From: Gammaproteobacteria bacterium
GTDB taxonomy: Bacteria > Pseudomonadota > Gammaproteobacteria > Eutrophobiales > Eutrophobiaceae
DNA length: 64,000 nucleotides
NCBI GenBank assembly: GCA_965116495.1
Contig: OZ220696.1
Span: 1,920,001-1,984,000 of the forward strand
Direction: 5' to 3'
Shown: positions 1-64,000 of the stretch, piece by piece
How the letters are laid out: every line of letters starts with the position of its first letter
Position numbering within the stretch: the first letter of the stretch is position 1
Translations under genes and position numbers: made by a program
Notes under the pieces: model-generated
The model's database searches: none
Told to the model about the DNA's origin: nothing
The model's input: the letters and a program-made list of their open reading frames with translations, nothing else

Positions 1-198
1 TCCTTTACCCCAGTCCCGCATCGGGTCGCCGCGGCCGGGCAACTCTATCTTGATTACCTCGGCGCCAAGGTCCGCCAGCAGTTGACCGCAGAACGGGCCG
101 GCAATCAGCTGGCCGAGTTCGAGGACGCGCACCCCTTCCAGGGCGCCGGGAGCGCCATTACCAGCAGGATTTTGTGCCAAATTAGTCGAATTATTCAT
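1..198 (-). CDS. CaiB/BaiF family (class III) CoA-transferase, N-terminal part, runs off the window start
   Basis: Not in the ORF track. Manual translation from ATG at 198: [64 protein letters not shown], the typical class III CoA-transferase N-terminus. Confidence 0.9.
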
Positions 199-242
199 GT
201 CTTGCTACATGTACTCGCCACGAACATTCCTGGATGTCCCCA

Positions 243-3200
243 TCATGAAAACAAAAAATCTGCCGCGGACAGGTCGGCAATCCCCACACCTTCCAGGAGG
301 ATAGTACCGCCGCCGTGTGCCGACAGGTCTAACGTCACCCCGCTTGAAGCGGACGTTAAAGCGAGATCACCAAAACCGGACAGGCCGAGGTCGGACAAGT
401 CAACCAGGTCCTCTCCATCGCTGAAGTCTACGATAGTATCGTTCCCGTGACCGGCAGTGAAAACAAAGACATCTTCGCCGTAACCGCCATACAGACGGTC
501 ATTACCGGAGCCGCCGTCAAGCGTATCGTCATGATCGTCTCCAAAAAGAGTATCATCATGAGCGCCTCCGTACAGCGCGTCGTCGCCCACGCCACCATAC
601 AAGACGTCGTTACCGCGTCCGCCGTATAGCCTGTCAAAACCCATCCCACCGTATATCGTGTCGTCATTGGTGTCGTCACCACCCGGGCCGCCGTACAGGA
701 TGTCATCACCCGGGCCGCCGTGCAGGGTATTGGCCCGGACGTCGCCGGCCAGGACGTCGTTATGGTCGGAGCCGACCAGGTTGATGATGTCCGGCACCTG
801 CGCCGATACCGTGCGGCCGTTGTCGGTGTACGTAAAGGCGCTCAACCCCGCGAAGGTATCGCCCTGCGCGTCCCCGCCTGTGGCCTGAAGATTATGCAGG
901 CGCACGACGACCGCGGCGGGAGAAGCTTCGTAAGACGCCGAGTCAACCCCGTCGCCACCCTGGAGCCGGTCAGCGCCACTGCCGCCGTCCAGTCTATCAT
1001 TGCCGGGGCCACCGTCCAGAGAGTCGTTACCCGGACCACCAGTAAGCACATCATCACCCGCGCTGCCTTCCAACAAGTCATTACCGCCGGCACCGTCCAG
1101 CACGTCATTGCCGGGACCGCCCTCCAGCCGGTCAACGCCGGGGCCGCCGATCTGCACATTGGCGGACTCAAACAGAAAATCAGCCGCGGACAGGTCGGCA
1201 ATCTGGACACCCTCCAGCAGGATTGTTCCGCCGCCGTGCGCCGACAGGTCTATCGTCACACCGTGTGAACCGGACGATAATGCGAGAGCATCGAAGCCGG
1301 ACAGGCCTAAGGCGGACAGATCTATCAGGTCCTGGCCCTGGATAAAGCGCTTGATGAGATCATCCCCGTGCCCGGCAGCAATTACGAAGATATCGTTGCC
1401 CGCCTCGCCTTCCATCCGGTCATCGCCCGGGCCGCCTTCAATTCGGTCATTGCCGGAACCGCCGTGCAGTTCGTCATTACCGGCGCCACCGTAAAGCCCA
1501 TTAGTGCCATCCACGCCGTACAGCTTGTCATTGCCGGCGCCACCGTCCAGCACGTCATTGCCGAGGCCCCCTTCCAGCCGGTCACCGCCGTCACCTCCAT
1601 ACAGATAGTCACGGCCTTCGCCGCCGTACAGCCAGTCGTCACCGTTTCCGCCAAACAGTTCGTCATCACCGGCCTCTCCACGAAGAGAGTCAGCGCGTGG
1701 GATATGCTCAGGGCGGAGAGAGTTGCCGTAAAGTTTGTCATTGCCCGGGCCACCCAAGAGAGTATCACGTCCGGGGCCGCCATCCAGGCTGTCATTGCCA
1801 GGGCCTCCAGACAGAGTGTCTCCACCATCATCGCCCGACAGCCGGTCCTCACCTGTACCACCGTCCAGTTTGTCATCACCGGGACCGCCAATCAGGTGGT
1901 CATGTCCGGAGCCGCCGTACAACTGGTCGTGGCCGGCGCCACCATCCAGTTCGTCATTGCCGGTGCTCCCGTCAAGCCGATCATTACCTGGCCCACCGGT
2001 TATCAGGTAAAGGTCTTCAAAAAGAAAATCAGCGTCTGACAGGTCGGCATTCCCAACACCTTCCAGAAAGACAGTACCGCCGCCGCGCCCAGACAGGTCT
2101 ATCGTTACACCGTCTGAAGCGGATGATAAAGGGAGATTGTCCAGGCCGGACAGGCCGAAGGCGGACAAGTCAATCAGGTCTTCACGGTCGGTAAAGTCTA
2201 CAACGGTGTCGTTCCCATGACCGGCAGAGAACGTAAAGATGTCTTCGTCGTCACCGCCATACAGCCGATCATTACCGGAACCGCCGTCAAGCGTATCGTC
2301 ATCGTCACCGCCATACAGGGTATCGTCATGGGCGCCCCCGTAAAGTTCGTCGTCATTCTCGCCACCATACAGGACGTCGCTACCGCGCCCGCCGTACAGG
2401 ATGTCTGAGCCTTCCCCACCGTACATCGTGTCGTCGTTGGTATCGCCACCCCCCGGCCCGCCGTACAGGATGTCGTCACCTGGGCCTCCGTCCAGGGTAT
2501 TGGCCCGGACATCGCCGGCCAGGACGTCATCATTGTCAGAACCAACCAGGTTGATGATGTCAGGTACCTGTACCGACACGGTCCGGCCGTTATCGTCGTA
2601 CGTCCAGGTGGTAAGCCCCGCGAAGGTATCGCCCTGGGCATGGCCGCCCGCGGCCTCAAGCGAATACAGTCGCACGTTAACGCCAGCGGGAGACCTCTCG
2701 TAAGATGCCCAATCATCTCCAGCGCCACCCTGCAACCGATCAGCGCCGCCGCTGCCTTCCAGCCGGTCATTGCCGGGACCACCATCCAGGGCGTCATTGC
2801 CGGGGCCGCCAGTAAGCGTATCATCACCCGCGCCGCCGGCCAGTTCATCATTGCCAGGTCCGCCATCCAGCACATCATTGCCAAGGCTGCCATCGAGCAC
2901 ATCATCCCCGCCGCCGCTGTCCAGTACGTCATCGCCGGGGCCACCGGTCAGAACGTCATTTTCAGATCCGCCGGTCTGCATGTTAGAGGACCCAAACAGA
3001 AAATCATCTGCGGACAAATCGACAGACCCTTGTACGCCCTCCAGCAAAATTTTCCCTCCGCCGTACTCCGACAGGCCTACCGTCAAGCCGCTTGAATGGG
3101 ATGCAAATGCGAGGTCATCGAAGCCGGAAAGATCCAGGGAAGACAGGTCAATCAGGTCTTCTCCGATGGTAAAGTCTTCGATAGTATCGTCACCATGCCC

Positions 3201-5003
3201 GGCAGTGAAAATGAAAATATCTGCGCCGGGACCGCCAGTTAAAATATCATTATCAGCACCGCCGGACAGCGTGTCATTCCCTGTGCCGCCAGACAACCGG
3301 TCATAACCACCGCCGCCATACAGGATATCGTCACCGGAATGGCCGTGCAGATCGTCACTACCCGCGCCGCCTTCCAATCTGTCATTACCCGCGTCACCTT
3401 CCATATAGTCACCGCCACTGCCGCCGTTCAGGTAGTCATCGCCGTCACTGCCGTCCAGCCGGTCTCTGCCGGCGCCGCCGTCCAACTCATCATTACCTGC
3501 GTTGCCAGCCAGAGAGTCCTCGCCGTTACCGCCTTGCAGCCGATCATCGCCATCACCGCCTTGCATCCGGTCATAGCCGGAACCGCCGACCAGTTCATCA
3601 TTACCGGAACCGCCGCTCAGCTGGTCATTGCCGTAACTGCCGAACAGTTCATCGTTGCCGGGACCGCCGTTCAACCTATCATCACCAACGCCGCCGTTCA
3701 GCGTGTCATTACCGGCACCGCCGTCCAACCGGTCATTGCCGACGCCGCCGTCCAACATGTCGTTACCGGCGCCGCCTGTCAGGTGCACGCTGAACAGAAA
3801 GTCAGCAGCAGATAAGTCAGCAATATCGACACTCTCCAGCAGGACGGTGTTGGCATAGCGGTCCGACAGGTTTATCATCACGCCATCTGCGGTGGATACC
3901 AGTTCGAGTTCATCGAAGCTGAGATAAGTGAAGTGGATAAGGTCAATCAGGTCTTCACCAACGGTGAAATCACTGATGATATTGTCCCCTTCCACTGAAA
4001 CGAAAACGAAGGTGTCATTACCGGCGCCGCCGTGAAGACGATCATTGCCGCCTCTTCTCTCCAGTGTGTCATTTCCGGCGCCGCCATTCAGAGAGTCTTC
4101 ATCCCTGCCTCCGTAGTCGATCAAAAAGTCATCGCCGGGGCCACCATTCAGAGAGTCATTATCGGCGCTACCTTGCAGAAAATCATTGCCGGGGCCGCCG
4201 TGCAACGTGTCATTTCCGGCGCCGTCGTATAACTGATCATCACCTTCATCACCGTACAGTTCATCATTGCCGCTGCCACTTTCCAGCCGATCATCACCAG
4301 CACCGCCGGACAGAAAATCACGGTCGGGGCCGCCGTATAGCAGATCGCGCTCGGCGCCTCCCTCCAGCCGATCATCGCCAAAGCCACCGTACAGCCTGTC
4401 AGAACCTGCGCCGCCGTACAATTGATCATCACCGTCTTCGCCATCCAGCCGGTCATTGCCGACGCCACCGTTTAGCGTGTCATTACCGGCGCCGCCTGTC
4501 AGGTGCACGCTAAGCAGAAAGTCAGCCGCGGACAAGTCAGCAATATCAACACCCTCCAGCAGGATGGTGCGGGTCAAGTATTGATCCGTCACCTCTATCA
4601 TCACACCGTCTGCGGTGGACGCTAATACGAGGTCATCAAAACTGAGATACAGGAAGTAGGTCAGGTCAATAAGGTCTTCGCCAATGGTGAAATCACTGAT
4701 GATATCGTCCCCGTGGGCTGAGCCATTGAAAAGGAAGGTGTCATTGCCTGCGCCACCTTCCAGCCGATCATTGTGGAGGTCACCAGACAGGGTGTCATCG
4801 CCGGGGCCGCCGTACAACTCATCAGAACCATCATCGCCGTAAAGCTGATCATCACCGTCCTCGCCGTACAGCCGATCAGCGCCACCATAACCACCCAGCC
4901 AGTCATCGCCGGGGCCGCCGTACAATTCATCATTAGCGCGACCTCCTTCCAGCCGGTCATCGCCGGGGCCGCCGGTTAATACGATACGAGGTGTTAGCAT
5001 CAT
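243..5003 (-). CDS. Large RTX-type calcium-binding repeat protein (probable type I secretion substrate)
   Basis: Dozens of GGxGxDxLx nonapeptides and six copies of a DFxxGEDLIDL...DLSAADFLF module. Start placed at MM (5003) because the ORF-track start at 5126 overlaps the upstream gene. Confidence 0.9.
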   Translation of the reverse strand: MMLTPRIVLTGGPGDDRLEGGRANDELYGGPGDDWLGGYGGADRLYGEDGDDQLYGDDGSDELYGGPGDDTLSGDLHNDRLEGGAGNDTFLFNGSAHGDDIISDFTIGEDLIDLTYFLYLSFDDLVLASTADGVMIEVTDQYLTRTILLEGVDIADLSAADFLLSVHLTGGAGNDTLNGGVGNDRLDGEDGDDQLYGGAGSDRLYGGFGDDRLEGGAERDLLYGGPDRDFLSGGAGDDRLESGSGNDELYGDEGDDQLYDGAGNDTLHGGPGNDFLQGSADNDSLNGGPGDDFLIDYGGRDEDSLNGGAGNDTLERRGGNDRLHGGAGNDTFVFVSVEGDNIISDFTVGEDLIDLIHFTYLSFDELELVSTADGVMINLSDRYANTVLLESVDIADLSAADFLFSVHLTGGAGNDMLDGGVGNDRLDGGAGNDTLNGGVGDDRLNGGPGNDELFGSYGNDQLSGGSGNDELVGGSGYDRMQGGDGDDRLQGGNGEDSLAGNAGNDELDGGAGRDRLDGSDGDDYLNGGSGGDYMEGDAGNDRLEGGAGSDDLHGHSGDDILYGGGGYDRLSGGTGNDTLSGGADNDILTGGPGADIFIFTAGHGDDTIEDFTIGEDLIDLSSLDLSGFDDLAFASHSSGLTVGLSEYGGGKILLEGVQGSVDLSADDFLFGSSNMQTGGSENDVLTGGPGDDVLDSGGGDDVLDGSLGNDVLDGGPGNDELAGGAGDDTLTGGPGNDALDGGPGNDRLEGSGGADRLQGGAGDDWASYERSPAGVNVRLYSLEAAGGHAQGDTFAGLTTWTYDDNGRTVSVQVPDIINLVGSDNDDVLAGDVRANTLDGGPGDDILYGGPGGGDTNDDTMYGGEGSDILYGGRGSDVLYGGENDDELYGGAHDDTLYGGDDDDTLDGGSGNDRLYGGDDEDIFTFSAGHGNDTVVDFTDREDLIDLSAFGLSGLDNLPLSSASDGVTIDLSGRGGGTVFLEGVGNADLSDADFLFEDLYLITGGPGNDRLDGSTGNDELDGGAGHDQLYGGSGHDHLIGGPGDDKLDGGTGEDRLSGDDGGDTLSGGPGNDSLDGGPGRDTLLGGPGNDKLYGNSLRPEHIPRADSLRGEAGDDELFGGNGDDWLYGGEGRDYLYGGDGGDRLEGGLGNDVLDGGAGNDKLYGVDGTNGLYGGAGNDELHGGSGNDRIEGGPGDDRMEGEAGNDIFVIAAGHGDDLIKRFIQGQDLIDLSALGLSGFDALALSSGSHGVTIDLSAHGGGTILLEGVQIADLSAADFLFESANVQIGGPGVDRLEGGPGNDVLDGAGGNDLLEGSAGDDVLTGGPGNDSLDGGPGNDRLDGGSGADRLQGGDGVDSASYEASPAAVVVRLHNLQATGGDAQGDTFAGLSAFTYTDNGRTVSAQVPDIINLVGSDHNDVLAGDVRANTLHGGPGDDILYGGPGGDDTNDDTIYGGMGFDRLYGGRGNDVLYGGVGDDALYGGAHDDTLFGDDHDDTLDGGSGNDRLYGGYGEDVFVFTAGHGNDTIVDFSDGEDLVDLSDLGLSGFGDLALTSASSGVTLDLSAHGGGTILLEGVGIADLSAADFLFS

Positions 5004-5032
5004 GTTGTTAATATTCGTCGTTATCTCGGGAT

Positions 5033-5443
5033 TTATTTTTCTGAAACCAGCCTGTCCAGGATTAAACCGTAAAACGAGGCATCGCCCCTGAATGACCAGC
5101 CGAGGTGTTCGCCACAACTCCGGCATACGGCAAGCCTCCAGCTATGGCCCGGAAACCAGGTATGCTCTGCCGTCGCCTCGCCCACAGTTGAGCACCCCGG
5201 TGCGTCCGAATAACAGCCAAACTCGAAGGTAAAACCGGCAGGGTTAGTGCGGCAATGAACAAACCGGCCCAGTGGCGTTGTTTTCTGACTGTTATCCGTT
5301 ACCGGATCCAGACAAAAGCGGCAAAGCAGCCTTTTTTCTTTTTCAGCGAATGTATCACTCTCGGGTTTGCGTCCGGGTTTGATCTCATCCGACGCGGTTG
5401 CGTCAAAAAAATACCAGGGACTGGTCAATTCCACCTGGTTCAC
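5033..5443 (-). CDS. Cereblon-like (CULT/thalidomide-binding domain) protein
   Basis: Two CxxC zinc motifs (CRFC, CRSC), NPAG, HTWFPGHSW, HLGWSF and FYGL match the CULT signature. Confidence 0.88.
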   Translation of the reverse strand: MNQVELTSPWYFFDATASDEIKPGRKPESDTFAEKEKRLLCRFCLDPVTDNSQKTTPLGRFVHCRTNPAGFTFEFGCYSDAPGCSTVGEATAEHTWFPGHSWRLAVCRSCGEHLGWSFRGDASFYGLILDRLVSEK

Positions 5444-5927
5444 TCACTCAGACCGAACCTGTACATGACCAGGGACTACTGACCTGGCCGGAGGTTGCCT
5501 TGATAAATCACTTATTTTCACTGACGTAATCATAAAAACTCTGCTTGACGCGCCAGTCTTTTGCCTTGGACTGGTGGGTTAACTCAGATGACTGCCAGAT
5601 ATTCACAGGGTCATCCACCTCACAGGCAGCCAGTGCCATGTAAGCAAGCGGTCTGAACTCCCCAGGTATCAACCGGGACGGGTACGAGCGCATGATCATT
5701 CTTGTTAATACCAGGAAACAGCTGTTGCTCCGGAATGCCCTTGAGTTTTCCGTCCGGCTGGAACGTCCAGCCATGACAGCGGCAGGAAATCAATGTACGG
5801 AATGTTTGAGACCGTGTTCACAGTATTTCACGCCTGTTCGCTGCAAGCAGCGCTTTCGTCACGTATAGTAGCAGGAATGCGATTGCCAGATGCAGAAAAC
5901 TGCGCAAGGTGAATACATACAACCGCT

Positions 5928-6872
5928 ATGGGCATGGGGAAAATCGGCATTCTCGGCGGCAACGGTTTTGTGGGCCGGACACTCGCGCGCCGGTTAAGCG
6001 GCGCCGGCCATGAATTGAAGGTGCTCACGCGCCGGCGCGCGGCAAAACACCACGCACTCAGCCTGTTGCCCGGCCTGGAACTGATCGAGACCGACATCCA
6101 CAACCAGGCGCAATTAACCGCTCACCTGTCCGGCTGCCGCGCGGTGGTCAACCTGGTCGGGATTCTGAACGAGCGGGGAACAAGCGGTACCGGGTTTCAT
6201 CATGCCCACGTTGAACTGACCGGCAAGGTCATTCGCGCCTGCCGGGAGAACAGTGTCGAGCGTTTGTTGCACATGAGCGCGATCAACGCCGATGCAACGG
6301 CCGGCGCCAGTCATTACCTGCGCAGCAAAGGGCTGGCCGAAGATAATGCCCATGCAGCGCAAGGTATCCGGGTTACCAGCTACCGCCCGTCCGTTATCTT
6401 CGGAAGCGAAGACAGTTTCTTCAACCGCTTTGCAGGGCTGATCAGGTTGATGCCCGGGATATTCCCGCTGGCCTGCGCCGGGGCGCAATTCGCACCGGTG
6501 TCTGTAGACGACGTCGCCCGGGCCATGTCCGACACGCTGGCAGACCCGGCACATTACGGCAAACGTTACGACCTGTGCGGGCCGCGCAGTTATACGTTGC
6601 AGGAACTGGTCGAGTTCACCGCCCGCTGTACCGGCCGGAACAGGTTAATCATCCCGCTTCCCGATTTTGCCGCCAGGATGCAGGGACTGGCCTTCGACCT
6701 GACCGGTTTTATATTCCCTGTACTGGGTATCGAACAACCATTTTCGACGGACAACTACCGGTCGATGCAGGTCGATGCCGTTTGCCGGTGCAATGCTCTC
6801 CCCACACTGGGCATTACACCCGCGGCCGTCGAGGATATCGTGCCGGCGTACCTGCAGCGCCAAACATCATGA
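5928..6872 (+). CDS. NAD-dependent epimerase/dehydratase, complex I NDUFA9-like
   Basis: GGNGFVG Rossmann motif, VVNLVGIL, YLRSK and RPSVIFG. Confidence 0.88.
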   Translation: MGMGKIGILGGNGFVGRTLARRLSGAGHELKVLTRRRAAKHHALSLLPGLELIETDIHNQAQLTAHLSGCRAVVNLVGILNERGTSGTGFHHAHVELTGKVIRACRENSVERLLHMSAINADATAGASHYLRSKGLAEDNAHAAQGIRVTSYRPSVIFGSEDSFFNRFAGLIRLMPGIFPLACAGAQFAPVSVDDVARAMSDTLADPAHYGKRYDLCGPRSYTLQELVEFTARCTGRNRLIIPLPDFAARMQGLAFDLTGFIFPVLGIEQPFSTDNYRSMQVDAVCRCNALPTLGITPAAVEDIVPAYLQRQTS

Positions 6873-8179
6873 CCCCAAACATCCGCAGCTACATAAAACT
6901 GCTGCTCAAGATCGAAGCCCATGAAATCAGGGCTGCGTTTACCTCGTTCTTTTTCATGTTCACCCTGATGCTGGCGTATTACACCTTGCGCCCCGTGCGC
7001 GACGCCATGGCCAGCGACTGGTCCGATGCCGAGTTGAGCTGGTTATGGACTTCCACCTTCGTCATCAGCATGGTCGCCGTCGTCATCTACGCCGGCGTTA
7101 TTTCCAGGATCAGGTTCAGGCGTATCGTCCCCGGCGTGTACGGATTTTTCTCCCTGTCCTTCCTGGCGTTCTACCTGGGTACGCACATGACGGACAACCC
7201 GGTCTACATCGACAAGACATTCTACGTCTGGCTCAGCGTCTTCAGCCTGTTCCACGTGTCCGTGTTCTGGAGTTTCATGGCGGATACGTTCTCGAAGGAC
7301 CAGGGAAAAAGGCTGTTCGGGTTTATCGCCTCCGGCGCCAGCATCGGCGCGGTTGCCGGGCCTGTCTTTCCGGTGTTTTTCTCAACGACCCTGGGCGTAT
7401 ATAACCTCATCCTGCTTGCTGCCGTGCTGTTGCTGCTCATCATCCCCCTGATCACGTATATGGAGAGGCTGAAACAGGAAGATCTGCATAACGGGCAGGC
7501 CGGCACGGACCAGGCATCCTGGGTAACCACAGGCGGTAATCCGTTCGCAGGTTTCGTCGATTTCTTTTCCAGCCGTTACCTGCTCGGGATCGGCCTGTTT
7601 ATCCTGCTGTACACGGCCATGAGCACGTTTGTTTATTTTGAACTGAAAAACATGCTGGCCGAGTTCGATCGCGTCACCCGCTCACAGTACTGGGGTGTGA
7701 TGGATTTGATCGTAAATTCACTCGCTGTGCTCACTGCCATGTTCGCCACCAGCCGCCTGGCTGTCCGCTTCGGCTTGACGGTAACCTTGTCCATAGTCCC
7801 CGTTGTGATCATCGCCGGCTGGCTGGTCGTGGCGGTTTCCCCCCTGCTGCCGGTGCTCATGGGCCTGCAAGTCGTGCGCCGGGCCGGCAACTACGCCATT
7901 ACCCGCCCCGGCCGGGAAATGCTCTTCACACAGGTGAGCCGCGCGACGCGCTTCAAGACAAAACCGGTGATAGATATCGTGGTATACCGGGGTGGGGACA
8001 TGATCAGCGGCTGGGCCTATACCGGCCTGGCCCAGGGATTTGGTCTGGGACTGGCGGGTATTGGACTGATCGGTGCGGGTATTGCGTTTTTATGGACAAT
8101 CGTGGCAGTATTCATCGGGAATGCCTATGATCGAGACCGCCTGCACAGCGTCTTAAACAAACCTGGTGAACCGGAATGA
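6869..8179 (+). CDS. MFS transporter, ATP/ADP translocase (TLC/NTT)-like
   Basis: Multiple transmembrane segments; YYTLRPVRDAM, RPGREMLFT and KPVIDIVVYRGGD motifs. ATGA overlap with the upstream stop at 6869-6872. Confidence 0.8.
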   Translation: MTPNIRSYIKLLLKIEAHEIRAAFTSFFFMFTLMLAYYTLRPVRDAMASDWSDAELSWLWTSTFVISMVAVVIYAGVISRIRFRRIVPGVYGFFSLSFLAFYLGTHMTDNPVYIDKTFYVWLSVFSLFHVSVFWSFMADTFSKDQGKRLFGFIASGASIGAVAGPVFPVFFSTTLGVYNLILLAAVLLLLIIPLITYMERLKQEDLHNGQAGTDQASWVTTGGNPFAGFVDFFSSRYLLGIGLFILLYTAMSTFVYFELKNMLAEFDRVTRSQYWGVMDLIVNSLAVLTAMFATSRLAVRFGLTVTLSIVPVVIIAGWLVVAVSPLLPVLMGLQVVRRAGNYAITRPGREMLFTQVSRATRFKTKPVIDIVVYRGGDMISGWAYTGLAQGFGLGLAGIGLIGAGIAFLWTIVAVFIGNAYDRDRLHSVLNKPGEPE

Positions 8180-9096
8180 AACATCTCACACTCTCGCGCC
8201 GCAACTTCATGAAACACGCCTGGACCGGACCCGTTGCCGTGGGGATTCTGCCCCGGATGTTACCTGCCATGGCTGCTGATGTAATCAAGCGCGCCATCCC
8301 TGCCGGCGGCGAGGAAATAGCCATCATGGGCATGGGCACCTCCCGTACCTTTACCCATGCCACGCCCATGGCGCAACTCGCTGAAGTCACGCAGGTGTTT
8401 TTCGACCACGGCGGCCAGATGATCGATTCGTCGCCCATGTACGGACCGGCAGAAGGCATCGTAGGCGAACTGCTCAAAACCATGCAGAACAGCGCGGGGT
8501 TGTTTGCCGCCACCAAGGTCTGGACCGACGGGCGCGCAGCCGGCAGAGACCAGATGAACGAATCCATGCAACTCATGGGGGTCGAGACGATGGATCTCAT
8601 GCAGATCCACAACCTGCGCGACTGGAAGATCCACCTCAGGACGCTGCGGGACTGGAAGGAACAGGGACGCATCCGTTACCTGGGCATCACCACCTCGCAT
8701 GGCCGGTTTCATGAGGAACTGGAGGCCATCATGAAAACGGAACCGCTGGATTTCATCCAGTTGAGTTACAACATTGCCAACCGGACTACCGACGCACGTT
8801 TACTGCCGCTTGCCCTGGACAGGGGCATAGCCACGATCATCAACCGCCCATACCAGCGCGGGGACCTGTTCCGGAGAGTCAGGGGGAAACCCTTGCCGGA
8901 CTGGGTCGGGGAGATCGATTGCGCCAGCTGGGGACAGTTTTTTCTGAAGTTCATTGCCGGCCATCCTGCCGTAACCTGTATCATACCGGCCACCACCAAG
9001 GTCAAGCACATGCTGGACAACATGGCCGGCGGTAAGGGCCGGGTGCCGGATGCGGCAATGCGCGAGCGTATGATCAACTACCTGGAAACGCTGTAA
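8176..9096 (+). CDS. Aldo/keto reductase with a twin-arginine-like signal
   Basis: SRRNFMK N-terminus; GMGT, IDSSPMYG, ATKVW, DLMQIHN and IIPATT AKR motifs. Confidence 0.88.
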   Translation: MKHLTLSRRNFMKHAWTGPVAVGILPRMLPAMAADVIKRAIPAGGEEIAIMGMGTSRTFTHATPMAQLAEVTQVFFDHGGQMIDSSPMYGPAEGIVGELLKTMQNSAGLFAATKVWTDGRAAGRDQMNESMQLMGVETMDLMQIHNLRDWKIHLRTLRDWKEQGRIRYLGITTSHGRFHEELEAIMKTEPLDFIQLSYNIANRTTDARLLPLALDRGIATIINRPYQRGDLFRRVRGKPLPDWVGEIDCASWGQFFLKFIAGHPAVTCIIPATTKVKHMLDNMAGGKGRVPDAAMRERMINYLETL

Positions 9097-9109
9097 TCAT
9101 TTAACGACC

Positions 9110-10330
9110 ATGCAGATTTATCAGGTCGGCGGCGCGGTACGCGATGAACTGCTGGGGATCGAGGTGAGAGACCGCGACTGGGTTGTGGTCGGCGCCAGAC
9201 CCGGGGAAATGACCGCCCTGGGATACAAGGCAGTCGGCAAGGAGTTTCCCGTATTTATTCACCCCGATACCGGGGAAGAATACGCCCTGGCACGTACCGA
9301 ACGTAAGTCGGGGACGGGCTACAAGGGTTTCGTATTCAACACCTCGGACAGAATCACCCTGGAACAGGACCTGCAACGCCGGGACATCACCATCAACGCC
9401 ATCGCCAAAGATGAAAACGGCGCCCTGGTTGATCCGTTCAACGGCCGGAAAGACCTGGAGGACAGGATCATCCGCCATGTCTCCGACGCTTTTGTCGAAG
9501 ACCCGTTGCGGGTATTGCGGGTCGCCAGGTTCGCCGCGCAGTTTAATTTTCCCATTGCTGATGAAACACAGTCCCTGTTAAAGGAACTCAGCGCTACGAA
9601 TGAACTGCAGGCACTGACGCCGGAGCGCATCTGGGTTGAAACGGAAAAGGCATTGCAAACGCCGCAGCCGCAGCGCTATTTCGAAGTGCTCAGGGAATGT
9701 GACGCACTGGCCGTGCTGTTTCCCGAAATCGACCGCCTGTTCGGGGTTCCGCAACCGGAGCGCTATCATCCGGAAATCGACTGCGGTGTTCATACCCTGA
9801 TGGTGCTGGAACAGGCAACAAGACTCACTGCCGACACGGAGGTGCGCTTCGCCGCCCTGGTGCACGACCTGGGCAAGGCCACAACGCCGCAGGAGATATG
9901 GCCCAGCCACCATGGTCATGGCGAGCGCGGGGTTGACCTGATCGACAAGCTGTGCGACCGCCTGCGTGTTCCCAACCGGTACAGGAACCTGGCAATTCTC
10001 GTGGCGCGCTACCACCTGAATTGCCACCGCATACAGGAACTGAGCCCGGCCGTGGTCCTCGGCAAACTCGAAGGGCTGGATGCCTTCCGCCGCCTGGAGC
10101 GCTTTGACCAGTTCCTGCTCGCCTGTGAAGCCGACGCGCGCGGGCGCAAGGGCAAGGAACAGCAGGACTACCCGCAGGCGGATTTGTTCAGGAAATACCG
10201 CGAGACCTGCCTGGCCGTGAATACCAGGTCAGCGGACTTCCATGACCTGGAAGGAACACAGATTGCGGAGCGCATACGCACACAACGGATTAAGGCAATC
10301 AAGGACGTCAAGGTGCAGGAAGCGGGATAA
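9110..10330 (+). CDS. cca: Multifunctional CCA tRNA nucleotidyltransferase/2'3'-cyclic phosphodiesterase
   Basis: VGGAVRD, DRDWVVVG, EYALARTERK, DLQRRDITINA, EDPLRVLRVARF and an HD domain (LVHDLGK). Confidence 0.97.
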   Translation: MQIYQVGGAVRDELLGIEVRDRDWVVVGARPGEMTALGYKAVGKEFPVFIHPDTGEEYALARTERKSGTGYKGFVFNTSDRITLEQDLQRRDITINAIAKDENGALVDPFNGRKDLEDRIIRHVSDAFVEDPLRVLRVARFAAQFNFPIADETQSLLKELSATNELQALTPERIWVETEKALQTPQPQRYFEVLRECDALAVLFPEIDRLFGVPQPERYHPEIDCGVHTLMVLEQATRLTADTEVRFAALVHDLGKATTPQEIWPSHHGHGERGVDLIDKLCDRLRVPNRYRNLAILVARYHLNCHRIQELSPAVVLGKLEGLDAFRRLERFDQFLLACEADARGRKGKEQQDYPQADLFRKYRETCLAVNTRSADFHDLEGTQIAERIRTQRIKAIKDVKVQEAG

Positions 10331-10412
10331 CGGTTATGTTCGCGCGGGCAACCTCCGTACGATCTGCGCCTGTGCCTGCTAAATACAACCATACCAACAA
10401 CGGGAGAACACC

Positions 10413-10814
10413 ATGAAAAATCAATTTTCTCCAAGTCTGTTCACATTCTTGCTGGTCAGCATTGTCATGTTGCCGTCCTCCGCCTTTTGCGCGGAAGTCG
10501 CCATATTATTCGAACAGGACCTGGTGGATACGCCGGGTAAGGCCGGCCAGGTACTGACCGTGGAATTTGCGCCGGGGGAAGTGTCAGCCCCACATCGTCA
10601 TAACGCCCACACGTTCGTTTACGTACTGGAAGGTTCCGTGGTAATGCAGGTGCAGGGAGGTGAAGCAAAGACCCTCAGCGCGGGACAAATCTTTTATGAA
10701 AACCCGGACGACATCCATACCGTTGCGAATAACGCCAGCGCCACGGAACCGGCAAAGATACTGGTTTTCTTCATCAAGGACAGCGAGGCCCCTGCCAGTA
10801 TTCCGGTAAATTAG
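10413..10814 (+). CDS. Secreted cupin domain protein
   Basis: Signal-peptide-like N-terminus; HRH...YVLEG...H cupin motif. Confidence 0.85.
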   Translation: MKNQFSPSLFTFLLVSIVMLPSSAFCAEVAILFEQDLVDTPGKAGQVLTVEFAPGEVSAPHRHNAHTFVYVLEGSVVMQVQGGEAKTLSAGQIFYENPDDIHTVANNASATEPAKILVFFIKDSEAPASIPVN

Positions 10815-10842
10815 GGTCGGACCAGTATAACTCTGTATAGCT

Positions 10843-11874
10843 ATGAACAGCTATCTCAACAACGCCTGGTACATGGCGGGCTGGGGAAAAGACCTGAAAG
10901 ATGAGCCTGTAGCCAGGGAATTCCTGGAAACACCGGTAGTCATTTTCAGGGATGCTTCCGGCGCGCCCGCAGCGTTATACGATATGTGTCCCCACCGGTT
11001 TGCGCCGTTAGCGCGCGGAAAGCTGGTGGATGGCCAGATCCAATGCGGTTATCACGGCCTGCGTTTTAACGGTGACGGCCGCTGCACACATAACCCGTGG
11101 ACCGGCAGGATCCCGCCGTCCGCGCAGGTCAGGCCGTTCCCCATGGTCGAACGGGACGGAATCCTGTGGCTCTGGATGGGCGACTGGGACAAGGCCGACC
11201 CGGACCGGATCACTCGCTACCCCGAACTGACAGACGAAAAATTTCGCTTTGTGTTCGGATCCAGCCGTGTCAACGCACATTATGAAATCGTAACCGACAA
11301 CCTGCTGGACCTGCTCCATTCACCCTACCTCCACCCCGGCTTCGGTCAGGACTGGAGACCTGAATATAACTGCCGGGTCGAGGGTGACATTGTGTATTCG
11401 GACTACCTGGTGCCTCCCTACCAGGGGTCGGGCTTCACGGATATATTATGGCCGCAAACCAGGGGCAAGATGGTGGATGATTTCGAATCCATGCGCTGGA
11501 ATCCCCCCTGTATCCTGGAATTGAGAATCTTCATAGGCGTTGACGGTATGAAGGTGACCGAAGGCGAGGGTTTCACTAATATTGCCCCGCACATCGTGAC
11601 ACCAGCCAATGAAACGAGCAGCCATTATTTCTGGGCCAGCGGTATAAAGGCATCGGAATCAACGGTCACCGACGAGGCACACCTGGAGCTTGTCAGCCAG
11701 GCATTTGATGTGGAGGATGCGCCGATGCTGGAAGCAGTACAGCGAAGACTGGGGGACAACACGGATATCCTGGCCAGAGATCCCAGACCGGTTGCCCTGC
11801 CCGGCGATACGTCAGCGGTACATGCACGGAATATAGTGAAAAAACTGATCAAGCAGGAGAAACAGATCAGATAA
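10843..11874 (+). CDS. Rieske non-heme iron oxygenase, VanA (vanillate O-demethylase)-like
   Basis: Rieske ligands CPHR...CGYH; mononuclear iron site DNLLDLLHSPYLH; YLNNAWY N-terminus. Confidence 0.88.
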   Translation: MNSYLNNAWYMAGWGKDLKDEPVAREFLETPVVIFRDASGAPAALYDMCPHRFAPLARGKLVDGQIQCGYHGLRFNGDGRCTHNPWTGRIPPSAQVRPFPMVERDGILWLWMGDWDKADPDRITRYPELTDEKFRFVFGSSRVNAHYEIVTDNLLDLLHSPYLHPGFGQDWRPEYNCRVEGDIVYSDYLVPPYQGSGFTDILWPQTRGKMVDDFESMRWNPPCILELRIFIGVDGMKVTEGEGFTNIAPHIVTPANETSSHYFWASGIKASESTVTDEAHLELVSQAFDVEDAPMLEAVQRRLGDNTDILARDPRPVALPGDTSAVHARNIVKKLIKQEKQIR

Positions 11875-11894
11875 ACATACACGAGGACAACAAC

Positions 11895-12917
11895 ATGTTC
11901 ATGCTCACCACAGCAACCCCGTCAACCTCGCTGCGCCCGCAAACCTCGGGGATATCCGAAAACGACTGGACCGTACTGTCCCGGTTCTGGTATCCCATCG
12001 CCTATGAACACGAGGTTGAAGACACCCCCGTGGCAGCAAAGCTCCTGGACGTCGACCTGGTTATTTTCCGCGCAGGGGATGAAATAGGCGTTGCCCTGGA
12101 CCGCTGTCCGCACCGGTATATCAAACTCAGCGCCGGGACCGTCGTGGACGGCGGGATCAAGTGTCTTTACCATGGTCTGGAATTCAATACCGGGGGGCAA
12201 TGTACATTCGTACCCTCGATTGACCCCGGGACGAAACTGCCGGCCACCTGGCGCCTGACCTCGTTCCCGTTGAAGCGCCGATACGGCCTGATCTGGACCT
12301 GCCTGGCGCAGGAAACCGGGCAGGATGTGCCGGTCCTGTTCAGGGGGGAAGACCAGGATGCGGGTAACCTGCTGTTTGTAAAATCACGCATCTGGCCTGC
12401 TTCAGCGGCGCGGCAGGTCGAGAACTTCATCGACCTGGCGCACATACCCCATATACATCCGGGCTCCCTGGGCGGCGATCCGAATCACGTCATAAAACCC
12501 GGGGAAATCGAACACAGCGAGGACGGCATAATCCAGACCGCCGTTTATACCGAGGTGCCGTTCGGCGGTACGCCGCGCGATGTCGTCTTCATCTACCGGG
12601 TCGTGCTGCCGTTCGCAATCGATTTTACCGTCCACGACCCGCACGGAGGCGACCAGCGGACCTGTAACATCCCCAGCCCGCGCAGCGCGCATGAATGCAA
12701 GGTATTCCAGTTCAGTGCCGACACCCGCGACATCGATGACGCCCACAATGCCCTGCTGAACGGACTGGATGTCCTGAACCAGGAAGACATCGGTGCTCTC
12801 CGGCAACTCTCAGTACCGGACCTGCCCCTGGACGCCCGGCACGAGATCCACCTGCCGGTAGACAATGTCAGCCACGCCTACCGGCAACGTATGCGCGAGC
12901 TCGGCCTTGGGCAGTGA
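11895..12917 (+). CDS. Rieske non-heme iron oxygenase (O/N-demethylase-like)
   Basis: CPHR...CLYH and ENFIDLAHIPHIH. Confidence 0.85.
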   Translation: MFMLTTATPSTSLRPQTSGISENDWTVLSRFWYPIAYEHEVEDTPVAAKLLDVDLVIFRAGDEIGVALDRCPHRYIKLSAGTVVDGGIKCLYHGLEFNTGGQCTFVPSIDPGTKLPATWRLTSFPLKRRYGLIWTCLAQETGQDVPVLFRGEDQDAGNLLFVKSRIWPASAARQVENFIDLAHIPHIHPGSLGGDPNHVIKPGEIEHSEDGIIQTAVYTEVPFGGTPRDVVFIYRVVLPFAIDFTVHDPHGGDQRTCNIPSPRSAHECKVFQFSADTRDIDDAHNALLNGLDVLNQEDIGALRQLSVPDLPLDARHEIHLPVDNVSHAYRQRMRELGLGQ

Positions 12918-12942
12918 GGTGAAAACCTGCAAGGCAATGCCT

Positions 12943-12966
12943 GGGGACAGATTTAAATCTGTCCCC
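12943..12966. repeat. Perfect 24-bp palindrome (REP-like; possible bidirectional terminator)
   Basis: GGGGACAGATTTAAATCTGTCCCC lies between convergent genes; a sibling is at 39252-39275. Confidence 0.7.
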
Positions 12967-12981
12967 GTCCGGAAATCCGGA

Positions 12982-14457
12982 CTACCTCCTGCGTAACTCG
13001 TCGAGCCTGCGCTGAAGGTCATCTATGCCCGGTCCTGCCGGTGATTCCACCAGGTTGTTGTTCACGGAGATTGTATCGGGCGGCATGTAGGAGGTGGCGT
13101 CGATAATCAACCGATGGCCCTTGCCACCGACCTCCGCCGACGGGTCCGCATCGCTGAGCGGCATGTTCGGCAACACGATAATGTCATCGGCCCGGGTGCG
13201 GTTCGACAGCGACCACATGACCTGGTTCAGGTCAAACGGGTCGATGTCGGCATCCACCATGATGAGGTTCTTCAGGTACATCAGACCATGGGGCGTACCC
13301 AGCGCCCGCAGGGCCACGGATTTGGCAAAGCCGGCAAAGCGGTTCTTCACGGCAATGACCGCAGTCAGCCCGTGCTGATAGAGCGCATTGACTGCAACGA
13401 CCTCAGGGAAATTCTGTTTCAACTGGTTATATACCGTCGCACATACGTTGATGCCCAGCAGCGTGTCGTGCTCCGCCCAGCTTTTGCTGCCGATGTACAA
13501 ACTCTCGAAGATGGGATTATCCCGGAAAGAAACGGCCGTCACCCGGAACACGTTCAACCGGCGCACACCGCTGTAAGTACCGGGGAACTCACCAAACGGC
13601 CCCTCAAGAATACGCTCCTTGTTGACCATCGTCGCCTCGATGACCATCTCCGAGCCGGCCAGGATATCAAGGCCGTTGCCGGATGTAGTCAACCGCAGCG
13701 GGGCCCCCATCATCTGCGAGGCATACGCATATTCCGATTCATCGTAGTTCACCGGCGTCCCCGCAAACATCGCCAGGGCAGGATGGTTGCCGATCATAGC
13801 CGCGATGTTCAGGTCGGCACCCTCCCGCTCGGCAATACGAATGTGTTGCCCCATGTCGTGGGACGGCACGGCATCCAGGCTGAACAGGTCCGGTCCATGC
13901 ACCTGGATGCGGTAGATCCCCACGTTCTGCTTGCCGAAGTCCTCCGGGTCCGACGGGTCCCGGCTCACCACGTTGGCCTTGTCGATATAGAAACCCCCGT
14001 CATACTCGTTGATACGGTACAGGGGTAGCAGTTCGTACAAATTGATATTCTCCTCAACCCGGTTGGTGTGCACCGGCGCCTGTGTCGGGGGCACCCGCTC
14101 GATCAACGGCTCGTCACTGCCCCAGCGATTCACCATCTCGTAGAACAGTTCCTTCACCGGGGTACCCTTGGCACGACCCATCAGCAGGGCCAGGTTGGTG
14201 AAACTGCCGTGTACCCCCACCACGACCTGTTTGCCGGGATAGCCCTTGATGTTGGTGAGCAACACGGCCGGGCCGTGCATGGCGTCGCGGCCCGCGGCAA
14301 CGGAGATATTGCGGATATCCGGTTCAGGCAGGACTTCCTCTTCCCAACGCGCCAGTTGGCCGTTTTCGTCCAGCAATTCGAGGAAATCCCGCAACCCCTT
14401 GATGCGCTGACCGACGGCGATTGCCTCCGGGGATATGGAGTTTGTGGAGTATCCCAT
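12982..14457 (-). CDS. UbiD-family (prFMN-dependent) decarboxylase, hydroxyarylic acid decarboxylase subunit C-like
   Basis: QNVGIYRIQV, EGPFGEFPGTY, MVDADIDPFDLNQVMW and GHRLIIDAT. Start chosen at MGYSTN. Confidence 0.88.
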   Translation of the reverse strand: MGYSTNSISPEAIAVGQRIKGLRDFLELLDENGQLARWEEEVLPEPDIRNISVAAGRDAMHGPAVLLTNIKGYPGKQVVVGVHGSFTNLALLMGRAKGTPVKELFYEMVNRWGSDEPLIERVPPTQAPVHTNRVEENINLYELLPLYRINEYDGGFYIDKANVVSRDPSDPEDFGKQNVGIYRIQVHGPDLFSLDAVPSHDMGQHIRIAEREGADLNIAAMIGNHPALAMFAGTPVNYDESEYAYASQMMGAPLRLTTSGNGLDILAGSEMVIEATMVNKERILEGPFGEFPGTYSGVRRLNVFRVTAVSFRDNPIFESLYIGSKSWAEHDTLLGINVCATVYNQLKQNFPEVVAVNALYQHGLTAVIAVKNRFAGFAKSVALRALGTPHGLMYLKNLIMVDADIDPFDLNQVMWSLSNRTRADDIIVLPNMPLSDADPSAEVGGKGHRLIIDATSYMPPDTISVNNNLVESPAGPGIDDLQRRLDELRRR

Positions 14458-14565
14458 CGGTGGAGAAAGTAATATAGTCTTACTGAAAAAGCCAGAGAAC
14501 TTAATTATTATCCGGATAAAATCTTTTGTGTCAGTTATCAATACCCATTAATGAGGGCAATCTAA

Positions 14566-14964
14566 ATGTCTACGGTAAAACTGGTTGAATACGATGAAGC
14601 AAATGCCGAGGTGAAGGCCGTCTACGATGACATCAGGCGGGTGCGGCAGACCGATTTCATCAATAACTTCTGGAAGGCGCTGGCCAACCACCCGGCCTTG
14701 CTGGAACGGGTCTGGTCCGCCGGCAAGGAAGTCATGGCGCCCGGGGAGATCGATGCCCTGACCAAGGAGATGATTTATATCGCGGTGTCAGTCGCCAATG
14801 CCTGTGAATACTGCGTGCACTCACATACCGGCGCGGCCTTCGGCAAGGGCATGAGTGAAGCGCAGTACGGGGAACTGCTCGCGGTCATCGCCCTGGCGCA
14901 ACAGAATAACGGTCTCGCCAGTGGTATGCAGGTGCCCGTCGATAAAGTCTTCCTGAAAGAATAA
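14566..14964 (+). CDS. Carboxymuconolactone decarboxylase/AhpD family protein
   Basis: KEMIYIAVSVANACEYCVHSH. Confidence 0.88.
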   Translation: MSTVKLVEYDEANAEVKAVYDDIRRVRQTDFINNFWKALANHPALLERVWSAGKEVMAPGEIDALTKEMIYIAVSVANACEYCVHSHTGAAFGKGMSEAQYGELLAVIALAQQNNGLASGMQVPVDKVFLKE

Positions 14965-15029
14965 AGGAACGTCCGCTAGCACAGCCTGCAACAAGTCCGG
15001 GACAGACTATCAGTGCAGGGAACCCTGAA

Positions 15030-15821
15030 CTACCAGAACAGGGCAAATAAAATGCCGCCCAGGAACAGCCGGTAGATGACGTAAGGCAGCATCCCGGTGC
15101 GCTCCACCAGTTTCAGGAACCAGTGAATCGTCAGCCAGGCGCTGATAAACGAGACGGCGCTGACCGTGAACAACGACGTCCAATCCACCTGCATTGCGGT
15201 GAAGGAAACGTTCAGCAGTTCATAACCTGAGGCCAGCAGGATGGTCGGGATTGCCAGCAGGAAGGCAAACCGGCTGGCGCTCTCCCTGTTCAAACCCAGC
15301 ATTAATCCCGCAGTAATGGTAATCCCCGCACGTGACGTGCCGGGGATTACGGCCAATACCTGAAACAGGCCTATCACTACGGCGTCCCTGAAGCGGAAAT
15401 CCTTCAGGCTGCGCCGGCGTTTGCCATAGCCGTCCGCCCCCCACAGCAGCAAGGCGAACAGTATCGTCGCGGCGGCGATGATCAACGGATCGCGCAAGAA
15501 ACCGGCGACATTGTAAAACAACAAACCGGCCAGGCAGATCGGTATGGTGGCAATGATCAGGAACCAGACCATATCTGATTCGCTATTCCGCCCGCTGTTG
15601 AATGACCTGACCCAGCCGACAGTCATGTTTCCCAGGTCCTTCCTGAAATAAATGAGCAACGCCAGCAGGCTGCCGAAATGCGCGCCAACGTCGTACAACA
15701 GGCCCTGGTCTGCCCAGCCCAGCAGTTTCGGCAACAGGATGAGGTGGGCCGAACTGCTTATGGGCAGGAACTCGGTAAGCCCCTGGATCAAACCCAGGAT
15801 AATTGATTGCAGGATATCCAC
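15030..15821 (-). CDS. uppP: Undecaprenyl-diphosphate phosphatase
   Basis: QGLTEFLPISSSAH and PGTSRAG. Confidence 0.96.
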   Translation of the reverse strand: MDILQSIILGLIQGLTEFLPISSSAHLILLPKLLGWADQGLLYDVGAHFGSLLALLIYFRKDLGNMTVGWVRSFNSGRNSESDMVWFLIIATIPICLAGLLFYNVAGFLRDPLIIAAATILFALLLWGADGYGKRRRSLKDFRFRDAVVIGLFQVLAVIPGTSRAGITITAGLMLGLNRESASRFAFLLAIPTILLASGYELLNVSFTAMQVDWTSLFTVSAVSFISAWLTIHWFLKLVERTGMLPYVIYRLFLGGILFALFW

Positions 15822-15857
15822 AGTAACTCTTTCTGTATACTATAGGGATTTATTCCG

Positions 15858-17087
15858 CTAACCGGATTCCTGTCCCTGCCCTTTATTCCACAGCTGTTCC
15901 TGCCGATCGATGAATTGAAATCCCAGCAACGTTTCCGTGAAATTCCTGGTAAAGGCAATAGCCTTGAAGCGTTCACCCATTTCCCCGGGCAGGGTCAGGC
16001 GCTTTACCTGGCCGGACACGGCGGGGTCAGGACAGTCTTTATCATCTGCAGCGATTTCAGCCAGGCCGCAGCCGATGAGAAAATGAGCCTGGCTGGTATA
16101 ACCTGCCAGTCGCATTCCGTTATCCAGGGCAGACAGCGCCACTGCGGTGAAATCCACGGATGCCGTGATATCCTGCAGCCCGGGATAAAAGAACGGATCA
16201 TCATGGAAACGGTGCCGGTAATGGCAAAGCAGGGTCCCCTTGTCCCTTTGCGGGTGGTAATACTCGTACCTGGGATAACCGTAATCGATCAATAACACCG
16301 CCCCCCGATCCAATGCCGACGAGACGGATCCTAACCAGGCATCGCCGCGCAGGCAAATTTCCGTCTCAAAGCGTTCGGGAAGCTGCGGCGCCAGGTAACC
16401 TGTGATCCTGTCCCAGGCTGTACGGACAGGACCGGCCGGGCGCGGAGTCCTGACCCAGTAAAACTCATCCCCATTATGGCCTACACACAATTCATGTAAC
16501 ACTCCATTTTCCAGCAGTACCCGCGTGACAGGTAGTGCATCCACCACCTCATTGACGATGATTACCCCGTTCACGGGGTTTCCAGACAATGTCTCGAGCC
16601 ACCTGATGCGCGGCAATAAATGGGGGATACGGGAGCTATACAATTGTTTCTGACGGAGGCGCAAATCTGCGCTGGTTTCCAATATGAAATAGCGATCCGG
16701 CAGGGCTTCCAGCGCCTCCAGTTCAAGCAACAGGTCCAGCGCCATAACCCCCGATCCCGCACCGAGTTCCAGGATATCGCCTGAGTCCATGGACGCCAGC
16801 ACCTGCCGGCACTGCCTGGCTACGCAGCGGGAAAACAGGGGGGAGACAAGGGGCGCGGTAACAAAATCTCCTGACTCGCCGAACCGGGTCGCCCCGGCAC
16901 TGTAATAACCCCAGCCGGGCTCGTACAGGACCATTTCCATATACCGCTCGAAGCTGATGTTTCCTCCGTTTTCGTGAATCCGTGCGCACACCAGTTCGGT
17001 GAGACCCTGGCTGTGCTCCCTGGCCGGTCGCGGCGGAACCGGCAATTGCCAGTCCGGGTTCAATCCATTGGTCGGGTTGTTATTCAT
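15858..17087 (-). CDS. Class I SAM-dependent methyltransferase, MidA/NDUFAF7 family
   Basis: GDFVTAP, ELGAGSG, IDYG, QDITASVDF and MGERFK; conserved position divergent from the pteridine reductase. Confidence 0.9.
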   Translation of the reverse strand: MNNNPTNGLNPDWQLPVPPRPAREHSQGLTELVCARIHENGGNISFERYMEMVLYEPGWGYYSAGATRFGESGDFVTAPLVSPLFSRCVARQCRQVLASMDSGDILELGAGSGVMALDLLLELEALEALPDRYFILETSADLRLRQKQLYSSRIPHLLPRIRWLETLSGNPVNGVIIVNEVVDALPVTRVLLENGVLHELCVGHNGDEFYWVRTPRPAGPVRTAWDRITGYLAPQLPERFETEICLRGDAWLGSVSSALDRGAVLLIDYGYPRYEYYHPQRDKGTLLCHYRHRFHDDPFFYPGLQDITASVDFTAVALSALDNGMRLAGYTSQAHFLIGCGLAEIAADDKDCPDPAVSGQVKRLTLPGEMGERFKAIAFTRNFTETLLGFQFIDRQEQLWNKGQGQESG

Positions 17088-17140
17088 TTGCAACAGATGT
17101 ATATATATGTTGTGATATCCGGCAACATAATACCCAGACA

Positions 17141-17872
17141 ATGACAGGTAAAACAGTATTGATTACCGGGGCCGCCCGGCGTATTGGCGCTGCTGCCGCA
17201 CGCTACCTGCATTCGCAGCAGTTCAACGTGGTCATTCACTACAACCGGTCCACGGCGGAGGCGAACCAGTTGGCCGATGAACTTAACAGTATCCGGGCCA
17301 ACTCATCCTGTACCATACAGGCCGACCTGCTGGCGGCATCCTCCTATAACTGGGTGATCGATACGGCACTGGAACTTACCGGCAGCCTGGATGCGCTGGT
17401 GAATAATGCTTCCATGTTCTATCCGACCCTGTTACCGCAGATCAAGGATCCCACCTGGGACGAGATCATCGGCACAAACCTCAAAGCGCCGCTGTTCCTG
17501 GCCAGGCATGCCGCCGTTCACTTGGAAAAAACCCGGGGTTGCATCATCAATATCACGGACATTCACGGCAGTCGACCGTTGCCGCATCACTCCATGTACA
17601 GCGTGGCAAAGTCCGGCCTGATGATGCTGACCCGCTCCCTGGCACAGGAACTCGCGCCGAACGTACGGGTGAATGCCGTCTCCCCCGGCGCCATACTCTG
17701 GCCCGACGGGATGGATGACGAGACGAAAGACTCGATACTGTCCGCGATCCCGCTGCAACGCCCGGGAGAACCTGCCGAAGTAGCCAGGGCAGTGTATTTC
17801 CTCATTGCCGAAGCTGATTATATCACCGGCCAGGTTCTGGCCGTGGATGGCGGCAGGAGCCTGTCCCAGTAA
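17141..17872 (+). CDS. folM: Pteridine reductase (FolM/PTR1-like SDR)
   Basis: TGAARRIG, NNAS, IINITD and YSVAK; folate gene context. Confidence 0.85.
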   Translation: MTGKTVLITGAARRIGAAAARYLHSQQFNVVIHYNRSTAEANQLADELNSIRANSSCTIQADLLAASSYNWVIDTALELTGSLDALVNNASMFYPTLLPQIKDPTWDEIIGTNLKAPLFLARHAAVHLEKTRGCIINITDIHGSRPLPHHSMYSVAKSGLMMLTRSLAQELAPNVRVNAVSPGAILWPDGMDDETKDSILSAIPLQRPGEPAEVARAVYFLIAEADYITGQVLAVDGGRSLSQ

Positions 17873-17873
17873 C

Positions 17874-18374
17874 TCACTGTTCCAATTCCGGATCAAACTC
17901 AGCAGGCCATAATTCCTGCCCCGACCGGTCGAATTCAGACCAGAGGCGGGCGTAGGTTTTGCCGGAGACGGGATGGTGCAGTTCGGCAGCTATTTCCGCC
18001 AGGGGACAGAGTACGAAAGCATATTTATCAATATCGGGCCTCGGTAATTTAACCGATTCCGTCCTGAGCACCAGGTCATCGTACAACAATAAATCCAGGT
18101 CCAGGGTGCGGGACGAGAACTGCGGCTGGCTCCGATCACGACCGTGTTCATCTTCAATCCGGTGGATCTGGCGTATGACCTCGTCCAGGTCCAGGTCGGT
18201 ATCACACCCAACCACAAAATTATAAAAATTTGTGCCGGTAAACCCTACTGCCTTGTTTTCATAGATCGTTGATATCCGTAAATTATGGAATACTCCCCTG
18301 ATCTCACGGATACCGGCCCTGATGTGTTTCTCGCGCTCCAGGTTACTGCCGACGCCGATAAAAATACGCGACAT
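17874..18374 (-). CDS. folK: 2-amino-4-hydroxy-6-hydroxymethyldihydropteridine diphosphokinase
   Basis: IGVGSN, RTLDLDLLLY and FVLCPLAEI. Confidence 0.93.
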   Translation of the reverse strand: MSRIFIGVGSNLEREKHIRAGIREIRGVFHNLRISTIYENKAVGFTGTNFYNFVVGCDTDLDLDEVIRQIHRIEDEHGRDRSQPQFSSRTLDLDLLLYDDLVLRTESVKLPRPDIDKYAFVLCPLAEIAAELHHPVSGKTYARLWSEFDRSGQELWPAEFDPELEQ

Positions 18375-18375
18375 C

Positions 18376-18732
18376 TCAGTGTTTTCTACCCCGTTCTATG
18401 ATTATGCCCACGTCGCGCACGCCGCGCACCGCGCCGCGTTTATTCAGTCGTAACCGGCACCATTGCACCTTGAACTCATCCAAGAGTATCTCCGCCACCC
18501 GTTCCGCCAGCGTTTCAATCAACTCGAACTGCGCTTCACTGACGAAGCTGATCAGCCGTTTCGCTACCGCCTTGTAGCTCACCGTGTCATCAATATTATC
18601 GGACCGGGCTGCCTTGCTGATATCGGCAGCCATCTCGATATCGAAGATAACGGTCTGTTTGGTCCGGCGCTCCCAGTCATAGATACCTATCACGGTATCA
18701 ATGCGCAGGTCATTAAGATATATGATGTCCAT
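18376..18732 (-). CDS. folB: Dihydroneopterin aldolase
   Basis: IGIYDWER, LIETLAE and VGIIIERG. Confidence 0.95.
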   Translation of the reverse strand: MDIIYLNDLRIDTVIGIYDWERRTKQTVIFDIEMAADISKAARSDNIDDTVSYKAVAKRLISFVSEAQFELIETLAERVAEILLDEFKVQWCRLRLNKRGAVRGVRDVGIIIERGRKH

Positions 18733-18847
18733 AGTTCACGGATAAAGTTTATTTGTACAGACTTTAGCAGATGTGGGGTCGGAGTAAAAACACCTGATAT
18801 TTATCAAACACCTTGACTGGCCGGCGATTACCCATTCCAATAAGCCC

Positions 18848-19435
18848 ATGGTCTTCCATATCGGACTCGTAATCCTGGCCTACCTGGCGGGTTCTCTTGC
18901 CAGCGCCGTCATCGTTTGTAAAATCCTGGGCCTGGATGACCCGAGGGAACACGGCTCGGGCAACCCGGGCACGACAAACGTTTTACGCCTGTACGGCAAG
19001 ACAGTCGCCCTGCTGACCCTTTGCGGAGATGTACTGAAAGGCCTGCTCCCCGTCATGTTACTGCGCTATGTCCAGGCTCCCGACGTATTCATTACCGCAG
19101 CCGGCCTGGCTGCCTTTTCCGGTCATCTCTACCCGCTGTTTTTCAGCTTCCACGGTGGTAAGGGGGTAGCGACATTGACAGGCGTATTGCTTGCTTTCCA
19201 TTGGCTGCTGGGTGCGGCTTTCATTATGACCTGGTTGCTGATAGCGCTGCTGTTCAGGTATTCCTCCCTGGCAGCGATTACGGCCGGCCTGCTCGCGGCT
19301 GTATACTGCTGGTTGATGATACCATCTCCGTACCATGTCGCCGGTGTAAGCCTGATGTCCGCGGTATTAATCTGGCGCCACCGATCAAACATTAAAAAGC
19401 TGCTGGCGGGCGAGGAAAACAAGATCAGACTGTAA
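18848..19435 (+). CDS. plsY: Glycerol-3-phosphate acyltransferase PlsY
   Basis: GSGNPGTTNVLR, GGKGVAT and RHRSNI. Confidence 0.96.
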   Translation: MVFHIGLVILAYLAGSLASAVIVCKILGLDDPREHGSGNPGTTNVLRLYGKTVALLTLCGDVLKGLLPVMLLRYVQAPDVFITAAGLAAFSGHLYPLFFSFHGGKGVATLTGVLLAFHWLLGAAFIMTWLLIALLFRYSSLAAITAGLLAAVYCWLMIPSPYHVAGVSLMSAVLIWRHRSNIKKLLAGEENKIRL

Positions 19436-19441
19436 AACCAA

Positions 19442-19568
19442 TGGGGCCAGTCTCGATTGATTTGACCCCATAAACCTAATTTGGGACACCCATAAATTAA
19501 ATGAGTGTTCAAAATTTATGGATGTCCTGGATTTACTTTTTAATTTATGGGTGTCCCAAATTAGGTTT
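19442..19568. repeat. REP/MITE-like inverted-repeat cluster between convergent plsY and tsaD
   Basis: Perfect 30-bp inverted repeat at 19472-19501 / 19539-19568 (AAACCTAATTTGGGACACCCATAAATTAAA), a degenerate internal copy at about 19513-19534, and a TGGGG...CCCCA hairpin at 19442-19470. Confidence 0.75.
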
Positions 19569-20571
19569 TTGATTTTAAGGGCCAGCGGGGATAGGCTGCA
19601 AAGCGCAGGGGTTCGCGTTGGCCCGCACTGATTTTAACGTAACCCGTATAGGCGATCATGGCGCCGTTATCAGTGCAGAATTCCGGCCTTGGATAGTATA
19701 TGCGCCCGCCCGTCTCGTCCGCCATCCGTTTCAGTTTCAGGCGTAGCTGTTTGTTGGCGCTGACCCCGCCGGCCGCCACCAGCCTGGTAATGCCGGTCTG
19801 TTTCATGGCCCGCTCACATTTTATGGCCAGGGTATCAACCACCGCCTCCACGAAGGCGCGGGCGACGTCGGCGCGCACCTGCTCGTCAGCGCCATCAAGC
19901 TCCTTGACCACCAGCGCCACGGCAGTCTTAAGTCCGCTGAAGCTGAAATCCAGTCCCGGCCTGTCAGTCATGGGTCGCGGAAACCTGTAGCGGTCGCGGC
20001 GCCCGGCCTCCGCCAGGGCTGACAAGTGCGGGCCGCCGGGGTAACCCAGTCCCAGTAATTTTGCGGTTTTATCAAAAGCCTCACCCGCCGCATCATCCAG
20101 CGATTCCCCCAGCATCGTGTAATCACCGGCCGACCTGACCTCCAGCAACTGGGTATGCCCCCCTGAAACGAGCAAGGCGAGAAACGGGTAATCAGGGCAC
20201 TCCTCTTCAAGCATCACCGCCATCAGGTGCGCTTCCATGTGGTGTACGGCGACCGCAGGTACACCCCAGGAGTAGGCTAGACTTCTGCCGACACTGGCGC
20301 CGACGAGCAAGGCCCCGATCAACCCGGGACCGGCAGTATAGGCAATACCGTCGATAGCGCCCGGTTTCGAGTCCGCCTCCTGCATGGCTGCTGCCAGCAA
20401 CGGCGCGACCCGGCGCACATGGTCCCGCGATGCCAACTCCGGCACCACGCCGCCATAGGGATCGTGCAGACGAACCTGGCTGTAAAGCTGGTTGGCCAGC
20501 AGACCATATTCCGAATCGTAGATAGCGATACCGGTTTCATCGCATGAGGTTTCTATTCCCAGAATGCGCAT
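19561..20571 (-). CDS. tsaD: tRNA N6-adenosine threonylcarbamoyltransferase
   Basis: [28 protein letters not shown] and TDNGAMIA. Confidence 0.98.
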
Positions 20572-20675
20572 TCCATATCTCCGAGTTGCCGATATTGTAC
20601 AGCACTAACCACCTGCCGGACCTGTGGGATTTGAACGAATATGGAACTCCTTTTGGGCCTGTTCGTCATTTCTTC

Positions 20676-20703
20676 TTGCATTTAACGCGATTCCTACTAG
20701 AAT
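20676..20703 (+). promoter_or_regulatory. Putative sigma70 promoter of the rpsU-dnaG-rpoD operon
   Basis: TTGCAT-N16-TAGAAT about 40 bp upstream of rpsU. Confidence 0.5.
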
Positions 20704-20745
20704 CACCGATTATTTTGGATGAACAAAACAGGAACCACATACTCT

Positions 20746-20961
20746 ATGCCCAGTGTAAAAGTAAGAGAAAATGAACCGTTCGATTTCGCGTTACGGCGTT
20801 TTAAGCGGGCCTGCGAGAAAGCCGGCGTACTGGCTGAAGTCCATCGCCGTGAATTTTACGAAAAACCCACACAAATGAGAAAACGAAAAGCTGCCGCAGC
20901 GGTAAAACGCCACCAGAAGCGCCAGGGGAAAACCGGACCCCGGCAAATCAGACAGTACTGA
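20746..20961 (+). CDS. rpsU: 30S ribosomal protein S21
   Basis: [21 protein letters not shown]...REFYEKPT, 71 aa. Confidence 0.97.
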
Positions 20962-20987
20962 GCGCTCTTCCTCACCACTGCAGTTCC

Positions 20988-21437
20988 ATGGGTGATCTCA
21001 AACACCAGATCAAAGAAGACGTTAAAACCGCAATGCGCAGTAAGGAAAAAGAGCGCCTTGCGGCCTTACGGCTCATCACCGCCTCCATCAAACAACGGGA
21101 AGTGGATGAACGTATCGAACTTGACGACATCCAGGTCATGACTGTCCTGGATAAAATGGTAAAACAGCATCGCGATTCCATCCAGCAATACACGAAAGCG
21201 GACCGCCGGGACCTGGTCGAAAAAGAGCAATTCGAGCTTGATATCATCCTGGGCTACCTGCCCCGGCCGCTGGATACCGAAGAAATCAACATCATGATCG
21301 ATGAGGCGATTACCGCAACAGGCGCCGCATCAATGAGAGACATGGGAAAAGTCATGGGACAGTTAAAACCCGCGCTGCAAGGGCGTGCGGATATGGGCAA
21401 GGTAAGCGCACTGGTAAAAGCCCGGCTGAATACGTAG
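20988..21437 (+). CDS. GatB/YqeY domain protein
   Basis: AMRSKEKERL...KQREVDER...DMGKVMG; usual position after rpsU. Confidence 0.93.
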   Translation: MGDLKHQIKEDVKTAMRSKEKERLAALRLITASIKQREVDERIELDDIQVMTVLDKMVKQHRDSIQQYTKADRRDLVEKEQFELDIILGYLPRPLDTEEINIMIDEAITATGAASMRDMGKVMGQLKPALQGRADMGKVSALVKARLNT

Positions 21438-21581
21438 TATAAGCGTCAGGGCCTTTTCAAAGCCGACCAGGACCAGCCGTCACTTCTTACATGGGATAAA
21501 ACACAGCCTGGCAGAGGGAACGGCGCCGGGGTGACGGGTCTTGACAGGTTTGGCCGCTTACGTGGAACCCAGGCAGGGCTG

Positions 21582-23342
21582 ATGGCGGGCAGAATACCTC
21601 AAAGTTTCATTGATGACTTACTGGCGCGGGTCGATATTATTGAAATCATCGACAGTCACGTCCCTTTGCGTAAAGCAGGCAGGAACCACCAGGCCCTGTG
21701 CCCGTTTCACGATGAGAAAACACCTTCATTTACGGTAAGCCAGGACAAGCAGTTCTACCACTGCTTCGGTTGCGGCGCCAGCGGTACGGTCATTACCTTT
21801 ATCATGGAATTCAGCGGTCTGGGATTCGTTGAGGCGGTAGAAGACCTGGCTGCACGCTACGGCCTGGAAATCCCGCGCGAGGCAGGTTATCAACCGGTGT
21901 CAAAGCATCATGACGAACTGTATGAACTGCTGGAACAGGCCGCACAATACTACCAGCGCCAACTGCAGGGTCGCGACGGCAGGGCAATGGATTACCTGGA
22001 AAAACGAGGCATCAGCGGTACCGTTATCAAGGACTACGAAATCGGCTACGCGCCGCCGGGCTGGAAGAACCTGGTGAACGCCCTGGGCAAGTCTGCCGCA
22101 GCCAAGGCCCGATTGGTCGATGCCGGGATGATAAAAACCCGTGATACCGAGGGATATTACGATCATTTTCGCGACCGTATCATGTTTCCGATACGCGATC
22201 AGCGCGGACGTATCATCGGGTTTGGAGGTCGGGTGTTGGGTAAGGATACGCCGAAATACCTGAACAGCCCGGAAACCCCCCTGTTCCACAAGGGCCGCGA
22301 GTTATACGGCCTCTTCCACGCACGCCGCAAGAATAAGCAACCTGAGAGACTTTATATTGTCGAAGGTTACATGGATGTCATAGCGCTGGCCCAGTACGGT
22401 GTTGAAAACGCAGTCGCCACTCTCGGCACCGCCGCGACGGATAGTCACCTGGAAAAACTGTACCGGGTAGCCAGCCGGCTTATATTTTGTTTCGACGGGG
22501 ATGAAGCGGGCAAAAAAGCGGCCAGGAGGGCATTGGAAATCGCCGTCCCCCAACTCAAGGAAGGAAGACAGGCCTTGTTCAGCTTTATGCCCGAGGGAGA
22601 CGATCCGGACAGTTTTATCAGGCGCCACGGAGCAGAACAATTCCTGTCTGATGAAACTACCGTACCCCTTTCCGATTTCCTACTGGATTCGGTAAGATCC
22701 AGGTCCGGTACCGCCACCCGCGAAGGCAGGGCAAATTTTCTGGACCTGATCCTGCCTTACCTGGCTAAAATGCCTGTCAGCGGACTGCGCGAACTATTGT
22801 TGCATGAAGTCGCCGGGATCGCGCAAATCGATCCCGCCGGGATTCACAAGCTGTTACAGGAAAACCGGCCCGGCGCCAGCGCGCGTCGTTCCGGCATTCG
22901 CCCCCCCCGGCAGCATCGTGAAAGAACAGGTGATCTCAGCGTCATCATCTCGTACATCCTGAACAGGCCCGAACTGGCCATGCTGGTAGAAGACCCCGCC
23001 GAACTGTCCGGCATTGCAGTTCCAGGCGTCGAGTTTTTAGTGGAACTTGTCACGCTGGTCCACATGAACCCTGAAATAACCTGCGCGGGCATACTCGAAC
23101 ACTGGCGCGGCTCCCGTTATGAGCAACGCCTGAATGACCTTGCTTCAGGCTCCGGTTTGCCGGCAGATAAAGCTTTCGATCCGGAAAGTGAATTTATTGA
23201 CATGGTGGATAAGCTGAAAGCGGCTAAAATCAGACAATCCATGGAAAGGATTACCCGGTCAAGCCCAAGTGAACTCACTGATGAAGCTAAAACACAACTG
23301 CGCAGACGCTACTCAAAAGATAATGGGGGGAAAAACAGGTAA
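21582..23342 (+). CDS. dnaG: DNA primase
   Basis: MAGRIPQSFIDDLL start, CPFH zinc finger, KYLNSPET, EGYMDV and FDGDEAG TOPRIM motifs. Confidence 0.98.
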   Translation: MAGRIPQSFIDDLLARVDIIEIIDSHVPLRKAGRNHQALCPFHDEKTPSFTVSQDKQFYHCFGCGASGTVITFIMEFSGLGFVEAVEDLAARYGLEIPREAGYQPVSKHHDELYELLEQAAQYYQRQLQGRDGRAMDYLEKRGISGTVIKDYEIGYAPPGWKNLVNALGKSAAAKARLVDAGMIKTRDTEGYYDHFRDRIMFPIRDQRGRIIGFGGRVLGKDTPKYLNSPETPLFHKGRELYGLFHARRKNKQPERLYIVEGYMDVIALAQYGVENAVATLGTAATDSHLEKLYRVASRLIFCFDGDEAGKKAARRALEIAVPQLKEGRQALFSFMPEGDDPDSFIRRHGAEQFLSDETTVPLSDFLLDSVRSRSGTATREGRANFLDLILPYLAKMPVSGLRELLLHEVAGIAQIDPAGIHKLLQENRPGASARRSGIRPPRQHRERTGDLSVIISYILNRPELAMLVEDPAELSGIAVPGVEFLVELVTLVHMNPEITCAGILEHWRGSRYEQRLNDLASGSGLPADKAFDPESEFIDMVDKLKAAKIRQSMERITRSSPSELTDEAKTQLRRRYSKDNGGKNR

Positions 23343-23388
23343 CCGAATAAAAAATAGAACATTTAATCAACTCATTGATTTTTTTATA

Positions 23389-23397
23389 TGCTATAAT
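23389..23397 (+). promoter_or_regulatory. Extended -10 element upstream of rpoD
   Basis: TGCTATAAT (perfect TGnTATAAT) in the AT-rich dnaG-rpoD spacer. Confidence 0.5.
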
Positions 23398-23450
23398 AGA
23401 GAATTATTTTTTTGCTAAAAAGCAGTCCAACCACTTGATACCGGATTCTG

Positions 23451-25298
23451 ATGCCTATGTCGGACATTGAGACACTTGAAGAGCACGAACTCGAACACGA
23501 AGAAGATGATGAGTCGCAATTAAAATTATTAATTGCCAAGGGTAAGGAACATGGCTTCATCACCTACCATGAGGTCACGGAACATTTGCCTGATGAGATC
23601 GTAGACCCGGAACAGATCGAAGATATCATCAACATGATCAACGATATGGGAATCGAAGTCCATGAATTCCCCCCGGGCCTCGATCAATTGCTCCCAAACA
23701 ATTCGGAAACGCCCGTTGACGCGAATGCCTCCCTGGTCAGCGTTGAAAACGAATTCGGGAGAACAACCGACCCGGTTCGTATGTACATGCGGGAAATGGG
23801 TACGGTTGACCTGTTGACCCGCCAAGGCGAAATAAAAATCGCCAAGCGCATTGAAGGCGGCATGAACCAGGTTCTGTTCGCGCTTTCCCAGTATCCCGGG
23901 ACCATCAATATGCTCCTGGATGCGTACTTTTGCGTCCAGAACGGGGAATTGAAACTGAGTGACATTGTCCTTGGATTTAATATCCAGGAAGAGTACCCCG
24001 ATAAAGGTCTGCCTCCTTCGGCCAAGAAACAAACGTCCCGTCAAAACTCTGATGATGACTCCAGTGACACCGACTCGGACGATTCGGTGGACTTTGAGGA
24101 AGTCCGCAAGTCGATTATCGGACTTGATGGACTTTACAAGAAACTGGTCAAATACATCAAACAGCATGGCAAGGCTCACGAGAAAACTACGGCTATTCAA
24201 GATGACATCACGGAAACGTTTCTCCGATTACGCCTGGCGCCGAAATTTATCGCTGAATTGACCATCAACGTGCGCCGCACGATTGAACTGATCCGGAGAT
24301 CGGAGCGCGAGATAATGCGCTTGTGCGTAAAAACGTCGCGTATGCCCCGCAAGAACTTTATCGCCTCTTTTCCCGGTAATGAAAGAAACACGGACTGGAT
24401 CGGGCAACAGGTCGAAAATGACACCCCCTACGCACAGGACCTGGCGCAGGTTATGGACCAGGTGATTAAAATTCAGGAGCGGTTAGCCGAGGCGCTCAGG
24501 GATAATTTACTTTCTATCGCGGAGATAAAGGAAGTCAACCGGAAGATCTCCATCGGCGAGGCGAAAACACGCAAGGCAAAAAAAGAGATGGTCGAGGCCA
24601 ACCTGCGCCTGGTTATCTCCATTGCGAAGAAGTACACCAATCGCGGCCTGCTGTTTCTCGATCTCATACAGGAGGGCAATATCGGCCTTATGAAGGCGGT
24701 GGATAAATTTGAATACCGGCGCGGCTATAAATTCTCCACCTATGCGACCTGGTGGATCCGCCAGGCTATCACGCGCTCGATCGCGGACCAGGCCAGGACA
24801 ATTCGAATCCCCGTGCACATGATCGAGACCATCAACAAACTGAACCGAATCTCGCGACAGATACTGCAGGAGCAGGGCCGGGAACCCACGCCGGAAGAAC
24901 TGGCGGAAAAAATGGACATGCCGGAAGAAAAGATTCGCAAGGTGCTCAAGATCGCCAAGGAACCCATTTCCATGGAAACCCCCATCGGCGATGACGATGA
25001 TTCCCACCTGGGCGACTTTATTGAGGACCTGAATACCCAGGCGCCGGCCGAATACGCCAGTTTTGAGGGATTGCGGCAGACGATGAGGGAGTCGCTCAAC
25101 GGGTTGACGTCCAGGGAAGCAAAAGTATTACGCATGCGCTTCGGCATTGAGATGAATACGGACCATACGCTGGAAGAAGTAGGCAAACAGTTTGACGTAA
25201 CCCGCGAGCGCATCCGGCAAATAGAAGCCAAGGCATTGCGCAAGCTGCGCCACCCGAGCCGTTCCGAGCAGTTGCGGACGTTCATCGAAGGCAGTTAA
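23451..25298 (+). CDS. rpoD: RNA polymerase primary sigma factor RpoD (sigma70)
   Basis: [48 protein letters not shown] and TRERIRQIE. Confidence 0.99.
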
Positions 25299-25337
25299 TT
25301 GTCATACTGACGTAAGATCGTCATATCGGCGTTGTTC

Positions 25338-25364
25338 GTCATACCGGTGCAAGCCGGTATCCAG
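25338..25364. repeat. GTCA-type REP-like hairpin
   Basis: GTCATACCGG-TGCAAG-CCGGTATCCAG, with an ATACCGG/CCGGTAT stem. Confidence 0.5.
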
Positions 25365-25399
25365 AAATCTGAGATACAATTCAGCTGGACTAAATATTT

Positions 25400-25456
25400 G
25401 GGCCTGTAGCGGGGCCGCATGGCGGCAAGGTTAGAGCAGGGCAACCCGCCAGGGTT
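25400..25456 (+). pseudogene. Degenerate copy of the tRNA-Ile 5' half interrupted by small palindromes
   Basis: GGGCCTGTAGC (25400-25410) and GGTTAGAGCAG (25429-25439) are identical to the tRNA 5' exon. GCCGC-ATG-GCGGC lies between them and AACCC-GCCA-GGGTT follows. Confidence 0.6.
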
Positions 25457-25498
25457 ACGTGTATGATCTGCCGCAATATATTTAATTTGTAATAGTTT

Positions 25499-25821
25499 GG
25501 GCCTGTAGCTCAGTTGGTTAGAGCAGTGGACTCATCAAAAATGGTGCGTTCATATCGAAAGATATGAAATGAACGGGATGAATTCAGGGAAACCTTAACC
25601 CGCCTGCCCACCAGGACAGGAGGAATGGCAACCCTGAGCCAAGCCGGGGGTACACCCCCGGAAGGTGCAGAGACTACCTGGGAACTGAAGTGTTCTTAAT
25701 ATCAGGCTAGAGCGTCCCGTACCCTAACATTTGGTTGAGGGTAGTGAGATAGTCCGCTCCTTTTAGAAATAAAAGGATAAAGTGAATCCATTGGTCGTAG
25801 GTTCGAGTCCTACCGGGCCCA
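25499..25821 (+). tRNA. tRNA-Ile2 (anticodon CAT), split by a group I intron; exons 25499-25535 and 25785-25821
   Basis: Joined exons fold into a cloverleaf: acceptor GGGCCTG/CGGGCCC, D arm GCTC/GAGC, anticodon arm GTGGA-CTCATAA-TCCAT, T arm GTAGG-TTCGAGT-CCTAC. Ile2 rather than Met is inferred from the usual position downstream of rpoD. The 3' end reads ACCG, so CCA is not fully encoded. Confidence 0.92.
25536..25784 (+). ncRNA. Group I self-splicing intron (IC3-like), 249 nt, no ORF
   Basis: P1 CAT/CA-AAAA-TG-GTG with a U.G splice-site wobble; P2 TTCATATC-GAAA-GATATGAA; P3 ACGGGATG/CGTCCCGT; P AATTCAGGGAAA; Q AACCCTGAGC; R GTGCAGAGACTA; S GAGATAGTCC; P9 TCCTTTTA-GAAA-TAAAAGGA; terminal G at 25784. 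Confidence 0.93.
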
Positions 25822-25923
25822 CCGGATAACGTTGTTATGCCTTCGCCCTACAAGTCCTGGACCAGGCGAAAGCCCAGGTAAGCGTCCCTCATTCCTGCGA
25901 CGGGTTGTTATCCGGAACCGTTC

Positions 25924-28263
25924 TCACACAACTGACACCGGTTCCGGCCTGGCCATGCGGTAGCCGACCGCGCGCACGTTCTGGATGTAGACCGGCAGGG
26001 CCGGGTCATCACCGAGCTTTCGGCGCAGTTGCTTGACAAAGGTACGGACCCGGTCCTGGTCGCCCGATTCAGGACCGTTCCATAGTTGGCGGATCAGCGA
26101 GTCGTAACTGACTACGCGTCCCGCGTTCACCGAGAGGATGTGCAGCAGCTCGTATTCGGTAGCGGTCAGATCTACCGGGCGGGCGGCCATGGTCACCCGC
26201 CGCTGCTCGTACTGGATGGCGAGGTCGCCGAGTACGAAGGGTTCCAGTTCGGTGCGCCTGCGCAGGGCAGCACGGACCCTCGCCGTCAGTTCCGTCGCCG
26301 AGAAGGGCTTGACGATATAGTCGACAGCGCCCTGTTCCAGCGCCTTGGCGATTGTCTCGTCCCGGCCATAGGCAGAGATGAAGATGACTGGAGTGTCGGC
26401 GATCTCCGAGGTACTTTGCATGATCTCGATGCCGTCGGCGCCGGGGAGGATCAGGTCAAGCAAGACCAGGTGGGGCTTCTGCGCCTGAATGATCCGGGGC
26501 AACTCGTTGTAGTCACCGGTCACAATCGGGGAGTAGCCGGCCCGATCCAGTGCGTCGCGAACGAAGCGGAGTATCTGCGGGTCGTCATCCAGCACCAGGA
26601 TGGGCGGGCGCTCGCTTCCCTGCTGGGAGGGGCGGTATTGATCACGAACGCCGCCGGCCTCTTCGGCTACCGGAATCGTGAAAGTGATTTGTGTCCCCCG
26701 GCCCGGCCCGTCGCTGTGCGCCTGGATGCGGCCTCCGTGGGCCTCCACCAGCCCCTTGCAGATGGCCAGCCCCAGACCGCTCCCGCGCCTGTCATCGTCG
26801 CTGAGGATCGTGTACTTGCGGAACAGGCGCGGGAGTTGCTCCGACGGTATCCCTTCACCCTCATCTGTGACCGTGACTGCCACGTGCAGGCCCTCGCGTA
26901 ACCCGGCGACCCGGATAGGAGAGGTACCGAGAGAGAACCTGGAGGCATTGGAAAAGAGGTTGCTCAGCACCTGTACGATGCGCCCCCTGTCGGCGAGCAC
27001 ACGGGGCAGGTCCTGCGGAAGGTCGATCAGGATCGTGTGCTTGCTGCCGCCGCTCAGGAAAGCATTCCTTGCCTGGTCCACCAGTGCGGCCAACTCGACA
27101 GGCGCTGGTGAGACGGACAGTGTGCCCGCGTCGATGCGGCCCGCGTCCAGGAGGTCGCTGATCAGGCCGCGCATGTGATCGGCCTGCTCATCGATGATGC
27201 GAAAGAACTGGTTCACCTCGCCCGGGTCCAGCGCAGAAGAGGCATCCAGCAAGGTGGTGGTCGAGCCCTTGATGGCAGCGAGCGGCGTGCGTAACTCGTG
27301 GCTGACCATGCCCAGGAACTCCGCCCGCAACCTGTCCAGTTCCTCCAGTTGCGCCAGGTCCTGCATGGTGACCACCACCGAGTCGACTTCGCCCTGTGCG
27401 GAACGGATGGGCGTGACGTTGAGCAAGGTGGTGACGCTCCTGCCGTCAGGAACCGATAGCACGACTTCCTCGGCGCGCATGGTCTCGGCTGTCGTTAATG
27501 TTTGTACGCCCGGATACTCGCTCAACGATACCTCGCGCCCATCGGTGAGCCGGCACGTGATCACCTCAATCAGTTCCTCCATGGACTTGCCCGGCATGCG
27601 CAGACCTTCGCCAATCCGGTTGGCCTCCCGGTTGAACGATACCGGCATGCCGGTCCTGGCGTCGAACACTACCACGCCCACCGGCGAGGTCTCCACCAGG
27701 GCCTCGAGGTCGGCCCGCGCCCGCTGCTCGTCGCGGTGCGTGCGGGCATTGGCGATGGCCGTCGCCGCCTGTGACGCGAACAACACCAGCACCTCTTCGT
27801 CCTGGTCCGTGAACGCCTGCCCGCTTTCCTTACCGGCGAGAAAGAAGTTGCCGACATGCATGTCGCGACGACAGATCTGCGTGCCCAGGAAGGTCTCGGA
27901 CAGAATCAGGTCCTCCGAGTAGCCGAGCGAACGGATATAAGTGGACAGGTCTGCCAGCCTCACGACTCCCGACACATCGCGCAAGTGTTCAATGAGCCGC
28001 GGGGTATCGGGGTTTTGCTCGAATTTTTGGTGCTCTTCGCCGGTGAAGCCGGAACTCACGAAGTCCTGGATTTCCCCGCTTTCTCCATAGGTGGTGATGA
28101 TGCCGTAGCCGGCACCGGTCAGGGCGCGGGCGCTGTCCACCACCTCCTGCAGGACGGTGTCAACGTCAAGGCTCGCGCTGATACGCAGGATCGCCGCACT
28201 CAACTGCGAGAGCCGCTCCTGCAGCGCCTCGAGATCCCGCGTATTTTCTTTGCGATCAACCAT
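25924..28263 (-). CDS. Soluble hybrid regulator: GAF-PAS-HisKA-HATPase-receiver-OmpR-type winged helix
   Basis: GAF (FTDQDEEVLVLFASQAA), PAS, H-box SHELRTPL, G2 box GSGLGL, receiver (LDDD, LLDL, KPF), C-terminal LTATEYELL...NVRAVGY; no transmembrane helix. Confidence 0.9.
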   Translation of the reverse strand: MVDRKENTRDLEALQERLSQLSAAILRISASLDVDTVLQEVVDSARALTGAGYGIITTYGESGEIQDFVSSGFTGEEHQKFEQNPDTPRLIEHLRDVSGVVRLADLSTYIRSLGYSEDLILSETFLGTQICRRDMHVGNFFLAGKESGQAFTDQDEEVLVLFASQAATAIANARTHRDEQRARADLEALVETSPVGVVVFDARTGMPVSFNREANRIGEGLRMPGKSMEELIEVITCRLTDGREVSLSEYPGVQTLTTAETMRAEEVVLSVPDGRSVTTLLNVTPIRSAQGEVDSVVVTMQDLAQLEELDRLRAEFLGMVSHELRTPLAAIKGSTTTLLDASSALDPGEVNQFFRIIDEQADHMRGLISDLLDAGRIDAGTLSVSPAPVELAALVDQARNAFLSGGSKHTILIDLPQDLPRVLADRGRIVQVLSNLFSNASRFSLGTSPIRVAGLREGLHVAVTVTDEGEGIPSEQLPRLFRKYTILSDDDRRGSGLGLAICKGLVEAHGGRIQAHSDGPGRGTQITFTIPVAEEAGGVRDQYRPSQQGSERPPILVLDDDPQILRFVRDALDRAGYSPIVTGDYNELPRIIQAQKPHLVLLDLILPGADGIEIMQSTSEIADTPVIFISAYGRDETIAKALEQGAVDYIVKPFSATELTARVRAALRRRTELEPFVLGDLAIQYEQRRVTMAARPVDLTATEYELLHILSVNAGRVVSYDSLIRQLWNGPESGDQDRVRTFVKQLRRKLGDDPALPVYIQNVRAVGYRMARPEPVSVV

Positions 28264-28469
28264 TTACCCGCCCCCGCCCCTTATTGTGAGGATTTATTCC
28301 ACGCAATCCCCGAAATACTCACAATTAAACGCATTAAGGGCACGATAATCACACGATTGCTATGTTAGAGTCAATCGCACGCTATTACAGATCCGTATAC
28401 GATAAGCCACAACCTGGGGAGGTCACACTTGAAACCAACACTACAGGCGCAGTCGCACCCATTGCCTGA

Positions 28470-29609
28470 ATGACTTCAGAATCAGGCACATCCGCCGGCT
28501 TATCGGAGCCCCCCGTTCTGGTCACCGGCTCTGCCGGGCACGTAGGCGCCAACCTCGTGCGCAGGCTGCTCGACGACGGCATCCGGGTACGGGTGTTGCT
28601 GAGACACGAGGACAACAACGAGGCATTGGAAGGACTCGAAGTCGAACGCACGTTTGCTGACATCCGGGATCTGGATGCCACCCGGCGCGCACTGGAAGGC
28701 TGCCAGGGCGTTTATCACGTAGCAGCCAAGATCTCAACCATCGAAGGCAACCACGCCCATCGCCGCGAAGTATTCGAGTGCAATGTCCTCGGTACCCGCA
28801 ACGTGCTGCAGGCTGCGCGGGAGGCGGAGGCCGGCCGGGTGGTGGTGACGGGATCATTCAGCGCGGTCGGTTATGACCTGGATGACCCGTCGGCGCCCAG
28901 TGACGAGACCATGCAGTTCTACCCCATGGAACGCACGATGCCCTACGAGCGCAGCAAGACACTGGTCGAGCATGAATGCTGGCGCGCCGCGGCAATGGGG
29001 CAGGATGTCATTGTCGCCACCTGTTGTGCCGTAATCGGGAGCGCCGATTTTTTCCCCTCGCGCCTGGGCAGGACCTTGTGCGACTACACCAACGGCAAGC
29101 TCCGTGCTTACGTGGATGGCGGTTTCGAGTTCGTCGCGGCGCGGGACATCGTCGAAGGACACCTGTTGTGCATGCGCCATGGACGCCCGGGCGAAAAGTA
29201 CATCTTCAGCAGCGAGTACAAAACCATTTCCGAGATCCTGGACCTGTACGAGGAGGTCTCGGGCATCCCGCGACCGCGCAGGCGGATACCGATCCCGATG
29301 ATGCTCGTCTTCTCGGAGGTGGCGAGCTTTTACCTGAGCCGGTTTCACCCGGGTTTCAACCAGCGTTTCACCCCTGGCGCCATCCGCCTGTTGAAAAAGT
29401 GCCGCCACGCCAACATCGACAAGGCGAAACGGGATCTGGGCTACCAGCCCACCAGTATCCGCGCCGCGGTGCACGAGGCCTATGCGTTCCACTACCAGCG
29501 CAACGCGATCAGGAACCCGCGCGCGAAACGCCCGTACGTTGACGCCGTGAGTCAGCCGGAAACTCTCAATCCGGGCCAGGGTATCCAGGTATCTACCGAA
29601 GGGGCTTGA
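28470..29609 (+). CDS. 3beta-hydroxysteroid dehydrogenase/decarboxylase-like extended SDR (SdmB-like)
   Basis: TGSAGHVG, YHVAA and YERSK. The sterol function is inferred from cluster context. Confidence 0.72.
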   Translation: MTSESGTSAGLSEPPVLVTGSAGHVGANLVRRLLDDGIRVRVLLRHEDNNEALEGLEVERTFADIRDLDATRRALEGCQGVYHVAAKISTIEGNHAHRREVFECNVLGTRNVLQAAREAEAGRVVVTGSFSAVGYDLDDPSAPSDETMQFYPMERTMPYERSKTLVEHECWRAAAMGQDVIVATCCAVIGSADFFPSRLGRTLCDYTNGKLRAYVDGGFEFVAARDIVEGHLLCMRHGRPGEKYIFSSEYKTISEILDLYEEVSGIPRPRRRIPIPMMLVFSEVASFYLSRFHPGFNQRFTPGAIRLLKKCRHANIDKAKRDLGYQPTSIRAAVHEAYAFHYQRNAIRNPRAKRPYVDAVSQPETLNPGQGIQVSTEGA

Positions 29610-29610
29610 T

Positions 29611-30696
29611 ATGAACCCGGCATCATGTGCGCCACCCGGCTTCGATGAAGCCCGCACCCTGCGCCAGCAGGCGCGGGCCGCGGGCATGGACCCGGATTAC
29701 TGGTACGCGGTCGAGGAAGTGCGCCGGGTTAAACCGGAGACCGTGGTCGAGATTGTTTTCTGGAAGCGTTCCATAGCCCTGTACCGGGCGAAAGACGGCT
29801 CGTTTCACGCTATGGATAACCGCTGTGCGCACCGGCAACTCAAACTTTCCCTGGGCGATGTGCAGGGTTGCCGGCTGGTGTGCGCCTACCATGGCTGGGA
29901 GTATGATGAAAACGGGGTCCCCTACAGCCGGTCCGGGCAGGGCCTCAGGAACCTCGCGCTGAGGACCTATCCCATACAGGTCCGCTACGGCCTGGTCTGG
30001 CTGTTTCCCGGGGATCCGGAGCGGGCGCGGCAGCGCGAAATCCCGGATATTCCTGAACTCGAAGGCCCATCCCGGTGGGCCTGTGTACCGCTGAGCTTCA
30101 CCTGGTCAGCGCACCACTCGATGGTGATCGACAACGTCAGCGACTTCACCCACGCCCACCTGCACCGCCGCTACCGCCCCTTTGACGATGCCACCCTCAC
30201 CCGCTGCGAGACCGACGGCGACAACGTGCATCTCGCCTACGACACGCAAGTCGGGCGCGGGCCCGTCTCCAGGCTGTTCGTCGACCACAACCGTATCGAC
30301 ACCAACCACATGGAGCTTTGCTACCAGTACCCCTACCAGTGGTCGAATACCGATGACGAGATAAAACACTGGCTGTTTGTGCTACCCATCGATGAACGCA
30401 CCACCCGGGCGTTTTTCCTGTTCTACTTCCGGTCGCTGAAAATCCCCGTTCTGCCGGTGAGGATCCCCCGGTTCGCCATGACCACGGTTATGAAGATTTC
30501 GAACCGCATGCTTATCGGCCCGTTACTCAGCCAGGACGGCGTTGCGGTCGAGGCGGAGCAGCAGGGGTACGAGAGGCACTGGGATGCCCCTCCCTTCGAG
30601 TTCAACCCGGTCGTCAAGGCTTTTCAGGATGTGACCGTGCGCAAGTGGCGGGAACACCTGGCGCGCACAAACGGGAGCGGTGATGCCGGGGCCTGA
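29611..30696 (+). CDS. Rieske oxygenase, putative sterol C-4 methyl oxidase (SdmA-like)
   Basis: CAHR...CAYH and DNVSDFTHAHLH; starts 1 bp after the SDR stop, inside the sterol cluster. Confidence 0.72.
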   Translation: MNPASCAPPGFDEARTLRQQARAAGMDPDYWYAVEEVRRVKPETVVEIVFWKRSIALYRAKDGSFHAMDNRCAHRQLKLSLGDVQGCRLVCAYHGWEYDENGVPYSRSGQGLRNLALRTYPIQVRYGLVWLFPGDPERARQREIPDIPELEGPSRWACVPLSFTWSAHHSMVIDNVSDFTHAHLHRRYRPFDDATLTRCETDGDNVHLAYDTQVGRGPVSRLFVDHNRIDTNHMELCYQYPYQWSNTDDEIKHWLFVLPIDERTTRAFFLFYFRSLKIPVLPVRIPRFAMTTVMKISNRMLIGPLLSQDGVAVEAEQQGYERHWDAPPFEFNPVVKAFQDVTVRKWREHLARTNGSGDAGA

Positions 30697-31783
30697 GCCG
30701 CACTTTCTGTTGTCCGCGCTGTCCGGCGCCGCCCTGCTCAAGGCGGCGGCTATGCTGCTGGTGTTTACCGGCGGGTTGTTCCTGGGTTCCATGCTGCTGC
30801 CCGGACGCCGGATTGCCGGGACGGACCTGGAGGGAACACCACACGAATACAGGCTCAACGGCCTCGCCCTGTTCCTGGCAACCGTGATTGCGGCAGGTCT
30901 CGTCCAGGTCTCCGGCTGGTTCTCACTTTCCACGTTGTATACCCACTTTGCCGCCTTGTTCGTGGCGGCCAACGTACTTGCATTTGCGCTTGCCGCCTGG
31001 CTGTATTACCGGGCCGCCCTGACCCGGGACTCAGCGCCGGGAATCCGGCCGAGCTTCTTCTATGGCGTGGAGTTCAATCCAACCGTGCTCGGGGTGGATT
31101 TGAAGCTTTTCAGCTACCGCCCGTCCCTCATCGGCCTGGCGCTGTTCAACGCATCGTTCGCCGTAGTGCAATACGAGACCTACGGCGGGCTGACCCTGGC
31201 AATGGCGCTGTACCAGGTCTTCACCTTCTGCTACGTGCTCAACTACTTCCAGTTCGAATACGGCATGACCCACACCTGGGACATGGTCAGCGAGCGCTTC
31301 GGCTGGATGCTGATCTGGGGGGACTACGTGCTGGTGCCGTTTTTCTATTGTCTCGCCGGCTGGTGGCTGGTCCACGCACAGCAACCGCTGTCTCTAATCG
31401 CCACCGCGGCGATCGTCATGTTGTTCATCATTGGCTTCTGGCTGTTCCGCGGCGCCAACGAGCAAAAACACCGCTTCAAGCGCAATCCCGGCGTGTCGAT
31501 CTGGGGACAACCCGCCCGGTCGCTGGACGGGCGCCTGCTGGTCTCCGGATTCTGGGGGATCGGACGGCATCTCAACTATACCGGTGAGATCTGCATCTAC
31601 CTCGCGTTCGCCCTCACCACGGGGTTCGGATCCTGGGTGCCTTACCTGTTGCCCGCGTGGCTGGCGCTCCTGTTGTGGCATCGCTCAAAACGTGACGATC
31701 GCCGCTGCCGCGCCAAGTACGGCGAACTGTGGGGACGCTACACGCAGCGGGTGCGGTATTCAATGCTGCCGTATGTCTACTAA
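30680..31783 (+). CDS. ERG4/ERG24 family sterol reductase (probable delta14 reductase)
   Basis: FYGVEFNP, ERFGWMLIWGD, LLVSGFWGIGRHLNYTGE and RDDRRCRAKYG; multi-transmembrane protein. Confidence 0.9.
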   Translation: MMPGPEPHFLLSALSGAALLKAAAMLLVFTGGLFLGSMLLPGRRIAGTDLEGTPHEYRLNGLALFLATVIAAGLVQVSGWFSLSTLYTHFAALFVAANVLAFALAAWLYYRAALTRDSAPGIRPSFFYGVEFNPTVLGVDLKLFSYRPSLIGLALFNASFAVVQYETYGGLTLAMALYQVFTFCYVLNYFQFEYGMTHTWDMVSERFGWMLIWGDYVLVPFFYCLAGWWLVHAQQPLSLIATAAIVMLFIIGFWLFRGANEQKHRFKRNPGVSIWGQPARSLDGRLLVSGFWGIGRHLNYTGEICIYLAFALTTGFGSWVPYLLPAWLALLLWHRSKRDDRRCRAKYGELWGRYTQRVRYSMLPYVY

Positions 31784-31789
31784 CCCGCA

Positions 31790-33199
31790 ATGTCACAGCA
31801 ATCCGACAGCGTAGCCAGCCTGCATTCGGTGCAACCCCCGCCGCGGGCGGCAACAGCCGTTCCCTTGATCGGGGGCGGATGGCCGTTAATCGGCCACCTG
31901 CCGGGCTTCCTGAAGGATCCGGTCTCGATGTTGAGCCGCGGCTGGCGCGAACAGGGTGAACTCGTCCGGTTCCGTATCGGTCCCCGTAATTTTGTCCTGT
32001 TCACCGGACCCGAGGCCCACGACTTTTTCTTCAGGGCGCCTGAGGATCAGCTGAACGCCAAAGCCGTCTACCAGTTTACGGTACCCATCTTCGGACGCGG
32101 CGTGGCATACGACGTCGCCCCCGCGATCATGGCCGAGCAGCTTGAGTTCCTGTACCCGGCGCTGCGCGAATCCGCGATGAACAGGTTCGCCCGCATCATG
32201 TTCGATGAGACGGACCGCTTCGCCGACTCTCTTGGCGAGGAAGGAGAAATCGACCTGCCGACGGCGATGAACGAACTCACCGTCAACATCGCCAGCCGCT
32301 GCCTCATCGGGGAGGAAGTCCGGGAGCAGGTGGACTCGGGTTTTGCCGATGCTTACCACAACCTGCAAAACGGCATCAACACCCTGGGATTTTTTCTCCC
32401 CAGGCTTCCTGTCGCAGCGCATCGAAGCCGCGACCGGGCCCGGCAAAAAGTGGCCGAGATTTTCAGCCGGGTCATGGCGGAACGCCGGCGCGCCGGGGCC
32501 CGTCCCGACGATTTCATGCAGACGCTCATGGACGCCCGTTACAAGGATGGCCGCGCCTTGAGCGACGACGAGATTACCGGGATCCTGCTGACGGTGTTGT
32601 TCGCGGGCCAGCACACGAGCGCGGTGCTGTCAACCTGGACCGGCCTGGAACTCGCGAGAGAATCGTCATACCTGGCGCTGATAAGGGACGAAATGCAGGA
32701 CGTCTACCGCGAGGAAGGAACCATGGGCCTGGCGAGCCTGAAGCGGCAGGTGGCGCTGGAACACGCCGTGCGTGAGAACGAACGGCTGCACCCGCCGCTG
32801 ATCATGCTGATTCGCAAGGTGCTCAAAGACGTGGAATACCGGGGATATACCATCCCTGCAGGCACCCTGGCACTGGTATCGCCGGCGGTCTCGCACCGGC
32901 TGCCGCACTTATTTCACGACCCGGACCGGTTCTATCCGCAGCGTTTTGCCGCGCCCGCCAGCGAAGACAAACAACACCACTACGCACTGATCGGTTTCGG
33001 CGGCGGTAAACACCGGTGCATGGGTAAGAATTTCGCCATCATGCAACTGAAAGCGATCTGGTCTGTGCTGCTCGACCGCTTCGATGTTCATCTCGACACG
33101 GCATTTCCTGCGCCGAATTACGGCAGCTGGGTGACCGGACCGCAGGAGCCTTGCCGGCTCCGCTACCGGCGCCGCACACAGGCAAGCGTGTTCCGGTGA
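31790..33199 (+). CDS. cyp51: Cytochrome P450 CYP51 (sterol 14alpha-demethylase)
   Basis: YQFTVPIFGRGVAYD (CYP51 B'/C region), LFAGQHTS I-helix, ExxR and heme motif FGGGKHRCMG. Confidence 0.9.
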   Translation: MSQQSDSVASLHSVQPPPRAATAVPLIGGGWPLIGHLPGFLKDPVSMLSRGWREQGELVRFRIGPRNFVLFTGPEAHDFFFRAPEDQLNAKAVYQFTVPIFGRGVAYDVAPAIMAEQLEFLYPALRESAMNRFARIMFDETDRFADSLGEEGEIDLPTAMNELTVNIASRCLIGEEVREQVDSGFADAYHNLQNGINTLGFFLPRLPVAAHRSRDRARQKVAEIFSRVMAERRRAGARPDDFMQTLMDARYKDGRALSDDEITGILLTVLFAGQHTSAVLSTWTGLELARESSYLALIRDEMQDVYREEGTMGLASLKRQVALEHAVRENERLHPPLIMLIRKVLKDVEYRGYTIPAGTLALVSPAVSHRLPHLFHDPDRFYPQRFAAPASEDKQHHYALIGFGGGKHRCMGKNFAIMQLKAIWSVLLDRFDVHLDTAFPAPNYGSWVTGPQEPCRLRYRRRTQASVFR

Positions 33200-36100
33200 A
33201 CGGCGTCGCTCCACAACGCTGTGACGCAGCCATCGTCGGCGCGGGTCCGGTGGGCAGCCTGTGCGCGCTTGCTCACGCACGCAAAGGCGCCCGGGTGGCT
33301 CTGCTCGAGGCAAACCCCCAGGCATCCCTGCGACTGGCGGGCGAATGGCTGCACCCGCCTGCCGTGCGGATGCTGCGCGCTGTGGGTGTCGAGCTCAATG
33401 CGCAGCACGACTACCCCACCGGTAAAGGGTTCGCGGTGTTCCCTGAAGACGGTTCGGAGCCGATAATGTTCCCTTATACCGACGGGTCGCGCGGGCTGGC
33501 ATGCGAGCACAACCTGCTCGTCTCAAGTCTGCGTGAAGCTGTCAGCAACGAGCCGAATATCGACTTTATGCTGCACGCACGGGTACGTGCGGTCGAAGAC
33601 GGACGCATCACTTTTACCCGTAACGGCACCACTGAAACCGTGACTGCCACGCGTATTGTAGGCGCCGACGGGCAGGCCTCGATCGTGCGTAAATCGCTGG
33701 GTTTATCGACCAACCCGATGATCTGCTCGCAGACGGTGGGGGTCATCGTAAAAGGGGTGAGCTTGCCGCTGGAGGGTTATGGACACGTGGTGCTTGGCGG
33801 GCCGGGTCCAATCCTCATATACCGCCTGGGAGAGGATTGCGTCCGCATTATCGCCGATGTCCCGCTGGACCGCACGACCCCCCGGGACCGAATCGGTTTT
33901 TTGTCGGACTCATATTCCGGCCTGTTGCCGGAAACCCTCAGGCCTGCGTTTGTCGAAGCGCTGCGCGCTGGAGACTTCCACGTCGCGGCCAACAAGCTGA
34001 GACCGCATGTCACGTACGGCAGCCCGCACCGGGTGCTTATCGGCGATGCGGCCGGACACTACCATCCCATGACGGCGATGGGGATGACCTTCGGTTTCGG
34101 CGATGCGCTTACGCTGGCCGGCAACGGGGATTTTCACGATTTCACCACCAGGCGCTTCCGGGCAACCCGCGCGCCGGCGTTCCTCGCCATGGGGTTGTAT
34201 GAGTGCTTTGCCGATTACCGGGCCGAGGCGGTGGCGGTCAGGCATACGATCTACCGGAGCGCCCGGGCAAGTTCCGGGTACCGCGACCAGACAATCCGTT
34301 TACTCGCCTGTGAAGACACATCGATAACCCGCCTGGGTCTGGCATTTTTCACGACGGTTGCACGCACGGTTGCCGGGCAGATACCGCGCTCCTGCGACCT
34401 GCTCGCCTGGCGCCGGTTCCGCGACATCATGCGTGCGCTGGCGGTTCGTTGCGGGTGGCTCCTGCGCAGCGTCCGGCGGCTGGCCAAGGCGAGAAACGCG
34501 GGCGTGGAAATGGACGGGCGAGTATGGGACAGCCTGGCCGGTATTTTTCTCATCTCCATGCCGGCGAAAGTCCGCGCCCCCAGGCTGGTCCGCCCGAGGG
34601 AGATTGCGCCACCCGATGCGGGTCCGGCATTGCTCAGCGCGACCGAACGCCTGATAAATCTTCAGGATGAGGACGGCGGCTGGGAAGGCGAGATGGTCTG
34701 GTGTCCCATGCTCACCGCGCAATACGTACTGCTGCACCACGTTATCGGGCGGCCGCTCGAACCCGGCCGGCGCAGGAGTGTACTGCGTTTCTTCGAACGG
34801 ACCCGCCTGGCAGGAGGCTCATGGGGTTTACACGATCACTCGCCCCCCCACCTGTTTGTCACCACCCTGGTTTATGTCGCGGCGCGATTAGTCGGTGCCG
34901 AGCGGGATGATCCGTTAATCGAGCCGGCCCGGCGCTTCCTGCAGACAGAGGGGGTTACCGGTATCCCGAGCTGGGGGAAGTTCTGGCTGGCGCTGCTCAA
35001 TCTCTACGACTGGCGCGGGGTACACGCGGTGCTGCCGGAACTCTGGAGCCTGCCGCGCCGGGTCCCGTTGCATCCCTCGAACTGGTACTGCCATACCCGG
35101 CTCATTTACATGGCGATGGCGTCGATTTACCCGCACCGGTACACGGCGCCGGTCACGCCCCTGGTCTCCTCGTTACGGGAAGAGTTATATCCCCAGGGGT
35201 TTGCCAACATCGATTTTTCCGCCACACGCCATGAATTGCGGGACGCCGACCTGTATGCGCGACCCAGCGTATGGCTCCGGGCCGGCTACGAGTTTGCGCG
35301 TCTGTTCGAACGGATTCACAGCAAACGCCTGCGCTCCCGCTGCACGGAAGAGATAATCCGGCTCATCAAATGGGAACTGCAGACAACCAGCCACACGAGT
35401 ATCTCTCCGGTCAGCGGCCTGCTCAATATCCTTTCCCTGTGGCTGCGTGATCCGGACGACGCCGACGCCGGACAGGCGCTCTCGCAACTGGATGGCTGGC
35501 TCTGGGAAGACGAGGAACAGGGAGCCCGGGTCACCGGCGCGAGAAGCGCCTCCTGGGATACCGGCTTCGCTTTGCAGGCGCTGGCGGCAGTGCCCGGGCC
35601 CGGCGAAGTGGAAAACGCTTCCCTCCGGAATGGAGCCAATTTCCTGTACGAACAACAAATCGATACTAGCTTCGAAGGGTTTCGCGAGGCTTATCGTATT
35701 GACCCCAAAGGCGGCTGGTGTTTTGCCGGGGGCTGGCACGGCTGGCCGGTTACCGACTGTACCGCGGAAGCGGTGCTGGGAATTATTGCGGCCAAGGGCG
35801 AGGCCGCGGATGCAACCGTGCTCGGCGATGCGGTCCGCTTCATGTTGCGCGGCCAGAACCGCGACGGCGGTTTCGGCAGCTACGAGGCGCGCCGCACCGT
35901 GACAGGTCTCGAGTGGTTGAACCCGGCCGAGATGTTCGGCGACTCGATGACCGAACATTCCTATGTGGAGTGCACCGCGTCCTGTCTTGCGGCGTTCGCC
36001 GCCTGCAGGGAGCACTTCCCGCAAACCACGGACCAGGCGCTGACGAGCGCCATTTCACGGGGTGACGCCTGGCTGCGCCGGACCCAGGCGGTCGACGGTT

Positions 36101-36603
36101 CCTGGCGCGGTGTATGGGGCGTTCAGTTTATCTACGGCACCTTTTTCGGGATCAGGGGTCTGCTTGCCGCCGGGGCCCGGCCCGGTGATCCGGCGCTGCG
36201 CCTGGCCTGCCAGTGGCTGCTGGAGCGCCAGCGCAGGGACGGGGGTTGGGGTGAGCACCACAGCGGCTGCACGACCGGGCGCTACGTCGCACACGAGGAA
36301 AGCCAGGTCATCCAGACCGCGTGGGCATTGATTGCACTGCTGGAGGCAAGCGATCCGAACTGGAGCGCGATTTCACGGGGCGCCCGCTATCTGCTCAACG
36401 CCCGGAACGCGGACGGGTCCTGGCCAAAACAGGACATGGCCGGGGTCTTCTTCCGCACGGCGCTCCTGGATTACGTCCTGTACCGGCAGTATTTTCCCCT
36501 GCACGCACTCGGTCTCTATGAGCAGCGGCGGCTGGCCCGGGTGGATTTGACAGCCCCCGTTCCCTCCGCCGATGTGAAACTGGCTGAAGCAGCAGGTTCG
36601 TAG
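33196..36603 (+). CDS. Squalene epoxidase-oxidosqualene cyclase fusion protein
   Basis: N-terminal flavin monooxygenase (GAGPVG, RLAGEWLHP, VGADG, GDAAGHYHPMTAMGMT) and C-terminal type II triterpene cyclase (QW repeats, PSWGKFWL, YCHTR, DCTAE at 35755-35769). Start taken at GTG 33196, a GTGA overlap with the cyp51 stop. Confidence 0.9.
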   Translation: MNGVAPQRCDAAIVGAGPVGSLCALAHARKGARVALLEANPQASLRLAGEWLHPPAVRMLRAVGVELNAQHDYPTGKGFAVFPEDGSEPIMFPYTDGSRGLACEHNLLVSSLREAVSNEPNIDFMLHARVRAVEDGRITFTRNGTTETVTATRIVGADGQASIVRKSLGLSTNPMICSQTVGVIVKGVSLPLEGYGHVVLGGPGPILIYRLGEDCVRIIADVPLDRTTPRDRIGFLSDSYSGLLPETLRPAFVEALRAGDFHVAANKLRPHVTYGSPHRVLIGDAAGHYHPMTAMGMTFGFGDALTLAGNGDFHDFTTRRFRATRAPAFLAMGLYECFADYRAEAVAVRHTIYRSARASSGYRDQTIRLLACEDTSITRLGLAFFTTVARTVAGQIPRSCDLLAWRRFRDIMRALAVRCGWLLRSVRRLAKARNAGVEMDGRVWDSLAGIFLISMPAKVRAPRLVRPREIAPPDAGPALLSATERLINLQDEDGGWEGEMVWCPMLTAQYVLLHHVIGRPLEPGRRRSVLRFFERTRLAGGSWGLHDHSPPHLFVTTLVYVAARLVGAERDDPLIEPARRFLQTEGVTGIPSWGKFWLALLNLYDWRGVHAVLPELWSLPRRVPLHPSNWYCHTRLIYMAMASIYPHRYTAPVTPLVSSLREELYPQGFANIDFSATRHELRDADLYARPSVWLRAGYEFARLFERIHSKRLRSRCTEEIIRLIKWELQTTSHTSISPVSGLLNILSLWLRDPDDADAGQALSQLDGWLWEDEEQGARVTGARSASWDTGFALQALAAVPGPGEVENASLRNGANFLYEQQIDTSFEGFREAYRIDPKGGWCFAGGWHGWPVTDCTAEAVLGIIAAKGEAADATVLGDAVRFMLRGQNRDGGFGSYEARRTVTGLEWLNPAEMFGDSMTEHSYVECTASCLAAFAACREHFPQTTDQALTSAISRGDAWLRRTQAVDGSWRGVWGVQFIYGTFFGIRGLLAAGARPGDPALRLACQWLLERQRRDGGWGEHHSGCTTGRYVAHEESQVIQTAWALIALLEASDPNWSAISRGARYLLNARNADGSWPKQDMAGVFFRTALLDYVLYRQYFPLHALGLYEQRRLARVDLTAPVPSADVKLAEAAGS

Positions 36604-36680
36604 AAGCTCAATCCAGGGAGCGGCATGAAGAGAAATAATGAGATGATCTATAATAGATTACCGCTAGTGAGAGTACATTC

Positions 36681-37706
36681 ATGGCAACGCGTTTGATTAA
36701 GAATCTGGCGAGCACGGTTAACTGGCAGCATGTGGCGAAGCGCTCCAGGGGATATGTCGAGCGGTTCTCACCCACGGAACGGAAAAAACTGAAAGACGGG
36801 ACATTCGACTACATGGGGTTGACCCGGGACTACTACGACCTGGCAACCGCATTCTACGAGTACGGATGGGGGGAGTCTTTTCACTTTGCCCCGCTTTACC
36901 CGGACAAACCGTTCAAGGAGTCGATCCGGCTCCACGAGATGTACCTGGCAGACGTGCTGGACATAGAGCCGGGTATGCGGGTGCTGGATATCGGTTGCGG
37001 TATCGGCGGGCCCCTGGTCGCCATCGCCAGGCACACAAACGCCGCTATCGTCGGGCTTAACAACAACCATTCCCAGGTTGAAAAAGCGCGCGCCAGAACT
37101 GCGAATGCGAACCTGGATCCGCCGGCCGAATTTATCGTCGGTGATTTCATGCACATCGATGCGCCGGATGCGAGCTTTGACAGGGCTTATAATATCGAGG
37201 CCATGGCGCACGCCACGAGCAAGGCCGCGGCCTATGCCGAGGCCTACCGGATTCTCAAGCCCGGAGGGCTGTTCGCTTCCTACGAATGGTGTATGACTTC
37301 AAGGTTCGACCCCGCCAATGCGGACCATCAACATATAAAGCGCGAGATCATGATCGGCAATGCACTGCCCGATATCAGCACGTTTGAGGACGTTGACCGC
37401 GCGCTGGAGGAAGCCGGCTTTGAAATCCTGGTGAACGATGACTTGGCGGAGACCATCGATACCGGTGTGCCCTGGCACAAGGCGCTGGGAGCGCAGAAGT
37501 TCACGCCCCTGGATTTCCTGAAGACGCCGGTCGGGCAGCAGGTCACGGCGAAGATGCTGTGGCTGTTTGAACGCATCGGGCTGGCGCCCAGGGGTTCGCA
37601 CCAGGTCGCAACCATTCTCAACCGGGGCGCGGACGGCCTGTCGGCAGGCGGCAAACTGGGTGTCTTCACGCCCATGTATTTTACGGTGGGGCGTAAGGCG
37701 GGCTGA
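36681..37706 (+). CDS. Sterol C-24 methyltransferase (ERG6/SMT family)
   Basis: YYDLATAFYEYGWGESFHF (SMT region I), LDIGCGIGGP, IEAMAHA, LKPGG...YEW and C-terminal FTPMY. Confidence 0.9.
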   Translation: MATRLIKNLASTVNWQHVAKRSRGYVERFSPTERKKLKDGTFDYMGLTRDYYDLATAFYEYGWGESFHFAPLYPDKPFKESIRLHEMYLADVLDIEPGMRVLDIGCGIGGPLVAIARHTNAAIVGLNNNHSQVEKARARTANANLDPPAEFIVGDFMHIDAPDASFDRAYNIEAMAHATSKAAAYAEAYRILKPGGLFASYEWCMTSRFDPANADHQHIKREIMIGNALPDISTFEDVDRALEEAGFEILVNDDLAETIDTGVPWHKALGAQKFTPLDFLKTPVGQQVTAKMLWLFERIGLAPRGSHQVATILNRGADGLSAGGKLGVFTPMYFTVGRKAG

Positions 37707-37709
37707 AAG

Positions 37710-37830
37710 CTATCCCGCATTTACCAACACATCACCACCTGGCGAACGAATAAGACGTTCCAGGGTAGCGGCCTTGGTACCGTGGCGCGGATCAAGCATA
37801 TGGCGCACCTCGCTCTCTTTCAGATCCAGG
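37710..37830 (-). pseudogene. C-terminal remnant of a HicB-like antitoxin
   Basis: Manual translation LDLKESEVRHMLDPRHGTKAATLERLIRSPGGDVLVNAG* resembles the EVRRxLDPxHxTK tail of HicB-HTH proteins; no N-terminal half is present. Confidence 0.5.
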
Positions 37831-38013
37831 GAAAGGTACTTAAACGACGAATTTACCACCATAGCTATAGAGATCTTCAGTTTAGCCGATAAATCTTCAT
37901 CCTAGTCATATTCTGAATATAATACGACATTCTAAACTAGCACTGACGGACGCATAATCCATTTAAGAACTATCACTCAAAACTCCTCTTATCACAGATA
38001 AAAGCTTCTGAAT

Positions 38014-39234
38014 ATGTTTATTTATACCCTGGCAACCATGGACACAAAGGGAGACGAGATTTGTTTCGTCGCTGACAAAATCAGTCAGACCGGGATAAAG
38101 GTTAAAATTGTTGATGTTGGAACGGCAAACAACCCGCAAAGACCCCCCGATATCGGTAAAGAGACAATTGCAGCATGTCATGCCAAGGGAGCACGACATG
38201 TACTGGATCAGAATGATCGGGGAATTGCCGTAAAAGCAATGGGCGAAGCCCTGGAAAACTTTTTGCTGCAAGAACATAACGAGAACAGAATTGCAGGCGT
38301 CATTGGTATCGGCGGCTCTGGTGGAACCTCATTGATATCGAGAGGTATGAGGGCCTTACCAATCGGTCTTCCCAAACTACTGGTATCGACTGTTGCCAGC
38401 GGAAACACCCAACCTTATATAGATTGTAGTGATATTACGATGATGTATTCGGTGGTAGATATTGCCGGCTTAAATAACGTATCCGAAGTCATCCTGAATA
38501 ACGCAGCTCAAGCGCTCAGCGGCATGGTAATTAACTATTCACGGCCCGAGACAGAAAAGAGGGCCATTGGAATGACCATGTTCGGTGTGACGACCCCTTG
38601 TGTGGACGCAGTGCGAAAAAAACTGGAGTCCCAGGGAAAGGACTGTCTTGTTTTTCATGCAACGGGTACTGGTGGGCGAGCTATGGAAAGTCTGGTAAAC
38701 AGCAGCTACATCGATCAGGTTTTGGATATTACAACAACAGAGGTAGCTGATGAAATTGTAGGTGGCGTATTTCCCTGTGGAGAGCATCGCTTCAATAGCG
38801 TTGTGCAAAACCGTATACCTTGCGTAATGAGTCTGGGAGCATTGGACATGGTGAATTTTGGTGGCCTCGAAACCGTACCTGAAAAATTCAAAAACCGTAG
38901 TTTGTATGTACACAATCCGGAAGTAACCTTAATGCGCACAAACGTGGAGGAATGTATAGCTATAGCAAAATGGATGGCTGCCAGGATAAATGAAAGCAAG
39001 GCGCGATTTACACTTGTCATCCCTGAAGGTGGCGTATCAATGCTTGATGCCCCAGGGCAACCTTTCTTCGATACTGAAGCTGACGAGGCCCTGTTTAATA
39101 CTCTGGAAGAGACTGTTGAGCAAAATAAAGAACGAAAAATACTGCGCTCATCTCATAACATTAATGATCCGGAATTTGCTGAAGTGCTACTAGATGCTTT
39201 AGCTGATGTGTTGGACATGAACGGTACTCCATAA
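38014..39234 (+). CDS. Tm-1-like ATP-binding domain protein (UPF0261)
   Basis: TMDTKGDE, GGSGGT, LPKLLVST, TMFGVTT, FHATGTGG and GALDMVNF. Confidence 0.9.
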   Translation: MFIYTLATMDTKGDEICFVADKISQTGIKVKIVDVGTANNPQRPPDIGKETIAACHAKGARHVLDQNDRGIAVKAMGEALENFLLQEHNENRIAGVIGIGGSGGTSLISRGMRALPIGLPKLLVSTVASGNTQPYIDCSDITMMYSVVDIAGLNNVSEVILNNAAQALSGMVINYSRPETEKRAIGMTMFGVTTPCVDAVRKKLESQGKDCLVFHATGTGGRAMESLVNSSYIDQVLDITTTEVADEIVGGVFPCGEHRFNSVVQNRIPCVMSLGALDMVNFGGLETVPEKFKNRSLYVHNPEVTLMRTNVEECIAIAKWMAARINESKARFTLVIPEGGVSMLDAPGQPFFDTEADEALFNTLEETVEQNKERKILRSSHNINDPEFAEVLLDALADVLDMNGTP

Positions 39235-39251
39235 CTTTGCTGTGTAAATTC

Positions 39252-39275
39252 GGGGACAGAATTAATTCTGTCCCC
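39252..39275. repeat. Perfect 24-bp palindrome (REP-like)
   Basis: GGGGACAGAATTAATTCTGTCCCC; same family as 12943-12966. Confidence 0.7.
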
Positions 39276-39296
39276 AGCAAGCTCAAATGATAGCGA

Positions 39297-40124
39297 ATGA
39301 ATAGAGAACAAGTTCTAAAAAAGCTGAGGAATAAAGTTAAGGCGGGTGAGTTGATCATTGGTGGTGGCGCAGGAACCGGCTTATCAGCCAAGTGTGAAGA
39401 AGCCGGGGGAATAGACCTGATCGTAATCTACAATTCCGGGCGCTACCGTATGGCCGGACGAGGTTCGCTATCTGGTTTATTGGCTTACGGAAATGCCAAT
39501 GAAATAGTCAAAGAAATGGCCAGTGAAGTTCTGACTGTCGTAAAAGCAGTTCCGGTACTGGCCGGAGTGAATGGCACTGACCCATTCATGATGTTAAAGC
39601 CTTTCCTGCAAGAATTGAAAGATATGGGATTTGCTGGAATACAGAATTTTCCGACTGTTGGTTTGATTGATGGCGTCTTCAGAATGAACCTGGAAGAAAC
39701 CGGAATGGGCTATGGCAAGGAAGTTGAGTGTATCGCGGCTGCCCGCGAGCTCGACCTGCTGACGACTCCATATGTATTTGATATTGACGAAGCCAGGCTG
39801 ATGACCGACGCGGGCGCAGACATAGTTGTTGCCCACATGGGCCTGACAACAAGCGGTAGCATTGGTGCTGCGACATCGAAAACGTTGCCTCAATCGGTCG
39901 CATTAATTCAGCAGATAACAGATACCTGCAAAGGGTTAAATGACGATGTACTGGTGCTATGTCATGGCGGGCCAATTGCCGAACCCCGGGATATGCAATT
40001 TGTCATAGACAATGTAAAAGACCTGGATGGATTCTATGGCGCGAGTTCAATGGAACGCCTACCTGTTGAACGGGCACTTACGGAGCAGGTTGCTGAATTT
40101 TGTAAAATTAAGAGGGCAAAATAG
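39297..40124 (+). CDS. Phosphoenolpyruvate hydrolase-like TIM-barrel protein
   Basis: [37 protein letters not shown] and GASSMERLP. Confidence 0.9.
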
Positions 40125-40126
40125 AA

Positions 40127-40930
40127 ATGTTAGGTAATAGAGTTGTGTTAATCACCGGCGCCGGCGGGGGAATTGGGCGCGGCATCGCACAGGCGGTAAT
40201 GAAAACAGGCGCCGCAGTGATCGTTACTGATCTGGATGCAGATTCGGCTAATGCGACCGCTAAAATACTGGCGGACGATTATGACGCTGAAGATGTGATG
40301 GCCGTAGCGATGGATATTACCGACAGGGATGCTGTGGCTGACACAATCGAAGCCGGCGTAGCGCGCTTCGGAAAAATTGACGGGCTCGTCAACAATGCGG
40401 CTGTATTAGCGGACCCAGGACCTCTACTGGATTCAGATCCGGCTAAACGAAAAAAGGAAGTCGAAGTAAATCTCGGCGGAACTATTATTTGCTCACAGGC
40501 TTTCGTGCGCCAGGTAATCAAACAAAAAACAGGCGGCAATATCGTTAACCTGGCTTCGGAAGGCGGGTTCAGGGCGCACGTAATGATGGCAAATTACAGT
40601 GCTACCAAAGCGGGGGTCATTAATCTGACACAGGCACAGTCCGCGGAGTGGTGCAGGTATGGTATCAACGTAAATGCCATCTGTCCCGGCGGCATACATA
40701 CCGATATGTTGCAGGCTGCAGCTGAGGCAAAGTCGACAAATTCCGATATCTCCGCAACCGCTTTGCGCGAGACCTGGATTTCACCGCAATTGGGTAGAAG
40801 GATGGAAGCTATTGAAGTCGGCTATGTTGCTGCATTTTTGTTATCCGAAGAAGCCGTCCTGATTCGGGGACAGGCTATTCGAGTATCAGGTGGCTTGGAG
40901 CACGAAAATTTGCAAGACTATGAAATGTAA
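40127..40930 (+). CDS. Short-chain dehydrogenase/reductase
   Basis: TGAGGGIG, NNAA, YSATK and NAICPG. Confidence 0.9.
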   Translation: MLGNRVVLITGAGGGIGRGIAQAVMKTGAAVIVTDLDADSANATAKILADDYDAEDVMAVAMDITDRDAVADTIEAGVARFGKIDGLVNNAAVLADPGPLLDSDPAKRKKEVEVNLGGTIICSQAFVRQVIKQKTGGNIVNLASEGGFRAHVMMANYSATKAGVINLTQAQSAEWCRYGINVNAICPGGIHTDMLQAAAEAKSTNSDISATALRETWISPQLGRRMEAIEVGYVAAFLLSEEAVLIRGQAIRVSGGLEHENLQDYEM

Positions 40931-40958
40931 ACTTGAAACTTATTGGCGGAGATGAGCA

Positions 40959-41291
40959 ATGTGTAAAGTGTATGATGGCAAGGGGCGTTTTTTGACGGCC
41001 GAAGAGATTGAACGTGAATACCCGGACTGGGGTGCATTAGGCTGGGCATCGAGACCTCACGATACAGGTAGCAAAAATCTGGTTGTGATCGAGGTCACAT
41101 TTGCACCCGGCCAGGGACACAATTTTCATAAGCACCCTCGACAGGAGGAAATCCTCTACATGATAGACGGTACTGTCGAACAATGGATAGAGGAAAAGAA
41201 GCAGAATATAAAGAAGGGAGATGTTGCATTTATTCCTGAAAATACCGTGCACGCATCCTTTGGAATACGACCTACACTGAACCAAGGTTAA
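40959..41291 (+). CDS. Cupin domain protein, possibly C-terminally truncated
   Basis: HNFHKHPRQEE...HASF, followed by an abrupt end. Confidence 0.75.
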   Translation: MCKVYDGKGRFLTAEEIEREYPDWGALGWASRPHDTGSKNLVVIEVTFAPGQGHNFHKHPRQEEILYMIDGTVEQWIEEKKQNIKKGDVAFIPENTVHASFGIRPTLNQG

Positions 41292-41296
41292 CTCTC

Positions 41297-43288
41297 ATGA
41301 CCCTGCGAAACATCCTGGTACCGGCTTTACTGATTCTTGCAGCATGCGCCGACGATGTGCCCACAAACAAGCCGGCCAGTATCGAGTCCGGCAAAGACAA
41401 CGCCGTTGCGGTTCAACCTGAAGACCGCGGCGTGCCCTTCTACGGATTAACGCAGGACCTGAACCGCTCTTCCGACCTTGCGCAGATCAATACCGCCAAC
41501 ATACAAAATCTCACACCGGTCTGGACGCTTGCCCTCGGGGAGAAAATCGGCCTGCAGACACAACCGCTGGTAATCGGCAATGTCATGTACGTGACAACGC
41601 ACAATTCGACACATGCAATCGATGCGGCGAGCGGGCGGCAGATATGGAAAACAGTAATCGAATATGCAGACAATGCGTTGAATTGCTGTGGCTACGGCAA
41701 CCGCGGCCTGGCTTACCACGACGGCAAACTGTACCGGACCAATATCGACAACCGCATTATCGTTTTTGACCCGGACAATGGCGCGATACTCTGGGAAAAA
41801 GAAGTACATGATGTCTCGCCCAGTTACTCCATGACAAGCGCGCCGTTGGTGGCCAATGGCGTCCTTATCACCGGCATTGGCGGATCTGAATTTGCAGCGC
41901 CCGGGTTTATCGACGGCTGGGACCCGGACACGGGAGAGCACCTGTGGCGCCTGCATACCATTCCCAAACCCGGAGAACCGGGCAGTGAGACCTGGGAGGG
42001 TGACGACTGGAAGCGGGGCGGCGGCGGCACCTGGCTGACAGGCTCTTACGATGCCGAGCTTGACCTGGTGTACTGGGGCGTTGGCAACCCGGCCCCCTGG
42101 AGCGCCCACCGCCGATCGGGCGACAATTTATATACCAACAGTATGCTGGCAATCAGACCGCGTACCGGGGAAATGGTGTGGCACTTTCAATTCACACCCA
42201 ACGATACCGGCGATTACGACGGCAACAACGAACCACTGCTCACCGAACTGAAAATCGGGGACGAACTGCGCAAGGTCCTGATCCAGGCAAACCGCAACGG
42301 CTTCTTTTACGTGCTGGACCGGACCAATGGCGAATTTATAACGGCAAACGCATTCGTCGAAAAAACCACGTGGACCGCGGGACTCGATGCCGTAACGGGG
42401 CGGCCTGAACGTTCCAAATCCGTCGATCACATGCTGAAAACGGGCGAGCCCACCGAAGTGTGGCCGACCGCATTCGGCGGCAAAAACCTGGCGCCCATGT
42501 CTTACAGCAAACGCACCGGACTGGCTTATGTCAACGCGATCAACACCGGCTGGATTGTCACTCCGGTGGACCAGGAATTCAAGGAAGGGGCGCTGTTCTT
42601 TTCCATCGATTTTGAATTTGTCGATGCAACGGTCCCCAAAGGCGAGTTGAAGGCCATCGACCCGTTAAGCGGCAGCATAAAATGGAGCTTCCCCACTGAA
42701 ACAGCCATGAATGGAGGCACCCTGGTCACCGCAGGCGATCTTGTCTTTTCCGGGGCCCAGACCGGTGAGTTATATGCCCTCCACGCCGGGACGGGTGAGA
42801 TGTTATGGGAGTACCGAACCGGCTCCGGTATCGTTGCGCCACCGGTAACCTACCAGGTCGACGGTAAACAATATGTAGCCGTCGCCAGCGGCATCGGCGG
42901 CCTGTATGCAGCCGTCTCCGGGGACCCTAACATAAAAAATATCAATCCGGGCAACTCCATCTGGGCATTCGCCCTGAACGATGGCGCCATTGCCAGGACG
43001 CCGGTCGCGAAAACGATCGTGCCGCCGCTCAAGCCGACAGAGATTGACACCAACCCGATGCCGGCAACCGCCGTGGCAGGAAAATCGCTTTATCACCAGT
43101 ACTGCGCACACTGTCATGGTGTGGACCGCATGGCAAGCGGCACCAACTATGACCTGAGGCAGTTTCCGGAAAATGCTGAGCAACGCTTCGTTTCCGCCAT
43201 TGTTGACGGCAAGGGCACTATGCCGGGCTGGGGTGATACATTCAGCCGGGAAGAAATGCTGACTATCTATTCCTATGTGACGCACTGA
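41297..43288 (+). CDS. PQQ-dependent alcohol dehydrogenase family lipoprotein with a C-terminal cytochrome c
   Basis: Lipobox LAAC, vicinal CC (CCGYGNRG), PQQ propeller W motifs, DYDGNNE, RNGFFY and C-terminal CAHCH...TMP. Confidence 0.88.
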   Translation: MTLRNILVPALLILAACADDVPTNKPASIESGKDNAVAVQPEDRGVPFYGLTQDLNRSSDLAQINTANIQNLTPVWTLALGEKIGLQTQPLVIGNVMYVTTHNSTHAIDAASGRQIWKTVIEYADNALNCCGYGNRGLAYHDGKLYRTNIDNRIIVFDPDNGAILWEKEVHDVSPSYSMTSAPLVANGVLITGIGGSEFAAPGFIDGWDPDTGEHLWRLHTIPKPGEPGSETWEGDDWKRGGGGTWLTGSYDAELDLVYWGVGNPAPWSAHRRSGDNLYTNSMLAIRPRTGEMVWHFQFTPNDTGDYDGNNEPLLTELKIGDELRKVLIQANRNGFFYVLDRTNGEFITANAFVEKTTWTAGLDAVTGRPERSKSVDHMLKTGEPTEVWPTAFGGKNLAPMSYSKRTGLAYVNAINTGWIVTPVDQEFKEGALFFSIDFEFVDATVPKGELKAIDPLSGSIKWSFPTETAMNGGTLVTAGDLVFSGAQTGELYALHAGTGEMLWEYRTGSGIVAPPVTYQVDGKQYVAVASGIGGLYAAVSGDPNIKNINPGNSIWAFALNDGAIARTPVAKTIVPPLKPTEIDTNPMPATAVAGKSLYHQYCAHCHGVDRMASGTNYDLRQFPENAEQRFVSAIVDGKGTMPGWGDTFSREEMLTIYSYVTH

Positions 43289-43348
43289 GACGGCGACCAC
43301 CCGGACGGGAACCACAGTCTCGAAGTATTTTCCCTTCTCCAGGGCGTC

Positions 43349-44335
43349 TCACGACGACGCCATCTCGCGTTGCAACTGGACTTTGCGCATCAGGTGCTGT
43401 CCCGAGGTGACCGGGTCGTAACGGGACGGATTATCGGCGTCACAGCAAGTCGGCAGCGTCTCTATGAGGGCGTCGTAGTTGGGCTGGTGAAAGTAGACGA
43501 TGGACAGCCTCGACGTGCCGGGCCCGACCGGCGGCGTCACGACCCGGTGCATGGTCGACACCCAGCGGTCGTTGGTCCACTGGGCCATGAGATCGCCAAT
43601 GTTCACCACCAGCGCGCCAGGCACGTGAGGCACCTTCATCCAACTGCCGTTCCGATGCAGCACCTCAAGGCCGCCGGGCGCAGCGTCGGTCATAAGCATG
43701 GTGAAACTACCGAAATCCGAATGGGCCCCTGCCCTGAACTGGCCGGGGAGCGGTTCATTATCGAGCGCAGGATAGTACAGGGCGCGCATCGAGGAGATGC
43801 TCTTGTCCACGTAAGGGTCGAACTGGTCCTGCGGCAGGCCAAGCGCAACGGCCATCAGTCCCATCATCCGCACGGCGAGCGCATCCGCGGCGCGATAGTA
43901 TTGTATCCACGCCGCGGAGAACCCGGCGACCTCACCAGGCCAGACGTTGGGGCTGAAGAAGGGCCGTGACTCAGGGGTGTGGAAGTAAGGGTCATCCGCC
44001 GGCACGTCCATCCGGTTACAGGTGTAGGTCTCCTTGAGATCCGGGGGGCTTGCATCGCCACGGCTGTAGGAAAGCGCCTCCTGGCGCAGGTAGCCGACAT
44101 ATTCCCCGGGTGGCGGTTGATAAGCGGCTTTCACCTCCTCGGGCAGCGAAAAAAACGAGATGCACGCGGCGCGCACGTCGCTGATCAACTGCGCGTCGAT
44201 ACCGTGCCCCGTTATCACGAAGAAACCATGGTCCCGGCAGATAGAGTCTATCTCGGCCGGTGTATTTTCCGCAGCGCTATCCCCGGCAAGCCAGCCCGAG
44301 ACGTCGATGACCGGAATTTCAGTTCTGCCGCTCAC
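43349..44335 (-). CDS. 2-oxoglutarate/Fe(II) dioxygenase, isopenicillin N synthase-like
   Basis: IPVID, GFFVITGHG, HSD, NIGD, HRV and RLS. Confidence 0.9.
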   Translation of the reverse strand: MSGRTEIPVIDVSGWLAGDSAAENTPAEIDSICRDHGFFVITGHGIDAQLISDVRAACISFFSLPEEVKAAYQPPPGEYVGYLRQEALSYSRGDASPPDLKETYTCNRMDVPADDPYFHTPESRPFFSPNVWPGEVAGFSAAWIQYYRAADALAVRMMGLMAVALGLPQDQFDPYVDKSISSMRALYYPALDNEPLPGQFRAGAHSDFGSFTMLMTDAAPGGLEVLHRNGSWMKVPHVPGALVVNIGDLMAQWTNDRWVSTMHRVVTPPVGPGTSRLSIVYFHQPNYDALIETLPTCCDADNPSRYDPVTSGQHLMRKVQLQREMASS

Positions 44336-44358
44336 AGTGCGCCGGAGCAGGTCAGGGT

Positions 44359-44763
44359 TTAATCATCGAGTACCGCCGTCACTTCGATCTCGACCATGAT
44401 CCCCGGCAGCGCCAGCGATTGTACGCCGATCAACGTGCTTGGCGGCGGTTCACCCGGTGCGTAGAAGGCCGCGGTTTTTTCGATGACCGTCTGCACCATA
44501 TCGGCGTTATAATCGACGATGTAAATCCGGCCGCGCACCACATCAGCCGGGGTCGCACCGCCCGCGGCAAGCGCAATACCGATGGCTTTAAAAGATTGAT
44601 CCATTTGCTCGGCGAGCGTGTCGCCGACCAGGTTCAGGTCGGCGTCCATCGGCACCTGGCCGGCGCAGTGCACCATCTTTTTTCCGGTACTGACAACGAC
44701 ACTGGTGTAGCCGTGTACTACATCCGGCAGAATACCCTCGGGGTGGATAAATTTATTTGGCAT
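44359..44763 (-). CDS. RidA/YjgF family protein
   Basis: AGQV, PPSTLIGV and VEIEVTA. Confidence 0.85.
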   Translation of the reverse strand: MPNKFIHPEGILPDVVHGYTSVVVSTGKKMVHCAGQVPMDADLNLVGDTLAEQMDQSFKAIGIALAAGGATPADVVRGRIYIVDYNADMVQTVIEKTAAFYAPGEPPPSTLIGVQSLALPGIMVEIEVTAVLDD

Positions 44764-44781
44764 ATTCGTTCTATTGTCTGT

Positions 44782-45972
44782 TCAGTCCGTCTGAGTTGAC
44801 GGCCAGTGGGCGCGATAGCGTTTCACCAGCCAGCGATTGAATTGCTGCAGTGTCTCCTCCTGCCAGGAATAGCGTCCATGGGGGCCGAAGCGTGAGCGCA
44901 GACCCTTCTGCACCATCGTATCTGCATGGATATCCTGGATGTTAAAATCGTTCACGCCGGCTTCCATGTCCCTGAACAGCAGGTCGAACAAGGGTTCGTT
45001 CGGCGCCCTCGGGTCCATACAGTAACCGATGTGGATATCAATCGCTTCCGCGGCCTTGGGATTGACGATGAAATAGGTAATGGTGTCGGGCGTCACGGCG
45101 AGGCCGAGGCTGGGGGGCACCAGGCAGAACATGGCGCGGTGCCGCTCGTCATCGCTCAGTTTTTCAAACACCGGTAACAGGGTTTTCCTGGTGGCGTTGA
45201 ATCCGCCGTCGATGTGGGTGAAATAATTGAGCCGGGAGACATGATTCTGCTCATCGTCCCATTCCAGGAAGCGGGCGTTTTCAGACGGCACATGGTCGCC
45301 GATACCGACATGCAGGCGGTTGGCGTGATAACCGTCGTTGAAGTTTTCCAGCATCACCTTCCAGTTCCACGGCAGGTCTTCGTAGGTGTCGCCGATTTTT
45401 GTGTGACAGTTATCCAGGTCGAAGTTAGACAGCAACTCCGTGAGTTGCTCCAGCGTCGGCGCGAGCTCGTCGCCCTGTTCCGTAAAGCGGCAAAAAATAA
45501 ACCCGTTCCAGATCTCCGTCGACAACGACGGCAGGTTGTACCGCGCCTTGTCAAACTCGACTGCCTGGTCCATTTCCGGCATCGCGAGTAATCTTCCATC
45601 CAGGGCATAACTCCAGTGATGGTACGGGCAGAGAAACTTATTGCAGTTGCCGCTGCCTTCGGCGACAACCATGCCGCGATGCTGGCAGACTGCGGAGAGA
45701 ACGCGTACCTGCCCATCCCGGTCGCGTACGACCAGCAGGGGTTCATCCAGCAGGGTCAACTGGTACCAGTCGCCCGGGTCCGGGATCTGCGAGGTGCGTC
45801 CGACACACATCCAGTCCTTCGTAAAAATCGTGTCGCGCTCGAAGCTGTGAAATTCAGGCGAGGTGTACAGGATCGGGGGCAGTATCCCGGCCTCGTTGAC
45901 CGGTGCGGTGGCGGCATCAAAGGCCTTCAGCATATCCGCTCCGAATATCTCATGGGAGTTCATCATTGCCAA
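44782..45972 (-). CDS. Rieske ring-hydroxylating oxygenase alpha subunit (choline/carnitine monooxygenase-like)
   Basis: CQHRG...CPYH, NWKVMLENFNDGYHANRLH and QD...VQKG. Confidence 0.88.
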   Translation of the reverse strand: MAMMNSHEIFGADMLKAFDAATAPVNEAGILPPILYTSPEFHSFERDTIFTKDWMCVGRTSQIPDPGDWYQLTLLDEPLLVVRDRDGQVRVLSAVCQHRGMVVAEGSGNCNKFLCPYHHWSYALDGRLLAMPEMDQAVEFDKARYNLPSLSTEIWNGFIFCRFTEQGDELAPTLEQLTELLSNFDLDNCHTKIGDTYEDLPWNWKVMLENFNDGYHANRLHVGIGDHVPSENARFLEWDDEQNHVSRLNYFTHIDGGFNATRKTLLPVFEKLSDDERHRAMFCLVPPSLGLAVTPDTITYFIVNPKAAEAIDIHIGYCMDPRAPNEPLFDLLFRDMEAGVNDFNIQDIHADTMVQKGLRSRFGPHGRYSWQEETLQQFNRWLVKRYRAHWPSTQTD

Positions 45973-45996
45973 TCTCCGGACAGTGTCGGTTATCGC

Positions 45997-46734
45997 TCAA
46001 ATATCCAGTCCCAGGTGTGAGGCATCGCAGAACGGCGGTGTCCCGGTCTTCTTGCAGCCGCACATCCCTACGAAATCGTACTCTTTCATTTCAAACCTGA
46101 CCGGGTTGATACCGGTGCCCTTGTGTGAGCCGTCACAATAGGGCTGGTTCTTTGACTGCCCGCAGGCACACCAGTAATAGGCGCCTTCGTCCAGGAACAG
46201 GAGATACGGGTTGGTGTCGGAACCTGCCGGGAAGCGTGTTTTCACCCAGCCGTCTTTTGCCGGGCTGATCATTTTCATGTTGCTGGTGATGCGCTTGAAC
46301 AACCACTTTCCATCAACCTTGACCACCTCGGCATCGTACACGCCGGTGATCCAGTGCGGCTCCGCCTCCTTGGTATCTTCAGCCGGCATGGTTGCGGGTT
46401 CCCACAAGTACCAGATCAAGGTGGCGGAATTACCATCGTCCGCCAGGTCTATCTTCGGTGAGATCATGAAATGCAGCGACCACCAGACTTTCTCGCCGGC
46501 AATGGCTTTCAGGAAACCGACGGCCTTGTCGCGGCCAACCCAGGCGCCAAACCCCTTCGCCTCCCACACCGCATCTTCGGTGAACAAGGGCATCAACATA
46601 TCCACGTCGTTACCGTTATCCGCCGCCCGGGCATAGTCAACGATCAGGCGATTGATGTCTTCGATGGCCTCGACGTGCTGCAACCGCTTGTCGATACTCT
46701 TCAACAAACCTTTGATTTCTTCAAGATCACTCAT
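45997..46734 (-). CDS. SnoaL/NTF2-like domain fused to a tandem CDGSH iron-sulfur domain
   Basis: N-terminal EDINRLIVDYARAAD...FTEDAVW...H...GKWLF; C-terminal WCACGQSKNQPYCDGSH and CGCKKTGTPPFCDASH. Confidence 0.85.
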   Translation of the reverse strand: MSDLEEIKGLLKSIDKRLQHVEAIEDINRLIVDYARAADNGNDVDMLMPLFTEDAVWEAKGFGAWVGRDKAVGFLKAIAGEKVWWSLHFMISPKIDLADDGNSATLIWYLWEPATMPAEDTKEAEPHWITGVYDAEVVKVDGKWLFKRITSNMKMISPAKDGWVKTRFPAGSDTNPYLLFLDEGAYYWCACGQSKNQPYCDGSHKGTGINPVRFEMKEYDFVGMCGCKKTGTPPFCDASHLGLDI

Positions 46735-46786
46735 CTTCTACTCTCCATTGGTTACAAAAAAACTACGGCGCACACCGCTGGAGTCG

Positions 46787-49378
46787 TTAATAGTTATACC
46801 GCAGCGAAGCCCCTACCCAACGGGGCTTGCCGTAGGAATAGGTAACACAACCGCACAGGTTCGACACGTCGAAGCCGATCAGGCGAATGCGCGCATCGGT
46901 AAAGTTGTTGACGAACACCGTGCCGTCCCAGCGTCCATCGGTGCTGGTCCAGTTGATGCGGGCATTGCCCACACCGAACTCGCGCGTCCTCTGGGCATCA
47001 AAATTGCGGATGTTGTGGAAGAAATTGGAGTTGTACTGCGCATCCATCTGTAGCGCCAGCGAGCCGTTGAAAACATCCTGCGGGAAGGTGTAGCGGACCA
47101 GCCCGGACAACTGGGTCTCGGGTGCAAACGCCGGTCTGACATCGCGAAAGACCGCCGGCGCCACCTCCAGGTTCTTGACCTCGGCTTCCTGGAAATGCGC
47201 GCTCAGGATCACATCAAAACCGTTGCCGAAACTGGATTGCAGATCAAACTCGCCACCGGTGATCGTGGCATCGTTATTGACGATGAACCCGGAGGAACGC
47301 ACGAATACAAACGCCTGGTAATCCTTGTAGTCATAGTGGTACACCGACGCATTCAGACGGGTCGTGCCGTCGAACAGGGTTGACTTGAAACCTGCCTCGT
47401 AAGAAAGCAGCACCTCTTCACCATAGGGAATCTCGCTGTCGGGCAGGAACGGCGTGCCGTCCGCCACCTTGGCGTTGTAACTGCCGGCCTTGACGCCGCG
47501 ATTCACGCCGACGTAGAACAACAGGTTTTCGTTCGGATGGTAGTCCAGTTGCACCTTGCCGGTCCAGAGCGTGGGCGAACGGCTGTCGGCAAACGGTGTG
47601 CGCAGGGTGCCGTTGAAATCGTAACCTGAACCGGCGACGCGCGTATCGGTTTCAACCCGGTAATCGTCCGTGTTCATGTAGGCGACGATACTCCGGGTGT
47701 AACTTTGTTTTTCGACCAGGCCGCGGATCCCGGCGATGAACGTAAACTGGTCGTTGAGATCGTAGTCCACCTGCCCGAACAGCGAATAGGAATTGGTCTT
47801 CAGCCTTACTTCGTTGTTGGCTTCGGTGCCGAGGAAAGGTATATAGGCGCCGGGGATCACGGATCCGTCCGGCGCATTACCCAGGCCCAGCAATGGTGAA
47901 TTAAGGGGTAAGGCCAGCCCGGCAGTATTGTCATTATCGATGTGCAGGTAATAAAAACCTGTGACCCAGCGCATGCGTTCCGTTTCGCCGTTAAGACGCA
48001 GTTCCTGTGAAAAAGTATCCTCCGATGCCAGCGAACCGAAGATACCCTGGGGAACCGGCGCGCCATCGGTATCGAGGATAACAAGCTTGTCGAAATGCAT
48101 ATAGTTACTGACTGAGGTCAGGTTTACCTTACCCAAATCCCAACTCAATTTGGCGGTGACGCCGTGACTCTCGAATTGATTGACGTCGTCTGCGGAAATA
48201 TCGTGGGACGTATCGAAGCCATCCCCGTCAGGGTCGATATAACCGAAGAAATCACCACCCGGCACCGGACGCAGGCCGTCTTCACGTCCGGCAAACGGGA
48301 ACGGTACGCCGGGTATGCCGGTAATCGAAGGTGAAAGAACCAGAGCCCCAACATCAAAAGACGTCGCCTGCAACTCACCGTCAAGCCCTTCAACCCCGGG
48401 CATGTAACATCCGCCGGTCTCGGCGGAAATCGCTTCGCAGACGTTGTCCGGCGGCGAGACTATACTGTTTACAAACCGCCCCTGGGCATCAAGGACAGTA
48501 ACAGCGGGAAAAGATTGTGTGGGCCCGGCGCTGGTTTCGGTGCCGGCGCCGAAACCACTCACCAGGAACTCGAAATTGTCGCTTGGCTCAAGCAGCAACT
48601 GGCCGCGTATTGCCCAGGAATCATCGGTCCATGCATCACCGGGTTCCGCCCTGCCGGGCCCGAAGTTGCCGAACGGATAAACCGCGGCGCCAGGGGCGCC
48701 ATCGGGATAGTGGTTATCGAATATGGCATCATGCTTGTTATACATGCCGCTGACCCGCGCGGACAGGTTCTCGCCCAGCGGACCGCTGACCGCGCCCTCA
48801 AACCGCACCTGGTCGTAGGAACCGTAGGTAATATCGGCAAAGGCTTCCGCTTCCCGTGTCGGCTTGCGGGTGATGAAGTGCACTAGGCCGCCGGTAGCGT
48901 TGCGGCCGAACAGCGTACCCTGGGGGCCCTTGAGTATTTCCACCCGATCCACATCAAACGTGGCAAAGCTCTGGCCCTGGATCATGGGGATATAGCCTTC
49001 GTCGATGTAGACGGCAACGGGGGACTCGGTTACATCGAGAAAATCATTCTGGACAACACCGCGGATGGTGAAAAGCGTCGTTTGCCCGCCGAGATTGCCG
49101 GCGGTGAACACGCCAGGGGTAATATCGGCAATCTGTGTGCTGCTCTCCAGACCCATCTGGTCGATCTGCTCGCCCGACCAGGAAGTAATCGCGATGCCGA
49201 CATCCTGGATGGATTGTTCACGTTTTTGCGCCGTAACAATGACTTCCTCGAGCAGGCCGCCACCCTGGGCCGCGACCGGACTGGCATAAAAACAGACGGA
49301 CAACAAGGAAATTATTCCGATGGTTTTACGCGGTGCCAGTGTGAAAAATGTATTGATAGACATGTAACTCCCCCTCAT
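46787..49378 (-). CDS. TonB-dependent outer membrane receptor
   Basis: Signal peptide, LEEVIVTAQKRE TonB box, VEILKGPQGTLFGRN and a C-terminal aromatic beta strand. Confidence 0.93.
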   Translation of the reverse strand: MRGSYMSINTFFTLAPRKTIGIISLLSVCFYASPVAAQGGGLLEEVIVTAQKREQSIQDVGIAITSWSGEQIDQMGLESSTQIADITPGVFTAGNLGGQTTLFTIRGVVQNDFLDVTESPVAVYIDEGYIPMIQGQSFATFDVDRVEILKGPQGTLFGRNATGGLVHFITRKPTREAEAFADITYGSYDQVRFEGAVSGPLGENLSARVSGMYNKHDAIFDNHYPDGAPGAAVYPFGNFGPGRAEPGDAWTDDSWAIRGQLLLEPSDNFEFLVSGFGAGTETSAGPTQSFPAVTVLDAQGRFVNSIVSPPDNVCEAISAETGGCYMPGVEGLDGELQATSFDVGALVLSPSITGIPGVPFPFAGREDGLRPVPGGDFFGYIDPDGDGFDTSHDISADDVNQFESHGVTAKLSWDLGKVNLTSVSNYMHFDKLVILDTDGAPVPQGIFGSLASEDTFSQELRLNGETERMRWVTGFYYLHIDNDNTAGLALPLNSPLLGLGNAPDGSVIPGAYIPFLGTEANNEVRLKTNSYSLFGQVDYDLNDQFTFIAGIRGLVEKQSYTRSIVAYMNTDDYRVETDTRVAGSGYDFNGTLRTPFADSRSPTLWTGKVQLDYHPNENLLFYVGVNRGVKAGSYNAKVADGTPFLPDSEIPYGEEVLLSYEAGFKSTLFDGTTRLNASVYHYDYKDYQAFVFVRSSGFIVNNDATITGGEFDLQSSFGNGFDVILSAHFQEAEVKNLEVAPAVFRDVRPAFAPETQLSGLVRYTFPQDVFNGSLALQMDAQYNSNFFHNIRNFDAQRTREFGVGNARINWTSTDGRWDGTVFVNNFTDARIRLIGFDVSNLCGCVTYSYGKPRWVGASLRYNY

Positions 49379-49515
49379 GTAAACAGAATTCGTATTGTCG
49401 ATAATATTATGAATTATCGATAATTAGAAGCCCTCTGTATAGCTAAACAGGGTCAGACCAGTTCAAAATGACACATTTTATTTTCCTGTTGACACCAGTG
49501 TAGACTGTTCTCCCT

Positions 49516-60061: not shown

Positions 60062-61228
60062 ATGATAAACAGATGGATTACAAATAAACTTAAAGAAACC
60101 ATACGCCGCTTCCCCGCAGTTGCATTGCTGGGCCCGCGCCAGGTCGGGAAAACCACACTGGCTCTGACCCTGGGCAAGGCCCGCAAGTCGATCTACCTGG
60201 ACCTGGAAGCACCGGATGACTTGGTCAAGCTGCAGGACCCGCTGTCTTTCCTGCCCCTGCACAGTGACAAGCTGATTATTCTCGACGAGATCCAACGGGC
60301 GCCGGACCTGTTTATGACATTGCGCGGACTTATCGACAAAAACCGGCGGGCGAACAAGCAAGGAGAGCAATTTCTGCTGCTCGGGTCCGCCTCAATGGAT
60401 TTGTTACGCCAATCTTCCGAAAGTCTGGCGGGACGCATCAGTTATATGGAACTGTGCGGTTTCAATATTCTGGAAACGCCGCACAACAGGCCGCACGATC
60501 TTCACAGGTTATGGTTGCGCGGCGGTTTACCGAACAGCTACCTGGCCTCGTCGGATATCGTCAGTATGGAGTGGCTCGAAATGTTGATCCGTACCTACCT
60601 GGAACGTGATGTCCCGCAAATGGGGTTCCGGGTGCCGGCCAGTCGCTTAAGACGTTTGTGGACCATGCTCGCCCACATCCAGGGAGAAACCTTGAATTAC
60701 CTGAAACTGGGCGGCAACCTGGAGGTCGATGGAAAGACAATACGGCATTACCTGGACATCCTGGTTGATCTCCTACTGGTACGCCGATTGCACCCCTGGT
60801 ACGGGAACGTCAAAAAACGCTTGGTCAAATCGCCCCGGTTCTATATCCGGGACAGCGGGATTCTGCATCGGTTACTGGGCATTTCGAACTATGACGACCT
60901 GTTGTCCAACCCCGTCCTGGGGAAAAGCTGGGAAGGTTTTGTAATTGACAATATCCTGTCCGTTTTGCCAAACCATATCGAGCCCTATTTCTACCGTACC
61001 GCCGCAGGGGCTGAAATTGACCTCGTCCTTAAGCTGTCAAGCAGCGAGTTATGGGCGATAGATATCAAGCATGGCCTGGCCCCGCAAGTTAAATCGGGGT
61101 TTCATCAAGGAGCGAAAGATATTAACGCCACCGAAAAGTTTGTTGTTTACGGGGGTAATGATGAATTTACCACCAAAAATGACACGACGGTCATTTCTCT
61201 GCCCGGCCTCATGGACAGACTGGGTTAA
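60062..61228 (+). CDS. AAA+ ATPase (AAA_14 plus DUF4143)
   Basis: GPRQVGKT, LDEIQ, LLGS, ESLAGR, DSG and AEIDL. Confidence 0.9.
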   Translation: MINRWITNKLKETIRRFPAVALLGPRQVGKTTLALTLGKARKSIYLDLEAPDDLVKLQDPLSFLPLHSDKLIILDEIQRAPDLFMTLRGLIDKNRRANKQGEQFLLLGSASMDLLRQSSESLAGRISYMELCGFNILETPHNRPHDLHRLWLRGGLPNSYLASSDIVSMEWLEMLIRTYLERDVPQMGFRVPASRLRRLWTMLAHIQGETLNYLKLGGNLEVDGKTIRHYLDILVDLLLVRRLHPWYGNVKKRLVKSPRFYIRDSGILHRLLGISNYDDLLSNPVLGKSWEGFVIDNILSVLPNHIEPYFYRTAAGAEIDLVLKLSSSELWAIDIKHGLAPQVKSGFHQGAKDINATEKFVVYGGNDEFTTKNDTTVISLPGLMDRLG

Positions 61229-61423
61229 TGGCAACGCGGCGTGCCTGCTTCTCCTATGTGTGAAACAAGCTGCTGATTCTCTCACTTGAACCGGCCAGGA
61301 TAATTGTCGTCAAACAGTGGAGCCTGTACGTGTCATCTAACCAGAAAAAGCGTCTATCCGGGTGCTGTCCATGGTGTGATATCTCCTCCTTAAACCCCCT
61401 CTAAAGTTTGGGGATTATATGCC

Positions 61424-61867
61424 TTAGTGCCCAAACATAGTCATGTCCTGGAGGAGTCGGGGCAGGCGTTGGTACAGGGCGGTGTGGCCCTTCCGGCAGG
61501 CGCTGTGCGCCAGGGCGCAGGCGAGCCAGGTTTTGCCGACGCCGGTGGGGCCGGTGATGAGGATATTGAGGTGGTCGCTGACCCATTGGCAAGACGCCAG
61601 GGATTGCATCAGGGCTTTGTCCAGTCCCCGCGGGTGGCGATAGTCGATGTTCTCGATGGCGGCCTGGTGTTTGAGTCGGGCGCGCCGCAATCGGCTGGAC
61701 AAGCGCCTGTTTTCCCGCTCGGTGAGCTCCCGGTCGATGAGCAGGCCGAGACGTTCCTCGAAGCTGAGCGTGTCGATATCGGGCAGGGCCATTTGCTCGC
61801 TGAGGGCGCTGGCCATACCGGTGCATTTCAGGGTGTGGAGTTTCTCCAGGGTGGGATGTGTCAACAT
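61424..61867 (-). pseudogene. istB: IS21 helper ATPase IstB, truncated
   Basis: MLTHPTLEKL...SFEERLGLL...GPTGVGKTWLACAL; ends before the Walker B motif. Confidence 0.85.
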
Positions 61868-61886
61868 AGCAGTCTCCTGTTGTGGG

Positions 61887-62891
61887 TCAGTGGTAATAGG
61901 ACGGGCCACGGATATTGTCGTGGTCATCCGGTAAGGCGGCCTCGGTCTGTGGGGCAAGGAGTTGCCGGTCCAGGCCGTGGCGGAGGATGGATTCGAGACT
62001 CTTGTAGCTGTGGCTGCCCAGGGTGAGGGCGCGCCGGCAGGCGGCCTCCAGCCGGTCATTGCCATAGATTTTGCCAAGACGCAGAATGCCTAAGCAGCCG
62101 CGGTAGGCTTGCTGGGGGTGCTTGCGGGCGGACAGGACACGGCGGATAAGGGTTTCTGTGGCCGGCCTTACCTGCGCGGCCCAGCGTTGCAGGTGTTGCG
62201 GGGATCACTCGCCGGCTTGGCGGTGTGCCTTGGCAACGCCTGCGCGTAAATTGTCCGGCACCACCACCTCCGGCACGCCACCGAAGTAGTCAAAACAGCG
62301 CACGTGCGCGCCGGTCCAGTCCTCAAGCCCCTGGGTCCAGGTGGCCTCGGCATAGGTGTAGTTCGATGCGCCCAGCGCTGCCACAAACACCTCTGCCTCA
62401 CGCACCTCCCCGGTCGCCGGGTTGATGACCTGGGCACGCATACCGGCATAATCCACAAACAGCTTCTCGCCGGCCCGGTGCACCTGACGCATCACCAGGT
62501 CCAGCTTGCCGGCCCAGGCCCGGTACTGCCGGCAGAACCAGGTGTACTGATAGCCGTGCGGGTGAGTCTGGCGATACTCATGCCATAACAACTGCAGGGT
62601 GACGCCCGGGCGTTTCAACTCCCGATGAACTTCTGACCAATCGGGCATGCCGCGGGCCGCAGCGGGCACGGCCGGGGTGGGCGGAAACAGCAGACGCTCC
62701 AGCGCCCCGTCATCCAACTCAGCCGGCAACGGCCAACGCAACCCGGCCGCCTCGGCCCGGCGCAGGTACCCGTCCACCGCCGGACGGGAAAGGCCACAAC
62801 TCCTGGCGGTCTGGCGTTTACTCAGGCCCTGGCCCCAGCACAGGCGTAATACGTCTTTTATCTTTCTCATGGACAACCTCTTTGCAGGCAT
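61887..62891 (-). pseudogene. istA: IS21 transposase IstA with an internal deletion, a stop codon and a frameshift
   Basis: N-terminus through VDYAG...VPDNL is joined directly to the C-terminal region (HPQQAYRGCLGIL...HDNIRGPSYYH); stop at 62205. Confidence 0.85.
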
Positions 62892-62977
62892 CTGTGTCTC
62901 CTCCTTTCAATAGAAATAAGGACACAGGATACCGTTGGTTATCCACGTCAAACGCGCCGGTTATCTACCTCCTTGGG

Positions 62978-63058
62978 GGTGGCAGCTTTGCCGTGTAATG
63001 GGTGGCAGCTTTCGTGTGAAATGGGTGGCAGCTTTGCCGTGTAATCGGTGGCAGCTTT
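62978..63058. repeat. IS21 terminal transposase-binding repeats (4 copies, 23-bp period)
   Basis: GGTGGCAGCTTT starts at 62978, 63001, 63024 and 63047. Confidence 0.85.
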
Positions 63059-63636
63059 GATGTGAAATCCGCAGAAAGGCTAAAAAATCAACTTTGCGGG
63101 AGCTATTTACGGGATCCACGTTCAAGTCGAGGTATCTTTTTACTGGTTTGCCGAGGTAATAAGACAAAATGGCAGTAGCCCGGTGGGACGCGCGTAGTCT
63201 TTTCAGATCTGGAAGAGGCGCTTCAGGGGTACTGGCAGGAAATATCACCAAAGTTCGCAGAGGTAGAGGATATTATGGTTGTTGGGATTGACCTTATGCA
63301 CAGGTCATTCCCGTCAGTGGAGAAAGCAATTTAACGGCAACGTAATCTAACTTTTTGGGGATTGAAATTACGCTATCGAGCACACATGCTTTGAGTCATT
63401 TGATAACCAGACCAAGGACGGTATCGCAATCAGGCAGATAGGCAATTATGTCAAAGAGCAGTTTATGAGCCCCTTGCCGGCCAGCGTTCGATGGTCGGTT
63501 CAGTGGTTAAGCCCATCTTCAGTAAAAAAATGCAATAGTCAAAAATAGCGGTGTCAATCTCCTCTCGCGGCGTGTGTCATAAAAGGTATTTGAGCCAGGG
63601 AGCATGATAGATTTGCCGGTGTGCTATGCTGGCAAA

Positions 63637-63984
63637 ATGAAAAAACCGAACCCGAAAACACTGGCTGAAGACGTGCGCCGGTTCGGACTCATTCTGGCTG
63701 CAGCCGGCGTAGTTGCTGGCGTGTTGGAGGACACGAACGTATCACTCAGCGCCGGGCTTGCGGCAGCGGGTGGCGCCCCGGTGTGGTTAGGTAATCTGGA
63801 GGAGGAAGAAGATGAATATGGCTTTATTAAGCGCGGGCGGCGTCATTTTTGCAACCGGACTGTTATTCGCATGGCTGGCTCACCGCCAAACCCGGCGCAA
63901 CCGTCAGGCCAGTCTCGACAACTGACCCGCAACCCCAACTTGCACAAAACGGGGTTTAACCCTGAAGTAACTGGCGCTCCCTAG
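63637..63984 (+). CDS. Small membrane protein, hypothetical; the C-terminus may be read-through
   Basis: MKKPNPKTLAEDVRRFGLILAAAGVVAG with two hydrophobic segments followed by an acidic run. Confidence 0.4.
   Translation: MKKPNPKTLAEDVRRFGLILAAAGVVAGVLEDTNVSLSAGLAAAGGAPVWLGNLEEEEDEYGFIKRGRRHFCNRTVIRMAGSPPNPAQPSGQSRQLTRNPNLHKTGFNPEVTGAP
63812..63925 (+). CDS. 37-aa single-transmembrane peptide
   Basis: GGAGGAGG Shine-Dalgarno, then MNMALLSAGGVIFATGLLFAWLAHRQTRRNRQASLDN*; below the ORF-track cutoff. Confidence 0.5.
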   Translation: MNMALLSAGGVIFATGLLFAWLAHRQTRRNRQASLDN

Positions 63985-64000
63985 GGGAATCATAATTATT

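Follow-up and report, generated by a model that had tools for sequence, protein, structure and literature searches.

Just past rpoD, in the 64,000-nt window analysed here (one whole stretch of the genome G000), a tRNA gene with a CAU anticodon is interrupted by 249 nt. This raises the questions of what the insert is, whether the decoding of AUA depends on it, how it came to this gene, and whether it is, as the first-pass annotation proposed, a larger relative of the Azoarcus tRNA-Ile intron, the minimal group I ribozyme of the textbooks.

An intact group I intron in the tRNA gene

The gene lies on the plus strand behind the order rpsU-yqeY-dnaG-rpoD, with rpoD and a sensor kinase as its flanking genes. 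Its 5′ exon (25499 to 25535, 37 nt) covers tRNA positions 1 to 36, equals the 5′ half of the intronless orthologue of the congener G036 and ends in CUCAU, with U36 as U(-1). The insert, which has no ORF, occupies 25536 to 25784 (249 nt, 49% GC) and ends with the omega-G at 25784. The 3′ exon (25785 to 25823), delimited with intronless relatives, opens at A37 with AAUCC and closes with the discriminator A at 25821 and CC, after which a G follows. Both exons are letter for letter those of the intronless G036 gene, and joined they form a regular 76-nt cloverleaf with a CAU anticodon. The insertion point falls between the anticodon U36 and A37, the site of the Ile2.5Ug class, and the junction is fixed, since 11 intronless congeners have contiguous exons. 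The first-pass annotation had placed the 249-nt insert between CAT and the following A, correctly to the base; its 3′ end of the gene, 25821, is the discriminator A, but the exon extends over CC to 25823. In two public runs, each from a different study (X19 and X22; X19 may be the source sample), contigs carry the intron unchanged (0 differences), which speaks against an artefact of assembly.

The gene ends in ACC-G rather than ACCA (25821 to 25824) in G000 and in the congeners G022 and G014, and the last A must therefore be added after transcription. Two genes of the poly(A)/CCA-polymerase family are present in the G000 genome. No sigma-70 promoter or terminator consensus was found between 25250 and 25950. 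Directly 5′ of the tRNA, a unit of about 100 nt (25399 to 25498) starts with the first 11 bases of the tRNA, includes the 3′ strand of the D arm and has an AT-rich, TATAAT-like 3′ end. It occurs once each in G000, G003, G014 and G016, in 2.4 tandem copies with a 101-bp period in G022 (L235, 2322 to 2567) and in at least two copies in G021, and both intron-bearing and intronless genomes have it. A short palindromic repeat 3′ of rpoD (25324 to 25370) is REP-like, with dozens of look-alikes genome-wide. In the congener G018 (L233, G018:C2), a further copy of the tRNA, intronless and degenerate, lies about 2.5 kb away.

The insert is a genuine, intact group I intron. The covariance-model scan by which the first-pass annotation had proposed to check this assignment supports it: Rfam RF00028 matches 25526 to 25776 with 84.8 bits (gathering threshold 50; E 2.1e-21), and its alignment shows an insertion between P7 and P3. 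The intron folds with a z of -4.52, and none of 200 shuffles was equally stable. All the named helices (P1, P2, P3, P4-P6, P7, P8, P9 and P9.0) are present and most of them covary. Across 52 diverse relatives 98.0% of the cells are paired, compared with 89.6% in shuffled and 34 to 45% in slid controls, and two-sided changes were seen at 40 of the 67 pairs. The P3-P9 core, with the P3/P7 pseudoknot and the G-binding pair, is present, and the catalytic positions are all intact.

P1 (25533 to 25546; fold and covariation) pairs the exonic CAU plus CA with the guide UGGUG and places a U25535.G25544 wobble at the 5′ splice site, a U.G pair kept in all 51 rows aligned there. P2 (25549 to 25568) is a hairpin with a GAAA loop, in which all eight pairs changed on both sides. 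P3 joins 25574 to 25580 with 25713 to 25719 through a G-rich 5′ strand, GGGAUG, typical of the lineage (alignment and covariation), and the P4-P5-P6/P6a scaffold domain (25584 to 25666; RF00028 and covariation) is without P5abc. P7 pairs 25670 to 25676 with 25750 to 25755 (GAGACUA/UAGUCC); it has the bulged A and the guanosine-site G-C pair, and its six pairs are invariant in 52 sequences. P8 (25721 to 25742), recognized from its sequence, carries CCCUAAC/GAGGG, found in 28 of 123 family introns and presumably a tetraloop receptor of the IC3 type. P9.0 (25756 to 25758 with 25781 to 25783) and the P9 GAAA hairpin (25759 to 25776) complete the fold within 25756 to 25783 (fold and covariation). 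The guanosine-site role of P7 is established (PMC3984707, section 5, available in part). For P8, the CCC:GGG plus asymmetric-loop signature is the only part of the receptor motif that the accessible portions of the literature confirm. The omega-G is found in G000 and in 123 of 123 family introns, a count that is not independent because the extraction demanded G; the intronless junction provides the independent check. Thus, P1 with its GUG guide and U.G pair, the P2 and P9 GAAA hairpins, P3, P4-P6, P7, P8 and the terminal G were all found as first described.

The absence of a homing endonuclease ORF was likewise upheld: in the six frames of the intron, the longest stop-free stretch has 53 codons. 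For the genes beside the intron, 10 congeners were covered: a crude search for motifs in 52 ORFs lying within 1.5 kb gave no convincing endonuclease. The 23S rRNA gene of G000 contains two more group I introns (G000:C1:617058-617403 and 617438-618181, the latter in L002) of 346 and 744 nt, with 34 nt between them; the longer one codes for a LAGLIDADG protein of 160 aa (Pfam E 3.8e-26). Further RF00028 matches in several congeners lie apparently at the same rRNA locus.

The host tRNA and the decoding of AUA

Synteny, acceptor pairs and elimination type the host as tRNA-Ile2 and not as tRNA-Met or tRNA-fMet, in agreement with the original assignment. The E. coli tRNA-Ile(CAU) gene also lies just past rpoD, and the pairs C4-G69 and C5-G68, which we take to be TilS determinants, are common to the E. 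coli and G000 tRNAs. The other CAU genes of G000 have a Met-like (2006970) and an fMet-like (3851661) acceptor stem, and a third ARAGORN CAU call (2292737) is without an Rfam tRNA match. A BLAST against E. coli was discarded as a means of typing CAU tRNAs, as the orthologue's best match was the uninformative tRNA-Lys.

The G000 genome is one contig, 99.5% complete, and among 45 ARAGORN and 45 Rfam tRNA calls and the odd extras it yielded no spare Ile2 or Ile(UAU) gene. The split gene is very likely the only Ile2 gene of the genome, the condition on which the first-pass annotation had made the dependence of AUA decoding on splicing rest. Reading of AUA via TilS is established (PMC11938285, available in part), and tilS is present in G000 (181 bits, without stops). 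In a crude set of ORFs about one in five Ile codons is ATA, and rpoD, dnaG and tsaD together contain 16 ATA codons. With a sole Ile2-type gene in a 99.5% complete genome that has tilS, AUA decoding very likely requires splicing of the intron, which is predicted to be self-splicing. By group I chemistry, exogenous G bound in P7 would attack at the P1 U.G pair, and the omega-G would then occupy the G site while the exons are joined. TilS would modify C34 of the spliced tRNA, and the CCA enzyme would finish its 3′ end. Because the C(+1)-G pair of the P1 extension takes up the space that P10 pairing with A37 would need, the 3′ site would be chosen by P9.0, the omega-G and the anticodon stem.

Public RNA-library contigs from X1, X2, X3, X11, X4 and X14, in which DNA carry-over is possible, contain intron-bearing sequence from close or more distant kin. 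The joined-exon form appears in one contig of X11 (depth 3.9, two differences in exon 2) and in X19 (library type not on record); these contigs are evidence neither for nor against splicing, since intronless kin share these exons. Elsewhere in the G000 genome are three related tRNA-like genes of about 101 nt (G000:C1:3647007-3647109, 3651462-3651562 and 3660370-3660470). They have a tRNA-Leu-like body, a very long variable arm, Rfam tRNA scores of 46 to 56 bits and the anticodon loops UUGCCAC, UUGUCAC and CCGUCAC, with GCC or GUC at the anticodon position.

The expectation that standard annotation could miss this tRNA was justified: plain ARAGORN reports no tRNA at the locus and, with introns allowed, mislabels it as tRNA-Gln(ctg).

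The module between P7 and P3 and the Azoarcus-type introns

The extra stem that had been noticed at about 25677 to 25706 is a covarying P7.1-type module with exactly these limits. It consists of an outer stem CCUG/CAGG, an inner 5-bp stem and a 3′ UAAUNN bulge, as indicated by covariation and relatives. It is a single interrupted hairpin followed by six unpaired nucleotides before P3, without a second hairpin P7.2. By folding energy alone the module is no better than shuffles (z 0.09); its pairing in relatives is 99.8%, with 56 double changes, which 0 of 500 shuffles matched. The inner stem supplies most of this covariation signal; in the outer stem, covariation is confined to differences between sub-lineages, with CCUG/CAGG in 109 and GCGG/CYGC in 12 introns (121 of 129 distinct introns), counts that are not frequencies because many introns were retrieved with a pattern that requires the bulge. 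The bulge is UAAUAU in G000 and UAAUNA in most relatives (UAAUAU in 2 of 121), and the module is shortened in the related tRNA-Lys intron L179. By analogy with the P7.1/7.2 extension of the phage td intron, the module may pack on P3/P7/P8 as a brace, a less-supported suggestion.

The frequency of such introns was surveyed in 401 genomes across the class with a 3′-junction pattern that is blind to the module; it matched in 28 genomes, and a control pattern in none. The P7-P3 insert is present in 28 of 28 complete introns, 26 of them in tRNA-Ile2 and two in tRNA-Lys(CUU), one of the Lys introns having a shortened module. The rarity implied by the first-pass annotation is not supported: in the class sample the module-bearing type is the common one at this site, and the G000 intron is an ordinary member of a widespread lineage at a classical site. 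Introns identical to those of two congeners in records named Gammaproteobacteria support the gammaproteobacterial host. With the module pattern, at least 119 stretches matched in the GTDB collection, which were classed by exon patterns, the ARAGORN junction calls being too noisy. Among the matches listed, 88 are complete CAU 36/37 introns (69 from records named Gammaproteobacteria), and the other 31 include truncated copies and introns in tRNA-Leu, other tRNAs, apparent tmRNAs and other genes. In the related tRNA-Lys(CUU) intron (L017/L175), the guide is GAG instead of GUG, as CUU requires.

In viruses, at least 122 stretches matched the module pattern, with one CAU-tRNA 36/37 intron among the matches listed, and the best viral BLAST matches to the intron had 75 to 82% identity over 94 to 147 nt. 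INPHARED gave 42 partial matches, and PLSDB two matches to exons only. On the grounds of the single same-site intron and of these best identities, a phage donor was rejected. A different, module-less group I intron occurs at position 33/34 of a CAU tRNA (L035, G058:C46), and one tRNA type thus hosts at least three intron kinds in the class. Two orphan pieces were also seen: a 3′ half that starts inside P7.1, with exon 2 attached (L191 7089-7257, G038:C149) and a P6-P7 piece (L037 401-496, G016:C45). The former had been considered as a long insert in P7.1, which was rejected, as it is only a 3′ intron fragment with exon 2. The two fragments may be scars of elements recombining inside the intron.

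For the comparison with Azoarcus, the intron L194, which we take by its 205-nt length and its sequence to be of the BH72 type, and five kin served as stand-ins. These six compact introns (204 to 214 nt, without the module) were found in a sample of the Azonexus family, where 10 of 251 genomes matched and the other four carry the insert. A length of 205 nt is given for the Azoarcus BH72 intron (PMC13168695, available in part). The P3 signature is UCAAA in 6 of 6 compact introns versus GG[AG]UGAA in 123 of 123 others. The receptors of the compact introns are presumably of the 11-nt type in five of the six. Core identity to G000 over 79 columns is 0.67 to 0.73 for the Azoarcus type and 0.73 to 0.89 for module-bearing introns in other host genes, in a set that left out L197, L046, L093 and L095 (mis-anchored) and L047 and L123 (not anchored). 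A model of the family scores the former at 59 to 79 bits and module-bearing introns elsewhere at 86 to 199 bits, the module itself being part of the gap.

In the cleanest tree (54 rows), 16 module-less Ile2.5, Leu, Arg and Ile2.2 introns form one group (99/92) with G000 outside it, and the Azoarcus-type introns group with two Leu introns (99/96). A single Ile2.5 clade was rejected by the AU test in four of five runs: p was 0.0017 with P3 and 0.015 without P3 for the cleanest tree, and 0.039, 0.009 and 0.092 in earlier runs, the last being a run without P3 that had two mis-anchored rows. The tree with p 0.039 had 14 of 59 rows thinned out, those with p 0.009 and 0.092 were without L380 and L381 (not anchored), and the cleanest tree was without L378 and L379 (mis-anchored). 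Without P3, support for the module-less clade is 59/0. The lineage test uses 70 to 79 hand-anchored, partly paired columns and an unrooted tree, and the module-less clade could derive from a module-bearing intron by loss, since the tree has no root.

The shared site and CAU/GUG pairing of the Azoarcus class were borne out, but the description as a "larger relative" was not: the module is absent there, the P3 signature and receptors are different, and the clade is separate. The G000 intron is likely a member of a lineage that carries P7.1 and is separate from the Azoarcus IC3 intron. That two separate intron lineages reached the tRNA-Ile2 site we hold to be probable and no more than that, because the tree is unrooted and built on few, paired columns. 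On the tested features, the lineage fits neither IC3 nor IA cleanly.

History of the locus and comparison with known introns

Of the 23 genomes of the genus, the intron is present in 11, the exons are contiguous in another 11, and one genome, 83% complete, has no match. In 14 genomes of other genera of the family, no intron-length match was found, and contiguous exons were confirmed in nine. On an rpoB tree of 28 genomes, polarised with a family outgroup (G016 and G029 are without an rpoB match), this distribution takes three changes: a gain at the base of the genus, a loss in a crown clade and a loss in G014. Both losses are precise. Set against four outgroups, the introns of these 11 genomes group as a single clade (100/99).

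Within the genus, the G000 intron is 98.8% identical to that of G022 and 98.4% to that of G015, with rpoB at 85%, and 92% identical to those of its rpoB sisters G001 and G019, with rpoB at 88%. P2 and the rapidly evolving loop of P5 do not vary among G000, G022, G015 and G016 and are different in G001/G019. Between G000 and G022, the 20 kb of core upstream are 77 to 84% identical, and identity rises from about 80 to 90% to 96 to 100% at the tRNA. From there on, about 24 kb are collinear at 95 to 97%, with further pieces at 93 to 95% up to 59975. This accessory block starts at the 3′ end of the tRNA (25824 to 49442) and includes a two-component hybrid, a sterol-type cluster and more. Since the intron is 98.8% identical to that of a distant congener and both share the downstream island of about 24 kb, intron and locus likely moved together. 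G000 yielded no duplicate of the tRNA 3′ end (attR) of 14 nt or longer and no integrase for the island; with neither of these nor an endonuclease, recombination and its direction are inferred. The G000 copy likely came by exchange of the tRNA locus and its downstream island, without a homing endonuclease. Rudi is said, going by a title of 2002, to have described recombination of a whole tRNA-Leu locus.

The sterol-type cluster in the island (28470 to 37706) encodes a 3-beta-HSD-like SDR, a Rieske oxygenase, an ERG4/ERG24 reductase, a cytochrome P450, a 1150-aa squalene epoxidase-cyclase fusion and a sterol methyltransferase, which are 95 to 98% identical in G022 where compared.

Purely vertical descent within the genus, with slow RNA evolution behind the near identity to G022 and an island gained separately, would agree with the single clade of the 11 introns, with a presence pattern of one gain and two losses and with the poor resolution of the within-genus intron tree. 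It is nevertheless rather unlikely, given that the P5 loop and P2 group G000 with G022, G015 and G016 against its rpoB sisters and that the identity to G022 jumps at the tRNA itself; it touches, moreover, only the last step of the history of the intron. An older step is at stake if the intron and the Azoarcus Ile2 intron are directly related, both descended from one old 36/37 insertion, with P7.1 gained here or lost in Azoarcus. The two share the site, the CAU/GUG pairing, GNRA loops on P2 and P9 and an IC3-like P4-P7 sequence, both types occupy the site within one family sample (six and four of ten), and the starred UCAGG/UGCGG split of the core tree does not separate them. The four classical tRNA classes, Ile2.5Ug included, are all marked IC3 in GISSD (Williams 2020, bioRxiv 10.1101/2020.01.27.920355). 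Yet the Azoarcus type nests among Leu(UAA), Arg and Ile2.2 introns, joining two Leu introns at 99/96, the AU test rejects one Ile2.5 clade in all but one run, and P3 signature and receptors differ, which makes this descent improbable.

Function could be doubted as well, if the intron were inactive or protein-dependent, or the gene a relic with another tRNA reading AUA. No spliced product in the public RNA-library contigs is assignable to the organism, the module bulge departs from the usual UAAUNA (2 of 121), and the genome holds the three odd tRNA-like genes. However, with every catalytic position intact, tilS intact and no other AUA reader found, the odd genes having GCC or GUC, we regard this as very improbable. 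We are fairly confident that tRNA-Ile2 is split here by a predicted self-splicing intron of a P7.1 lineage apart from that of Azoarcus, whose copy arrived by exchange of the locus. A wider reading, which we advance tentatively and with rather less than even confidence, is that separate ribozyme lineages colonised the site at least twice and that the one found here, an unclassified subgroup with an IC3-like core and a conserved P7.1 brace, is the dominant one at the site in uncultured Gammaproteobacteria. By guide change it would be re-targeted to tRNA-Lys, tRNA-Leu, other CAU tRNAs, tmRNA and phage genes, and it would cross species without an endonuclease via tRNA-anchored islands.

The site has long been known, and the modestly new part is the lineage and its mobility. 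Ile2.5Ug is one of four "classical" intron classes that together make up 3453 of 5292 introns, and the G000 intron resembles this class in its tRNA-Ile2 host, in an insertion point directly behind the third base of the anticodon, in U(-1) and in the omega-G (Williams 2020). The main text of that study mentions neither a P7-P3 insert nor a second lineage; its table and alignment may already include this one. In mostly non-subscription literature we found no description of a P7.1-bearing tRNA-Ile2 intron lineage, a matter of novelty on which the Williams tables and supplements may bear. Acidovorax and Burkholderia provide a parallel, in that a "missing" Ile2 gene proved to be one with an undetected group I intron, as here; unlike here, the accessible part of that report describes no structure or lineage (tRNAscan-SE 2.0, PMC8450103). 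In the class sample, at least 7% of the genomes (28 of 401) carry a tRNA interrupted at this position, which standard annotation tools can overlook or misname. According to the section available of a 2014 review, there is little evidence for intron movement between bacterial species (PMC3984707, section 11), and the G000/G022 locus is a concrete candidate for such movement without an endonuclease. A 2025 study, available in part, argues for revising the subgroup scheme where introns of bacteria and phages are concerned (PMC11878797).

The G000 and Azoarcus introns are alike in site, CAU/GUG P1, P2, P4-P6 without P5abc, P7 sequence, GNRA loops on P2 and P9, P9.0 and the absence of an ORF. They differ in length (249 versus 205 nt), in the 30-nt P7-P3 module, absent in 6 of 6 Azoarcus-type introns, in the P3 GGGAUG/CGUCCC signature, in having C rather than A at +1, and in the P5 and P8 receptors. 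The module and the P3 signature presumably resemble those of IA3 introns. The commoner intron at the Azoarcus site, with its different build and conserved module, thus forms with the Azoarcus intron a natural pair for testing P7.1 in folding and catalysis. An extension between P7 and P3, as in G000, is also known from the phage T4 td intron (IA2) and from IA3 rRNA introns (PMC4498298, PMC3984707 and PMC6125680, all available in part), and IC3 ribozymes have been contrasted with td on account of its P7.1/7.2 extension at this place (PMC4498298, in the part available). According to the accessible text of these sources, td has two hairpins, P7.1 and P7.2, whereas the G000 intron has one interrupted hairpin set on an IC3-like core in a tRNA.

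Follow-up and report, generated by a model that had tools for sequence, protein, structure and literature searches.

Several sterol gene clusters have been described from bacterial symbionts. The msbA-F locus of the gammaproteobacterial symbiont of Melophlus sarasinorum encodes an NAD(P) oxidoreductase, a Rieske oxygenase, a sterol reductase, a lanosterol demethylase, a bifunctional epoxidase/cyclase and a SAM sterol methyltransferase, and was tied to sarasinosides in its paper (Mohanty et al. 2020, PMC7074536). In Ircinia symbionts, core clusters (CSGs) were reported from 115 of 537 MAGs, spread over 11 classes that include the Gammaproteobacteria, together with evidence that they were transferred horizontally; their ERG24-CYP51-LSS core of 5910 +/- 74 bp has a DFR-like reductase and a hypothetical gene upstream and an SMT or a squalene synthase downstream (Kelly et al. 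2022, PMC9531527). The clusters found in an Aplysina aerophoba metagenome and in a Chromatiales MAG from Theonella swinhoei have consecutive gene identifiers for sdmB-sdmA-erg24-erg11-erg1/erg7 (one gene)-erg6, and methylation by the cluster-terminal SMT of the Aplysina cluster was proven in vitro (Brown et al. 2023, PMC10070321). SdmAB pairs of a Rieske protein and an SDR also lie beside sterol genes in Methylococcus, Calothrix NIES-4105 and Enhygromyxa salina (Lee et al. 2023, PMC10202945), as they do at the present locus.

The window, that is, the whole 64,000-nucleotide stretch of DNA that was analysed, contains a cluster of this kind. An ORF scan of positions 28470-37706 found six intact genes, all on the plus strand, in the order SDR - Rieske - ERG24 - CYP51 - epoxidase/cyclase - SMT that matches the msb/CSG type. 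They encode an SdmB-like SDR (28470..29609, 379 aa, MsbA equivalent), an SdmA-like Rieske oxygenase (29611..30696, 361 aa, MsbB equivalent), an ERG24-type Delta14-sterol reductase (30680..31783, 367 aa, MsbC equivalent), a CYP51 sterol 14-alpha-demethylase without a ferredoxin fusion (31790..33199, 469 aa, MsbD equivalent), a fusion of squalene epoxidase and putatively lanosterol-type oxidosqualene cyclase (33196..36603, 1135 aa, MsbE equivalent) and a sterol C-24 methyltransferase (SMT; 36681..37706, 341 aa). The junctions are, in order, a 1-nt gap, a 17-nt overlap, a 6-nt gap, a 4-nt overlap and a 77-nt gap before the SMT. The frame of the fusion gene is open from 33151 and would give 1150 aa if read from the first TTG; its start is likely a GTG at 33196 that shares nucleotides with the stop codon of CYP51. 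The initial annotation had described six co-oriented genes of these families, the first five abutting or overlapping; ORF coordinates and junctions bear out the layout, and domain, model and structure matches agree with the family names. A promoter and terminator scan of 28200-38100 gave one promoter-like and five terminator-like sites, both below the shuffled-sequence means (3.0 and 8.7, respectively).

Comparison with the msb locus showed the same six functions from A to F, a fusion enzyme with the diagnostic valine, a gammaproteobacterial host and a squalene synthase elsewhere in the genome; MsbF is likened to the window SMT by its description (PMC7074536). The ERG24-CYP51-LSS core at 30680-36603 measures 5924 bp, inside the CSG range of 5293-6059 bp. 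The SMT is co-oriented here, whereas in the text on the Ircinia CSGs the 3' gene (SMT or FDFT1) runs on the other strand, and ERG2, found in several of those CSGs, is absent here (PMC9531527). Gene order is the same as in the Aplysina and Chromatiales clusters; the Chromatiales MAG also has its squalene synthase elsewhere and a DHCR24 homologue, which is two identifiers from the SMT there and 55 kb off here (PMC10070321). The novelty that the initial annotation saw in architecture and host is thus not upheld, since the same six-gene order with the fusion was published from gammaproteobacterial symbionts in 2020 and 2023; what is new here is limited to a probable exchange of the SMT and a probable recent transfer between species. 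The published distribution, our sole indication of habitat, suggests that the host lives in sponges. Overall, we consider it likely from the sequence that this intact msb/CSG-type cluster would convert squalene to a lanosterol-derived, 14-demethylated and C-4-demethylated Delta8 sterol whose side chain undergoes one or two C-24 methylations and not a third.

Both domains of the fusion protein lie within one open reading frame. Its epoxidase half matches the squalene epoxidase domain (8e-23) and human squalene monooxygenase (1e-24), and its cyclase half matches oxidosqualene cyclase (2e-219) and is closer to human lanosterol synthase (6e-133) than to SHC (2e-52). The cyclase half passed the squalene/oxidosqualene cyclase subfamily model (500 against a cut-off of 323), scored 729.8 bits with the OSC model TIGR03463, under the curated cut-off of 851, and scored 263.8 bits with the SHC model, under the cut-off of 431. 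It contains the DCTAE protonation motif and not DXDD, with Val and His at human positions 453 and 449; position 381 is ambiguous in the alignment to the human enzyme owing to a one-residue gap. A hopanoid/SHC identity was ruled out by the OSC and SHC scores (730 versus 264 bits) and the DCTAE motif, and a real SHC (760 bits) and HpnA (503 bits) are encoded elsewhere in the genome. The enzymes group with sterol-synthesis and not with hopanoid proteins. Val453 went with lanosterol in every bacterial OSC tested (PMC4919349). On this residue the product is likely lanosterol, and the cycloartenol route was ruled out. Among 22 other genomes of the genus, the fusion is full-length in 9 and split across two contig ends in 1; the passages of literature searched contained no assay of such a fusion.

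CYP51 has a p450 domain (1e-57), only CYP51s as top PDB matches (best 4e-101), and an intact I-helix AGQHTS motif at 272 and heme-cysteine motif at 403. The ERG24-type reductase matches ERG4_ERG24 (PF01222, 9e-72), has the Delta(14)-sterol reductase 4QUV as its closest solved structure (1e-69) and is the sole PF01222 member found in the genome. A Delta8(14) product via 8,14-Bsr was judged unlikely, given the canonical ERG24 and a CYP51 with no fused or adjacent ferredoxin.

The SdmB-like protein scored 295.5 bits (7e-88) with the NCBIfam SdmB model NF052578, above its 228 bits with the HpnA model (cut-off 368), and the SdmA-like protein scored 390 bits (8e-117) with NF052579; both stay under a cut-off of 600 bits that defines methanotroph SdmA/SdmB equivalogs. 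The former carries a Rossmann glycine motif at 19 and YxxxK at 159, and the latter a Rieske Cys/His motif at 72 and a mononuclear-iron motif at 175. By best match, motifs and synteny, they are predicted to work like SdmB (C-4 decarboxylase/3-keto reductase) and SdmA (C-4 methyl oxidase). Of 22 other genus genomes, 10 contain the SdmA-like gene, and these are the ones that also have the cyclase. PDB searches with SdmA, SdmB and the SMT matched only distant superfamily members, and a tblastn search of the genome for an SdmC-like second reductase gave no match except HpnA. SdmAB homologues remove one or both C-4 methyls depending on lineage, and none without SdmC in E. salina, where SdmAB alone was inactive at C-4 (PMC10202945). 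In the published same-order clusters, SdmB is closer to that of Calothrix (52-54%) than of Methylococcus (43-45%) (PMC10070321).

The sub-threshold SdmA and SdmB scores would also fit a cluster that makes a norlanostane aglycone for a sarasinoside-type glycoside, with the SDR and Rieske proteins acting in side-chain oxidation and the methyltransferase in O-methylation, as proposed for msbA, B and F of the same-order locus (PMC7074536). We regard this as very unlikely, since the methyltransferase has a sterol-MT C-terminal domain and the residues of proven C-24 SMTs, SdmAB homologues of two further phyla work at C-4 (PMC10202945), and no glycosyltransferase was found among the scanned window ORFs.

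The SMT contains the Sterol_MT_C domain (PF08498, 1e-20) and keeps 25 of the 25 residues conserved in all functional SMTs, although a bioRxiv preprint found no in vitro activity for four SMTs in which every conserved residue is present. Numbered by the anchors of that preprint, with a one-residue offset needed at position 286, its Tyr59, Tyr61 and Asn227 correspond to yeast positions 81, 83 and 249. Propylation is reported to need Gly249: all four known propylators combine it with Phe at 81 and/or 83, a G249N mutant gave C28 and C29 but not C30 sterols, and none of eleven G249 substitutions tested yielded C30 sterols. The window SMT has neither Gly249 nor these Phe residues. The Aplysina terminal SMT, compared by residues, is a propylator of the Gly249 type (PMC10070321). 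With a propylating SMT in the same slot of a same-order cluster, and Gly at 249 in the 91% identical orthologue of the congeneric genome G022, one could suppose that the window SMT methylates three times and that the organism makes 24-isopropyl sterols, the precursors of the sponge biomarker. Against the Asn249, Tyr81 and Tyr83 found here we hold this to be extremely unlikely; an isopropyl product is probably not to be expected.

The SMT appears to differ in origin from the genes before it. It shares 45-49% identity with the usual cluster-terminal SMTs that abut the cyclase in G005, G008, G011 and G021, and in the SMT tree it falls in a long-branch clade apart from these, each clade with 100% SH-aLRT, and outside the 29 named eukaryotic rows. 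SMTs of the window type take the cluster-terminal slot in the present genome (G000), G016 and G022, whereas a different SMT holds it in 4 relatives; among its orthologues (75-87%), those of G002 and G020 are remote from the cluster, and G003 and G019, where they also occur, have no cyclase. DNA similarity to two free-standing copies (L018 and L019) begins at 36643-36649 and ends at the SMT end. The plus-strand leader at 36649..36680, which is common to free-standing copies and starts with a TATAAT hexamer, is possibly the gene's own promoter; a sigma-70 scan called no full promoter there. In the metagenome scan, 79 of the 80 loci kept had no matches to the reference proteins except the SMT, and one (L160) had the cluster. 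The SMT thus appears to be a separately acquired cassette, and an older SMT-ERG2 tail was likely replaced by an SMT of another clade; no paper on such a swap was found among the listings and passages searched. Because the clade also occurs off-cluster and in G003, a 98%-complete single-contig genome, its members may act on outside sterols.

On this view of the SMT, the five-gene core might by itself make an unalkylated Delta8 sterol (zymosterol or 4-methylzymosterol, or a 24-saturated form via a Delta24-reductase), with the SMT serving mainly on sterols of a eukaryotic host. The 77-nt gap and the conserved leader, the off-cluster and cyclase-less occurrences, and the fact that 4 of the 10 other genus genomes with the cluster lack any SMT behind the cyclase are in line with this. 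Yet the SMT is co-oriented, sits where relatives have another SMT and is kept in three genomes, and in the same cell it would meet Delta24 intermediates; bacterial SMTs take desmosterol in vitro (PMC10070321). We consider such independence rather improbable, and favour C-24 methylation of the cluster's own sterol.

Reading gene content, motifs, distribution and sequence identities together, we infer every enzymatic step as follows. Squalene would come from a squalene synthase-like enzyme, whose gene lies outside the sterol cluster adjoining hpnA/hpnN/hpnL and scored below its curated cut-off, as did SdmA, SdmB and the cyclase. The fusion protein would epoxidise it and cyclise the epoxide to lanosterol, CYP51 would take off the 14-methyl and ERG24 reduce Delta14, SdmA/SdmB would remove one or both C-4 methyls, and the SMT would add a C-24 methylene. 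The overall sterol pathway of the initial annotation is supported by the gene assignments; its sufficiency within one locus of about 9 kb is not, since the squalene synthase is elsewhere, no ferredoxin or ferredoxin reductase lies within the cluster, and a Delta24-reductase-like (DWF1/DHCR24-like) gene is 55 kb away. The genome is a single contig, 99.5% complete and 1.1% contaminated, so that absences from the pathway carry meaning. Profile searches gave no PF04622, PF05241 or PF04116 match (PF04622 matches occur in 9 of 22 other genus genomes), and neither a C-8 isomerase nor a C-5 desaturase nor a Delta7 reductase was found in the genome; the ring double bond therefore likely stays at Delta8. 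The ring product would be fecosterol- or 4-methylfecosterol-like, with a 24-methylene, methyl or ethylidene side chain.

The Delta24-reductase-like gene is paired with a desaturase with histidine boxes at C1:2010755-2013751, an adjacency seen in G000 and G022 only. The reductase may reduce the side chain to 24-methyl or act on the Delta24(25) bond in competition with the SMT, the desaturase could alter ring or side-chain unsaturation, and together they may lengthen the pathway. No copy of the desaturase was found in 400 other genomes of the class, nor in the 9 genomes behind L021-L029 in a search without a positive control; an Atlas search returned generic fatty-acid desaturase clusters only, and no paper on the pair was found among the listings and passages searched. 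It is conceivable though unlikely that the genome encodes, in dispersed genes, a complete route to a sterol with a regular ergostane skeleton, in which SdmAB take both C-4 methyls, an SMT of the separate clade methylates C-24 and a mobile desaturase/DWF1-DHCR24-like cassette finishes ring and side chain without ERG2/ERG3. If so, C28 steranes could have a bacterial de novo origin, the desaturase would represent a new family of sterol desaturases in bacteria, and the propylation rule would meet a natural test in the G000/G022 SMT pair, which is 91% identical but has Asn and Gly, respectively, at 249.

The site of the cluster is a variable island that also contains genes for transposase and integrase, and the cluster has a GC content of 59-64% (genome mean 54.7%) and a GC3 of 0.75-0.82, at least at the 90th percentile. 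These features would suit a chimeric assembly, or a cluster carried silently by a mobile island. Gene order is repeated, at 88-99% protein identity, in the independently assembled L016, L017 and L160, the last of which begins within CYP51. In run X1, the listed contigs without letter differences have a depth of 285-300 across rpoD, the neighbouring kinase gene, the cluster and the SMT; runs X1-X4 belong to one study, which may be the source of the assembly, and contigs from two further studies span the OSC-SMT junction (X5) and the one between CYP51 and the fusion (X6). None of the six frames is broken, and the catalytic motifs are intact as well. The checks of coverage, rpoD linkage and mis-assembly that the initial annotation had called for thus favour a sound locus; genome quality, repeated order, even depth, bridged junctions and the SMT tree ruled out chimerism or eukaryotic contamination, and we give a chimera or silent passenger next to no credence beside an intact cluster. 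At the fourfold-degenerate sites, the six cluster genes are 91-96% identical to those of G022, compared with 55-63% for tsaD, dnaG and rpoD, and the RpoD and cyclase trees conflict over G000. The cluster likely moved recently between two congeneric species (~82% identical) inside a tRNA-linked island.

C-24-alkylated steranes are used as eukaryote and sponge biomarkers. Brown et al. 2023 (PMC10070321) describe de novo synthesis of such sterols by bacteria as not yet confirmed for an isolate, a question that this locus leaves unchanged because the same cluster type is already known from many publications. The locus is valuable as material for tests: it lies in a 99.5%-complete single-contig genome, its SMT belongs to a clade that may not have been assayed yet and that includes a natural Asn/Gly249 pair, it gives direct evidence that such clusters pass between species and exchange their terminal genes, and it offers a desaturase and a flavoprotein as candidates for accessory enzymes.

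The left border of the island is a plus-strand tRNA gene at 25499..25823 with a group I intron (about 25536-25784; RF00028, 84.8 bits at 25526-25776). ARAGORN run without introns found no tRNA in the window and, with introns, a 76-nt tRNA named Gln, its splice placed differently from our manual reading, in which the exon ends and contig joints (25535-25785) give the anticodon CAT; no matching paper on the intron was found. Identity to G022 rises at this border from 77-83% to 94-96%. Between tRNA and cluster, a divergent hybrid histidine kinase/response regulator (25924..28263, minus strand; Pfam GAF-PAS-HisKA-HATPase-REC-Trans_reg_C) is 97% identical to the G022 protein and appears to be a co-transferred island gene, with no role in sterol synthesis indicated by the evidence here.

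All six genes between window positions 28470 and 37706 are intact, lie on the + strand and were placed correctly by the initial annotation; their junctions measure 1, -17, 6 and -4 nt among the first five genes, followed by 77 nt before the sterol C-24 methyltransferase (SMT) gene. By Pfam and NCBIfam they encode, in order, an SDR resembling SdmB, a Rieske oxygenase resembling SdmA, a reductase of the ERG4/ERG24 family, a P450, a squalene epoxidase-oxidosqualene cyclase fusion and a sterol methyltransferase. Among solved structures, the top matches were CYP51s for the P450 (4e-101) and a Delta14-sterol reductase for the reductase (1e-69). The N-terminal part of the fusion protein aligns with human squalene monooxygenase, and the match of the fusion to human lanosterol synthase (6e-133) far exceeds that to squalene-hopene cyclase (SHC; 2e-52). 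Catalytic motifs were all found in SdmA, SdmB, CYP51, the cyclase and the SMT.

An assembly chimera is unlikely. The window lies on a single 4.34-Mb contig (C1 of genome G000; 99.5% complete, 54.7% GC), and the cluster gene order recurs in three comparison loci (L016, L017, L160). Identical contigs listed in sequencing run X1 show an even depth of 285-300 over rpoD, the kinase gene, the cluster and the SMT, study P1 behind these figures being possibly the source of the assembly itself. Contigs that span the cyclase-SMT junction and the CYP51-fusion junction come from two further studies, P2 and P3.

Three papers bear on the novelty that had been placed in architecture, host and product. The same six functions are encoded by msbA-F in a gammaproteobacterial sponge symbiont (Mohanty et al. 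2020, PMC7074536), where, as in our genome, the epoxidase-cyclase fusion has its valine and squalene synthase is located elsewhere. An ERG24-CYP51-LSS (lanosterol synthase) core, flanked by DFR-like and hypothetical genes 5' and SMT or FDFT1 3', was described in 115 of 537 Ircinia MAGs (11 classes, Gammaproteobacteria among them); its mean length is 5910 bp versus 5924 bp in the window, and horizontal transfer of such clusters is also published there (Kelly et al. 2022, PMC9531527). Supplementary Data 1 of Brown et al. 2023 (PMC10070321) gives consecutive gene ids for sdmB, sdmA, erg24, erg11, erg1/erg7 and erg6 in one Aplysina metagenome contig and one Chromatiales MAG, and in vitro the SMT at the end of the Aplysina cluster was shown to propylate. 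Cluster architecture and host class are therefore already known; the initial interpretation is right in outline and overstated in novelty, and the cluster is an additional example of a published family with a modestly different tail.

Judged from sequence, the cluster probably allows the cell to make a C-24-methylated Delta8 sterol de novo, any single end structure being much less certain. Squalene would be supplied by the squalene synthase-like enzyme of the hopanoid locus, whose gene (TIGR01559, 125 bits, under the cut-off) lies beside hpnA, hpnN and hpnL at about 3.68-3.69 Mb of C1; a true SHC lies at about 4.17 Mb (both in L040/L041), and SHC-level matches occur in nearly all genus genomes. 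Hopanoids and sterols would therefore draw on one pool, and the organism likely makes both. From Val453, the fusion cyclase is predicted to form lanosterol, which CYP51 and ERG24 would convert to a Delta8 sterol. A Delta8(14) route requires 8,14-Bsr, which according to PMC13277303 accompanies ferredoxin-linked CYP51s, whereas the window CYP51 has no ferredoxin link. SdmA and SdmB would then remove one or possibly both C-4 methyls; in PMC10202945, SdmAB homologues remove one C-4 methyl, both, or none without SdmC. ERG4/ERG24 is single-copy in G000, and no gene for ERG2, EBP or a C-5 desaturase-family protein turned up in searches of this genome; the ERG2 search does give matches in 9 of the 22 other genus genomes. 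The SMT has 25/25 residues conserved in functional SMTs but carries Tyr81, Tyr83 and Asn249, from which C28 or C29 products and not C30 are predicted (bioRxiv 10.64898/2025.12.19.695621); counting against this prediction, four SMTs with all conserved residues proved inactive in that study. The 91%-identical orthologue in genome G022 (L044, C1:2328316-2329338) has Gly at 249 where the window has Asn. Separately, actinobacterial-type SMTs in loci L022, L024 and L027 have Phe81, Phe83 and Gly249 and are candidate propylators.

Of the 22 other genus genomes, 10 carry the cyclase, and these ten are also the ones with SdmA; searches of 2 genomes of the same family and 16 of the same class yielded no full-length cyclase fusion. 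Eight of the ten have ERG2 after the cyclase or the SMT, and in four (G005, G008, G011, G021) the SMT abutting the cyclase is just 45-49% identical to that of the window. G000, G016 and G022 are without ERG2 and have the window-type SMT instead, orthologues of which (75-87%) are found outside the cluster in G002 and G020 and also in cyclase-less G003 and G019, the G019 copy being partial. The two types formed separate clades with 100% support in a quick tree of 133 rows, with the window SMT on a long branch; the tree excludes loci L049 and L054-L059, which did not pass the motif filter, and 5 proteins longer than 400 aa. DNA likeness to the free-standing copies runs from a TATAAT hexamer ~35 nt upstream of the ATG to the stop. 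We infer that an SMT-ERG2 tail was replaced by an SMT cassette carrying its own leader.

Sampled 1-kb fragments of G022 (171 aligned, from 17 stretches of 20 kb each) had a median identity of 82.5% to G000, with 12% at least 93%, versus 94-98% for cluster fragments except two at 88-90%. At fourfold-degenerate sites, the six genes and the kinase are 91-96% identical versus 55-63% for tsaD, dnaG and rpoD, and identity jumps at an intron-containing tRNA just past rpoD. RpoD groups G000 with G001 and G019 (100/98), whereas the cyclase groups it with G016 and G022 (100/100). G001 and G019 have no cluster, and their rpoD is followed by DNA found ~52 kb further on in G000; in G014 and G015, which by RpoD are sisters of G016 and G022, the site holds other island genes and no sterol genes. 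With RpoD as the single marker and an unrooted tree, the simplest reading is transfer into the G000 lineage.

Further candidate genes lie elsewhere in G000. A 518-aa FAD protein (C1:2012195-2013751), whose named homologues (50-62% identity) are annotated as delta24-sterol reductase, is directly preceded by a histidine-box membrane desaturase-like gene (PF00487, 475-490 aa). The pair (L155:7756-10752; C1:2010755-2013751) is inserted between phoH and ybeY; of 23 genus genomes, G000 and G022 are the only two that have it. Nine of the best 40 reductase homologues lie on a contig exactly equal in size to that of one of 120 desaturase homologues, which hints indirectly at joint movement of the two genes. 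Plant DWF1 turns 24-methylene into 24-methyl; the reductase-like protein could do likewise or rival the SMT, and its neighbour is a candidate new sterol desaturase. Of 23 genus genomes, 14 encode a PF01593 flavin oxidoreductase (L156:8721-10100; C1:3730723-3732099 in G000), among them 10 of the 11 having the cyclase; its gene adjoins sdmB in several relatives and ERG2 in G018; it is therefore a likely, so far unstudied, sterol-pathway accessory. An RND efflux trio (OEP, MFP, AcrB) followed by a GPP34-P450 fusion (L154:8439-16587; C1:174438-182586) is a possible sterol export or modification module: the locus holds SMTs in relatives (L018, L019, L144-L146, L148, L149), borders the entire sterol cluster in L036 and L037, and an AcrB homologue follows a Chloroflexota SMT in L028. 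L018 and L019, two loci annotated as gammaproteobacterial, are colinear with another region of G000 at 75-83% DNA identity, in support of the class assignment. In an alphaproteobacterial MAG (L026), the order is sdmA-sdmB-SMT-cyclase, and the match to the fusion is confined to its cyclase half.

The tRNA at window 25499-25823, probably Ile2 with its anticodon read as CAT, is interrupted by a group I intron of 249 nt (RF00028, 84.8 bits) that resembles the Azoarcus tRNA-Ile intron. A literature search on the tRNA intron found no paper. Matching DNA sits behind rpoD in many genus genomes, and the tRNA 5' half has a partial copy at about 25398-25440. Right after the SMT, UPF0261/Tm-1-like, PEP-hydrolase-like and SDR genes form a low-GC block (38014-40930; 46-48%; GC3 about 0.43-0.46 in the first two) missing from L017 and L160. 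Genes for a PQQ dehydrogenase-cytochrome c, 2OG-Fe(II) oxygenase, RidA, Rieske oxygenase, SnoaL-CDGSH and TonB receptor (41297-49378) recur in G014 and G015, which are without sterol genes, at 85-99% protein identity to the window copies. The window also encodes a protein of 1627 aa containing about 41 stretches of RTX calcium-binding repeats (243-5126) and an M10 peptidase/FG-GAP/RTX protein (55420-57525).

Follow-up and report, generated by a model that had tools for sequence, protein, structure and literature searches.

The window analysed here, a 64,000-nucleotide stretch of a gammaproteobacterial genome that is assembled as a single contig and is 99.5% complete, carries six co-oriented genes in the order sdmB-sdmA-erg24-cyp51-[se/osc]-smt. 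The fifth of these holds a squalene epoxidase (SE) part and an oxidosqualene cyclase (OSC) part within one reading frame. The genes, and the parts of the fused gene, are:

28470 to 29609, forward strand: SdmB-like NAD(P)-dependent oxidoreductase, the equivalent of MsbA (295 bits with NF052578, below its cut-off of 600)
29611 to 30696, forward strand: SdmA-like Rieske oxygenase, the equivalent of MsbB (390 bits with NF052579, below its cut-off of 600)
30680 to 31783, forward strand: ERG4/ERG24-family sterol reductase, MsbC equivalent (the family's only match in the genome)
31790 to 33199, forward strand: CYP51 sterol 14-alpha-demethylase homologue, MsbD equivalent
33196 to 36603, forward strand: MsbE-type gene with squalene epoxidase and oxidosqualene cyclase fused (1135 aa; its GTG start and the stop of cyp51 overlap)
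33196 to 34560, forward strand: residues 1-455, the squalene epoxidase part (domains for FAD and substrate, C-terminal amphipathic helices 313-452)
34561 to 34617, forward strand: Pro/Arg-rich linker of about 19 residues, approximately 456-474 (sequence variable, length nearly fixed)
34618 to 36531, forward strand: oxidosqualene cyclase part, residues 475-1112 (residue matches to human lanosterol synthase)
36681 to 37706, forward strand: sterol C-24 methyltransferase (SMT) homologue, the equivalent of MsbF (the genome has no other Sterol_MT_C match)

The fused frame translates into 1135 amino acids with zero internal stops, and its GTG start overlaps the stop codon of cyp51 as GTGA. An upstream TTG at 33151 is an unlikely start, given this overlap and the fact that a public record of the same protein (P0002) is also 1135 amino acids long. 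Pfam places FAD_binding_3 at residues 9-308, SE at 154-308, SQHop_cyclase_N at 481-773 and SQHop_cyclase_C at 784-1109, and among solved proteins human lanosterol synthase (1w6k; phmmer 6e-133) and human squalene monooxygenase (5e-24) match best. An earlier note on this DNA had described an unbroken frame of about 1135 codons holding both enzymes, and both the translation and the Pfam assignments bear this out.

Divergent from the cluster, at 25924-28263 on the reverse strand, lies a gene for a one-chain sensor-regulator with GAF, PAS, kinase, receiver and OmpR-type DNA-binding domains. Its GC content (63.5%) is high like that of the sterol cluster, with which it may have arrived and which it may regulate. 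A promoter and terminator scan gave no excess over shuffled sequences (1 versus 3.4 and 6 versus 7.9, respectively), and no tRNA was found in the 64-kb window. At the other end of the cluster, the methyltransferase gene is co-oriented and 88-90% identical in two loci only (L001 and L002), whereas at other loci of the best-80 set described below the SMT genes show 37-49% identity and mostly lie on the opposite strand. Given this contrast, the methyltransferase gene likely has a history that differs from that of the five-gene core.

Elsewhere, the genome has a DXDD-type squalene-hopene cyclase and squalene synthase (G000, C1:4173986-4174939 and C1:3690549-3691421), and therefore the hopanoid and sterol branches would share squalene. 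There are also about 11 P450 loci. No match to the ERG2 and EBP families was found in this genome, and the control genomes were likewise all below the cut-off.

Although the earlier note implied that such a fusion was new, the fusion and its cluster are already published and are common in sponge-associated bacteria, the first of these having been reported from sponge symbionts in 2020; the gene in the window is a further copy. The accessible text of Mohanty et al. 2020 (PMC7074536) describes the msbA-F locus of a gammaproteobacterial symbiont of the sponge Melophlus sarasinorum, which those authors linked to sarasinosides and which includes MsbE, an SE/cyclase of the type found here. The six gene functions of that locus recur in the window in matching letter order (NAD(P) oxidoreductase, Rieske, sterol reductase, demethylase, SE/cyclase and methyltransferase), and squalene synthase lies outside the cluster in the Melophlus symbiont as it does here. 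The genomes are different, and the likeness to MsbE is one of gene set and architecture.

According to the accessible portions of Brown et al. 2023 (PMC10070321), homologues in which SMO and OSC are fused were trimmed, and ERG1 and ERG7 correspond to one gene ID in three clusters, which derive from an Aplysina aerophoba metagenome and from two MAGs, one of Chromatiales from Theonella swinhoei and one of Nitrospira. Within those portions, the methyltransferases alone were assayed and the fusion receives no further discussion. Gene numbers in the Aplysina and Theonella clusters run sdmB-sdmA-erg24-erg11-[erg1/7]-erg6, which is the order in the window; the SMT count differs, with one in the window's genome and two in each of the three reported by Brown et al. 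The clusters of steroid genes (CSGs) that Kelly et al. 2022 (PMC9531527, accessible text) describe from Ircinia symbionts occur in 115 of 537 MAGs from 10 phyla and comprise an ERG24-CYP51-LSS operon of about 5.9 kb with a DFR-like gene and a hypothetical gene ahead of it; horizontal transfer and an LSS omega of 0.17 were reported. The cyclase gene of the CSGs is annotated as lanosterol synthase only, the main text leaving a fusion unmentioned, and their SMT is usually on the opposite strand, whereas that of the window is co-oriented. An SE/OSC fusion was not found in the accessible parts of PMC8237579, PMC7306690, PMC12324236 and PMC12414744, and we found neither an assay of any fused SE/OSC protein nor evidence for one at the protein level in the literature searched, for which most subscription journals were outside reach. 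By comparison, the Methylococcus capsulatus epoxidase (Q603D5) and its cyclase, as well as human SQLE (6c6n) and lanosterol synthase (1w6k), exhibit the same folds and catalytic motifs on separate polypeptides.

The N-terminal half is a predicted squalene epoxidase on the basis of its motifs, its PF08491 match, its helical domain and its SQLE-like fold. It carries the flavin and substrate motifs GAGPVG, GEWLHP, DG and GD..HP, scores 81.4 bits with PF08491 (cut-off 20.1), and has human SQLE (6c6n) as the best fold match for its modelled structure (TM 0.79 over the target, 443 columns). The full-length AlphaFold2 model, made with 46 close homologues (pLDDT 59.6, pTM 0.44), was used for this half only, since its cyclase half is poor and it is uninformative on domain arrangement; the cyclase was refolded separately. 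In the model, C-terminal helices span residues 313-452, of which 365-436 are amphipathic. There is no transmembrane stretch, and the corresponding helices of human SQLE form its membrane domain, according to the accessible text of PMC6327030. Identity to M. capsulatus Q603D5 is 31% over 373 columns, with the same fold and catalytic motifs. The fused gene is the only strong epoxidase match in the genome (E 1e-23), where two weak matches occur elsewhere.

These comparisons also move the domain boundary. The earlier note ended the epoxidase near 34450 and began the linker there, which is incorrect. Alignments to proteins of 430-490 aa cover as much as 100% of residues 1-454, and because epoxidases of stand-alone length align through residue 455 and the model helices span 313-452, most of the stretch formerly regarded as linker belongs to the C-terminal helices of the epoxidase, leaving approximately residues 456-474 (nucleotides 34561-34617) as the linker proper.

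The C-terminal half is a predicted oxidosqualene cyclase, judging from its DCTAE motif, its equivalents of human H232, C456, C533 and Y503, and its two-barrel fold. Residues 854-858 (nucleotides 35755-35769) read DCTAE and align with the DCTAE of human lanosterol synthase, which confirms the earlier observation that this motif stands in place of DXDD. Numbered from the same alignment, H633, V852, D854-C855, Y896 and C926 correspond to human H232, V453, D455-C456, Y503 and C533, and V852 is thus the lanosterol-type valine ahead of DCTAE. In the accessible text of Wei et al. 2016 (PMC4919349), V453 accompanied lanosterol throughout the bacteria tested. When modelled alone, the cyclase half reaches a pLDDT of 95.9 and matches human OSC with a TM of 0.93 and an rmsd of 1.7-1.8. 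The general model TIGR01787 scores 500.4 bits (cut-off 322.7), and the squalene-hopene model scores 263.8 bits (cut-off 431.1). A squalene-hopene cyclase identity was rejected, given the DCTAE motif, the lack of DXDD and the presence of the genome's DXDD cyclase as another gene. Apart from the fused gene, the genome has no oxidosqualene cyclase match.

Both halves are well preserved among homologues. The earlier note proposed looking elsewhere for the same two-domain architecture, and both domains indeed share a frame at 80 of 80 loci, these being the best 80 of 543 genome stretches chosen by score, a choice that favours fused forms and makes the count something other than a frequency. Full length is retained at 77 of the 80, and the other three are interrupted inside a domain or truncated at the end of a contig. 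Among the 120 listed of 938 protein matches, from a search that covered lengths of 624-1987 only, all are 1113-1168 aa with both domains, and 119 are 70-80% identical to the query. In the 77 full-length homologues, G15/G17/G20, E38, D158-G159, G283-D284 and H290-P291 of the epoxidase are kept without exception, as are H633, V852, C855, Y896 and C926 of the cyclase, and D854 is present in 76. Nei-Gojobori estimates of dN/dS from 28 non-overlapping close pairs are 0.197 in the epoxidase, 0.471 in the linker and 0.135 in the cyclase, which indicates that both halves are under apparent purifying selection. Furthermore, no second epoxidase was found at E 1e-40 in any of the 42 carrier genomes searched. 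The earlier proposal of a bifunctional squalene-to-sterol enzyme is well supported, as a prediction from sequence, by the kept catalytic motifs, the purifying selection and the neighbouring sterol genes.

We consider it probable that the product is a single tethered, membrane-bound enzyme that takes squalene through 2,3-oxidosqualene to lanosterol by proximity of its two halves. Squalene would be supplied by the squalene synthase encoded elsewhere in the genome, and the epoxidase half would epoxidise it with FAD and O2. Both domains would sit on one membrane face, held close and at 1:1 by the 19-residue tether, such that the epoxide could be released into the bilayer and, by proximity, reach the tethered cyclase with no closed tunnel between them. 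The cyclase half would then convert 2,3-oxidosqualene into lanosterol, from which CYP51, the ERG24-like reductase, SdmA/SdmB and the methyltransferase might yield a C-14-demethylated, C-4-demethylated and C-24-alkylated sterol. Squalene-hopene cyclases can accept 2,3-oxidosqualene, and squalene epoxidases can epoxidise twice, which together give a reason for tethering in a hopanoid-making cell. A possible benefit is therefore that the epoxide would be kept from the genome's squalene-hopene cyclase and from a second epoxidation.

A more ambitious reading is that the epoxidase is docked in a fixed manner on the cyclase and passes 2,3-oxidosqualene straight from its pocket into the cyclase channel, which would make the protein a one-protein squalene-to-lanosterol synthase and the first case of channelling at the committed sterol step. 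We regard this as rather unlikely, though it has points in its favour. In 75 of 78 sequences the span from 455 to 488 measures 34 residues, and this near-fixed length fits an arrangement more rigid than simple tethering and counts against the proximity view; the fusion is kept across several phyla with the linker unbroken at 80 of the 80 best loci, and the epoxidase membrane helices end right at the linker. However, the linker is the least conserved part of the protein (mean identity 38%, versus 59-80% elsewhere; dN/dS 0.47), there are close relatives of stand-alone length, and split pairs occur in three genomes (G202, G273 and G364). Moreover, the fused proteins do not form one epoxidase clade. 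In a 40-row epoxidase tree, whose fused and stand-alone labels come mostly from protein length and whose outgroup sits on a long branch, the eight fusions of the sponge type form one group (SH-aLRT 90) close to proteins of stand-alone length, nine more distant fusions fall elsewhere, and a single clade of all 17 is rejected (AU p 2.7e-6), a pattern that suits easy fusion or fission of adjacent genes. The tree shows that one or the other apparently happened repeatedly and does not tell which of the two. Where loci were sampled for the sister-group epoxidases of stand-alone length, 18 of 21 proved to be fused, two were cut by a contig end and one was distant. A complex prediction for epoxidase residues 8-455 with a shortened cyclase piece scored 0.00 in two runs, but the controls likewise were not folded, and the result thus weighs for neither view. 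Should docking and channelling be true, the portability of a single gene would help explain the spread of the cluster between phyla inside sponges.

It is also conceivable, but quite improbable, that the protein is made whole and yet has one inactive half, or that its cyclase gives parkeol, cycloartenol or arborinol in place of lanosterol. The cyclase scores 729.8 bits with TIGR03463, below the cut-off of 851; its equivalent of human position 449 is His, the letter of the cycloartenol type, and its equivalent of position 381, which adjoins a one-residue alignment gap, is neither Thr nor Tyr. In the epoxidase half, human Q168 and Y195 are replaced by H53 and F79, and thus the human-type pair is absent; in human SQLE, Y195F costs >90% of activity (PMC6327030, accessible text). 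In addition, a myxobacterium with intact-looking SE and OSC made no sterol in the accessible account of Wei et al. (PMC4919349). Against this stand the purifying selection and catalytic motifs of both halves, and the CYP51 and C-14 reductase genes directly upstream. Furthermore, M. capsulatus Q603D5 has H and F at the same two sites, and the substitutions therefore look like a bacterial trait rather than decay. The separate cyclase of G202 agrees with the fused cyclase at the sites of human 230, 232, 381, 453 and 697, and its neighbouring epoxidase groups with Q603D5 at 90%. An arborinol (eudoraenol) cyclase was considered separately and rejected, as this type needs Ser 230, Tyr 232 and Tyr 697 (human numbering), and the residues here are Y631, H633 and F1086.

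The junction was also compared with contigs from four sequencing runs, three of which bridge it at the contig level. Single contigs from X1 (32549-34699) and X2 (31704-34701) show 0 differences and 0 gaps relative to the window, although these two runs come from one study and may be the window's source; a contig from X6, which represents a diverged strain from another study, covers 34169-34704 with 13 differences and 0 gaps. In X5, two contigs meet at the junction with an overlap too small to count, and one has a one-base insertion at 34949. The region 34400-34650, singled out for inspection in the earlier note, is therefore crossed gap-free by the contigs of X1, X2 and X6, and an assembly artefact was ruled out on this basis.

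The same note had named a restart at ATG 34558 as the case that would undo the fusion, and this idea fails. The codon, which specifies residue 455, belongs to the last epoxidase helix, where a terminal Ser-Met is common to many epoxidases of stand-alone length. Of 78 sequences, 58 have ATG at this codon, 17 have ATA/ATC/GTA and three have GTG/CTG, and the residue is Met in 57 of 77 homologues and Ile/Val/Leu in 20. A Shine-Dalgarno-like word precedes it in 0 of 78 sequences, and separate translation of the cyclase from this ATG was rejected accordingly. Thus, a fusion that exists only on paper, through misassembly or an internal start, is very improbable, even though Met 455 is frequent and DNA alone leaves room for internal starts, because three runs bridge the junction without gaps, Met 455 is an epoxidase residue that is not universal, and a start-type codon with a Shine-Dalgarno-like word occurs in at most 4 of 78 sequences at any of positions 440-499.

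The fusion is real and conserved, and its predicted product probably joins both enzymes of the route from squalene to lanosterol, the first sterol. If this single gene does give lanosterol from squalene, it would be a compact part for triterpenoid engineering and a natural model for the hand-over of a lipid intermediate between an epoxidase and a cyclase. It would also directly support the view that symbionts make C-24-alkylated sterols, a point of relevance to the debate over sponge biomarkers. The genome, 99.5% complete on one contig with the whole cluster, squalene synthase and the hopanoid cyclase, is a convenient source of the gene.

The host is likely sponge-associated, judging from its nearest named relatives at 95-97%. 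Distribution of the cyclase within the genus is patchy: it occurs in 10 of 22 genomes, nine times in frames of 1143-1191 aa and once at a contig edge. Across 400 genomes of the class, six gave matches; two of the five that were examined have fused genes and three have split ones, while the sixth, G063, is flagged as unpublished and counts in this tally only. These genus and class samples are less biased than the best-80 set. Homologues 62-80% identical come from Gamma- and Alphaproteobacteria, Nitrospirales, Binatia and Thermodesulfobacteriota records, and from Bryobacterales, Vicinamibacterales, Palauibacter and Opitutales records. The sterol cluster has a GC content of 62.3%, versus 54.7% for the genome (98.9th percentile of equal windows), and this excess, together with the patchiness in the genus and the spread over phyla, fits horizontal transfer.

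The split and reduced loci vary in their organization. In G202, the epoxidase gene follows the cyclase gene, with a 4-base overlap between them. In G273 (L108, 3002-8460), epoxidase and cyclase lie apart with an unrelated 242-aa gene between them, and a short sequence at the beginning of the cyclase frame recurs in another frame of the epoxidase gene, which suggests that the G273 split is a secondary break or a mis-assembly. A genome of the same family, G419, has the fused form. The fused gene is kept without cluster neighbours in L050 and L053, is present where cyp51 is absent in L015, L016 and L022, and is accompanied in L126 by erg24 and cyp51 only as pieces.

Other joined proteins were encountered as well. 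Among 25 long homologues scanned, 13 have squalene epoxidase joined to squalene synthase in 924-1194 aa (P0314, P0323, P0331, P0332, P0341, P0343, P0353, P0354, P0369, P0370, P0379, P0383 and P0384), and weak cyclase-barrel matches lie mid-protein in three of the five rescanned at a looser threshold. No DXDD or DCTA motif is shared in the middle part across 12 aligned proteins of this kind. Our literature search found no paper on such epoxidase-squalene synthase proteins; in the accessible text of Brown et al. 2023 (PMC10070321), one Sandaracinus MAG gene is the match for both ERG9 and ERG1. This three-part protein (epoxidase, middle part and squalene synthase) may be less known than the SE/OSC fusion. 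A further protein, P0318, has squalene synthase joined to a cyclase.
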